From positions 1-23,634 of the forward strand of contig JBBCAV010000384.1 of assembly GCA_051382305.1 (NCBI GenBank): DNA of 23,634 nucleotides, in the 5' to 3' direction. Below the pieces are notes generated by a model. It did not search any database and was not told where the DNA came from. It saw nothing but the letters and a program-made list of their open reading frames with translations. This DNA comes from Bdellovibrionota bacterium FG-2. GTDB lineage: Bacteria; Bdellovibrionota; UBA1018. Both the position numbers and the translations under genes were made by a program. Positions 1-23,634 of this stretch are shown here, in pieces; the stretch's first letter is position 1, and each line of letters begins with the position of its first letter.

Positions 1-638
1 ATTTTCCCGGGTGCGCGCAGCTTTACCGCGGTTTCATAGTAAGTTGGATCGAGCTTGTCTTTGCTCTGATAATCAATGTCCCCCCCCATAGGAGCCGCGA
101 CCCCTTCGGAAAACCGCTGGGCAACCTCAGCAAAACCCATCTTTCCCGGCTTAATTTGTTCTTCTTGAATTCGCTTAATTTTTTCTAGGGCCTTTTTTTC
201 CTCCTCCAGCTTTGCATCTGGTCGGAGTGCGACAAAGATATGGCTTGTGCGGATTTCAGGGTTTCGAGAATAGAATTCTTTTGCTTCCTCATCTGTGATG
301 TGAATGCCTTCGAAATCTTTGCTCAATTTTTTATCCAGTAATGCATGGTATAAAACGGTGTTCATTCGATCAAGTACATCGGGATCTTTATCTAATCCCG
401 AGCGCTTCGCTTCCTGAATACCAAGCTCTCGCTTAATCAGATCGTCGAGCACACCGGCTTTTGTGGGGGCTTTGAATTGAAAAAATTTCAGATTTTCACG
501 GTATTTTTTATGAAACTCCTCAAGAGTAATCACCGCACCATTTACTTTCGCGAGTTCGGTGGCGGCAAAACCCCTAAGCGAGGGCGCGAAAAATATGGCA
601 CAAAGAAATAAGATAAATGAAATGTGTTTGGTTTCCAT
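1..638 (-). CDS. Secreted/periplasmic peptidyl-prolyl cis-trans isomerase, parvulin (PpiC) domain, SurA/PrsA-like foldase; 3' end truncated by the window edge
   Basis: Not in the ORF track; translated by hand from ATG at 638-636: METKHISFILFLCAIFFAPSLRGFAATELAKVNGAVITLEEF... It has a signal-peptide-like N-terminus followed by the 'AKVNGxxIT' SurA/PrsA N-domain motif, then parvulin motifs EIRTSHIFV, FAEVAQRFSE and MGGDIDY. The frame stays open to position 1. An in-frame TTG at 674 is an alternative start. Confidence 0.85.
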   Translation of the reverse strand, partial: METKHISFILFLCAIFFAPSLRGFAATELAKVNGAVITLEEFHKKYRENLKFFQFKAPTKAGVLDDLIKRELGIQEAKRSGLDKDPDVLDRMNTVLYHALLDKKLSKDFEGIHITDEEAKEFYSRNPEIRTSHIFVALRPDAKLEEEKKALEKIKRIQEEQIKPGKMGFAEVAQRFSEGVAAPMGGDIDYQSKDKLDPTYYETAVKLRAPGK

Positions 639-684
639 GCGATTGAGTTTATCAGTGCTCTGCGCCGTTTGCAATTGCCGGCTT

Positions 685-3600
685 TCAGAGAGTTCGAAGA
701 GCATCGAGGGCGCTCTCGACTTGAAAACAAAGTTCCCTGGGAGAGAGGGTCAGAACTTTGACAACGAATTTCGACTCTGGCAGGAGGCGGTATTTTTCGA
801 CATCAGTCCCCACTAGGGCGATTGCGCGCGCCGGGTCAAGAGTGCTTATGGGTCCAGATTGAAGAATAAACTTATCAGAACTTGCGGTGAGGCTCATGAT
901 GCCATTTGTCTTGAGTAGAATTTTGATTCTGATGAGCCAAAGAAGATTCTCGGCCTCTGCTGGGAGGGGGCCAAAACGGTCAAGAAGTTCGTCTTTGTAG
1001 GTGTCGACCGTTGAGAAACTCGCGGCAGAGGAAAAGCGTCGATAAAGAGACAGTCGCTGGTGAGTATCAGGGATGTAGTCTTCCGAGAGAAAAGAGGGGA
1101 ACGGGGTTTTGATTTCTGGCTCTTTTGAGCTTTCTTGCAAGGAAAGGGGTCTTCCTTGAATTTCTCGGACCGCCTCTTCAAGGAGCTCAAGGTAAAGATC
1201 AAGCCCCACGGATGCAATATGTCCAGATTGCTGCGGACCCAGAAGATTCCCACCGCCGCGAATCTCTAAATCATGTGACGCGATGTGAAAGCCGCTTCCG
1301 AGCTCAGCAAAGCGTTGAATAACTTCAAGGCGCCGTTTCGCCTCTTCGGAAACTGGGCTTTCCTGGGGAATAAAGAGATAGGCGTGTGCACGTTGCTGAC
1401 CTCGGCCGATTCGGCCACGGATTTGATAAAGCTGGGCAAGCCCCAGAGCGTCCGCGCGATTGACGATGAGGGTGTTGGCGGAAGGAACATCGAGTCCGGA
1501 CTCGATGATACTTGTGCACACAAGGACGTGGCTCTTTTTTTGATAAAAATCGAGCATGGTCTTTTCGAGCTCACCTTCAGGCATTTGACCATGAGCAACG
1601 GAAAAGCGCGCTTCAGGAATAAGAGCCTGAAGTTTTTTAGTAATTGAATAGATGGAACTCACCTTATTATGAAGAAAGAAAACCTGCCCATCGCGCGCGA
1701 GCTCCGAACGAATCACCTTCTGAATAAGGGGCTCATCATAGCGCGAAACGTGCGTCCGAATCGCGAGACGGTCTAAGGGGGGTGTGTTAATAAGGCTGAT
1801 ATCTCGGAGACCGGAGACGGCCATATTCAAGGTGCGAGGAATGGGGGTTGCCGTTAAAGTAAGAACATGGGTGTTCGTTTTTAGGGCTTTGAGCTTTTCT
1901 TTGTGTTCGACCCCAAAGCGATGCTCTTCATCGATGATCAATAACCCAAGGTCCTTGAATTGAATGTCTTTAGACAGAAGTCGGTGCGTTCCAATAACGA
2001 TATCCATTTTTCCTTGCGCAAGTTCTGCCAGGATTTCTTTTTGTTCCCGCGAAGTTTTAAAGCGAGACAAGGAATCCGCCTTTATCGCGAAAGCCGAAAG
2101 CCGCGCCCGAAAAGACTGTTCATGCTGAAGAGCTAGGAGAGTTGTAGGGACGAGAACGGCAACTTGCTTTCCTTCAGTCACGACACGAAAGGCGGCCCGA
2201 ATAGCCACTTCAGTTTTCCCATAGCCGACATCACCACAAATGAGGCGATCCATCACTTTTCCTGAGTGTAAATCCTCGAGAACGTCTTCAATGGCTGTGA
2301 GCTGGTCTGGAGTTTCCTCAAAAGGAAAAGTCGATTCAAACTCTCGAAATAGAGAGTCCCTATGAGGAAATACAACTCCCGCGCGCAATTTTCTCTCTGC
2401 ATAAAGCTGGACAAGGTTAACGGCGAGCCTCTGAACTGCCTCCTTGACAGAAGCTTTTGTTTTCTGAAACGAAGCATTCCCGAGCCGATCGAGTGTGATA
2501 GTAGTGCCGGACCCTGCATATTTTTGAATGACATTGAGCCGGTAAACGGGAATGTATAGACGATCATTCCCTGCGTATTCTAAAAGGACAAAATCAGAGG
2601 GAGCCCCAGTGAGGGTTAGCCGGGCAATTCCTTGGTATTTCGCGACCCCATGTTCTTGATGGACGACTGTATCCCCTATGGCAAGATCCGCCAAAGCCTG
2701 CAGTCCCAACCATTCTTTTGAAGCGCTACTGCCCCCTTTCTTGGATCGAGAAAGATTTGTGGTGGTCTTATTTTTGGAATGGCGGGTTCCCAAGATCTCT
2801 TCTTCGGAAAGGACAATCAGGCCCTCGGTGGGCCAGCGAAAGCCCGCTGAAATATTCCCCTTCATTATAGTGATGGCGTTCTTTGAAATAAAGGGCTCAA
2901 GTGTGCAGCGGACTCTTCGCTCCTCTAAAAGAAAACGAAAGCGATCCATTTTTGAGTCGGTAAGACAAAATACAAGAACAGTCTGCCCCTCCTTTGTCCA
3001 TTCTTTTAGGAGGGGTTCGTAGTAGGAAAGGGTGGTCGCAGCGTCAGCGCTTGGGCCTATATTCGTCTCGATATTAACTGAAAACTCCCGTGTATTTTGA
3101 TCACATTGCCCTTCGAGCAGGAAGGGGTCAAAGTAGATTCGAGCTTGCGAGAAGAAGGTGTCGGTTTGTTCTGGGGAAAAGAGAAAAAGTTTCTCAGGAG
3201 GGGGAATAATGAGGCCGCGTTCCGTGCAGATTTTTGATTCCCCTTGTAGTGACTTAATAAAGGAACCCCATTCTTGCAGGCAACTTTGTTCGTCATTCCA
3301 GGCAAAATAGGTGTTTTCTGGGAGGTAGCCAAGAAGTGAGGTTGGGGTTGTGTAACAAAAAGGAACCCAACTGTCGCTGTGCTCAGGATAAATTTCTTCT
3401 CTCACAAGGTTTAAGAGTGGATCTCGAATCGCGCGCGAAACGTCGCAGTCGTCACAATAGGTTTTGATTTTCTCGCGAACGACAAGTTGGCTTTCCGGGC
3501 TTAAAATAAATTCTCTCGCCGGGCAAAGCAGGACTTCTGATAACGTTCTTGGGTAGGTGCGTTGGGTCTCTGGGTTAAAAGGTCTAATTCGTTCAATTTC

Positions 3601-4200
3601 GTCACCAAAAAACTCAATACGTATAGGTTCATCAAGATGAGGGGAGAAAATATCCAGAAGGCTGCCACGAACGGCGTAGGTTCCCCGATCTTCAACAGTG
3701 TCAGAAGCTAAATAGCCCGCTTTCACTAGATGTAGGATTACGTCGTCTCGCGAAGGCCCACTGTTTCCAGTTCTTAGCAGAAGCGTCAGCCGCTTGAATA
3801 ACTCGAAAGGAAGTGTGGCTTGGGTCGCTGCGGCAAGAGTTGTAATGATAATTTTCACGGGAGATGAAGCAAGAAGAGATGAGAGCCCCGCTAAGCGAGA
3901 ATAGCGAGACTTTAGTGAGGGCGCAACCGGGCTGTAGGGGGAAATTTCCCAGGATGGAAATAAGACGATATCTGAGGGTGTAAGCCCAAAAAGAGGCGCA
4001 AGCGCAAGAAAGTCGGAATAGGTTTCCCATGTCGCCTCTTCGTTTTTACACATTAAGACAAAGGGATTGGCGTATTCTAAGGAGCGGCAAAACGTTAGAG
4101 TGAGATAGGCCCTCACTAGAGCTGTGGTGCCAGAAACCCTCACCCGTGAGCCGGGCTTGTCGAGCGCGGTGAGAATTTCCTTAATCCCAAAGGATTGCAT
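685..4200 (-). CDS. mfd: Transcription-repair coupling factor Mfd (1171 aa)
   Basis: UvrB-like N-terminal region (YAVRGSLLDIF...RIEFFGDEIERIR), RID/CarD-like domain (GDTVVHQEHGVAKYQG), SF2 helicase Walker A GDVGYGKT, DEEH box, TATPIPRT, QIRGRIGR, TRG motif HDLEIRGGGNLLG, C-terminal TRCF domain (RLSLYRR...DRFGPLP). Confidence 0.98.
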   Translation of the reverse strand: MQSFGIKEILTALDKPGSRVRVSGTTALVRAYLTLTFCRSLEYANPFVLMCKNEEATWETYSDFLALAPLFGLTPSDIVLFPSWEISPYSPVAPSLKSRYSRLAGLSSLLASSPVKIIITTLAAATQATLPFELFKRLTLLLRTGNSGPSRDDVILHLVKAGYLASDTVEDRGTYAVRGSLLDIFSPHLDEPIRIEFFGDEIERIRPFNPETQRTYPRTLSEVLLCPAREFILSPESQLVVREKIKTYCDDCDVSRAIRDPLLNLVREEIYPEHSDSWVPFCYTTPTSLLGYLPENTYFAWNDEQSCLQEWGSFIKSLQGESKICTERGLIIPPPEKLFLFSPEQTDTFFSQARIYFDPFLLEGQCDQNTREFSVNIETNIGPSADAATTLSYYEPLLKEWTKEGQTVLVFCLTDSKMDRFRFLLEERRVRCTLEPFISKNAITIMKGNISAGFRWPTEGLIVLSEEEILGTRHSKNKTTTNLSRSKKGGSSASKEWLGLQALADLAIGDTVVHQEHGVAKYQGIARLTLTGAPSDFVLLEYAGNDRLYIPVYRLNVIQKYAGSGTTITLDRLGNASFQKTKASVKEAVQRLAVNLVQLYAERKLRAGVVFPHRDSLFREFESTFPFEETPDQLTAIEDVLEDLHSGKVMDRLICGDVGYGKTEVAIRAAFRVVTEGKQVAVLVPTTLLALQHEQSFRARLSAFAIKADSLSRFKTSREQKEILAELAQGKMDIVIGTHRLLSKDIQFKDLGLLIIDEEHRFGVEHKEKLKALKTNTHVLTLTATPIPRTLNMAVSGLRDISLINTPPLDRLAIRTHVSRYDEPLIQKVIRSELARDGQVFFLHNKVSSIYSITKKLQALIPEARFSVAHGQMPEGELEKTMLDFYQKKSHVLVCTSIIESGLDVPSANTLIVNRADALGLAQLYQIRGRIGRGQQRAHAYLFIPQESPVSEEAKRRLEVIQRFAELGSGFHIASHDLEIRGGGNLLGPQQSGHIASVGLDLYLELLEEAVREIQGRPLSLQESSKEPEIKTPFPSFLSEDYIPDTHQRLSLYRRFSSAASFSTVDTYKDELLDRFGPLPAEAENLLWLIRIKILLKTNGIMSLTASSDKFILQSGPISTLDPARAIALVGTDVEKYRLLPESKFVVKVLTLSPRELCFQVESALDALRTL

Positions 4201-4206
4201 AAATAG

Positions 4207-4235
4207 AATCTACTTTCCTTGACACATTTTTTCAA
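4207..4235 (-). promoter_or_regulatory. Putative sigma70 promoter for mfd (probably leaderless transcript)
   Basis: Minus strand reads TTGAAA (4235-4230), a 17-nt spacer, TAGATT (4212-4207), 6 nt, then the mfd ATG at 4200. No well-spaced Shine-Dalgarno sequence. Confidence 0.6.
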
Positions 4236-4247
4236 CTTCAGTAATCT
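4219..4247 (+). promoter_or_regulatory. Putative sigma70 promoter for the double nuo operon
   Basis: Perfect -35 TTGACA (4219-4224), 17-nt spacer, -10 TAATCT (4242-4247; T1, A2 and T6 conserved). GAGG at 4254-4257 precedes the ATG at 4269. Confidence 0.75.
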
Positions 4248-4268
4248 TTTCGCGAGGTTCTCATTAAG

Positions 4269-4691
4269 ATGCCAAGCGGTTGGGAAATTTACTACGTTAT
4301 TCTATTGTCGGCGACCCTCGCTTTGGGGTTTCCAATTATATTGGCGATATTTTTATTCATTATCATACCTAAAAAAAGAAAATTTCGCAGGGCTCAAAAT
4401 GCGAAAAAAAATAACCAGGCGCGGCCCGTTGTTCGCAGTCTTCTTGGGCGCAGGATTAATGTCCGATTCTATCTTTCGGCAAATGCGGCATTAATATTTG
4501 TTACGCTCTCTTTTGGTTTTGTTCCCTGCGTGGGGGCAATTCAAAAAGAGAGCGAAAGAATGGATGTGGTGGCGGCGATTGTTTCCTTATGCTGCTTGGG
4601 CGTTTTCTCCGGTGTTGGGTTGTTATATGCTATTCGAAAAGGCGATTTAAGCTGGTTGAGATCTTATCATCGGCATGAGGATGAGTTATAA
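4269..4691 (+). CDS. nuoA: NuoA-like subunit, divergent copy 1 (lacks the ECG loop motif and the D/E of FDVE)
   Basis: Three hydrophobic segments; RINVRFYL matches R.SVRFYL and YAIRKGDLSW matches YxxRKxALxW; first gene before nuoB. FDVE is replaced by FVTL. Confidence 0.8.
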   Translation: MPSGWEIYYVILLSATLALGFPIILAIFLFIIIPKKRKFRRAQNAKKNNQARPVVRSLLGRRINVRFYLSANAALIFVTLSFGFVPCVGAIQKESERMDVVAAIVSLCCLGVFSGVGLLYAIRKGDLSWLRSYHRHEDEL

Positions 4692-5164
4692 TGGAGTCCT
4701 CAATCTACGATTCCACCTTGGGGAGGGTCTTGCGTTGGGCTCGCTACAGCTCCTTTTGGTATATTTCTGTCGGAGGTGGGTGCTGTGCTGATGAGCCGCT
4801 TCACACGGTGGGTTGTCGTTATGATCTAGAGCGGTTCGGGTGTGTTCCACAATCGGAACCCAGGCAGGTTGATCTTCTCATTGTCAACGGTGTGATCACA
4901 TATAAGGCGTTGCCCTATTTGCGTTCCTTTTATGATCAGATGCTAGCCCCCAAGTATGTGATGTCGATTGGCTCCTGCGCGAATTGTGGGGGGCTTTTTA
5001 GTCCCGATAATAGTTATTCCGTGGTCCCTGGGGTAAATAAGATTATTCCCGTGGATGTTTATGTTCCCGGTTGCCCGCCCCGTCCCGAAGCCATCATGAA
5101 TGGACTTCTAGCACTTCAGGAAAAAATACGTGGATATAATAGAGCTGAAAAAAAATTTATCTGA
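4691..5164 (+). CDS. nuoB: NuoB-like Fe-S (N2) subunit, copy 1
   Basis: GCCADE, RYDLERFG, PRQVDLLIV, YDQMLAPKYVMSIGSCA, VDVYVPGCPPRPEA. All four N2 cysteines are present. TAATG overlap with the upstream gene. Confidence 0.95.
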   Translation: MESSIYDSTLGRVLRWARYSSFWYISVGGGCCADEPLHTVGCRYDLERFGCVPQSEPRQVDLLIVNGVITYKALPYLRSFYDQMLAPKYVMSIGSCANCGGLFSPDNSYSVVPGVNKIIPVDVYVPGCPPRPEAIMNGLLALQEKIRGYNRAEKKFI

Positions 5165-5648
5165 CGCACTTTCAGGCAGAATCTTGCAGTTCGGACAGCT
5201 CGGCCGGGACGGGGTTCTCTCTGTCTGGATTGAAGCGAAGCATATTGATGAGGTGGCCCTTTTGCTTCGGAATGAATTGTTGCTGGACTTTTCGAGTTTA
5301 GAAAATTTCTTTGTGGCGCAGATAGATTCGGCTCTCATTCTAAGTTATTTTCTGTGTTCTCCAAAAAACCATGCTGAAGTCATTCTCCGGGCGTCGGTTG
5401 TCCCTCAGAATCCAGATGCAAAAGTCAGGGTGCCGTCGGTGCGTGAAATTTGGCCTATGATAGAACATCAAGAACGGGAGAGTTCAGAGCTGTTTGGGCT
5501 TTCCTTCTTCTTGGGGCTCACGCCCAACGAGACCCCGGAAGGAGAACAAAAATTTCTTCCTTCAGGGTGGGAGGGTTTTCCTCTTCGCAAGGAATATACT
5601 TTTCCGGAAACCTTCCTGAGTGTTAGGCACCAACCGGAGGTAGAATGA
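5130..5648 (+). CDS. nuoC: NuoC-like subunit, divergent copy 1
   Basis: VPSVREIWP, ERESSELFG (canonical ERExxDxFG), WEGFPLRKEY (canonical GHPLRKD). GTG start overlaps the nuoB 3' end by 35 nt, so the exact start is uncertain. Confidence 0.88.
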   Translation: MDIIELKKNLSDALSGRILQFGQLGRDGVLSVWIEAKHIDEVALLLRNELLLDFSSLENFFVAQIDSALILSYFLCSPKNHAEVILRASVVPQNPDAKVRVPSVREIWPMIEHQERESSELFGLSFFLGLTPNETPEGEQKFLPSGWEGFPLRKEYTFPETFLSVRHQPEVE

Positions 5649-6778
5649 ATTTCCCTCTTTTCGGCGAGCGGCTTAAAACAGACATAACGAGCTGGGAAGT
5701 GGGCCCCTACCATTTAGCGCTCCCCGCCCCGATGAAACTATCATTGAAACTCGATGGCGAAGTGATTGTTTCTGGGGAAGTTGAGACGGGATTTTTGCAT
5801 CGAGGGCTTGAGAAGTGTTTTGAGCGCCATTCTTGGCGCTCTGCACTTCCTTATGCGGATCGACTGGACCCCGAGGCGGCGGTTTTTGGAGAACTCGTGT
5901 ATTGCCTGGCGGTTGAAGAGATTGCAAACATACTTATTCCCCCAAGAGCCCAGGCAATTCGAGTGATTCTTTCAGAACTAACGCGAATTTCGGGTCACCT
6001 GGGAAGTGCAATTCGGGTTGCGCGAGCGGTGGGTGCAGAAAAAATTCAACACTACATTTTGAGGGATCGAGAGAAAATTACAGACCTTTTTGAGCTTTTG
6101 ACAGGAGCCAGATTCTCTCTAAATTTTCTTCGGATCGGTGGCGTGAGGGCAAACGTTACAGATGGCTTTATTGAGCGGGTGCTTGATATTTGTGATCTCG
6201 TTCGCATTCGACTTAAAGAGTACAATGACTTGTTTACCTTTAATCACGCTTTTCTAAAGCGCACGATGAATGTGGGGGTTCTTTCGCCAAAGATGGTAAG
6301 AAAATATGGAATTACCGGACCCAGCGCGCGTGCCTCAGGCCTTATGATGGACGCGCGAAAGGATCGGCCCTATTGTGGATATGAGATTCTTGATTTTGAG
6401 GTTCCACTTGGACAAGGAGAGGGTGGGACGTTAGGTGATGCACATGAGCGATTTTTAATAAGACTTCGGGAAGTTTCTCAAAGCATTGAGATTCTTAGGC
6501 AGGTGACCGAGGGGTTGCCAAGTGGAGAATATATCTCTCAAACGGACGAGCTTATGGTCCCAGAGGGCGAGGCGTATGTCCGTGTTGAAAGTTCGCGTGG
6601 GCTCTTAGGATGTCATTTAATATCTCTCGGGGGGGCGTCGCCCCATCGGGTTCAATTTAGGACGCCAAGTGGTTTTCATCTCCTCTCAATCCCAGAGTTA
6701 GTTGTGGGTCTTAAATTAGAAGATTTGTCAGTTGTCTTGGCGAGTCTTGATCTCTCTATAGCGGAGGCAGATCGATGA
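5645..6778 (+). CDS. nuoD: NuoD-like (49-kDa family) subunit, copy 1, quinone-site residues absent
   Basis: GPYH, LDGEVI, GFLHRGLEK, DRLD, SELTRISGHL, TGAR, IGGV, GPSARASG, RTPS and C-terminal LDLSIAEADR. No hydrogenase CxxC motifs. GGAGG RBS and ATGA overlap. Confidence 0.93.
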   Translation: MNFPLFGERLKTDITSWEVGPYHLALPAPMKLSLKLDGEVIVSGEVETGFLHRGLEKCFERHSWRSALPYADRLDPEAAVFGELVYCLAVEEIANILIPPRAQAIRVILSELTRISGHLGSAIRVARAVGAEKIQHYILRDREKITDLFELLTGARFSLNFLRIGGVRANVTDGFIERVLDICDLVRIRLKEYNDLFTFNHAFLKRTMNVGVLSPKMVRKYGITGPSARASGLMMDARKDRPYCGYEILDFEVPLGQGEGGTLGDAHERFLIRLREVSQSIEILRQVTEGLPSGEYISQTDELMVPEGEAYVRVESSRGLLGCHLISLGGASPHRVQFRTPSGFHLLSIPELVVGLKLEDLSVVLASLDLSIAEADR

Positions 6779-7851
6779 ATGGTCATGGGCCTCAGTGGAG
6801 CGCACTTTTGCAGCACCTATTTGGATTACGGGGTTCCTACCCACAGTGGTTCCTCGCTTTAATAGGTCTCGCAGCCGTATACTTGGGTCTAGTGGTTCCT
6901 GGTGCGTGGTTTGTTTCCTATGTTGATCGAAAACTTGGAGCAGACTTTCAAGCTCGCGTGGGGCCTAATCGTGCGGGACCGTCCGGATTTTTTCAACCCT
7001 TAGCGGACTTCTTGAAGCTGTTGCAAAAAGATGCCCAAGAAAAAATAACGGGTGGAGACCTACTATGGATGGTTATTTTTACGTCTGCACTTTATTCGAG
7101 CGTCGCTGTGATTCCATTGGGCGCGTCTTTTATCTTTGTTGATACGGATTTGAGCGCGTTCATTCCATTCTGGTCTGCGCTCATCTTAGCTCTCGGAACG
7201 ATGTTACTAGGTTTTAGCCGACCGACAGTACCGGGCTGGTTTGGTGCGATAAAGGTTGCGGGACAGGCTTTTTCTGGGGCGTTTCCGGCTTTAGTTTCGT
7301 TGGTGACGGTTGGAATTAGAGCGGGCGGATTTCGCTGGAGTCGCCTGGTTGGTTCGCAGGGGGTTTTCCCAGCAGAATGGGCCGCTTTCTCAAATCCGTT
7401 TCAGTTTTTAGCCCTCCTCGTGTTCATGATTAGCGGTCTTGTGATGATGAGTTTGCCGCCGATGGATGGCGTGATCTCCTCTTACAATATGAATGGCGGA
7501 GTGATTTCGCATCTCTTTGGCAGGCGTTGGGCGATTTTTAGGTTGGGGCGGTTTTATGCGTTTTTTCTTTGGTGTCTAGTGGGGTCTGCCTTGTTCTTGG
7601 GAGGCTGGCAGCTTCCGGCGCGTGTCACTGAAGTTTTGTTAGATTCTGTTGTCTTAAGGCAAGGAGTTGAGTCGATTTTACTTTTAACAAAGACCTTTAT
7701 TTTGATGGTCGTTGTTATTTGGGTTTCTCGAGTTAATTCAAGAACCCGCGTAGATCAGGTTACCGATTTTGCTTGGAAGGTTCTGTGTCCGTTCGCATTG
7801 GTGGCCCTGATGGGGTCTGCCCTTTGGGCGGGGTGGGAGCTCATCCTATGA
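6775..7851 (+). CDS. nuoH: NuoH-like membrane subunit, divergent copy 1
   Basis: DRKLGADFQARVGPNRAGPSGFFQPLADFLKLLQKD, LFLGGW, RTRVDQVTDFAWKVLCP. GGAGG RBS and ATGA overlap with the nuoD-like gene; no nuoEFG in between. Confidence 0.92.
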   Translation: MNGHGPQWSALLQHLFGLRGSYPQWFLALIGLAAVYLGLVVPGAWFVSYVDRKLGADFQARVGPNRAGPSGFFQPLADFLKLLQKDAQEKITGGDLLWMVIFTSALYSSVAVIPLGASFIFVDTDLSAFIPFWSALILALGTMLLGFSRPTVPGWFGAIKVAGQAFSGAFPALVSLVTVGIRAGGFRWSRLVGSQGVFPAEWAAFSNPFQFLALLVFMISGLVMMSLPPMDGVISSYNMNGGVISHLFGRRWAIFRLGRFYAFFLWCLVGSALFLGGWQLPARVTEVLLDSVVLRQGVESILLLTKTFILMVVVIWVSRVNSRTRVDQVTDFAWKVLCPFALVALMGSALWAGWELIL

Positions 7852-8381
7852 GTGGTTCTATTTTTATCTCGTGCATTACATATTTGCGAGACGTATTTTC
7901 AGGGGCTCGCTCGATTCTTGAGTCTTGTGTTGCGGCGATTCCTTATCTCTTCAGTGCCGGAGAAAATAGAAAAGAAGTAACCGAGCAATATCCTGATCCG
8001 ATTTCTTCGCGGACTGCGGACGATTTGCCTTCGCGATCTCGGGGGATTCTGTTTAATGATATCGATCGATGTACGGGCTGTCGAGAGTGTGAAAAAATTT
8101 GCCCAAATAGGAGCATATTCATCGAAACTCAGTCGGGATCTGACCCCGCTAAGATTTGGGTTTCTGTCTTTGATATTGATTTGTCAAAATGTGTCTTCTG
8201 TGGCCTTTGCGTTGATGTGTGTGTTCCTGAATCGATCGTGCATACCAAACAATATGAGGGGGCGGTCTATATCCTTGATGATTTGAAAGCAAGCTTTGGT
8301 CGCGGTGGGGTCACACCTGAAATGCAGGCCCGCTGGGCCGCGAACCGCCGGGCGAATGAGTCAGAAGGGGGGGGATTTTGA
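7848..8381 (+). CDS. nuoI: NuoI-like 2x[4Fe-4S] subunit, copy 1
   Basis: VTEQYP, CTGCRECEKICP and CVFCGLCVDVC (8 Cys). ATG at 7848 overlaps the nuoH stop (ATGA) and follows GGGAG, so it is preferred over the track's TTG start at 7773. Confidence 0.92.
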   Translation: MSGSIFISCITYLRDVFSGARSILESCVAAIPYLFSAGENRKEVTEQYPDPISSRTADDLPSRSRGILFNDIDRCTGCRECEKICPNRSIFIETQSGSDPAKIWVSVFDIDLSKCVFCGLCVDVCVPESIVHTKQYEGAVYILDDLKASFGRGGVTPEMQARWAANRRANESEGGGF

Positions 8382-8923
8382 TTTTAGTTGGATTTTCATT
8401 AGTAGCTGTTTTTTGCGCCATTTTTGCGGCCTTTTCGAGCGATATAAAGCGCGCGATTTTAGCCCTTTGGGTTTGTGGCCTTGGAATGGGGGCGGTCTTT
8501 CTCGGCCTTGGAATGGAGTTTCTTGCTGTAATTCAATGGATCGTGAGCACGTTGGTCGCGGTTGCCTTTGTCTTTTTTTTGGTCATGTTTGGTGAATTTG
8601 AACAAAGGATGGAAGGGGTTCCAAGAGAGCCTAAAAGAGTTCAAAATAAAATCGAGAGGGCCCTTCCCTTAGGCCTTGGTGCGGTTTTTTGTGTAATTTT
8701 TGTTATGGCCTTGGAACAGATAAAGGGGTCTGCTGAAAAGATAGATGAGATTCTTAAGGGTGGAGTGGTGAGTGGAGTCGATCTTTCTGTTTTTGGAAAA
8801 GTTTTTATGAGGGAGCACTTCTTGTCTCTTCAAGTCTTAGCTTTGATGTTACTCTTAGTGATTGTGGGTGGGGGTGTGATCGCACGCCCAGAGGCACCCA
8901 GGGACAATAAGGAGGGAATATGA
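8378..8923 (+). CDS. nuoJ: NuoJ-like subunit, divergent copy 1
   Basis: Five hydrophobic segments; EFLAVIQWIV (canonical xFLAxxQIxVY), FGKVFMREHFLSLQVLALMLL (canonical G..LF..YxLPFExxSxxLL); position between nuoI and nuoK. TTG start in a TTGA overlap after a G-rich RBS. Confidence 0.85.
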   Translation: MILVGFSLVAVFCAIFAAFSSDIKRAILALWVCGLGMGAVFLGLGMEFLAVIQWIVSTLVAVAFVFFLVMFGEFEQRMEGVPREPKRVQNKIERALPLGLGAVFCVIFVMALEQIKGSAEKIDEILKGGVVSGVDLSVFGKVFMREHFLSLQVLALMLLLVIVGGGVIARPEAPRDNKEGI

Positions 8924-9210
8924 TCCTCGCATTGCCCGGCATTATTGGTGGGATTGGTTTAGCCTGCATCATCTTTAGAAAAACATTATTGGGGGTTCTT
9001 ATCGGGGTTCAGCTCCTCATTCTTGGTGCCGTAGCAGCGGTAGTGATGGCTGGAATTGTATCGGGTCGACAGGTATCGGGCCATGTGTCGGGCGTTCTAA
9101 TATTTTTAAGTGGAGTTGCACTAGTTGCTCTGGGCTTTGCTTTAGCAATTCGGATGTTTTATTTACGGAGAAGAATTTCAATGTCTGAACTCCGCACTCT
9201 GAGACAATAA
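8920..9210 (+). CDS. nuoK: NuoK-like subunit, divergent copy 1 (both membrane Glu absent)
   Basis: 96 aa with three TM segments; RKTLL..IGVQL matches RRNxx..SIEL, ALGFAL matches AIGLAL, C-terminal ELRTLRQ. TAAGGAGG RBS at 8908-8915 and ATGA overlap. Confidence 0.82.
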   Translation: MILALPGIIGGIGLACIIFRKTLLGVLIGVQLLILGAVAAVVMAGIVSGRQVSGHVSGVLIFLSGVALVALGFALAIRMFYLRRRISMSELRTLRQ

Positions 9211-9213
9211 TTA

Positions 9214-11133
9214 ATGGAAGACGTAAATAACCTAAAAATTCTGAGTCTTGGGATCTTCGGTGCCATTCTTTTTGGCTTAAGTCTCTTTTTCCTGAAGAAG
9301 GAGTTTCAGAAATACACGAGATGGATTTTCTTTTTTGTTTTGTTGTTTTTTTTTGGCGTGGTGCTTTTTGTGGCCACCGCGCAGGATCCCATTTTTGCAC
9401 CCGCCGATTGGAGCCGGGGCTGGGTGTTGCCTCGTGATGCCTTAGGTGCGATTACAGCAGGCTTTCTGGTTGATGCTCAAGCTTTCCTGGGCTTGTTTTT
9501 CGCGACAGCCCTAACAGCACTCTTGGGAGGTTTCTTAAGTATTCGCGCCGATACGCCTTCTTGGGCGCGAGTTATTCCTTCTTTTTTGGTGAGCCTAGGC
9601 GGTTTTTCTATCAGTGTTACCGCGCTGACGCCCTGGATGGTCTTTATCGGGTTCTTTATTTCAGTTTTTGGTGGGGCGGTTGTTCTGGGTGCTAAATGGA
9701 AAACTGACGCAGACTCCATGTTGGGCGTTCGGTTTGCATGGGAGAGAAGTAGTGGTTTGTTTTGTTCGATATTTGGGGCTTGCGTTTTGGCGGCCACCCA
9801 ACCCCCCCTTCTCTTAAATCACCAGGTTGCGGGGGTCGAGCCGTTGGGCGGAGCCCTGCTTCTATTGGGGCTTTTCTCTCAGTTTCAATCTTTTCCGTTT
9901 TCGGCGCGACGATTAGCGCAACGTCAGGTTCCGTTGGTGGCCAGCGTCCTCGTTGCACAGGTTTTACCCGGTTGGGCCGTGCTCTTTTTCTTGGCGCGAT
10001 TCGAACCAAGCCTCACGGGGTCCACTATTGTTTTGGTTTACGGGTGGATCTCCCTCTTTTCTGCGGTCCTTTCGACCGGCGAAGGACTGTTTCAGTCTGA
10101 GAGTCCCAGAGGGATTACGATTTGGGTTTCGGCGGGCTTTGCTTTTGCTTCCGCTTTGTTTGCCTTTTCTGGAGCTCAGGCGGGTTTTGTTTGGGGACTG
10201 GGGGTCGGTCTAGGGGGCATTTCTCTTTCTCTTTTTGCCGAAAATGGGCGAGGCCAAAAAACGGAAAAGAAAACTGTAAACAAGCAAAACAACGGGCTTC
10301 TTGTTCTGATTTCGAGCTTCCTCTCCTGCGCGGCGGGAACGGGTTTTCTTGGTTTTGTCTCGAGCATCGGAGGGCATCAGTGGTTTACACAGGGGCTTGA
10401 AAGCGCGCCGATGGCCGCAAGTTTTAGTGTGGCTCTATTTTGTCTGGCTTTCTTGGGATGGAAGAACTTTTTTCAACTCAACCGCATACAGTCTGGCCCT
10501 ACCGTACCCTTGGTTACGGCTGTTTTATCTCTTTTTGTGGTAAGTCTCTCGTTAAGTGTTTTCTGGGACGGCACCCTCTTTGGGGGGGTTGTCTTAGAGG
10601 GGGCGGATTCTATCTTTCCATCGATTTTGAGGAAAATATTTATTCAGCTGAGGCCCATTGCGCAGAAAAGTGATATGGCGATCGTCGCTTCGGGGGGGTA
10701 TTTTGGGATCGCTCTTTTCGCTTTTTTTACAGCTTATTGGGGATTCGGACGAAAGCGCGACGTTTTGTCGGACGTAGCAAAGAAGTTTGTGCGGATGTTT
10801 GGAGTTGTGTCAGATGGATATGGGATAGATAGACTATTTGCAGGCGCGCTACGATTTCTTATATTTATAAGTGAGCGCCTTTACCGTAGAATTGATCAAG
10901 TGTTTTGGGGCCGGTTGTTGCCGGCGGGTTTTTCAAGAATTATTGAAAAGGGTTCACAGGTAATTACAGTGATTGACCTACGGTTCTTTGTAAGGTTGTC
11001 GGCCGCGCTGCGAGGAGCAGTTGAGCTTCCCGCTAAGGCCTTGCAGTTAATCCAGAATGGAAATGTGCAGTGGTATCTTTTTTTTGCAGTCGCTTCTGGA
11101 ATCGCAGTTTTACTAAATTTCTTAAAAGGTTGA
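9214..11133 (+). CDS. nuoL: NuoL-like antiporter-family subunit, extremely divergent copy 1
   Basis: 639-aa polytopic protein between the K- and M-like genes. Recognisable remnants: GFLVD (beta-hairpin/TM3), LGAKW...ER (IGxW...NR), AAGTGFLGFVS (GxPxxxGFxSK), and the NuoL-specific C-terminal lateral helix with GYGIDRL...IDQ...LQLIQNGNVQWY. Confidence 0.78.
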   Translation: MEDVNNLKILSLGIFGAILFGLSLFFLKKEFQKYTRWIFFFVLLFFFGVVLFVATAQDPIFAPADWSRGWVLPRDALGAITAGFLVDAQAFLGLFFATALTALLGGFLSIRADTPSWARVIPSFLVSLGGFSISVTALTPWMVFIGFFISVFGGAVVLGAKWKTDADSMLGVRFAWERSSGLFCSIFGACVLAATQPPLLLNHQVAGVEPLGGALLLLGLFSQFQSFPFSARRLAQRQVPLVASVLVAQVLPGWAVLFFLARFEPSLTGSTIVLVYGWISLFSAVLSTGEGLFQSESPRGITIWVSAGFAFASALFAFSGAQAGFVWGLGVGLGGISLSLFAENGRGQKTEKKTVNKQNNGLLVLISSFLSCAAGTGFLGFVSSIGGHQWFTQGLESAPMAASFSVALFCLAFLGWKNFFQLNRIQSGPTVPLVTAVLSLFVVSLSLSVFWDGTLFGGVVLEGADSIFPSILRKIFIQLRPIAQKSDMAIVASGGYFGIALFAFFTAYWGFGRKRDVLSDVAKKFVRMFGVVSDGYGIDRLFAGALRFLIFISERLYRRIDQVFWGRLLPAGFSRIIEKGSQVITVIDLRFFVRLSAALRGAVELPAKALQLIQNGNVQWYLFFAVASGIAVLLNFLKG

Positions 11134-11142
11134 GAGGGTAAA

Positions 11143-12657
11143 TTGAATAACCATTTTTTAAGTTTGATGATCATCCTCCCGTTGGCGGGAGCGGTTTTGC
11201 AAATGGGGATTTCGAAAAAAATGGCGCTCGCAGGTTTCGCGCGTTGGGGGGCATTGATTTCGAGCATCGCGGCGAGTCTGGTGGGTGTTGTTCTCGTTTT
11301 CTCCATGGACCGACAGACGCCAGACTTACAGTTTACAGAGAGTCTTTCTTGGGTAGGCTCTTATGCAATTCATTATGAGTTAGGTTTGGATGGTCTCAAT
11401 GCGCTTTTGGTTCTCTTGGTTTCAATTATTTTCCCTGTATTGCTTGCTGCTGAATGGAATCAAAAAACAGGGTTGCGCGGAATGCACGGACTGTTTCTGA
11501 TTCTCCAATGCGCCTTTTTTGGTGTGGCGGTTGCTCAAGATCTGTTCCTGCTATTCTTTTTTTGGGGCTTAAGTGCGATGCCCTTTTATTTCTTGGTGGG
11601 AATTTGGGGGGGGGAAGGCCGAGAAAGTGCCGCCTTTCGTTCGGTTGTCGCGTCCGCCATTGGAAATTGCTTTTTGTTTGCCGCGCTTATTCTCGTCTAC
11701 TACTCAGCGGATCCGCATAGTTTTTCAATAAGAGACCTTTCGGGTGGAAGGTTTTCTGGAAAAAGTTTTTTCTTTTTTGGACGGGAAATTTTGGTGTCGA
11801 GTGCGGCATTTGTTTTGATGAGTTTAGGGCTCGCATGTCGCGCGCCTATTTGGCCATTGCATGGGTGGTTTTCAAATGTCGCCAAAGAAGCGCCCCCTAC
11901 CGTTTTTATTTCTCTCGCGGCCGTAACGGTTCCTGTGGCTATCTATATTTTTGTTCGGCTCTCGTATAGTCTCTTTCCGGAGATGCTCTTGGGAACAGGA
12001 AATGTCATTGTTTTGGTTGGTGCCGCTAATCTCGTGATGGGTGGCATTTTTGCGGTCGCCCAAAAAGGCTTAAGGCTTTTACTTGCCTTCCTTTGTCTTA
12101 GCGGCGTGGGTCTTGCCCTTATTGGGGTTGGTTCATTGCAGTCGGCTGGGGTTGTTGGCGCAGTGTTTCACTTGTTGGTTTTTGGACTGGGCCTTTGTGG
12201 TTTCGGCCTGTTTGCGGGTGTTATCGCCTCCCGTTCCGGGCACTCAATGTTTTTGAAGGAGCAGCGGCAGCGCAGTTTTGGTGGCCTTGCCACGGTGACT
12301 CCCATGATCGCAGTAGTTGCGGGTGTTTTTATTGCTTCGCTTCTGGGAATTCCGGGCTTCGGCGGATTTGTTGGAAACGCGCTTCTGATCATTGGAAGCT
12401 ACTCCGTTCATCCTGCGATGGTCATTGTAGCAGGTCTGGCACTTTTGCTTTCTACCTATTTTCTTTTTACGATGTATCGATGTGTTTTTTTTGGAGAACC
12501 CAACACGGCGCTTGAGAATTTCTCTGATCTAACGCTTAGGGAAAAGTTCTATTTTCTCCCTCTGGTTGCGGGCTTGATTTTCGCTGGAATCTACCCCAAA
12601 CCACTTTTAGAGCTTGTGAGACCTACGGTTCTCACTTTACTGTCGACGATAAAATAG
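11143..12657 (+). CDS. nuoM: NuoM-like antiporter-family subunit, divergent copy 1
   Basis: YELGLDGLN, DLFLLFFFW..MPFYFLVGIWG, PIWPLHGW, FGGLA...P, SLLGIPGFGGFVG, DLTLRE, GIYPKPLL. TTG start after GAGGG. Confidence 0.92.
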   Translation: MNNHFLSLMIILPLAGAVLQMGISKKMALAGFARWGALISSIAASLVGVVLVFSMDRQTPDLQFTESLSWVGSYAIHYELGLDGLNALLVLLVSIIFPVLLAAEWNQKTGLRGMHGLFLILQCAFFGVAVAQDLFLLFFFWGLSAMPFYFLVGIWGGEGRESAAFRSVVASAIGNCFLFAALILVYYSADPHSFSIRDLSGGRFSGKSFFFFGREILVSSAAFVLMSLGLACRAPIWPLHGWFSNVAKEAPPTVFISLAAVTVPVAIYIFVRLSYSLFPEMLLGTGNVIVLVGAANLVMGGIFAVAQKGLRLLLAFLCLSGVGLALIGVGSLQSAGVVGAVFHLLVFGLGLCGFGLFAGVIASRSGHSMFLKEQRQRSFGGLATVTPMIAVVAGVFIASLLGIPGFGGFVGNALLIIGSYSVHPAMVIVAGLALLLSTYFLFTMYRCVFFGEPNTALENFSDLTLREKFYFLPLVAGLIFAGIYPKPLLELVRPTVLTLLSTIK

Positions 12658-12669
12658 AAGGAGGCGATA

Positions 12670-14151
12670 GTGAGAGAGCTTATTGCATTTCTTCCAGAGA
12701 TCATTTTGAGCATCACCTTGCTCTCTATTATTTTTGCTGAAATTACCTATCAGGGTTCGCGCGTTCGGTTTACGACACTTATTGCCTTGTTGGGTTTGTC
12801 TGCAGCCTTTCTTCAGACGCTCGTGGCGCTTAATTACGGACCGACCTTTATTTTTGGAAAAGTTCTCGTGATTGATGGGTTGTCTCTATTCTTTAATCTG
12901 TTCTTTACAGCCCTAGGGGCACTTGCAGTTATTTCGGCCGTTCAGGTCAAAGAAATCTCAAGATCCACGCGGACGGAGTATTGCGCTCTTGTTGTGGCGG
13001 CCTGCCTGGTGATGTGTCTGGCTGCCTCGGCGGCCGATCTTCTCCTTTTATTCCTGTCGCTCCTGTGTGTTAATATTGTGTTTTCGGTCCTTGCCGCATT
13101 TGGAAAAAGATCCATTCTTTCTATCGAGGCCGGGATTAAGTATTTACTATTTTCAGTGGTCTCGGTTGGTTTTTTACTCTTCGGAATCGCTCTAATTTTT
13201 GCCGCGACACATGAGCTAAATATTTACGAAATTCATCGCGCTATTCTTACTCATTCGGTCGACCCCAGAGTCATGTTTGTGACCTTTCTATTTTTCTTTT
13301 TTGCTATTGGTTTTCAAGTGGCGGCTTTTCCATTCTATCTATGGGCACCGGATGTAGTTGAGGGTGCGCCCACCCCCGTCTCGTCATTTTTAGTTTTGGG
13401 TTCGCGCGGGGTGGGTTTTGCGGTGTTATTAAGGCTCGTCTTGGTCCTGCTTTCCGAGCCGACCCAAGCTGGGGCCGCAGGGGGAGAACTTCGTCATTTG
13501 GTTGCTGATTTTGATTGGCCAAAAGTATTGGCAAATCTCGCGGGATTTTCAATGTTGTTTGGAGCTCTTCTTGCGCTACGCCAAAAAGGTGCAAAGCGAA
13601 TGGTGGGGTGTTTGGCAGTTTCTCAAACTGGATTTTTTCTAATGGCGCCTCTTGTTTTGGATCAGCAAGGGGTCGCTGCGTTAATGTACAATCTCGTGAT
13701 TGAGGTTTTTGCGCTTACGGGAATCTTTTTCGTTCTCTCGGTGTTTTATGACGAAATGCGTTCAGACCGATTAGTGGATTTCAAGGGGATCTTGGGTAAG
13801 GCCGTTTTGGAATGTATCTGTTTAATTCTGTTTCTTCTTTGTTTGGTTGGCATCCCTCCCCTTCCCGGGTTTATTGGAAAGTTTGCTTTGGTGGGATCTG
13901 CTGTGCAGCACGGGTGGATTGCTCTTGCGGCTATTGCGATCTTTTCGATGGGGGTTTCCATGGCGGCAGTGGCCCGATTCATTTATGCGATGATCTCAGA
14001 TTTTCGTAAACCTGTGGAAGCTGGGTTGAGGTTTGGTTTTAGGGGAAGAATGTTTCTGTTTTCGTTGGTGGTCCCAATGCTCCTTTGTGGCGGGTTTGCT
14101 GAAGTCATTTTTCAATGGGCTGGCAAGCATTTAGGTTCAATTTTATGGTAG
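12670..14151 (+). CDS. nuoN: NuoN-like antiporter-family subunit, divergent copy 1
   Basis: LPEIIL, IDGLS, TEY, SIEAGIKY, AAFPFYLWAPDVVEGAPTPV, KRMVG, GIPPLPGFIGKF. GTG start after AAGGAGG (12658-12664). Confidence 0.93.
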   Translation: MRELIAFLPEIILSITLLSIIFAEITYQGSRVRFTTLIALLGLSAAFLQTLVALNYGPTFIFGKVLVIDGLSLFFNLFFTALGALAVISAVQVKEISRSTRTEYCALVVAACLVMCLAASAADLLLLFLSLLCVNIVFSVLAAFGKRSILSIEAGIKYLLFSVVSVGFLLFGIALIFAATHELNIYEIHRAILTHSVDPRVMFVTFLFFFFAIGFQVAAFPFYLWAPDVVEGAPTPVSSFLVLGSRGVGFAVLLRLVLVLLSEPTQAGAAGGELRHLVADFDWPKVLANLAGFSMLFGALLALRQKGAKRMVGCLAVSQTGFFLMAPLVLDQQGVAALMYNLVIEVFALTGIFFVLSVFYDEMRSDRLVDFKGILGKAVLECICLILFLLCLVGIPPLPGFIGKFALVGSAVQHGWIALAAIAIFSMGVSMAAVARFIYAMISDFRKPVEAGLRFGFRGRMFLFSLVVPMLLCGGFAEVIFQWAGKHLGSILW

Positions 14152-14185
14152 CCGGCTGAGGTCTGTTGGGGCTATAAACGTCTAT

Positions 14186-14545
14186 ATGGCATACATTCCC
14201 GTTTTGATCTTACTGGGCCTTGGTCTGGCAGTGGGTGGTGCAGTTCTAGTTCTTACTCATCTTATTGGAACTGGTATTCCGAATAGGAAGAAGAACCAAC
14301 CCTTCGAGTGTGGTGTTCCTGGTATGGGAGATGCGCGACATCGGGTCTCTGTTCGCTTTTATCTCGTTGCGATCCTATTTCTCCTTTTTGACGTCGAGGC
14401 GATTTTCTTTTTCCCTTGGGCCTTGGTTTTTAAAAAGTATTTGAGCATCAATTCTTTTATTCTTCTGGAAATGGCATTTTTCGTGGCGATTTTTCTTGTT
14501 GGATATTTCTATGTGCTGCGGAAGCGCGCGCTCGATTGGGATTAA
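14186..14545 (+). CDS. nuoA: NADH-quinone oxidoreductase subunit A, canonical copy 2
   Basis: KNQPFECG, RVSVRFYLVAILFLLFDVEAIFFFPWA, YVLRKRALDWD. Confidence 0.97.
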   Translation: MAYIPVLILLGLGLAVGGAVLVLTHLIGTGIPNRKKNQPFECGVPGMGDARHRVSVRFYLVAILFLLFDVEAIFFFPWALVFKKYLSINSFILLEMAFFVAIFLVGYFYVLRKRALDWD

Positions 14546-14554
14546 GGAGCCTTT

Positions 14555-15070
14555 ATGTCTAAAGACGGATCAGCATCATTCTTTACTACCCGCTTTGAAG
14601 CGGTTTTAGATTGGGGACGCAAGAATTCTCTGTGGCCCCTTCCGTATGGAACCAGTTGTTGTGGAATTGAAATGATGTCCACGCTCTGTTCCGATTACGA
14701 TATGTCCCGCTTTGGAGCGGAGGTTGTGCGGTTTTCTCCTCGCCAGAGTGACTTATTGATTGTTGCTGGCATCATTACAACCAAAATGGCGCCTGTCTTG
14801 AAGACGGTCTATGATCAAATGAGTGATCCAAAATATGTGATGTGCGCGGGGGCGTGCGCGTCTTCAGGTGGTATTTTTAACGTTTATAGCGTCCTACAGG
14901 GGATTGATACAATGATTCCGGTAGATGTATATTTACCTGGCTGTCCACCTGCTCCCGAAGGGTTTCTGCACGGCCTTCTTCAATTGCAGGAAAAGATTGC
15001 GCGAGGGGAAACGCATTCACATCGAAAATTAGCAGAATTTAAGCGCGGCAATGCTCTGTCTTCATTATAA
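14555..15070 (+). CDS. nuoB: NADH-quinone oxidoreductase subunit B, canonical copy 2
   Basis: [49 protein letters not shown]. Confidence 0.97.
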
Positions 15071-15091
15071 GGGCACATAGAGGATCACACC

Positions 15092-15658
15092 ATGGACGTA
15101 AGAACACCGATTCCAACAAACGGCGGCGAGGCGATCAAGAAATTCGGCGAGGCTTGGCGCAAGCAAATCGCGCTTCTTCAGGTAAAATTTTCTGCGGATT
15201 TGAAGAAAGTTCTGTTCCCAGGCGAGGCCGCAACAGATTTTCCCATCATTTATGTTTCCAAGGACAAGCTAATTGAGATTTTGAAGTTTTTAAAAAAAGA
15301 GGCGGGTTTTGAGTACGACTTTCTTGCGGACCTTACTGCGACCGACGAGGAGTTAGTGCCCAGGTTTGAGCTCGTTTACAATCTTTTTTCCACAACGCAC
15401 AAGCACCGTATTCGTGTAAAAGTAGCCGTTCACGAGGGGGAGGATGTTCCAACTGCTATCTCGGTTTGGCCGGGCGCAAACTGGGCCGAACGAGAAGTGT
15501 ATGATATGTTCGGAATTAAATTTCAGGGTCACCCCGATTTACGAAGGCTTCTCATGGATTATCGCTACGTTGGGCATCCGCTTAGGAAAGATTTCCCATT
15601 AAGGGGCTATCAACTATTTACCGAACCCCAAGAGATTGACCCGAAACTGTTGGATTAG
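15092..15658 (+). CDS. nuoC: NADH-quinone oxidoreductase subunit C, canonical copy 2
   Basis: LADLTATD, RFELVYNL, ANWAEREVYDMFGIKFQGHPDLRRLL, GHPLRKDFPL. Confidence 0.97.
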   Translation: MDVRTPIPTNGGEAIKKFGEAWRKQIALLQVKFSADLKKVLFPGEAATDFPIIYVSKDKLIEILKFLKKEAGFEYDFLADLTATDEELVPRFELVYNLFSTTHKHRIRVKVAVHEGEDVPTAISVWPGANWAEREVYDMFGIKFQGHPDLRRLLMDYRYVGHPLRKDFPLRGYQLFTEPQEIDPKLLD

Positions 15659-15686
15659 TGTTTTCTAAATAAAGGCACAGAATAAA

Positions 15687-16937
15687 ATGCAAAACAGTAA
15701 AGAAACAAAACCGGGAAGTATAGAGTTTCCAAGTGGCATTCGAGTCGATCACGATCCAGATGATTTGTGGGGGGATTCGCGATTTGTCGTGAATATCGGG
15801 CCCACTCATCCGGCCATGCATGGCGCGCTAAGAATGGTCGCGCGGCTTAATGGAGAAACCATTGAAAACTCGTATTGTGAAATGGGCTATACCCATCGAG
15901 CAAAGGAGAAGTTGGGAGAAAATCGGACCTACCATCAGTTCGTCGTCTATACCGATCGTCTGAACTATTGCTCCTCCTTAATGAATAACGTGGGCTATTC
16001 GCTCGCAGTTGAAAAGCTCATGGGAATTGAGGTTCCGGAGCGGTGTATTTGGCTTCGGATGATTGTGTCAGAGATTTCTCGCGTCATTGATCACCTCGTT
16101 TGCGTTGGGATTAATGCTGTTGATTTAGGTGCTTTTTCATATTTTCTCTATGGTTATCACCAGCGCGAAGAGGCCTACACGCTCATCGAAAAACTTTGTG
16201 GGGCTCGCCTTACCGGATCCTATACTCGTGTTGGCGGACTCATGCAGGATGCGCCTGACGGATTTGAGCGCGAGGTAAAGGCCTGGGTCAATAAAACCAG
16301 AACCGTTTTGGATGAGATGGACCGTCTTCTTACTGGAAACAAGATTTGGCAGAAACGAACGGTGGGCGTTACTCCATTCAATAAAGAACAGTGTTTACAA
16401 TATAGTTACAGTGGGCCCAACGCAAGAGCGGCAGGCCTAGATATTGATCTGCGTCGCGATCAGCCTTACCTGTATTATAAGGATGTCGAATTTGATGTCC
16501 CCATTTGTCAAAACGGGGACACTTTTGATCGATATATTGTGAGGATCCATGAGATTCGGCAATCTCTGAATATCATTACCCAGTGTGCAGATCGCATAAA
16601 AAAGGGGCCGATTTGGACCGAAGATAAACGTGTGCGCATTCCTGATAAAGACGTCGTACATAATACAATGGAAGGTTTGATCTATCACTTTAAGTTCTTC
16701 ATGACGGGTTTTGATGTTCCGCCCGGTGAAGCCTATACTGCGATTGAGGCCTCAAATGGGGAGTTGGCTTTTTACATCGTCAGCAAAGGTGGACCCAAAG
16801 CGCACCGCATGCGAATTCGCGGACCCTCCGTATGGCATTATCAGGGTGTTTCTCCCATGGTAAAGGGCTGGAAGATTGCGGATTTAATTGGGGCTCTGGG
16901 CAGCATTAATGTGATTGCAGGCGAGTTGGATCGGTAG
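15687..16937 (+). CDS. nuoD: NADH-quinone oxidoreductase subunit D, canonical copy 2
   Basis: NIGPTHPAMHGALR, DRLNY, AVDLGA (His/Tyr/Asp quinone triad intact), MEGLIYHFK, GELDR. Confidence 0.97.
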   Translation: MQNSKETKPGSIEFPSGIRVDHDPDDLWGDSRFVVNIGPTHPAMHGALRMVARLNGETIENSYCEMGYTHRAKEKLGENRTYHQFVVYTDRLNYCSSLMNNVGYSLAVEKLMGIEVPERCIWLRMIVSEISRVIDHLVCVGINAVDLGAFSYFLYGYHQREEAYTLIEKLCGARLTGSYTRVGGLMQDAPDGFEREVKAWVNKTRTVLDEMDRLLTGNKIWQKRTVGVTPFNKEQCLQYSYSGPNARAAGLDIDLRRDQPYLYYKDVEFDVPICQNGDTFDRYIVRIHEIRQSLNIITQCADRIKKGPIWTEDKRVRIPDKDVVHNTMEGLIYHFKFFMTGFDVPPGEAYTAIEASNGELAFYIVSKGGPKAHRMRIRGPSVWHYQGVSPMVKGWKIADLIGALGSINVIAGELDR

Positions 16938-16961
16938 GCGTGAATTCGGCGGAGGATTGAA

Positions 16962-17438
16962 ATGGCAGAAAAAATACTTTCTAAAAAGTTTTATGATCAG
17001 ATGAAAAAATTGGAGCCCCGCTATCCCAATAAGGTAGCGCTTCTTATTCCCGCGCTTCATGCTGCTCAAGATGAGACGCGCTGGCTTTCGGATGCGGTGA
17101 TGGATGAAGTGGCGGGGTATATCGGAATTCATCCCGCACAAGTTCGAGAAGTAGCGAGCTTTTATACGATGTTTAATCTTAACCCCGTAGGAAAATACCA
17201 TTTAAAACTTTGCACAAATGTCGCCTGTTGTTTGCGAGGCGCAGATGAAGTGATGAAACATCTTGAAAAGAAGTTAGGAATTAAGTGTGGAGAAACGACT
17301 GCCGACAATAAAATCACCCTTATGGAAGAAGAGTGCCTGGGTGCATGTGGAACTGCTCCGGCAATGATGTTGAACGATGATTACCATGAAAATCTAGATA
17401 TTCAGAAGATGGATCGTCTTCTGAGTTCTTTGGAGTGA
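16962..17438 (+). CDS. nuoE: NADH-quinone oxidoreductase subunit E ([2Fe-2S] N1a)
   Basis: VASFYTMF, CTNVAC, ECLGACGTAP. GGAGG RBS. Confidence 0.97.
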   Translation: MAEKILSKKFYDQMKKLEPRYPNKVALLIPALHAAQDETRWLSDAVMDEVAGYIGIHPAQVREVASFYTMFNLNPVGKYHLKLCTNVACCLRGADEVMKHLEKKLGIKCGETTADNKITLMEEECLGACGTAPAMMLNDDYHENLDIQKMDRLLSSLE

Positions 17439-18733
17439 GTGCTATGTCAGAAACCGCGGAAGAAACAGTAGAAACGATGTTTATCCAGCACTTCCAAGAG
17501 GAGTCGCGTCCCTTAGGCTATTATCTAAAAAATATGGACGGTTATAAGACCGCGAAGAAAGCGTTCGGGATGTCCCAGGACGACATCATTGGCGAAATGA
17601 AAAAATCTTGGCTCCGGGGTCGTGGGGGCGCATCCTTTCCTACGGGAACAAAGTGGGGATTTATTCCCAAACAATCCCCCAAGCCAAAATATCTAGTATG
17701 CAACGCGGATGAGTCCGAGCCGGGGACCTTTAAGGATCGCGATATTATGCGATATACCCCCCACCTTCTTATTGAGGGCATAGTCATTGGTGGGTACGCG
17801 ATCGGCGCACATATTGGATATATTTACATTCGTGGAGAGTATGCTCGCGAAGCGAAGCTCTTGAATGAGGCCATTGAGGAGGCATACGCCGCTGGATGGC
17901 TTGGTAAAAATATCCAAGGGAGCGGATTTGATTTCGATTTGACCGTCCATCGCGGGGCCGGAGCCTACATTTGTGGCGAAGAAACTGCACTCCTTAATTC
18001 ACTTGAAGGAAAAAGGGGTGAGCCCAGAGTTAAACCTCCTTTTCCTGCTCAGGCAGGGGCGTTCGGAGGTCCAACGATCGTTAATAACGTAGAAACTTTG
18101 GCTTCTGTCCCCTTCATTATTAAGAACGGTGGCGATTGGTATGCGAAGCTTGGAAAATTAGAAAAATCCGGCGGGACACGGCTTTTTTGTGTCTCAGGCC
18201 ATGTCAAGAAACCCGGGGTTTATGAGTTTCCTTCCGGATCTGTTACATTACGTCAAATCATCTATGAGCACTGTCATGGGATTCTGGGAGACAAGAAACT
18301 TAAGGCAGTGATTCCGGGGGGATCGTCCGCCCCGGTTTTAACTGCAGATGAAATTGATGTCGTGGCTGATATTGAACCGTTGGCAAAAATTGGAACCATG
18401 TTGGGCTCCGCGGCCCTCATCGTAGTGAGTGAAGACTATTGCCTCGTAAAACTCCTCAAGAGGATCGCACATTTTTATGCCCACGAGTCCTGCGGTCAGT
18501 GCACGCCTTGCCGAGAGGGAACGCGCTGGATGTGGGATATTATTGAACGCATTGAAGAAGGGCATGGTCGAGAACAAGATATACAGATGCTCCTGGACAT
18601 CTCCGAAAATGTAAGCATGAAAACTTTGTGCGCTCTCGGGGACGCGGCCGCAGGGCCCGTGATGAGCTTTGTTAAAAAATTCAGAGCCGATTTTGAAGCG
18701 CATATTCGAGGTGGCAAATGCCCAAATGTATAA
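17435..18733 (+). CDS. nuoF: NADH-quinone oxidoreductase subunit F (FMN, N3)
   Basis: LRGRGGASFPTG, NADESEPGTFKDR, GAGAYICGEETALLNSLEG, ESCGQCTPCREG, CALGD. Start is either GTG 17435 (GTGA overlap) or ATG 17444 (GGAG 8 nt upstream). Confidence 0.97.
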   Translation: MSAMSETAEETVETMFIQHFQEESRPLGYYLKNMDGYKTAKKAFGMSQDDIIGEMKKSWLRGRGGASFPTGTKWGFIPKQSPKPKYLVCNADESEPGTFKDRDIMRYTPHLLIEGIVIGGYAIGAHIGYIYIRGEYAREAKLLNEAIEEAYAAGWLGKNIQGSGFDFDLTVHRGAGAYICGEETALLNSLEGKRGEPRVKPPFPAQAGAFGGPTIVNNVETLASVPFIIKNGGDWYAKLGKLEKSGGTRLFCVSGHVKKPGVYEFPSGSVTLRQIIYEHCHGILGDKKLKAVIPGGSSAPVLTADEIDVVADIEPLAKIGTMLGSAALIVVSEDYCLVKLLKRIAHFYAHESCGQCTPCREGTRWMWDIIERIEEGHGREQDIQMLLDISENVSMKTLCALGDAAAGPVMSFVKKFRADFEAHIRGGKCPNV

Positions 18734-20130
18734 TTGACGGGCGCGAGGCGGAGTTTAAGCCTGGCGAAAATCTCATTGAGGTTGCGAAACGTGTTGGGGT
18801 AGAAATCCCGGTATTTTGTTATCATCCTGGCTTGACCGTCGTAGCGCAGTGTCGAATGTGCGCGGTTGAAATTGAGAAGAACCCAAAACTTCAAACGGCT
18901 TGCTCCACGCCGGCAACTGAGGGAATGGTGGTTCACACGACTACGCCTAAGGTTGTTCAAAATCAAAAAGCGATAATGGAGTTCTTGCTTATTAATCATC
19001 CACTGGACTGTCCGATCTGCGACAAGGCGGGAGATTGTGATCTCCAAGACAATTCTTATAAATTTGGCAGTCCCTATTCTCGTTACACAGAAGAACGCCG
19101 TACGTACCTTGATCTCGATATGGGCCCGGTCATTAAAAAGAACATGAATCGCTGCATTCACTGCACGCGATGTATCCGTTTTGGCGACGAGATTGCGGGT
19201 ATTCGCGAGATGGTGGCCACGAAACGCGGAAACTGGACAGAGATTTCAACTTTAAATACAAACCCCCTTGCGACGGAATACGCGGGAAATTATGCGGATA
19301 TTTGTCCAACAGGCTCCCTTACCGTAAAAGACTTTCGCTTTAAGAAGAGATCGTGGCTTCTAAAAAAGACCCCAACGATTTGTGAGGGATGTTCTCGGGG
19401 GTGTGCCATTGAGGCACAACAAGACGGTAATGTAGTTTATCGTTGCCTGGCGCGAGAAAACCTCGCTGTTAATAAATATTGGATATGCGATGAGGGGAGG
19501 TTCAATTTTCATTACGTGCATGACGCCTCTCGGGTTCTTGAGCCCGCACAAAAAGGTGGCGCTTCTCTAGGCCCCACAAGTTGGGAGCAAGCGCTTGAAG
19601 TTGTTCGGGACGTAACGGCAGGTAAGAAGCTCCTGGTGCTGGTGGGATCTGATCTTACATTAGAAGAAGGTCAGCAGATCTTGGATTTCGCTAAAGCTAA
19701 GTATTCTTCGGCCTCCGTTTACCACTTTGGCACACCTGGAATTGGAATGACTAAAGAGGACGCTCAGGCCGATCCTATTTTAAAGATGAAAAGCAAAACC
19801 TCGAATCTTAACGGAATGGCAAATCTTGGAATTAAGCCATTTGATGGCGCGCTTTCTGGTTTCGACATTGCGGCGGTCTTCCGGGGAGGTAGAGCGATAG
19901 TGCCAGAGCTTAAGAGCATGAAGCGGGTTGGCATAGGCGTATTCAATCTTCCCCAAGCTGAAAAATATGAGGCGGTACTTCCAAGTTTGAGCTTCCTTGA
20001 AAAAGCTGGGACAATTGTCAATTTCCAGGGAATAGAACAAAAACTCAAGCCGGCGATTAAGCCCCTTGGGCAAAGCAAAGCCATTTCAGAGATTTTGATG
20101 ATGTGGGCTAACGGCGGGAAAAAGGTGTGA
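18718..20130 (+). CDS. nuoG: NADH-quinone oxidoreductase subunit G, short form (470 aa) with N1b, N5, N4 and N7 motifs
   Basis: CYHPGL..AQCRMC..TAC (N1b), HPLDCPICDKAGDC (N5), CIHCTRC...DICP (N4), CEGCSRGC...WICDEGRF (N7), C-terminal LPSLSFLEKAGTIVNFQG. Confidence 0.95.
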   Translation: MPKCIIDGREAEFKPGENLIEVAKRVGVEIPVFCYHPGLTVVAQCRMCAVEIEKNPKLQTACSTPATEGMVVHTTTPKVVQNQKAIMEFLLINHPLDCPICDKAGDCDLQDNSYKFGSPYSRYTEERRTYLDLDMGPVIKKNMNRCIHCTRCIRFGDEIAGIREMVATKRGNWTEISTLNTNPLATEYAGNYADICPTGSLTVKDFRFKKRSWLLKKTPTICEGCSRGCAIEAQQDGNVVYRCLARENLAVNKYWICDEGRFNFHYVHDASRVLEPAQKGGASLGPTSWEQALEVVRDVTAGKKLLVLVGSDLTLEEGQQILDFAKAKYSSASVYHFGTPGIGMTKEDAQADPILKMKSKTSNLNGMANLGIKPFDGALSGFDIAAVFRGGRAIVPELKSMKRVGIGVFNLPQAEKYEAVLPSLSFLEKAGTIVNFQGIEQKLKPAIKPLGQSKAISEILMMWANGGKKV

Positions 20131-20140
20131 GAGGCATATA

Positions 20141-21226
20141 ATGGATACATTCGATTGGATTACAACCGCAGTTAAAATCCTACTAGTCGTGGTTCCTCTT
20201 TTATCGGTCGTACCGATTATGGCCTGGGTGGAACGAAGAGGTTCTGCTTTGCTGCAAAATCGACTGGGACCCAATCGGATTGGGCCCCTAGGCTTGTTTC
20301 AGGCAATTGCAGATGCGATAAAGTTTATTGGAAAAGAAGACCCCATTCCGGGGCACGTAGCAAAGTTCTACTATGTTCTAGCACCCCTCGCCTCTTTGGT
20401 GGTGCCGTTTTTAACTTTTGCCGTGATTCCCTTTGCAAGTTCGCTCACCGTGGATGGTAGGACGATCAATTTCCAGATTGCAAATCTTAATGTGGGCTTT
20501 CTTTATATTTTAGCAGTCGGGTCTCTGGGTGTTTACGGAATCATCATGGCGGGCTGGTCTTCGAACAACAAATATTCCCTTCTCGGGAGTCTTCGAAGTT
20601 CCTCGCAGATGATTAGCTATGAGCTTTCAATGGGGCTTTCGGTAATAGGAATTGTGATGGCGTTTTCAAGTGTGAATTTGGGTGAAATTGCTATCGCCCA
20701 GGGCGATGTTTTGTTGACTTTAGGTCCTCTGACCCTCCCAAAGTGGGGCGTCCTCATTCAGCCATTAGGGTTTCTCATTTTCTTAACTACTGCTTTTGCA
20801 GAAACAAATCGTCTTCCTTTTGATTTACCCGAAGGAGAATCTGAAATTATTGCAGGCTATCACCTAGAGTATGGTTCGATGAAATTTGCGATGTTCATGA
20901 TGGCTGAGTACATGAATATGGCGGTCGCTTCAGGATTTATTGTCGCACTTTATTTTGGGGGCTGGCAAATGCTGCCGGGGATGCATGCGGTGCTGAGCGT
21001 CATGGGTCTTTCGGGTCTTACTTTTGATCTCGTTCGGGTAGCCTTTGAGGCAATTTCATTTTTAATAAAGCTTTCCTTTTTTATGTGGTTCTTTGTTTGG
21101 GTACGTTGGACCCTTCCGCGTTTTCGCTATGACCAACTCATGGATTTTGGGTGGAAGGTTCTTCTCCCTCTTTCGATCGCAAACATTTTCATCACAGGGG
21201 TGATGATTTACTACCGGTGGTACTGA
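20141..21226 (+). CDS. nuoH: NADH-quinone oxidoreductase subunit H, canonical copy 2
   Basis: ERR..QNRLGPNR, GWSSNNKYSLLGSLRSSSQMISYE, AETNRLPFDLPEGESEIIAGYHLEY, MAEY, RWTLPRFRYDQLM. Confidence 0.97.
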   Translation: MDTFDWITTAVKILLVVVPLLSVVPIMAWVERRGSALLQNRLGPNRIGPLGLFQAIADAIKFIGKEDPIPGHVAKFYYVLAPLASLVVPFLTFAVIPFASSLTVDGRTINFQIANLNVGFLYILAVGSLGVYGIIMAGWSSNNKYSLLGSLRSSSQMISYELSMGLSVIGIVMAFSSVNLGEIAIAQGDVLLTLGPLTLPKWGVLIQPLGFLIFLTTAFAETNRLPFDLPEGESEIIAGYHLEYGSMKFAMFMMAEYMNMAVASGFIVALYFGGWQMLPGMHAVLSVMGLSGLTFDLVRVAFEAISFLIKLSFFMWFFVWVRWTLPRFRYDQLMDFGWKVLLPLSIANIFITGVMIYYRWY

Positions 21227-21229
21227 GCT

Positions 21230-21673
21230 ATGCTTGTTAAAAACAAGAAGTCTATTTGGTACGAAATTTACGTCGTCGATATCCTAAAGGGTCTCTATAT
21301 TACGATGAGGAACATGCTTTTTGCCCCCAGCGTGACGATTGAGTATCCCGAGGTTCGGCGGAACTACTCGGATCGGTTCAGAGGTATGCACTATATCAAG
21401 TCCGTAAATGGCGTTGAAAATTGTACGGCGTGCATGCTTTGTCCGACGGTCTGTCCTGCTGAGTGCATTCATATTGAGGCGGGAGAGCGGCCCGATAAAG
21501 AAAAGTATCCTGTTAAGTTCGAGGTTGATCTTTTGCGCTGCTGCTTTTGTGGAATGTGCGAAGAGGCGTGCCCAAAAGACGCCATAAAGTTGAGTAACAT
21601 TTACGAAATGTCCGTTAGCAAGAGAACGGTCTATGACAAGGCTTATTTAGCCGAACAGCGGGGGAACAAATAA
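21230..21673 (+). CDS. nuoI: NADH-quinone oxidoreductase subunit I, canonical copy 2
   Basis: TIEYPE, RFRGMH, CTACMLCPTVCP, RCCFCGMCEEACP. Confidence 0.97.
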   Translation: MLVKNKKSIWYEIYVVDILKGLYITMRNMLFAPSVTIEYPEVRRNYSDRFRGMHYIKSVNGVENCTACMLCPTVCPAECIHIEAGERPDKEKYPVKFEVDLLRCCFCGMCEEACPKDAIKLSNIYEMSVSKRTVYDKAYLAEQRGNK

Positions 21674-22197
21674 TGGATATTTCTCCAGTATTTTTCTACA
21701 GTTTTGCTGCAGTAGCGATTGCTTTTTCCGCCATGGTAGTTTTAAAGAAGAGTCCGATCGCCAGCGCACTTAGTCTTGTGATCGTGTTTTTTTGTTTTGG
21801 TGCCTTTTACGCCATGCTGGACGCACATCTCGTAGCGGCCCTCCAAATACTCGTTTACGCGGGCGCGATCATGGTGCTGTTTGTTTTTGTGATCATGCTC
21901 CTCAATGTTGATGCCCCTTCATTGGACACCATGAAGGCTGGGCGGTTAGGGCGCGCGGTGATTATTGCTCTTACCCTCGGCCTTTTTTCTCTTTTTGTGT
22001 GGGCGTTTAAAGAAACGGCAGCGCCTGCGCCCGCAGGGGCCTTTACGTTACAGAAAATTCAAGAAGCCGGTGGAAATACCCGTGTGCTCTCGGAGTTGAT
22101 GTTTTCAGAGTATATCTTACCTTTTGAGCTCACATCTGTTTTGCTTTTAGGCGCAATTGTAGGTGCCGTTGCTATCGCTAAGAGGAGGTCAGTATGA
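21673..22197 (+). CDS. nuoJ: NADH-quinone oxidoreductase subunit J, canonical copy 2
   Basis: LQILVYAGAIMVLFVFVIMLL, YILPFELTSVLLL. Confidence 0.96.
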   Translation: MDISPVFFYSFAAVAIAFSAMVVLKKSPIASALSLVIVFFCFGAFYAMLDAHLVAALQILVYAGAIMVLFVFVIMLLNVDAPSLDTMKAGRLGRAVIIALTLGLFSLFVWAFKETAAPAPAGAFTLQKIQEAGGNTRVLSELMFSEYILPFELTSVLLLGAIVGAVAIAKRRSV

Positions 22198-22502
22198 TGC
22201 GCGTTGAACCCTGGGTTGTCTTGGCGTTTTGTTCGGCCATTTTCTTTATTGGCTTTGCAGGCGTGTTGATGAGGCGAAATGTAATTATCATAATGATGAG
22301 TATCGAGCTCATGTTGAACGCTGTAAACCTAACCTTCGTCACGTTTTCTAAACAGTTGAACCATATGGGTGGTCAAATGTCGGTCTTCTTTATTATTACG
22401 GTCGCTGCAGCAGAGTCTGCTATCGGACTTGGCCTGGTTGTTGCGATGTTTCGGACGCTTCGAAGCGTGGACACGGATCAAATTAAACTTTTACGGGAGT
22501 GA
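22194..22502 (+). CDS. nuoK: NADH-quinone oxidoreductase subunit K, canonical copy 2
   Basis: RRNVIIIMMSIELMLNA, VAAAESAIGL. GAGGAGG RBS. Confidence 0.96.
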   Translation: MMRVEPWVVLAFCSAIFFIGFAGVLMRRNVIIIMMSIELMLNAVNLTFVTFSKQLNHMGGQMSVFFIITVAAAESAIGLGLVVAMFRTLRSVDTDQIKLLRE

Positions 22503-22507
22503 CCCAA

Positions 22508-23634
22508 ATGCTAGTATTAGTCCCACTTTTTCCGCTCATTGGTTTCCTCATTAATGGAGTTTGGTATGCTGGGTTTCAAGCGCCGCCCGGAAAGCATAAG
22601 GCGCATTCTGGAGTGACCGGCGTAATTGCCAGTCTCTCGATTTTAGCTTCTTTCATCGTTTCCTGTATGCTCTTTATTCAATTAAAAGACATGCCCGAAG
22701 AGGGGCGCGCTATCAATCAGGTCCTTTTTTCGTGGATGAGTGTGGGAAATTTTTCGTTGGATATGGCTCTCCGGGTTGATCCCCTTTCCTCACTATTTAC
22801 GTTAGTGATCACTGGGGTCGGGACTTTGATTCATATCTACTCGATTGGGTATATGCATCACGATGAAACACCAGGAAAGTTTTTTGCCTATTTGAATCTC
22901 TTTTGTTTTGCGATGTTGATGCTGGTCTTGGGTGCGTCCCTTCCAATTATGTTTTTGGGGTGGGAAGGTGTGGGTCTGTGCAGTTACTTGCTCATTGGAT
23001 ATTGGTACCAAGATATTGAAAAGGCCAAGGCAGGAAAAAAAGCTTTTGTTGTGAACCGAATTGGTGATTTTGGTTTTCTCTTGGGCATGTTTCTCATCTT
23101 TTCGACGTTTGGTACCTTAGATTTTGCAGCTCTTCGAGAAGGATTGGGAGGTGTACACGCCTCCATCCCACCCTCTGTTAGTGTCGGGACGATCACCGCG
23201 ATCTGTGTCCTTCTTTTTGTGGGTTGCATGGGCAAGTCGGCGCAGATTCCACTATTCGTTTGGCTGCCTGATGCGATGGCGGGTCCCACCCCTGTTTCAG
23301 CTCTCATCCACGCGGCCACGATGGTGACCTCTGGGATCTATTTGGTCGCACGGCTAAATTTTCTCTATAGTCTTTCCCCAGTGGCGCTCGAAGTCGTTGC
23401 GTCTGTAGGCGTGTTTACCGCGTTCTTTGCAGCGACGATTGCGATTACACAAACGGATATTAAAAAGGTTCTTGCTTACTCCACTGTTTCGCAGCTGGGG
23501 TACATGTTCCTGGCTTGCGGTGTTGGCGCTTACACTGCAGGCGTTTTTCATGTGATTACTCATGCCTTCTTTAAGGCCCTTTTGTTCTTGGGGGCTGGCA
23601 GTGTGATTCACGGAATGCACGAAGAGCAAGATAT
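22508..23634 (+). CDS. nuoL: NADH-quinone oxidoreductase subunit L, canonical copy 2; truncated by the window edge
   Basis: Not in the ORF track; translated by hand from ATG 22508: MLVLVPLFPLIG... with GWEGVGLCSYLLIGYW, NRIGD, GKSAQIPLFVWLPDAMAGPTPVSALIHAATMV, DIKKVLAYSTVSQLG, THAFFKALLFLGAGSVIH. Confidence 0.96.
   Translation, partial: MLVLVPLFPLIGFLINGVWYAGFQAPPGKHKAHSGVTGVIASLSILASFIVSCMLFIQLKDMPEEGRAINQVLFSWMSVGNFSLDMALRVDPLSSLFTLVITGVGTLIHIYSIGYMHHDETPGKFFAYLNLFCFAMLMLVLGASLPIMFLGWEGVGLCSYLLIGYWYQDIEKAKAGKKAFVVNRIGDFGFLLGMFLIFSTFGTLDFAALREGLGGVHASIPPSVSVGTITAICVLLFVGCMGKSAQIPLFVWLPDAMAGPTPVSALIHAATMVTSGIYLVARLNFLYSLSPVALEVVASVGVFTAFFAATIAITQTDIKKVLAYSTVSQLGYMFLACGVGAYTAGVFHVITHAFFKALLFLGAGSVIHGMHEEQD

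Follow-up and report, generated by a model that had tools for sequence, protein, structure and literature searches.

The Bdellovibrionota bacterium FG-2 contig analysed here (GCA_051382305.1 JBBCAV010000384.1, 23,634 nucleotides, referred to below as the window) carries two adjacent sets of nuo genes, a canonical respiratory operon (copy 2) and, upstream of it, an eleven-gene set named copy 1. On the evidence of its sequence, copy 1 is very probably a selected, charge-stripped paralogue of complex I, unable to work in the canonical way. That it serves as a non-catalytic partner of the active complex I is a more tentative suggestion. Taken as one statement, a selected charge-stripped paralogue acting as such a partner seems to have a slightly better than even chance of being right. 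The host lineage is probably an uncultured Bdellovibrionota family. A complete second eleven-gene set beside the respiratory nuo genes, kept intact across the order, points to a role that is probably non-respiratory.

As the original prediction had stated, copy 1 consists of eleven nuo-like ORFs free of internal stops; they occupy positions 4269-14151 (about 9.9 kb) in the order nuoA-B-C-D-H-I-J-K-L-M-N (Table 1). Neighbouring ORFs overlap by 1-4 nt or are separated by at most 13 nt, the exception being nuoB and nuoC, which overlap by 35 nt; the GTG start of nuoC within nuoB is arranged in the same manner in relatives. Shine-Dalgarno-like motifs precede most of the starts. The nuoI frame is open from TTG 7773, which had been taken as its start, but ATG 7848, which overlaps the nuoH stop by 4 nt, is the most likely one. 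The putative mfd gene is the upstream neighbour of copy 1 in 30 of 32 relatives' loci, as found by tblastn of the fetched flanks, and the other two loci stop at a contig edge. The candidate promoter in the 68 nt separating mfd from copy-1 nuoA was read from the sequence and is not among the output of a consensus promoter scan. At the other end, a sequence scan found no terminator-like hairpin in the spacer before the canonical operon, and this short junction recurs in relatives. The downstream operon is a canonical 14-gene nuo operon, of which the contig shows nuoA to nuoL; the best PDB matches of its NuoH are NdhA/Nqo8/NuoH chains. Judged by spacing, copy 1 and the canonical operon probably form one transcription unit of 25 genes. 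The N-module subunits NuoE, NuoF and NuoG are not encoded among the eleven genes of copy 1, and one set of them lies in the canonical operon. A second NuoF-like gene (40% identity) is located on another contig of the same genome.

Table 1. Features of the copy-1 locus and its flanks, in positions of the window.
Feature	Coordinates	Strand	Description
putative mfd (transcription-repair coupling factor)	685..4200	-	1171-aa ORF, divergent from copy 1; named from its sequence
candidate sigma-70-like promoter	4220..4248	+	TTGACA-17 nt-TAATCT
copy-1 nuoA	4269..4691	+	140 aa, 3 TM; PF00507 19.7 bits (cut-off 23.3); NCBIfam NuoA E 3.4e-4
copy-1 nuoB	4691..5164	+	157 aa; PF01058 91 bits; NCBIfam NuoB subfamily 192 bits, above cut-off
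copy-1 nuoC	5130..5648	+	172 aa, GTG start; PF00329 60 bits
copy-1 nuoD	5645..6778	+	377 aa; PF00346 237 bits
copy-1 nuoH	6775..7851	+	358 aa, about 8 TM; PF00146 161 bits
copy-1 nuoI	7848..8381	+	likely ATG start; Fer4 families and NuoI subfamily (Pfam, NCBIfam)
copy-1 nuoJ	8378..8923	+	181 aa; PF00499 46 bits
copy-1 nuoK	8920..9210	+	96 aa; PF00420 36 bits
copy-1 nuoL	9214..11133	+	639 aa; identified by hhalign and fold
copy-1 nuoM	11143..12657	+	504 aa; PF00361 136 bits
copy-1 nuoN	12670..14151	+	493 aa; PF00361 148 bits; NCBIfam NuoN subfamily 233 bits, below cut-off
spacer, copy 1/canonical operon	14152..14185	+	34 nt
canonical nuoA-B-C-D-E-F-G-H-I-J-K-L (copy 2)	14186..23632	+	leaves the contig at its end; every mechanistic residue present

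Descent from the complex I core is supported for all the subunits. Ten of the eleven are matched by Pfam or NCBIfam, NuoB, C, D, H, I, J, K, M and N by their corresponding Nuo families and NuoA weakly, below the Pfam cut-off. NuoL has no match in either collection, and its assignment comes from profile-profile comparison and fold: hhalign aligns it with canonical NuoL over 524 columns at 14% identity (probability 96%, E 4.4e-9). Its AlphaFold2 model (pLDDT 82, pTM 0.81) shows a long lateral helix at 538-614 followed by a C-terminal anchor helix at 618-638, and the best 50 Foldseek matches of this model are all NuoL/NdhF/ND5/MrpA chains (TM-score 0.59-0.72). The protein is a NuoL homologue, and its modelled fold matches solved NuoL chains end to end. 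Among PDB chains, copy-1 NuoD is closest to T. thermophilus Nqo4 (247 bits), followed by NdhH (238), Mbh alpha (142) and HycE (111). Identity between the two copies is 14-36%, with NuoL at 14% and NuoD at 32%. Protein lengths and TM counts are preserved and the total charged fraction is similar, so that the removal of charges concerns the membrane core rather than the loops.

The original prediction had proposed that the same cluster, and the synteny mfd/degenerate nuo/canonical nuo, be sought in other genomes. This synteny, with an intact cluster, recurs in 23 of the 24 genomes of the same family and extends to most of the order's other families, and the complete copy-1 gene order is conserved across the fetched same-family loci. 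A copy-1-type NuoD, at 47-83% identity, was identified in 23 of these 24 genomes; among 40 relatives, 37 have such a NuoD or a remnant of it. The copy-1 NuoL profile has matches in 36 of 38 family genomes, and in the remaining two copy-1 NuoD adjoins canonical NuoD. A similarity search among 1.84 billion representatives returned 191 clusters (50% identity) at E<=1e-30. The most distant families have a smaller copy-1 cluster from which NuoC is gone; NuoC of copy 1 was not found in L044, L053, L054 and L056.

Residues were tabulated for 21-25 genomes of the family, with 8-9 canonical sequences as the reference. The twelve Fe-S cysteines, whose retention had been predicted, are all present in the window, four in NuoB (cluster N2) and eight in NuoI (N6a/N6b), and they persist across the family (NuoB 23-24 of 24 genomes, NuoI 25 of 25). 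The quinone-ligating Tyr and His/Asp pair of NuoD are absent. In alignment with T. thermophilus Nqo4, His38 corresponds to Pro27, Tyr87 to Pro76 and Asp139 to Ala128, and family-wide His is replaced by Pro in 22/25, Tyr by Pro in 21/25 and Asp by Ala, Ser or Thr in 24/25. None of the three triad residues remains, compared with 35 of the 47 canonical-invariant charged residues of the same subunit (Fisher p=0.014). Residues new to copy 1 flank the replaced Tyr and Asp, namely D75, E77, E83, C87, H136, R140, D141 and D147, each conserved in 85% or more of the family genomes. NuoI has a conserved, copy-1-specific C-terminal extension in which R177, W188 and R192 are conserved. NuoC is poorly conserved (21/172 columns).

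These features could belong to an active redox enzyme without energy transduction. Electrons would enter from a ferredoxin-like donor or from the shared NuoEFG and pass via N6a/N6b/N2 to a remodelled NuoD/NuoB/NuoH pocket, which would take another acceptor or bind quinone differently, while the neutralised membrane arm would be an anchor only. Conservation is highest in the Q-module subunits (NuoB 61/157, NuoD 111/377 and NuoI 62/202 columns), and the Arg, Lys and Asp residues of the NuoH TM1-2 loop, at the entrance of the cavity, are retained. The twelve Fe-S ligands together with the new polar and acidic NuoD residues near the old quinone pocket have the look of a working site that was remodelled, not abandoned, and so favour this alternative over the non-catalytic view; they speak against a scaffold that is purely inert and leave room for a wire to a non-quinone acceptor. 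On the other hand, the copy-1 cluster holds no candidate acceptor or donor gene, its shrunken form in the most distant families does without NuoC, and Fe-S clusters may persist for folding or stability alone, as is the case for cluster N7 of NuoG, retained for stability. Nqo4 Tyr87 and His38/Asp139 are the proton donors to quinone, with Nqo8 glutamates also mechanistic (PMC5552823), and replacement of both donors by Pro/Pro/Ala should break the canonical chemistry. Eleven-subunit relatives without an N-module do use other donors, according to PMC3144371. On balance, a working redox enzyme of this kind appears unlikely, though far from negligible.

Copy-1 genes might also supply alternative subunits that are exchanged into the canonical complex under some condition, forming hybrid isoforms and no complex of their own. 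Both copies lie in one probable operon, and a bacterial genome that has a single nuoEFG but carries the remaining eleven nuo genes in duplicate has been noted as possibly making two isozymes (Spero et al. 2015, PMC4453560, Table 1 footnote b). Nevertheless, all eleven subunits stay together in every lineage, their joint divergence to 14-36% identity with copy 2 means that the interfaces have probably co-diverged, and one dead subunit would poison an active complex. Such swapping is very improbable.

In the membrane arm, where residue numbers for the losses in NuoA, H, J, K, L, M and N are those of the canonical copy of the window, the E-channel has lost its acidic residues (NuoK Glu36/Glu72 in E. 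coli numbering and those of NuoA and NuoH) along with the TM3 Tyr of NuoJ. NuoA has V/L for D69/E71, the two acidic residues of the canonical 'FDVE' motif, and a Lys/Arg-rich insert takes the place of its TM1-2 loop. Canonical E38/E74 of NuoK correspond to Gln31/Leu68; across the family E38 is replaced by Q in 20/24 genomes, and E74 by Q in 16/24 and L in 4/24. NuoJ has Ser for Y62, with S, A or T in 22/24 family genomes. Six Glu and one Arg of the NuoH TM5-6 loop and E-channel are replaced (E161, E221, R224, E231, E233, E243, E256), while D231 is retained and position 238 is acidic or Asn (N238 in the window, D/E in relatives).

The antiporter axis (GluTM5, LysTM7, Lys/HisTM8, Lys/GluTM12) has no member left in NuoL, only TM7 as Arg in NuoM and only the TM12 Lys in NuoN. 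NuoL is without E156, K246, H271, H351, H355, K359 and the TM12 'SKDE' motif. NuoM is without E147, K267 and E409, with TM5 Glu replaced by Gly, TM7 Lys by Arg, TM8 Lys by Pro and TM12 Glu by Asn; family-wide the TM7 Arg is found in 24/24, a nearby His in 20/24 and the TM8 Pro in 23/24. NuoN is without E147, K232 and K262 (TM5 Glu to Leu, TM7 Lys to Gln, TM8 Lys to Arg) and has its TM12 Lys in 20/24 genomes (K404 in the window) and K157 in 24/24. The TM7 Lys is replaced by Gln in 16/24 family genomes in NuoL and likewise in 16/24 in NuoN. Canonical-invariant charged residues are reduced to 1/22 in NuoL, 1/5 in NuoK, 2/9 in NuoA, 9/29 in NuoM and 8/26 in NuoN. The proposal that mechanistic residues are replaced in eight subunits thus holds for the NuoD triad, the A/H/J/K channel and nearly the whole L/M/N axis, where the incoming residues are non-titratable and conserved family-wide, and fails for the NuoN TM12 Lys and K157, the NuoM TM7 Arg/His and NuoH D231. 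The further claim that the loss is selective for mechanistic residues does not stand for the membrane arm, which lost most of its canonical-invariant charges; at the level of sequence, systematic removal there is indistinguishable from a general release of constraint on all but the fold.

The residues that remain leave residual ion chemistry possible, and copy 1 might move ions through non-canonical residues (e.g. NuoN K157/K404, NuoM R233/H240, NuoJ E47, NuoK R78) or with another coupling ion. A few titratable membrane residues are kept or newly conserved, and NuoM is the best-conserved membrane subunit (121/504 columns). However, the chain is broken in each subunit, NuoL, M and N being without GluTM5 and without the TM8 Lys or His, and Arg, to our knowledge, cannot shuttle protons. 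NuoL, which retains so few canonical charges, has a single conserved charged residue of its own, yet it is the proposed sole proton exit in PMC10212512, where mechanistic roles are also given for GluTM5, LysTM7, Lys/HisTM8, Lys/GluTM12, NuoK E36/E72 and the NuoJ TM3 Tyr. Ion translocation by copy 1 is thus very doubtful, a shade more so than subunit swapping.

The copy-1 genes are under purifying selection. In every gene, pN is 0.04-0.31 against a pS of about 0.6-0.86 (0.04-0.22 against 0.67-0.79 between G000 and G001). For G004 and G289, the least saturated pair, omega is about 0.09-0.19 in copy 1 and 0.04-0.13 in copy 2, these values being rough because saturation of synonymous sites affects each of the three genome pairs compared. 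The original prediction, which held that this is not neutral decay and named dN/dS near 1 as the sign of decay, is borne out: pN is far below pS, the intact synteny is conserved, and so are the replacement residues. The stops or frameshifts, the omega close to 1 and the patchy distribution to be expected of a pseudogene cluster do not characterise copy 1. A decaying duplicate or an assembly artefact, to which the 2-6 times higher dN of copy 1 relative to copy 2 and the in-frame stops of two relatives (TAG in NuoD of G035, TGA in NuoL of G310) might point, has next to no probability, and decay is effectively refuted, given the open frames here and in most of the fetched relatives' clusters, the pN, the conserved replacements and a synteny shared by independent assemblies across the order.

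The preferred reading is that copy 1 is an old, fast-evolving paralogue of the eleven-subunit complex I core, maintained by selection, whose proteins would still form an L-shaped complex carrying Fe-S clusters. From the roles assigned to the missing residues in PMC5552823 and PMC10212512, we infer that this complex would neither reduce quinone nor pump protons canonically. Much like a pseudoenzyme, and with no pumping and little or no catalysis of its own, it may support or regulate the active complex I with which it is presumably co-expressed; it might, for instance, enter a joint assembly with that enzyme or compete for the single adjacent N-module NuoEFG. The tie between this putative partner and copy 2 is their co-location in one probable operon.

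The original prediction knew of no described system of this kind, and the literature searched contains no description of a charge-stripped second complex I operon. Copy 1 shares with canonical bacterial complex I (NDH-1, nuoA-N) the eleven core subunits, their order, their folds and the ligands of N2/N6a/N6b. Unlike it, copy 1 has no NuoEFG of its own, and its quinone-site Tyr/His/Asp, its E-channel carboxylates and nearly all its axis residues are replaced. Cyanobacterial and chloroplast NDH-1 and archaeal Fpo are likewise encoded by eleven genes without NuoEFG, and NdhH is the second-best PDB match of copy-1 NuoD. NDH-1 and Fpo are active pumps that retain the quinone-site and pumping residues, whereas copy 1 lacks these residues and, unlike NDH-1, has no NDH-1-specific accessory genes in its cluster.

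The Ehr complexes, reportedly described by Marreiros et al. in 2013, are said to be members of the complex I/group-4 hydrogenase superfamily that persist despite loss of the catalytic ligands of the large subunit, with descent from the hydrogenase side and fewer subunits. Copy-1 NuoD is not a hydrogenase-lineage large subunit (Ehr/group-4 [NiFe]), being far nearer Nqo4/NdhH than Mbh or HycE by the scores given above, and copy 1, unlike Ehr, also has NuoA, J, K, L, M and N in full. On contig C190 the same genome has another, separate cluster, which resembles Ehr-type complexes more.

With 11 + 14 genes and one N-module adjacent, copies 1 and 2 together match the gene inventory of the genomes of Spero et al.; the part of that article available makes no mention of a loss of mechanistic residues (PMC4453560). 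A further parallel is with prozymes such as that of trypanosomatid AdoMetDC, in which a catalytically dead paralogue partners the active enzyme (PMC5201418). Like these, copy 1 is a duplicate without catalytic residues, under selection and presumably co-expressed with the active copy. Prozymes, however, are single polypeptides, whereas copy 1 comprises eleven subunits of a membrane complex altered together, in a partnership that is putative.

Copy 1, as the upstream eleven-gene nuo set is called here, is a paralogue of the complex I core that is complete and under selection; its Fe-S ligands and folds have been kept, and its quinone and proton chemistry has been removed. The original prediction of eleven nuo-like ORFs was borne out, and internal stops number 0. 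The genes are joined by overlaps of 1-4 nt or by gaps of at most 13 nt, with the exception of nuoC, which starts at a GTG inside nuoB and so shares 35 nt with it; the same overlap is found in relatives. Shine-Dalgarno-like motifs precede most copy-1 starts. The junction with the downstream canonical nuo operon (copy 2) is free of any hairpin over its 34 nt. Copy-2 NuoG is just 470 aa long (466-486 aa in relatives); its N-terminal Fe-S domains are present, and the molybdopterin-like C-terminal domain is reduced to a remnant.

Location of the features discussed, in the window and, where a contig or locus is named, elsewhere in its genome (G000) or in relatives
Feature	Location	Strand	Remarks
Copy 1, nuoA-B-C-D-H-I-J-K-L-M-N	4269-14151	plus	
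Copy-1 nuoA	4269-4691	plus	
Gene reading as mfd	68 nt upstream of copy 1		1171 aa; divergent
Candidate promoter, TTGACA-17-TAATCT	before first copy-1 gene		sequence reading; absent from consensus-scan listing
Copy 2, nuoA-B-C-D-E-F-G-H-I-J-K-L	from 14186, after 34-nt spacer	plus	canonical; runs off contig
Copy-2 nuoG	18718-20130	plus	
Third nuo cluster, 11 genes (A, B, C, D, H, I, J, K, L, M, N)	G000 C157, L060:1238-11532	minus	without E, F, G
Fourth complex I-like cluster	G000 C190, L061:7238-14548	minus	hydrogenase-like
Second NuoF-like gene	G000:C350:808-1926	minus	40% identity to copy-2 NuoF; in 645-aa open frame
Copy-1 nuoD with one in-frame TAG	G035:C22:45709-46812		
Copy-1 nuoL with one in-frame TGA	G310:C3:586-2505		
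Copy-2 region with split genes	L062, G005:C3:1484000-1499500		near-complete 5-contig genome
Reduced upstream clusters of family f10	L054 (G033) and L056 (G039), about 2.7-9.7 kb		without NuoC

In Pfam, copy-1 B, C, D, H, I, J, K, M, and N each match the family expected for them, A falls under the cut-off, and NuoL has no match in either Pfam or NCBIfam. NCBIfam is concordant with Pfam for copy 1, nearly all scores lying far under the equivalog cut-offs. Profile-profile comparison of the copy-1 NuoL family with canonical NuoL gave an end-to-end alignment (probability 96%, E 4.4e-9, 524 columns, 14% identity), which takes in the C-terminal Q-x-G-x-x-Q-x-Y motif. AlphaFold2, given 25 orthologues, modelled copy-1 NuoL with confidence (pLDDT 82.2, pTM 0.81); the model contains a 77-residue helix (538-614) followed by a final helix (618-638), which resemble the lateral helix and anchor of canonical NuoL. 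In Foldseek, the best 50 matches listed for this model were all NuoL/NdhF/ND5/MrpA, with TM-scores of 0.59-0.72 at 10-15% identity. Lengths and crude TM counts agree between the two copies. Predicted pairing of copy-1 NuoM with residues 160-639 of copy-1 NuoL reached a median of 0.29 against a mark of 0.32, a value that speaks neither for nor against an interaction.

Residues were tabulated from alignments per subunit, in which the window and 20-24 further genomes were compared with 8-9 canonical sequences. The further genomes belong mostly to the same family, and four (G028, G029, G034, G035) represent different families of the order; a separate count was kept for eight loci that diverge more. 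The canonical set consisted of copy 2 of the window, copy 2 of seven relatives, and the third cluster of the same genome; copy 2 of G005 was excluded because several of its genes are split. In this genome, copy-2 nuoB, nuoD, nuoF, and nuoN are each present as two ORFs and nuoC was not recovered as a separate ORF, which may reflect frameshifts or assembly indel errors; copy 1 of the same genome is intact.

All 12 Fe-S cysteines, four in NuoB and eight in NuoI, are retained in 23-25 of 24-25 genomes, as had been predicted. The roles of the positions which have been replaced are those described in parts of PMC5552823 and PMC10212512. In copy-1 NuoD, 35/47 canonical-invariant charged residues are kept and 0/3 of the quinone-site residues (Fisher p=0.014). 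When NuoD is aligned directly with Nqo4 of T. thermophilus, Pro27, Pro76, and Ala128 fall at His38, Tyr87, and Asp139, so that the predicted loss of the quinone triad is confirmed; across the family these positions are Pro in 22/25, Pro in 21/25, and Ala/Ser/Thr in 24/25. The Asp/Glu pair of NuoA is hydrophobic. NuoK carries Gln for one Glu in 20/24 and Gln (16/24) or Leu (4/24) for the other, the TM3 Tyr of NuoJ is Ser/Ala/Thr, and in NuoH the glutamates are gone from the "AETNR...PEGESE...AEY" region. NuoL lacks the TM5 Glu, TM7 Lys (Gln in 16/24), TM8 His, TM11 "HxxxHxxxK", and TM12 "KDE"; NuoM lacks the TM5 Glu, TM8 Lys (Pro in 23/24), and TM12 Glu; NuoN lacks the TM5 Glu (Gln/Leu), TM7 Lys (Gln in 16/24), and TM8 Lys. 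The claim that mechanistic residues are replaced throughout D, H, A, J, K, L, M, and N thus holds for the most part. It does not extend to the TM12 Lys and K157 of NuoN or to D231 of NuoH, which are retained, and the TM7 Lys position of NuoM is Arg in 24/24 with the adjacent His retained. The loss of charge in the membrane arm is general and reaches beyond the famous mechanistic residues, since canonical-invariant charged residues are kept at only 1/22 positions in NuoL, 1/5 in NuoK, and 2/9 in NuoA. Replacements of the E-to-Q and K-to-Q/R type resemble those made by mutagenesis, one at a time. Copy-1 NuoA is also longer (140 aa vs 119 aa), and a Lys/Arg-rich insert at residues about 33-55 takes the place of the TM1-2 loop, which in canonical NuoA/ND3 bears a conserved Glu and Cys.

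The remaining constraint is unevenly distributed. For columns conserved in 85% or more of the family, the highest densities are found in NuoB (61/157), NuoD (111/377), NuoI (62/202), and NuoM (121/504), and the lowest in NuoL (25/639, nearly all Gly or Trp), NuoK (9/96), J, A, and C. NuoD has acquired conserved residues specific to copy 1 (D75, E77, E83, C87, H136, R140, D141, D147) next to the sites of the former Tyr and Asp, and NuoI has a conserved C-terminal extension. The strongest reason to think that the Q-module retains a specific task lies in the dense conservation of B, D, and I, together with these new residues and the extension. The preferred reading is that copy 1 is a pseudoenzyme-like partner of the active complex I. 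Its main rival, which also fits the data, is that copy 1 is a redox enzyme that does not pump and whose acceptor site has been remodelled; it is supported by the retained Fe-S ligands and by the new pocket residues of NuoD, and on their account it keeps roughly a quarter of the probability.

Copy 1 is widely maintained. A search for NuoD in 40 relatives, 24 of them of the same family, found the copy-1 type at 47-83% identity in 23/24 same-family genomes; the single miss is a genome 56% complete and without any NuoD. Copy-1-type D or a remnant is present in 37/40 relatives, and where contigs permit, a canonical NuoD is seen on the same contig at a distance of about 10 kb. Every family genome is an assembly of several contigs. 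The 32 loci fetched keep the order A-B-C-D-H-I-J-K-L-M-N, with canonical nuoA coming next, and mfd is found in the flank of 30/32. A copy-1 NuoL profile matches 36/38 family genomes in a phylum-wide sample of 301, and the two genomes missed do have copy-1 NuoD beside canonical NuoD. Against 1.84 billion representative proteins, the same profile matched 191 clusters at E<=1e-30, and relaxing the threshold to E<=0.001 raised this to only 1295. The copy-1 NuoL family is real but narrow, and its profile barely recognises canonical NuoL. In a separate atlas look-up, the nearest cluster has Bdellovibrionota as its commonest phylum. Single in-frame stops occur in two relatives, in NuoD of one and NuoL of the other, and may reflect either sequencing errors or pseudogenisation confined to these loci.

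In all three genome pairs compared (G000/G001, G009/G223, and G004/G289), synonymous sites are at or close to saturation, and for this reason pN was set against pS and omega is only rough. Between the genome of the window and its congener, copy-1 pN is 0.04-0.22 and pS is 0.67-0.79 (saturated). For G004/G289, the pair with the least saturation, copy 1 gives an omega of about 0.09-0.19, with the D value spanning only 72 codons because of a contig end, and copy 2 gives 0.04-0.13. By dN, copy 1 evolves 2-6 times faster than copy 2, and NuoL identity across genera is 23-34% in copy 1 against 70-78% in copy 2. Persistence in relatives, kept gene order, and pN far below pS exclude a pseudogene cluster or an assembly artefact, and the earlier judgement that this is not neutral decay is upheld.

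As to origin, a NuoD tree made by a quick method (47 rows, long branches, no firm root) unites copy 1 with four divergent forms in one clade (SH-aLRT 96), apart from copy 2 (100) and from the third cluster. Upstream clusters of four genomes from other families (G036, G038, G025, and G030; L049, L050, L052, and L055) fall outside this clade (support 84). Their NuoD still has the Tyr, and more of the M/N axis is present, including the TM8 Lys of NuoM in all four and its TM12 Glu in L049 and L050; they could be orthologues that have decayed less, or else another paralogue. Copy 1 itself may have arisen by duplication or by transfer. Among the families of the order that are most distant, a shrunken cluster still lies upstream of canonical nuo, with NuoC missing, an L-position protein of 299-414 aa, and membrane proteins beyond BLAST recognition. 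In the two f10 loci, NuoD measures 330-335 aa, the BLAST-unrecognisable L/M/N-position proteins measure 299-454 aa, and a run of multi-TM genes is still found directly before canonical nuoA. A scan of genome contigs for NuoD returned only archaeal (Nitrosopumilales-type) sequences and one from Bryobacteraceae, at 30-35% identity and with no close relatives among them; these served only as outgroups. No sign of recent horizontal transfer is seen in the window, its GC content of 0.46-0.49 throughout being weak evidence.

The same genome carries further complex I-like genes. The third cluster has essentially all canonical mechanistic residues, except for Leu at the NuoM TM7 Lys position, and its NuoD is 36% identical to that of copy 1. 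The fourth cluster encodes a 249-aa protein that combines a ferredoxin-like 4Fe-4S part with a NuoB domain, a NuoC-NuoD fusion of 506 aa, and two antiporter-like proteins of 483 and 668 aa; it looks like a member of the group-4 hydrogenase/Ehr side of the superfamily. Ehr complexes were reportedly treated by Marreiros in 2013. The second NuoF-like gene lies away from any nuo cluster and may encode part of a soluble enzyme, either a dehydrogenase or a hydrogenase, linked to NAD.

Copy 1 probably assembles, is probably co-transcribed with copy 2, and is expected neither to reduce quinone nor to pump in the canonical manner. A stronger version, in which a whole respiratory complex has become a pseudoenzyme, an Fe-S-bearing "shadow" complex I serving as obligate partner or brake of the active one, is conceivable and rather unlikely. 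A charge-stripped complex would assemble from copy-1 subunits and would either bind the active complex I, whose subunits are encoded on the same transcript, in a physical pair or compete for its single NuoEFG module. Its role would be that of an obligate partner, structural or allosteric, or of a brake.

Complex I is among the most conserved energy converters and, to our knowledge, the residues of its quinone site and central axis are regarded as nearly invariant throughout the superfamily. In one lineage, essentially all of these have been neutralised, and in eleven subunits at once. As about 9.9 kb of intact genes have been paid for while synonymous sites were saturated many times, the scaffold has a selectable use beyond redox-driven proton pumping. 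Copy 1 is a natural "all-sites mutant" of complex I, which could separate the features needed for folding and assembly from those needed for coupling, and could reveal the role of an Fe-S chain once it is cut off from quinone.

Full-text searches of the literature, with supplementary data such as the nuo-cluster fig. S2 of PMC4758237 outside their reach, found no description of such a charge-stripped cluster, consistent with the original prediction that no described system is like it. One genome with a single nuoEFG and two copies of the other nuo genes appears in a portion of Spero et al. 2015 (PMC4453560). Bdellovibrio and Bdellovibrionota nuo clusters are treated by Degli Esposti 2015 (PMC4758237) and in a 2026 Peredibacter paper (PMC13147790), residue loss being unmentioned in the portions concerned. 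Should copy 1 partner or regulate the adjacent active enzyme, it would represent a new mode of bacterial respiratory control, and the "shadow" complex, if real, would be a prozyme-type relationship across eleven co-evolving membrane and Fe-S subunits, kept for the lifetime of a bacterial order.

Follow-up and report, generated by a model that had tools for sequence, protein, structure and literature searches.

Organization of the copy-1 locus

The window (the whole analysed stretch of 23,634 nucleotides) carries a second complex I gene set, designated copy 1, in front of a canonical one. The copy-1 genes lie on the forward strand. Copy 1 (4269-14151) comprises the eleven genes nuoABCDHIJKLMN, which have intact frames and encode full-length subunits. 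No E, F or G gene for the NADH-oxidising module NuoEFG was found in 4269-14151, including the interval between nuoD and nuoH of copy 1, and this gene order without EFG is the one that defines the NUO11 type. The nuoN gene is followed by a 34-nt spacer (14152-14185), in which no promoter-like or terminator-like site was found, and then by nuoA of a canonical 14-gene operon (copy 2), which reaches from 14186 to the window end. In related genomes the order mfd, eleven copy-1 genes and nuoABCD of copy 2 is constant wherever the contig extends far enough. Of the 50 family loci, 41 show mfd and 36 the downstream nuoA; the spacer between nuoN of copy 1 and nuoA of copy 2 does not exceed 45 nt in 28 of 36 orthologous loci.

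Loss of the quinone-binding residues in NuoD copy 1

The nuoD gene of copy 1 (5645-6778) encodes a homologue of the 49-kDa/Nqo4 subunit with 377 aa, which matches the Pfam family PF00346 (Complex1_49kDa) with E=2.9e-70. An AF2 model of the protein (pLDDT 86.1, pTM 0.87) reached Foldseek TM-scores of 0.89-0.90 against solved 49-kDa subunits, indicating that the 49-kDa fold is retained. The protein shares 31% identity with NuoD of copy 2 (15687-16937; BLASTP, E=1e-67), and in this alignment GPYHLALPA of copy 1 is paired with GPTHPAMHG, DRLDP with DRLNY and ARAVGA with AVDLGA. The phmmer alignment with T. thermophilus Nqo4 (chain 2fug_4, E=3.1e-72) runs without gaps and with an offset of +11 through the stretch Gly20-Ala128 (5702-6028), of which the codons were read directly. 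It places Pro27 (ccc, 5723-5725) at His38, Pro76 (ccc, 5870-5872) at Tyr87 and Ala128 (gcg, 6026-6028) at Asp139, and His23 corresponds to His34. The quinone headgroup ligands His38 and Tyr87 and their partner Asp139 are all absent from NuoD copy 1. The first-pass annotation had claimed that these three residues are lost in exact register and that the His34 equivalent is the sole survivor among the quinone-site residues; both alignments bear this out. It had also suggested that the two prolines may point to a rigidified or reshaped cavity. Asp369 (corresponding to D401) is still canonical.

The protein also lacks the four Cys ligands in CxxC motifs that characterise the Group 4 [NiFe] hydrogenases (Mbh/Ech/Hyc). 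The residues Asp75, Ala78, Ser371 and Glu374 occupy the four Cys positions of the [NiFe]-type sequences P0225, P0229, P0230 and P0263. The earlier statement that NuoD copy 1 has no [NiFe] site is in agreement with the absence of Cys from all four positions. It had further been stated that the residual Cys pair of Mbs is missing, and indeed C85 and C385 of MbsL, as given in the available text of PMC7684303, have no counterpart.

Retained Fe-S ligands and lost charges in the copy-1 set

The cluster ligands of the connecting subunits are kept. NuoB copy 1 (4691-5164) possesses the four N2 cysteines C31, C32, C96 and C128, each of which is found in 48 of 48 family NuoB sequences, and carries Asp34 directly behind the tandem Cys, where the canonical residue is Ile or Val. 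NuoI copy 1 (7848-8381; 177 aa when started at the ATG at 7848) retains both CxxCxxCxxxCP motifs, and the eight Cys of these two [4Fe-4S] sites are each conserved in 49 of 49 family members. NuoC copy 1 (5130-5648) matches PF00329 (E=4.1e-16).

The membrane subunits are strongly altered. NuoA copy 1 (4269-4691) gives a weak match to PF00507, and its conserved Asp/Glu pair is replaced by Val78 and Leu80; the canonical frequencies of this pair are 95% for D and 98% for E, and the copy-1 family has I/L/V and L at these positions. In NuoH copy 1 (6775-7851) the acidic TM5-6 loop and the residues at the entry of the E-channel are replaced (in copy-2 numbering, E161 by A, E221 by M/L, R224 by L/I, E231 by I/L, E233 by S/M, E243 by H and E256 by R), with Ala169 among the residues that occupy lost Glu positions of the E-channel. 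The conserved TM3 Tyr of NuoJ is substituted by Ser57 in copy 1 (8378-8923). Both conserved glutamates of NuoK are gone from copy 1 (8920-9210): alignment to 3rko_K places Gln31 at E36 and Leu68 at E72 of the E. coli protein, and the family has Q at these positions in 42 of 46 and 40 of 44 sequences, respectively.

NuoL copy 1 (9214-11133; 639 aa) is not truncated, and its C-terminal lateral helix and anchor are present. It lacks the conserved TM5 Glu, the TM7 Lys and further Lys, His and Asp residues, single positions being less certain at the 22-36% identity of the NuoL alignments. As a single sequence it found no match in Pfam or PDB; a profile of 28 NuoL orthologues matched NdhF 6hum_F (E=1.6e-16, positions 13-636). 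In NuoM copy 1 (11143-12657), alignment to E141, K232, K263 and E405 of the P. denitrificans chain 8qby_M places Gly142 at the TM5 Glu, Arg233 at the TM7 Lys, Pro264 at the TM8 Lys and Asn412 at the TM12 Glu. In NuoN copy 1 (12670-14151), aligned to 3rko_N, the E. coli residues E133, K217 and K247 correspond to Leu132, Gln216 and Arg246, and K395 is kept as Lys404. Because many of the substituted residues are themselves polar (Gln, Arg, His) and some canonical residues survive (NuoN Lys404; NuoM His240 and Glu249; NuoH Asp231, Arg52, Lys53 and Asp78; NuoD Asp369), an unconventional ion path in copy 1 may be conceivable.

As judged from these alignments, copy 1 is stripped complex-wide, with loss of the NuoK glutamates, the NuoA pair, the NuoH loop and most Lys/Glu of NuoL, NuoM and NuoN. 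The loss described in the first-pass annotation stands, but the change is not limited to the NuoD pocket, since charges of NuoA, H, J, K, L, M and N are gone as well. Two canonical sets of the same genome, copy 2 and a third set of eleven genes, served as internal controls and retain the quinone and charge residues, apart from one misaligned position (M3 TM7) in this comparison. No match above cut-off to the MenA, proteobacterial UbiA or MqnA-type families was found in this genome, which is only 85% complete.

Conservation and selection

Residues were counted in 49 orthologous loci and the window, in an alignment which also holds 58 canonical sequences. A search for loci with the single NuoD protein returned only distant NuoD (from Nitrosopumilales and one Bryobacteraceae), and an alignment-based search recovered the family. 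The bit score did not separate the types, divergent NuoD of the copy-1 ("disarmed") type scoring 300-325 bits and canonical 11-gene NuoD 330-349 bits, and the sequences were classed by reading their motifs. Pro27 and Pro76 were each found in 46 of 49 NuoD orthologues. Position 27 is otherwise Ser (two sequences) or Gln (one), and position 76 is Thr, Gly or Ser (one each). At position 128, Ala (31), Ser (9), Thr (6), Val (2) and other residues occur, never Asp, and position 23 is His in 44 sequences, Asp in five and Asn in one. The canonical NuoD of the same alignment have the His in 58/58, the Tyr in 58/58 and the Asp in 57/58 sequences. A third invariant proline, Pro29, lies in the same loop as Pro27. 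Because Pro27 and Pro76 recur in 46/49 sequences at positions where all canonical relatives have His and Tyr, the NuoD prolines are fixed in the family and not random, and chance decay is excluded as their origin.

The copy-1 frames are intact in dozens of species of uncultured Bdellovibrionota; an in-frame TAG was observed in nuoD of one relative (G189). Between the window and the related locus L012, nonsynonymous differences amounted to 0.04-0.22 per site and synonymous sites were saturated at 0.67-0.79. The nonsynonymous value of NuoB copy 1 (0.039) was close to that of NuoB copy 2 (0.046). The copy-1 genes are under purifying selection. No RNA run containing 4269-14151 was found.

Probable stepwise loss of the quinone ligands and gain of putative pocket residues

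In the NuoD tree the disarmed NuoD formed a monophyletic clade (31 rows, SH-aLRT 99), in which the lineages that keep Tyr87 are basal and the non-Tyr type is derived (22 rows, SH-aLRT 99). Since the basal syntenic relatives keep DRxDY and the clade shares a derived Asp86 and a Cys-free C-terminus of the quinone type, the sequences point to a loss of the quinone ligands that was probably secondary and stepwise. Two other topologies were considered. A clade uniting only the disarmed NuoD and the phylum's own canonical 11-gene NuoD was weakly rejected (AU p=0.029, for a group that was defined after the tree had been seen), and a position of the disarmed NuoD as sister to all canonical NuoD, as obtained with FastTree, was not upheld under a mixture model.

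The loss of Tyr87 coincides with the gain of Glu77, Glu83 and His136 in NuoD and of Asp34 in NuoB. Glu or Asp at positions 77 and 83 as well as His136 were found in 19 of 19 non-Tyr NuoD rows, and Arg/Lys124 was also gained in the predicted pocket region of NuoD. Position 34 of NuoB is Asp or Asn in nine of ten non-Tyr lineages (Ala in the tenth, L145) and hydrophobic in the lineages that keep Tyr or Phe. The gained residues were assigned to the putative pocket by helix periodicity and by alignment to chamber-forming residues of Thermus (T135, F147), as listed in the available part of PMC4758237. In a set of 20 relatives of greater divergence, all 20 have the NuoI Cys and 17 have the NuoB Cys; the N2 cysteines are lost in two divergent lineages, L136 and L153. 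The membrane subunits are shrunken in one lineage, L151 (NuoH 269, NuoL 280 and NuoM 327 aa), and some lineages have lost only part of the membrane-arm charges.

Comparison with related complexes

The NUO11 complexes of Chlorobi, Calditrichota, Ignavibacteria and Planctomycetota have the same gene content and order (ABCDHIJKLMN) as copy 1, and both have a short NuoD of about 370 aa without the insert of about 26 aa that marks the 14-subunit type. The NuoD proteins of NUO11 are the best matches to copy 1 outside the family (38-42% identity). However, the motifs HPSTHG, DRxDY and LDxGA are found in 30 of 30 NUO11 loci and the membrane-arm charges are kept, whereas copy 1 has none of them. With the canonical 14-subunit NDH-1 (T. 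thermophilus Nqo, E. coli Nuo and copy 2), copy 1 has in common the NuoD fold (TM-score 0.89-0.90), the tandem-Cys N2, the N6a/N6b ligands and the NuoL lateral helix. Unlike canonical NDH-1, it lacks NuoEFG, the His38/Tyr87/Asp139 residues, E36 and E72 of NuoK, the Asp/Glu pair of NuoA and most antiporter Lys/Glu. The energy-converting hydrogenase-related (Ehr) complexes, reportedly described by Marreiros et al. in 2013, are encoded by few genes of the hydrogenase type and have a large subunit without Cys. Copy 1 differs from Ehr by its full 11-gene nuo order, and the Ehr-like candidate of this genome is a separate cluster on contig C190.

The equivalents of Nqo4 His38 and Tyr87 are also missing from MBS, the membrane-bound sulfane sulfur reductase of P. 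furiosus (6U8Y), of which the catalytic subunit has a similar length (available text of PMC7684303), and NuoD copy 1 aligns end to end with the MBS chain 6u8y_L (E=3.3e-56). The same part of that source describes the two Cys of MbsL, C85 and C385, as vestigial, a proximal cluster with only three Cys ligands, a hydrophobic chamber and a Mrp-type ion-pumping arm. Unlike MBS, copy 1 lacks all four Cys and has four N2 ligands with the tandem CC, a pocket predicted to be polar and a charge-stripped arm. A NuoD without the His38/Tyr87/Asp139 triad already has a precedent outside copy 1, namely in Sulfolobus, Nautiliales and Desulfurobacteriales (Degli Esposti, 2015; available text of PMC4758237). 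In the same text the absence of the triad from this "ancestral" Nuo is read as primary, whereas the loss in copy 1 appears secondary and stepwise, a comparison that covers NuoD. No published description of the copy-1 system was found in the literature searched. PMC13147790 reports several nuo clusters in Bdellovibrionota, and its available text mentions neither the copy-1 set nor its residues; the available parts of PMC12361115 and PMC13399641 do not treat the system.

Proposed function and alternative explanations

With a probability of about 0.6, we regard NuoD copy 1 as the core of a complete, selection-maintained "disarmed" complex I paralogue, in which the architecture and the Fe-S wire are kept and the quinone and pump functions would be lost. 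The full-length subunits, the canonical NuoD fold and the NuoL lateral helix show that the architecture of complex I is retained, as is the terminal Fe-S wire with N6a/N6b in NuoI and N2 in NuoB. The triad that binds and protonates quinone, the carboxylates connecting the quinone site with the membrane arm and most Lys/Glu of the three antiporter-like subunits are gone. Such a complex would no longer be an energy-converting quinone reductase, and electrons would probably still reach N2. The former quinone-headgroup chamber at N2 may have been rebuilt into a polar, charged pocket formed by His23, Glu77, Glu83, Arg/Lys124 and His136 of NuoD and Asp34 of NuoB, in which the three prolines would fix the beta1-beta2 loop and the helix start of NuoD. 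Most likely, this pocket would either handle a polar non-quinone ligand or be closed off by salt bridges. The membrane arm, stripped of its charges, would probably act as an anchor or structural partner and not as a pump, and the cell probably produces the copy-1 complex alongside the canonical complex I encoded 34 nt downstream. A more specific and rather doubtful proposal is that His136, Glu77, Glu83 and the retained His23 of NuoD, together with NuoB Asp34, constitute a putative mononuclear metal or polar-substrate site near N2.

Retention of N2 with its tandem Cys and of Tyr87 in the basal members of the clade would also fit a copy 1 that still reduces quinone or a quinone analogue by means of substitute ligands (Tyr22, His23, His136, Glu77), perhaps with no proton pumping or with another membrane carrier. 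According to the available text of PMC4758237, archaeal Fpo has Tyr87 without His38 and Asp139, the NuoD proteins of Sulfolobus, Nautiliales and Desulfurobacteriales manage without the triad, and short-chain quinones react even after mutation of Tyr87; the same source provides precedents for the reduction of quinone where Tyr87 or His38 is absent. We nevertheless consider this explanation unlikely: three carboxylates and Arg/Lys were gained in the predicted pocket, which would then be ill-suited to a hydrophobic headgroup, the tunnel-lining loop of NuoH is rewritten, two canonical quinone-type sets already exist in the same genome, and seven membrane subunits without pump residues would bring no energetic gain. 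A redox-silent pseudo-complex, serving as structural or regulatory partner or as assembly scaffold for the canonical complex I and with clusters that serve folding only, would agree with the tandem position before the canonical operon, with its short spacers and, in the window, no terminator-like site, with the loss of all classes of catalytic residues other than the cluster ligands, with the missing N2 cysteines of L136 and L153 and with the small membrane subunits of L151. This is not a probable account either, since no residues are conserved more strictly than the cluster ligands (48/48 and 49/49) and the coordinated gain of His, Glu and Asp beside N2 resembles a new site rather than a mere scaffold.

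The two remaining explanations are weaker. Copy 1 itself lacks EFG, and the EFG genes of the downstream operon, the sole ones at the locus, belong to the same probable transcription unit, which would allow the copy-1 arm to borrow NuoEFG from that operon and to oxidise NADH without energy conservation. The nearest canonical relatives, however, are 11-gene sets that likewise lack EFG, as does the genome's own canonical 11-gene set, which makes such borrowing quite improbable. The in-frame TAG in nuoD of G189 and the shrinkage in some lineages could be taken as signs of a decaying, functionless relic. This reading is contradicted by frames that are intact for all 11 genes of the window and across dozens of species, by the invariance of the new residues and by a pN far under pS, and is hardly credible.

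Significance

Complex I is among the most studied energy converters, and the coupling of its quinone chemistry to the distant proton pumps is debated. Copy 1 represents a natural complex I that has lost its quinone ligands, E-channel carboxylates and antiporter charges in the course of evolution. It retains the architecture and the Fe-S wire, and selection maintains it in dozens of species. Intermediates have survived, both in the lineages that keep Tyr87 and in those with partly stripped membrane-arm charges. If the proposed metal or polar-substrate site exists, it would lie within electron-transfer distance of N2 and would make copy 1 a new Fe-S-fed, membrane-anchored enzyme and not a dead pump; the pocket would then have been re-tooled for a third time, after the [NiFe] centre of hydrogenases and the quinone headgroup of complex I. 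If copy 1 is expressed, it raises the question of which role a complex I scaffold may have that neither reduces quinone nor pumps, and of which residues serve folding and which serve coupling. In public records every one of these genes bears the label "NADH-quinone oxidoreductase subunit", which inflates the respiratory capacity inferred for these uncultured bacteria.

Quinone-site residues of NuoD copy 1 and their register

NuoD copy 1 is encoded by a 377-aa ORF on the forward strand (5645-6778) and matches the Pfam family Complex1_49kDa (E = 2.9e-70). The first-pass annotation had claimed that, between codons 20 (Gly) and 128 (Ala) at 5702-6028, the protein lost three quinone-site residues in register and kept only the His34 equivalent. 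The substituted codons were read in the forward strand as ccc for Pro27 (5723-5725), ccc for Pro76 (5870-5872) and gcg for Ala128 (6026-6028). BLASTP aligned the protein with the second NuoD of the window (15687-16937; 31% identity, E = 1e-67), pairing GPYHLALPA with GPTHPAMHG, DRLDP with DRLNY and ARAVGA with AVDLGA. The alignment with the T. thermophilus Nqo4 sequence (2fug_4, E = 3.1e-72) had no gap in this region and an offset of 11, so that His23, Pro27, Pro76 and Ala128 of copy 1 correspond to His34, His38, Tyr87 and Asp139. Both alignments bear out the exchanges of His to Pro, Tyr to Pro and Asp to Ala in exact register, and the latter also confirms the retained histidine. Compared with four hydrogenase-type representatives, the positions of the [NiFe]-site cysteine pairs are occupied by Asp75, Ala78, Ser371 and Glu374, in agreement with the annotated absence of hydrogenase cysteines. 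MbsL, the large subunit of the sulfane sulfur reductase MBS, keeps two cysteines, C85 and C385, according to the available excerpt of PMC7684303; since copy 1 has no cysteine at any of the four positions, it also lacks the residual pair, as had been stated. All factual statements of the annotation on this protein hold. An AlphaFold2 model (pLDDT 86.1, pTM 0.87) gave TM-scores of 0.89-0.90 with solved 49-kDa subunits, so the fold is intact.

In a protein database search with NuoD copy 1, 1784 of 8000 scored candidates were relatives. Identities were 59-100% and lengths 350-422 aa throughout the best 120, and in a 27-sequence alignment drawn from them Pro27 and Pro76 were invariant and His23 was at least 90% conserved. 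A genome scan with this alignment gave 303 relatives, of which the best 80 were kept. Fifty of these loci (L012-L060 and L063), labeled Oligoflexia, Bdellovibrionales, Bdellovibrionia, Bacteriovoracaceae or similar, formed the copy-1 family and all had the altered motifs. The remaining 30, canonical 11-gene loci from Calditrichota, Chlorobiaceae, Ignavibacteria, Planctomycetota and others, were 38-42% identical and all carried HPSTHG, DRxDY and LDxGA. Residues were counted in 49 orthologues and the window versus 58 canonical (quinone-type) sequences. Position 27 was Pro in 46, Ser in two and Gln in one family member (canonical His, 58/58), and position 76 was Pro in 46 and Thr, Gly and Ser in one each (canonical Tyr, 58/58). 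Position 128 was Ala in 31, Ser in nine, Thr in six and Val in two, with other residues besides and never Asp (canonical Asp, 57/58). By these counts the substitutions are fixed and not noise.

The pocket next to N2

Several NuoD residues were nearly invariant and specific to the family: Pro27, Pro29, Pro76, Glu77, Glu83, Cys87 and Cys323. His136, aligning with Thermus Phe147, was likewise nearly invariant and family-specific, as was Asp34 of NuoB, which stands for the canonical Ile after the tandem Cys. At the place of Thermus Thr135, NuoD has Arg/Lys124; T135 and F147 are listed among the Thermus quinone-chamber residues in the excerpt of PMC4758237. Glu/Asp77, Glu/Asp83 and His136 occurred in 19/19 rows without Tyr (32 rows across the whole clade), whereas rows keeping Tyr or Phe had a hydrophobic residue at position 77 and Asn or Ser (once Glu or Ala) at position 83. 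Likewise, NuoB position 34 was Asp or Asn in 9/10 non-Tyr lineages examined (Ala in L145) and hydrophobic in the Tyr/Phe-keeping ones. All pocket gains fall on one branch and therefore represent a single event, not statistical co-evolution. The alignment indicates that the pocket next to N2 is rebuilt and not merely emptied; the gained side chains may meet in space.

Retained and stripped elements of the copy-1 gene set

The 11-gene set nuoABCDHIJKLMN without EFG (4269-14151) lies between mfd and the canonical nuoABCDEFGHIJKL... operon, which begins after a 34-nt spacer and reaches the window end. For each subunit, the copy-1 orthologues of 37-49 loci were set against a canonical group made up of the copy-2 sequences from those loci and the 30 canonical 11-gene loci. 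Each of the four N2 cysteines of NuoB (48/48) and of the eight cysteines of NuoI (49/49) was kept. In NuoA the Asp/Glu pair was replaced by Ile/Leu/Val and Leu, and in NuoK both glutamates were gone, with Gln in 42/46 and in 40/44 (Leu68 at the second site in the window). The TM3 Tyr of NuoJ was Ser, and NuoH lost the equivalents of copy-2 E161, E221, R224, E231, E233, E243, E256 and K144. In NuoM the TM5 Glu was Gly/Ala, the TM7 Lys Arg (38/38), the TM8 Lys Pro (35/37) and the TM12 Glu His/Asn. In NuoN the TM5 Glu was Gln/Leu, the TM7 Lys Gln and the TM8 Lys Arg, only the TM12 Lys surviving (32/38) among these charges. NuoL lost essentially all conserved charged residues.

The register was checked against sequences of solved structures. 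E36 and E72 of E. coli NuoK correspond to Gln31 and Leu68, E141/K232/K263/E405 of P. denitrificans Nqo13 to Gly142/Arg233/Pro264/Asn412 of NuoM, and E133/K217/K247/K395 of E. coli NuoN to Leu132/Gln216/Arg246/Lys404. NuoH was confirmed against NdhA, and NuoB against 7tgh_S7, a homologue annotated as NADH dehydrogenase subunit 10. NuoL copy 1 as a single sequence had no match in Pfam and PDB searches; a profile of 28 orthologues matched NdhF (6hum_F, E = 1.6e-16) over positions 13-636, a span that takes in the C-terminal helix and the anchor, so that NuoL copy 1 is complete though stripped. Two sets of the same genome served as internal controls: copy 2 (window and contig C193) and a canonical third set of 11 genes (contig C157) both kept the canonical residues; one control position was misaligned. 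This third set (nuoABCDHIJKLMN, about 1241-11586, minus strand) has a NuoD with HPSTHG, DRIDY and MDLGA, a NuoK with both Glu and a NuoA with the Asp/Glu pair; the organism thus has two normal sets and a disarmed one.

Selection and linkage to the canonical operon

L012, the named relative closest to the window, served for comparison. Differences at synonymous sites had reached saturation (0.67-0.79 per site), and nonsynonymous differences per site were 0.04 in NuoB1, 0.10 in NuoD1 as in NuoM1, and 0.22 in NuoL1; copy-2 genes in reach gave 0.04-0.11. These values indicate that the copy-1 set is maintained by selection.

The order of detectable genes was the same in all 50 family loci. The transcription-repair coupling factor gene mfd (685-4200, minus strand, 1171 aa), the divergent upstream neighbor, was present in 41 loci, i.e., those whose contig extends that far, and keeps its place next to the disarmed set in the most divergent relatives too. 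In 36 of 50 loci nuoA2 followed nuoN1, with a spacer of ≤45 nt in 28/36 (range 23-264). In 25/36 the spacer (14152-14185 in the window) measured 32-38 nt, an unusual constancy given a NuoD identity to the window of only 43-83%. No promoter-like or terminator-like site was found in the window's 34-nt spacer, and this together with its shortness makes co-transcription of copy 1 with the canonical operon likely. The NuoG of the canonical operon (18718-20130) has only 470 aa, with Fe-S domains present and the molybdopterin-like domain largely missing; the best 120 NuoG homologues all had 464-490 aa, and the short form is therefore typical of the group.

Distribution and evolutionary history

Among 301 sampled genomes of the phylum, 38 had a best match of at least 355 bits to the family profile. 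At least three divergent members with lower scores (G008, G132 and G221) were recognized by their motifs, and G145 gave a partial match with unreadable motifs. All of these belong to the family, order or class group of the window; in its family group, 32/35 genomes had a family-level match. Ten genomes checked from other families had canonical NuoD only. The named genomes behind L012, L023 and L031 belong to GTDB class UBA1018, according to an excerpt of a paper on magnetotactic Bdellovibrionota (PMC13200544). A scan with divergent representatives found further members solely in Bdellovibrionota-labeled genomes, again beside mfd; its nine matches from other phyla were all canonical.

In an IQ-TREE analysis (LG+C20, quick search, 77 rows) the disarmed NuoD clade was monophyletic (31 rows, SH-aLRT 99), within an unresolved radiation with canonical 14-gene and 11-gene types. 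Lineages with Tyr87 but without His38 and Asp139 were basal in it, and the non-Tyr type formed a derived clade (22 rows, support 99). The Tyr-keeping relatives have the same mfd/copy 1/copy 2 arrangement and retain part of the NuoM/NuoN charges. Like quinone-type NuoD, the disarmed proteins have Asp where the first vestigial Cys would stand and no Cys at the C-terminus. These shared features and the basal Tyr-keeping lineages point to a secondary, stepwise loss of the quinone ligands, not to primitive absence.

One lineage (L147-L152, e.g., L151:1-6400) has a shrunken disarmed set upstream of the canonical operon, with NuoH of about 269 aa and NuoL-, NuoM- and NuoN-like proteins of 280, 327 and 454 aa; NuoB, D and I are recognizable with all cluster cysteines. 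The very divergent sets L136 and L153 lost three or four N2 cysteines in NuoB, and L145 the first one. All eight NuoI cysteines are kept in L136 and L145, the two of these sets whose NuoI was compared. A disarmed NuoD in genome G189 (C22:45709-46815, L118) contains one in-frame TAG; the gene may be a pseudogene, or the stop may reflect an error in sequencing.

Other non-canonical NuoD-like proteins

An Ehr/Hyf-like cluster lies on contig C190 of the same genome (about 11240-18592, minus strand). Its NuoC and NuoD homologues form one fusion protein of 530 aa that lacks the CxxC motifs, its NuoB homologue is joined with a ferredoxin domain of the 2x[4Fe-4S] type, and two of its genes are NuoL-like. 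In NuoD of Nitrosopumilales/Thaumarchaeota (L001-L010) the Thermus-type triad is absent and the motifs are HPG-SGH, ERP(V/I)IHD and YGIFLGH, an independent case of a non-canonical pocket. L008, a Bryobacteraceae MAG, has a fused NuoCD homologue of at least 526 aa with neither quinone-type nor hydrogenase-type motifs (VGPVYEGGAGES, SERFSAKS), probably an Ehr-like protein.

Possible role of the copy-1 complex

Copy 1 is an intact, selected complex I paralogue with the Fe-S wire and without canonical quinone ligands, E-channel and antiporter charges. Two points count against its reading as a disarmed complex: some canonical polar residues survive in it, and triad-less NuoD is known from other lineages, as described in the excerpt of PMC4758237. 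Less likely than that reading, copy 1 might be an unconventional quinone reductase or a purely structural pseudo-complex. Less likely still, it might borrow NuoEFG, which are missing from its own set and encoded in the adjacent operon. Decay is the least likely alternative, given the signs of selection.

No description of a tandem disarmed nuo system was found in the literature searched. Added here are the exact NuoD register relative to a structurally solved homologue, the intermediates that keep Tyr87, the coupled polar gains around N2, the lineages also without N2 or with a shrunken membrane arm, and the canonical 11-gene set that the genome has as its third. The most likely reading is that copy 1 no longer serves as an energy-converting quinone reductase, that the pocket beside N2 now suits a polar ligand or is plugged, and that the membrane arm is an anchor or partner and not a pump, in a complex made together with canonical complex I.

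Follow-up and report, generated by a model that had tools for sequence, protein, structure and literature searches.

A tandem complex I paralogue in Bdellovibrionota whose antiporter-like subunits lack the charged central axis

In canonical complex I (NuoA-N, as in E. coli and T. thermophilus) the 'E-channel' of NuoH, NuoA and NuoK normally drives the antiporter-like subunits NuoL, NuoM and NuoN. The Glu of transmembrane helix 5 (TM5) and the TM7 Lys of these subunits are numbered E144/K229 in L, E144/K234 in M and E133/K217 in N in two studies (PMC13073174, PMC3046159). The coupling mechanism is still debated, largely on point mutants of these same residues. Several relatives depart from this plan. 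[quoted passage not shown]

The window analysed here, a stretch of 23,634 nucleotides from Bdellovibrionota bacterium FG-2, contains two sets of nuo genes in tandem (Table 1). The first, copy 1, encodes 11 core subunits together (A, B, C, D, H, I, J, K, L, M and N), sharing these and their gene order with canonical complex I; neighbouring genes abut or overlap from nuoA to nuoK. Unlike the canonical enzyme it has no nuoE, nuoF or nuoG of its own, nuoH lying directly 3' of nuoD, and the only copies of these three genes in the window belong to copy 2 downstream. Copy 2 begins 34 bp past the copy-1 nuoN stop and its axis residues are all canonical; the C-terminus of its NuoL, with nuoM and nuoN, is on a second contig (C193). 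In its 11-subunit core copy 1 resembles NDH-1, but no Ndh-specific accessory genes were found near it. Literature searches, confined to the text of papers, returned no description of this paralogue.

Table 1. Features of the window, with positions in nucleotides.
Feature	Position	Strand	Basis	Remarks
mfd-like gene	685-4200	-		divergent from copy 1; conserved left neighbour
copy 1 apart from nuoL, M, N (nuoA, B, C, D, H, I, J, K)	4269-9210	+	ORFs, Pfam	
copy-1 nuoA	4269-4691	+	ORF	Pfam match weak, below cut-off
copy-1 nuoB	4691-5164	+	ORF, Pfam	
copy-1 nuoC	5130-5648	+	ORF, Pfam	
copy-1 nuoD	5645-6778	+	ORF, Pfam	
copy-1 nuoH	6775-7851	+	ORF, Pfam	
copy-1 nuoI	7773-8381 or 7848-8381	+	ORF, Pfam	two possible starts
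copy-1 nuoJ	8378-8923	+	ORF, Pfam	
copy-1 nuoK	8920-9210	+	ORF	NCBIfam match below cut-off
copy-1 nuoL-like gene	9214-11133	+	ORF, profile and fold	639 aa
copy-1 nuoM-like gene	11143-12657	+	ORF, Pfam PF00361	504 aa
copy-1 nuoN-like gene	12670-14151	+	ORF, Pfam PF00361	493 aa
copy 2, canonical nuoA-B-C-D-E-F-G-H-I-J-K-L	14186-23632	+		nuoL truncated by contig end

An earlier note on this DNA had proposed that L, M and N of copy 1 lack the charged central axis, and we examined the 19 axis positions that it named (E. coli numbering) in a MAFFT alignment of the three window proteins with E. coli K-12 NuoL/M/N and the genome's two other copies. For NuoM and NuoN every substitution listed in the note was reproduced exactly: E144 is replaced by G142, K234 by R233, H248 by A247, K265 by P264, H322 by G321, H348 by F347 and E407 by N412 in NuoM; and E133 by L132, K217 by Q216, H224 by Y223, K247 by R246 and H305 by Q319 in NuoN, where K404, equivalent to E. 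coli K395, is the only one of the 19 axis residues to be kept. The four-sequence alignment was unreliable for L and its residues were placed after adding 22 orthologues, which agreed with the losses at E144 (F148), K229 (Q223), H254 (A248), K342 (G334) and K399 (S384), none of these positions holding a titratable residue. The proposed change of D178 to Gly held as the loss of an acid, the residue itself being G181 in one alignment and L182 in the other.

The M positions are conserved in canonical proteins: among 64 canonical NuoM proteins from other phyla, six of the seven M positions carried the E. coli residue in 64/64 and the seventh in 63/64. Retention of 1/19 axis residues in copy 1 compares with 127/398 (32%) for all positions at which the three canonical references are identical (binomial P = 0.0067). 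Charged invariant residues were not lost more than others (17/59 kept versus 110/339; Fisher p = 0.65), so the loss is specific to the axis and is not a general loss of charge. The analysis confirms that the axis-residue loss in copy-1 L, M and N is real.

The proteins nevertheless retain the family fold. Copy-1 M and N lie about as far (27-29%) from E. coli as from copies 2 and 3, and both match Pfam PF00361 far above its cut-off of 21.5 bits (M, E = 1.4e-39, 136 bits; N, E = 4.9e-43, 148 bits); M also passes the NuoM model TIGR01972 (307.6 versus 263.8 bits) and N falls under the cut-off of TIGR01770 (233 versus 332.6 bits). The PF00361 domain is shared with MrpA and MrpD, and there are weaker NCBIfam matches to MrpD models, but M and N score far higher on NuoM/NuoN models; identity as an Mrp antiporter was rejected given the nuoA-K context, the lack of mrp genes and the absence of the conserved Glu/Lys. 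The single L sequence had no match in Pfam, NCBIfam or a PDB phmmer search (E <= 10). A profile of its family matched NdhF (6hum_F) with E = 1.6e-10 over residues 12-561 and 581-634; NdhF chains are its best PDB sequence and fold matches, although in the profile alignment NdhF has Glu, Lys and His where copy-1 L has none. Its AF2 model (pLDDT 81.4, pTM 0.80) had NdhF/NuoL chains as best Foldseek hits (TM 0.6-0.7 at ~13% identity) and retains the beta-hairpin, the breaks in TM7 and TM12, a lateral helix of 76 residues (538-613) and the TM helix at the C-terminus. The N model (pLDDT 86.6) likewise keeps the canonical fold, with L132 mid-TM5, Q216 at the TM7 break, R246 mid-TM8 and K404 in TM12b. 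Other charges of N were considered as buried candidates, burial being judged by helix position alone, and were rejected: D331, which a crude hydropathy-based count had marked as buried, lies in a turn between TM10 and TM11, and E381 near the start of TM12a. E153 and K157 are both close to where TM6 begins, and the residue that corresponds to K157 in E. coli is described as being at the cytoplasmic surface.

Sequence analysis of orthologues showed the replacements to be themselves conserved. The TM5 Glu was absent from all 120 M, 114 N and 116 L orthologues; N position 133 was Gln in 79/114, and L positions 144 and 178 were without D/E/K/R/H in 116/116. Arg occupied M position 234 in 120/120 and N position 247 in 103/114; M position 265 was Pro in 118/120; and Gln was found at N position 217 in 108/114 and at L position 229 in 71/116, with any of D/E/K/R/H at this last position in 5%. 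The observation in the earlier note that the swaps are often isosteric is thus borne out, K to Q and K to R being frequent and conserved across the L, M and N orthologues. N K395 was retained in 113/114. By comparison, M position 322 was Glu in 92/120 orthologues, 85 of these with His at the E407 position, and N position 305 was Glu in 58/114, so that the carboxylate-free axis is a peculiarity of the window's lineage; outside it, judged from these alignments, the TM10-12 half is not fully neutral.

The same counts bear on the suggestion that what remains is basic and that an Arg/Lys-only axis might move anions or another solute. In the window the description is accurate, the only charged axis residues being M R233, N R246 and N K404, but it does not extend to the family with its Glu at M322 in most members and at N305 in about half. 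Moreover, TM-like cores of copy-1 L, as defined (crudely) by hydropathy, contain no D/E/K/R/H at all, and neither a transporter-type partner gene nor an anion-related neighbour was found around copy 1. No member of this superfamily is known to move anions. The carboxylate-free anion axis finds no support here and we regard it as very improbable.

The residual and newly acquired residues could alternatively provide a rewired path for H+ or Na+, the candidates being M R233, E322 and H407; N R246, an E319-type Glu and K404; and water wires lined by Gln and Asn. In addition to the retained N K395 and the Glu/His residues at M322/M407 and N305, new conserved polar residues are present within TM cores (M Q132, 23/23; M N296, 22/23; N N135, 109/114), and by keeping the interior polar these might leave water wires able to conduct. 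According to PMC13073174, E. coli NuoN K247A and K395A lower activity and pumping to about 6-35%, which favours a non-pumping copy 1, but E133A behaves like the wild type and K217R still gives 58% oxidase activity and 88% pumping, showing that single axis changes can be tolerated. This tolerance, the new polar residues and the survival of charged residues in part of the family count against a reading of copy 1 as non-pumping, as does the finding that charged invariant residues overall are not lost more than others. Against rewiring, the TM5 Glu is missing from every orthologue examined of all three subunits, the TM8 Lys of M is Pro, and the carboxylates of NuoK and NuoA and the coupling loop of NuoH are lost as well (see below). 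Across 20 genomes the Glu and His at M322, M407 and N305 have flipped on at least 4-6 occasions, and this window lacks them, which indicates that the conserved function does not need them. Co-variation of M322-Glu with M407-His or N305-Glu was seen in two independent supported pairs (sign test p = 0.5), making a link between these residues suggestive only. On balance we consider rewired translocation distinctly unlikely.

The replacements are not restricted to L, M and N. In NuoK of the window E36 and E72 are replaced by Q and L; among orthologues, E36 is Gln in 18/21 and E72 is Gln in 16/21, otherwise Leu or similar. NuoA has V and L in place of D79 and E81, where almost every orthologue is likewise hydrophobic, with one Thr as the exception. 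In the acidic loop of NuoH six Glu have given way to A, I, S, N, H and R, and only the Asp of PFD is kept; most of these Glu residues are gone across orthologues also. In NuoD the two quinone head-group ligands, namely the second His in the HPxxHG motif and the Tyr in the YTDRxxY motif, are both Pro in the window and in 18/20 orthologues. The ligands of the iron-sulfur clusters, in contrast to the residues above, are shared with canonical complex I: the four Cys of NuoB (cluster N2) are present in 19-20/20 orthologues, and seven counted Cys of NuoI (N6a/N6b) in 22/22, with the eighth at >=90% in the consensus. Neutralisation therefore extends over the entire membrane arm as well as the quinone site, which widens the finding from three subunits to the complex as a whole, and the conserved Pro/Pro pair suggests a working, remodelled acceptor site rather than a dead one.

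In having lost ancestral catalytic ligands copy 1 resembles Ehr and MBS/Mbx, but it differs from these in its NuoA/J/K, its nuo gene order and its neutralised antiporter-like subunits. The only NCBIfam models that copy-1 NuoD matched at E <= 0.001 were those for NuoD, FpoD and NdhH, NF004739 scoring best at 344.6 bits; none was a hydrogenase model, and an Ehr or group 4 hydrogenase-related complex was rejected on this basis.

Given that several copy-1 subunits have evolved two- to six-fold faster than copy 2 at non-synonymous sites, and that L has diverged past Pfam recognition, copy 1 might be regarded as a duplicate that is decaying and will eventually be lost. However, all 11 ORFs are intact and without internal stops across 22 relatives; the L profile has matches (E <= 1e-15) in 37/39 genomes of the family; and there are hundreds of homologues at 45-65% identity, with the L family comprising 184 cluster representatives at E <= 1e-30 and the strong matches coming from one order of Bdellovibrionota. 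Copy-1 dN ranges from 0.04 to 0.27, far under a dS that is saturated (pS 0.56-0.79), so that dN/dS ratios are not quotable and only dN and the bound were used. From these codon comparisons, selection on copy 1 is purifying. Intact orthologues, low non-synonymous divergence and conserved replacements together indicate that copy 1 is not decaying, and decay is hardly credible as an explanation. The proposal in the earlier note that selection has closed proton paths but preserved the fold agrees with the kept folds, the purifying selection and the conserved, often isosteric replacements; the interpretation given in that note is, taken as a whole, partly supported.

Gene order is equally conserved. 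Wherever the contig allows, every relative has mfd, copy 1 and a canonical nuoA-N in this order; tandem synteny of copies 1 and 2 was found at 20/22 loci, the other two stopping at contig ends. Such strict synteny, together with a 34-bp gap (14152-14185) in which there was no promoter-like or terminator-like match, would be compatible with copy 1 being catalytically silent and serving the canonical complex I encoded downstream in a structural or regulatory capacity, its cysteines kept for folding only. Roles suggested for such a partner include hetero-association, membrane organisation or assembly control. The loss of both proton axis and quinone ligands agrees with this, as does the position of L, C and J as the fastest-evolving subunits (dN 0.24-0.27). 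However, NuoB is constrained like its copy-2 counterpart (dN 0.043 versus 0.050), the counted iron-sulfur cysteines are all near-invariant, and a silent complex sits poorly with an acceptor site conserved as Pro/Pro in 18/20 orthologues. We consider a silent partner unlikely, though worth retaining as an alternative.

Our preferred reading, held tentatively and at slightly under even probability, is that copy 1 is a derivative of complex I that bears iron-sulfur clusters but does not pump, its membrane arm having a structural role. In this reading copy 1 encodes a complete 11-subunit, L-shaped complex, conserved in one order of Bdellovibrionota and always lying immediately 5' of a canonical nuoA-N operon. 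The NuoI/NuoB iron-sulfur chain is kept, as is the membrane-arm fold throughout; in L/M/N and the E-channel, Gln, Arg, Pro, Gly or Ala stand where the Glu/Lys/His axis would be. L, M and N would have ceased to pump protons through the established mechanism and would be kept as a structural arm that anchors and shapes the redox module. Electron transfer may be retained, electrons passing through N6a/N6b and N2 to the remodelled acceptor site (His and Tyr to Pro) without generating a proton gradient; ferredoxin or a NuoEFG shared with copy 2 could act as donor, and the acceptor is likewise putative.

With regard to significance, we give an even chance to copy 1 being a natural 'dead-pump' complex I, with coupling residues and quinone ligands neutralised, kept order-wide and paired with a live complex I. 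If true, this would be the first case of a relative of complex I with a membrane arm retained for a role other than ion pumping, possibly as an uncoupled redox bypass that shares NuoEFG with copy 2 downstream, or as an obligate architectural partner of the canonical enzyme. Copy 1 represents evolution's own 'all-neutral' membrane-arm mutant, often isosteric (E to Q, K to Q, K to R) and under selection. If it is made and assembled, it would offer a folded, charge-free reference for hydration and conformational studies, would indicate that an L/M/N arm is selectable for a role other than pumping, and would raise the question of why low-oxygen, probably predatory bacteria pair pumping and non-pumping complex I.

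Annotation as ordinary subunit M or N would inflate the proton-pumping capacity predicted in metabolic reconstructions. Public sources label these genes as 'NADH-quinone oxidoreductase subunit M/N'.

The charged Glu, Lys and His positions of the antiporter-like subunits NuoL, NuoM and NuoN (the axis, in E. coli numbering) were analysed in copy 1, the eleven-gene complex I paralogue of the window, by alignment with E. coli K-12 NuoL/M/N (NC_000913) and with copies 2 and 3, the canonical nuo operon directly downstream and a further nuo set in the FG-2 genome. The numbering of the Glu/Lys pairs is borne out by the available text of PMC13073174 and PMC3046159. An earlier note, made by eye, had listed 19 axis positions as largely replaced, and all of its M and N substitutions were reproduced with identical residue numbers. 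Copy-1 L on its own aligns poorly; with 22 orthologues added, the changes were E144 to F148, K229 to Q223, H254 to A248, K342 to G334 and K399 to S384, with D178 paired to L182 in one alignment and to G181 in another. As a baseline, seven M axis residues are retained in 63–64 of 64 canonical NuoM proteins from other phyla. In the window one of the 19 positions is retained, whereas across all canonical-invariant positions the retained share is 32% (P = 0.0067). Charged invariant residues overall showed no excess loss (17 of 59 kept versus 110 of 339 other invariant residues; p = 0.65), and the surviving charged residues of copy 1 sit outside the axis. Among them, N K157 corresponds to E. coli K158, which the published text available describes as a cytoplasmic-surface residue. 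As judged from these alignments, the loss of charge is specific to the axis.

As a single sequence, copy-1 L had no match in Pfam, NCBIfam or PDB. A profile of 23 L orthologues, however, matched cyanobacterial NdhF along practically the whole of its length (E = 1.6e-10), and the top Foldseek matches of an AlphaFold2 model of L (pLDDT 81.4, pTM 0.80) were NdhF and NuoL chains (TM 0.6–0.7, about 13% identity). This model has a beta-hairpin at the N-terminus, helices that are broken where TM7 and TM12 are expected, and a 76-residue helix (538–613) followed by the last TM helix. In the N model (pLDDT 86.6), L132 lies mid-TM5, Q216 at the TM7 break, R246 mid-TM8 and K404 in TM12b, and these residues are predicted to occupy the canonical axis sites.

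Copy-1 M has > 350 homologues, the best 120 of which share 54–83% identity with it and, where the source is named, come mostly from Bdellovibrionota, Oligoflexia or Bdellovibrionia; N homologues follow the same pattern. Among species-representative genomes, all M matches of at least 41% identity but one (Enterobacteriaceae) are labelled Bdellovibrionota, and below a gap lie canonical NuoM proteins at 31% or less. A 3.5-kb contig labelled 'uncultured Enterobacteriaceae' (locus L044) encodes a copy-1-type NuoM with 57% identity to that of copy 1, and is probably mis-binned or mislabelled. In a search of 1.84 billion proteins, the L profile matched 184 cluster representatives at E ≤ 1e-30. Run against 301 genomes of the phylum, it matched 37 of the 39 genomes from the window's family at E ≤ 1e-15, and four further families of the same order gave strong matches (E ≤ 1e-170), with no match in families represented by 12, 29, 38 and 74 genomes; in the rest of the phylum there were weak matches alone (1e-16 to 1e-29, seven genomes), which are probably ordinary NuoL. 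'Bdellovibrionota bacterium FG-1', one named homologue source, is assigned to GTDB class UBA1018 in the available text of a 2026 paper, in which complex I is not a topic of the main text. The copy-1 genes inside the retrieved stretch are all open in 22 relatives. In 20 of these 22, the short stretch retrieved past copy-1 nuoN includes a nuoA of the copy-2 type, and the other two loci stop at contig ends. Between the window and a congener dS is saturated, and dN (0.04–0.27 for copy 1, 0.03–0.11 for copy 2) indicates purifying selection on copy 1, more relaxed in C, J, L and H, with NuoB as constrained as its copy-2 counterpart. Copy 1 is a conserved family and not in decay; a decaying duplicate would be extremely improbable.

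The 'isosteric neutralisation' proposed in the earlier note proved to be a family trait. In M, E144 is replaced by Gly, Ala or Ser (Glu in 0 of 120 orthologues), K234 by Arg in all 120 and K265 by Pro in 118. In N, E133 is Gln in 79 of 114 and Leu in 31, K217 is Gln in 108, K247 is Arg in 103 and K395 remains Lys in 113. In L, Asp, Glu, Lys, Arg or His occurs at E144 in none of 116 and at K399 in 2%, and K229 is Gln in 71. The same note's view that the remaining axis is basic holds for this lineage but not for the family, in which 92 of 120 M orthologues carry Glu at H322 (85 of these with His at E407) and 58 of 114 N orthologues carry it at H305; anion transport, which the note had raised as an alternative, is very unlikely. 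The three states (M322 Glu, M407 His, N305 Glu) changed at least 4–6 times on a 20-genome tree; the supported sister pair of the window's clade has M322 Glu, and one member has all three. Because the states switch repeatedly and the window's clade lacks all three, the function of the family is independent of these residues. M322 Glu and M407 His were lost jointly in several lineages and N305 Glu accompanies them in 8 of 8 genomes, although independent contrasts among the 20 genomes are too few for a test of this co-variation.

The replacements extend to other copy-1 subunits. Most NuoK orthologues carry Gln at E36 and E72 (the window has Gln and Leu), the NuoA D79 and E81 positions are hydrophobic in nearly all, and NuoH keeps only one of seven acidic residues examined across its SYE and PFD...LEY...AEY motifs, the other six being replaced. 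NuoD has a deletion of about 26 residues, and in 18 of 20 orthologues Pro replaces both the second His in HPxxHG and the Tyr in YTDRxxY, two residues that we take to be quinone head-group ligands. A conserved 'ES.RGlLgCH' in this NuoD family, with a new Cys-His compared with the canonical E-A-x-x-G-E-x-x-x-Y, is reminiscent of an Arg-containing motif found in the large subunits of NiFe hydrogenases and may mark a remodelled active site. The four NuoB cysteines are retained in 19–20 of 20 orthologues, as are the seven NuoI cysteines that were counted in 22 of 22, with the eighth at 90% or more.

Copy 1 retains the electron wire and all folds, the known proton-handling residues have nearly all been replaced between the quinone site and the tip of L, and the replacements are selected; a complex I derivative that has lost pumping best explains this combination. 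We tentatively favour copy 1 as a non-pumping redox enzyme with a structural L/M/N arm, although E. coli tolerates single axis substitutions in some cases, according to the published text available, the TM10–12 half is still partly titratable in many orthologues, and the interior stays polar through new Gln and Asn residues. A rewired pump relying on such residual and new polar residues is unlikely, and we place it below an architectural role for copy 1, as a catalytically silent partner of copy 2, itself rather unlikely.

From its sequence, copy 1 is predicted to resemble Nuo-type complex I in its working and to derive from it. It lacks four testable defining features of proton-pumping complex I and, for this reason, its L/M/N were not classed as a functional NuoL/M/N set. 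Mrp was ruled out by gene context and residues, and Ehr by NuoD, which scores on NuoD, FpoD and NdhH models only. Searches of main texts returned no description of this paralogue, which is of high interest for complex I research; it also matters for annotation, as sources label its genes ordinary NuoM/N.

The window is one entire 23.6-kb contig of a 4.3-Mb assembly (85% complete). With copies 1–3 and a Hyf/Mbh-like cluster, the genome therefore carries four complex I-type membrane modules.

Features of the window and of related contigs of the FG-2 genome
Feature	Location	Strand	Details
mfd-like gene	685–4200	minus	
Copy 1	4269–14151	plus	eleven abutting genes; Pfam/NCBIfam NuoA, B, C, D, H, I, J, K, M, N and a 639-aa protein without match
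Copy-1 nuoD	5645–6778		
Copy-1 nuoI	7773–8381		longest ORF
Copy 2	begins 34 bp past copy 1		canonical nuoA-B-C-D-E-F-G-H-I-J-K-L, truncated by contig end; remainder on contig C193 (tblastn)
Copy-2 nuoG	18718–20130		
Copy-2 nuoJ	21673–22197		
Copy 3	contig C157 (locus L035), 1238–11212	minus	11 subunits (tblastn)
Hyf/Mbh-like cluster	contig C190 (locus L037), about 12000–18547	minus	tblastn

In copy 3, Leu replaces the TM7 Lys (K234) of NuoM and Gln replaces H305 of NuoN, the remaining axis residues being canonical; this copy adjoins genes of 620 and 350 aa that, judging by protein sizes, might conceivably encode a 2-oxoacid:ferredoxin oxidoreductase. The antiporter-like subunits of the Hyf/Mbh-like cluster number two or three (668 and 483 aa), and its large-subunit-like protein has 506 aa. 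The start of copy-1 nuoI is uncertain: the longest ORF opens at TTG 7773 and shares 78 nt with nuoH, and an internal ATG (7848), overlapping the nuoH stop by four bases, would give 177 aa, in agreement with the shorter orthologues (177–185 aa). Copy-2 NuoJ has Gln at the position of E. coli NuoJ E55, so this residue is unreliable as a marker of neutralisation, and copy-2 NuoG is short (470 aa versus a 2.7-kb E. coli gene).
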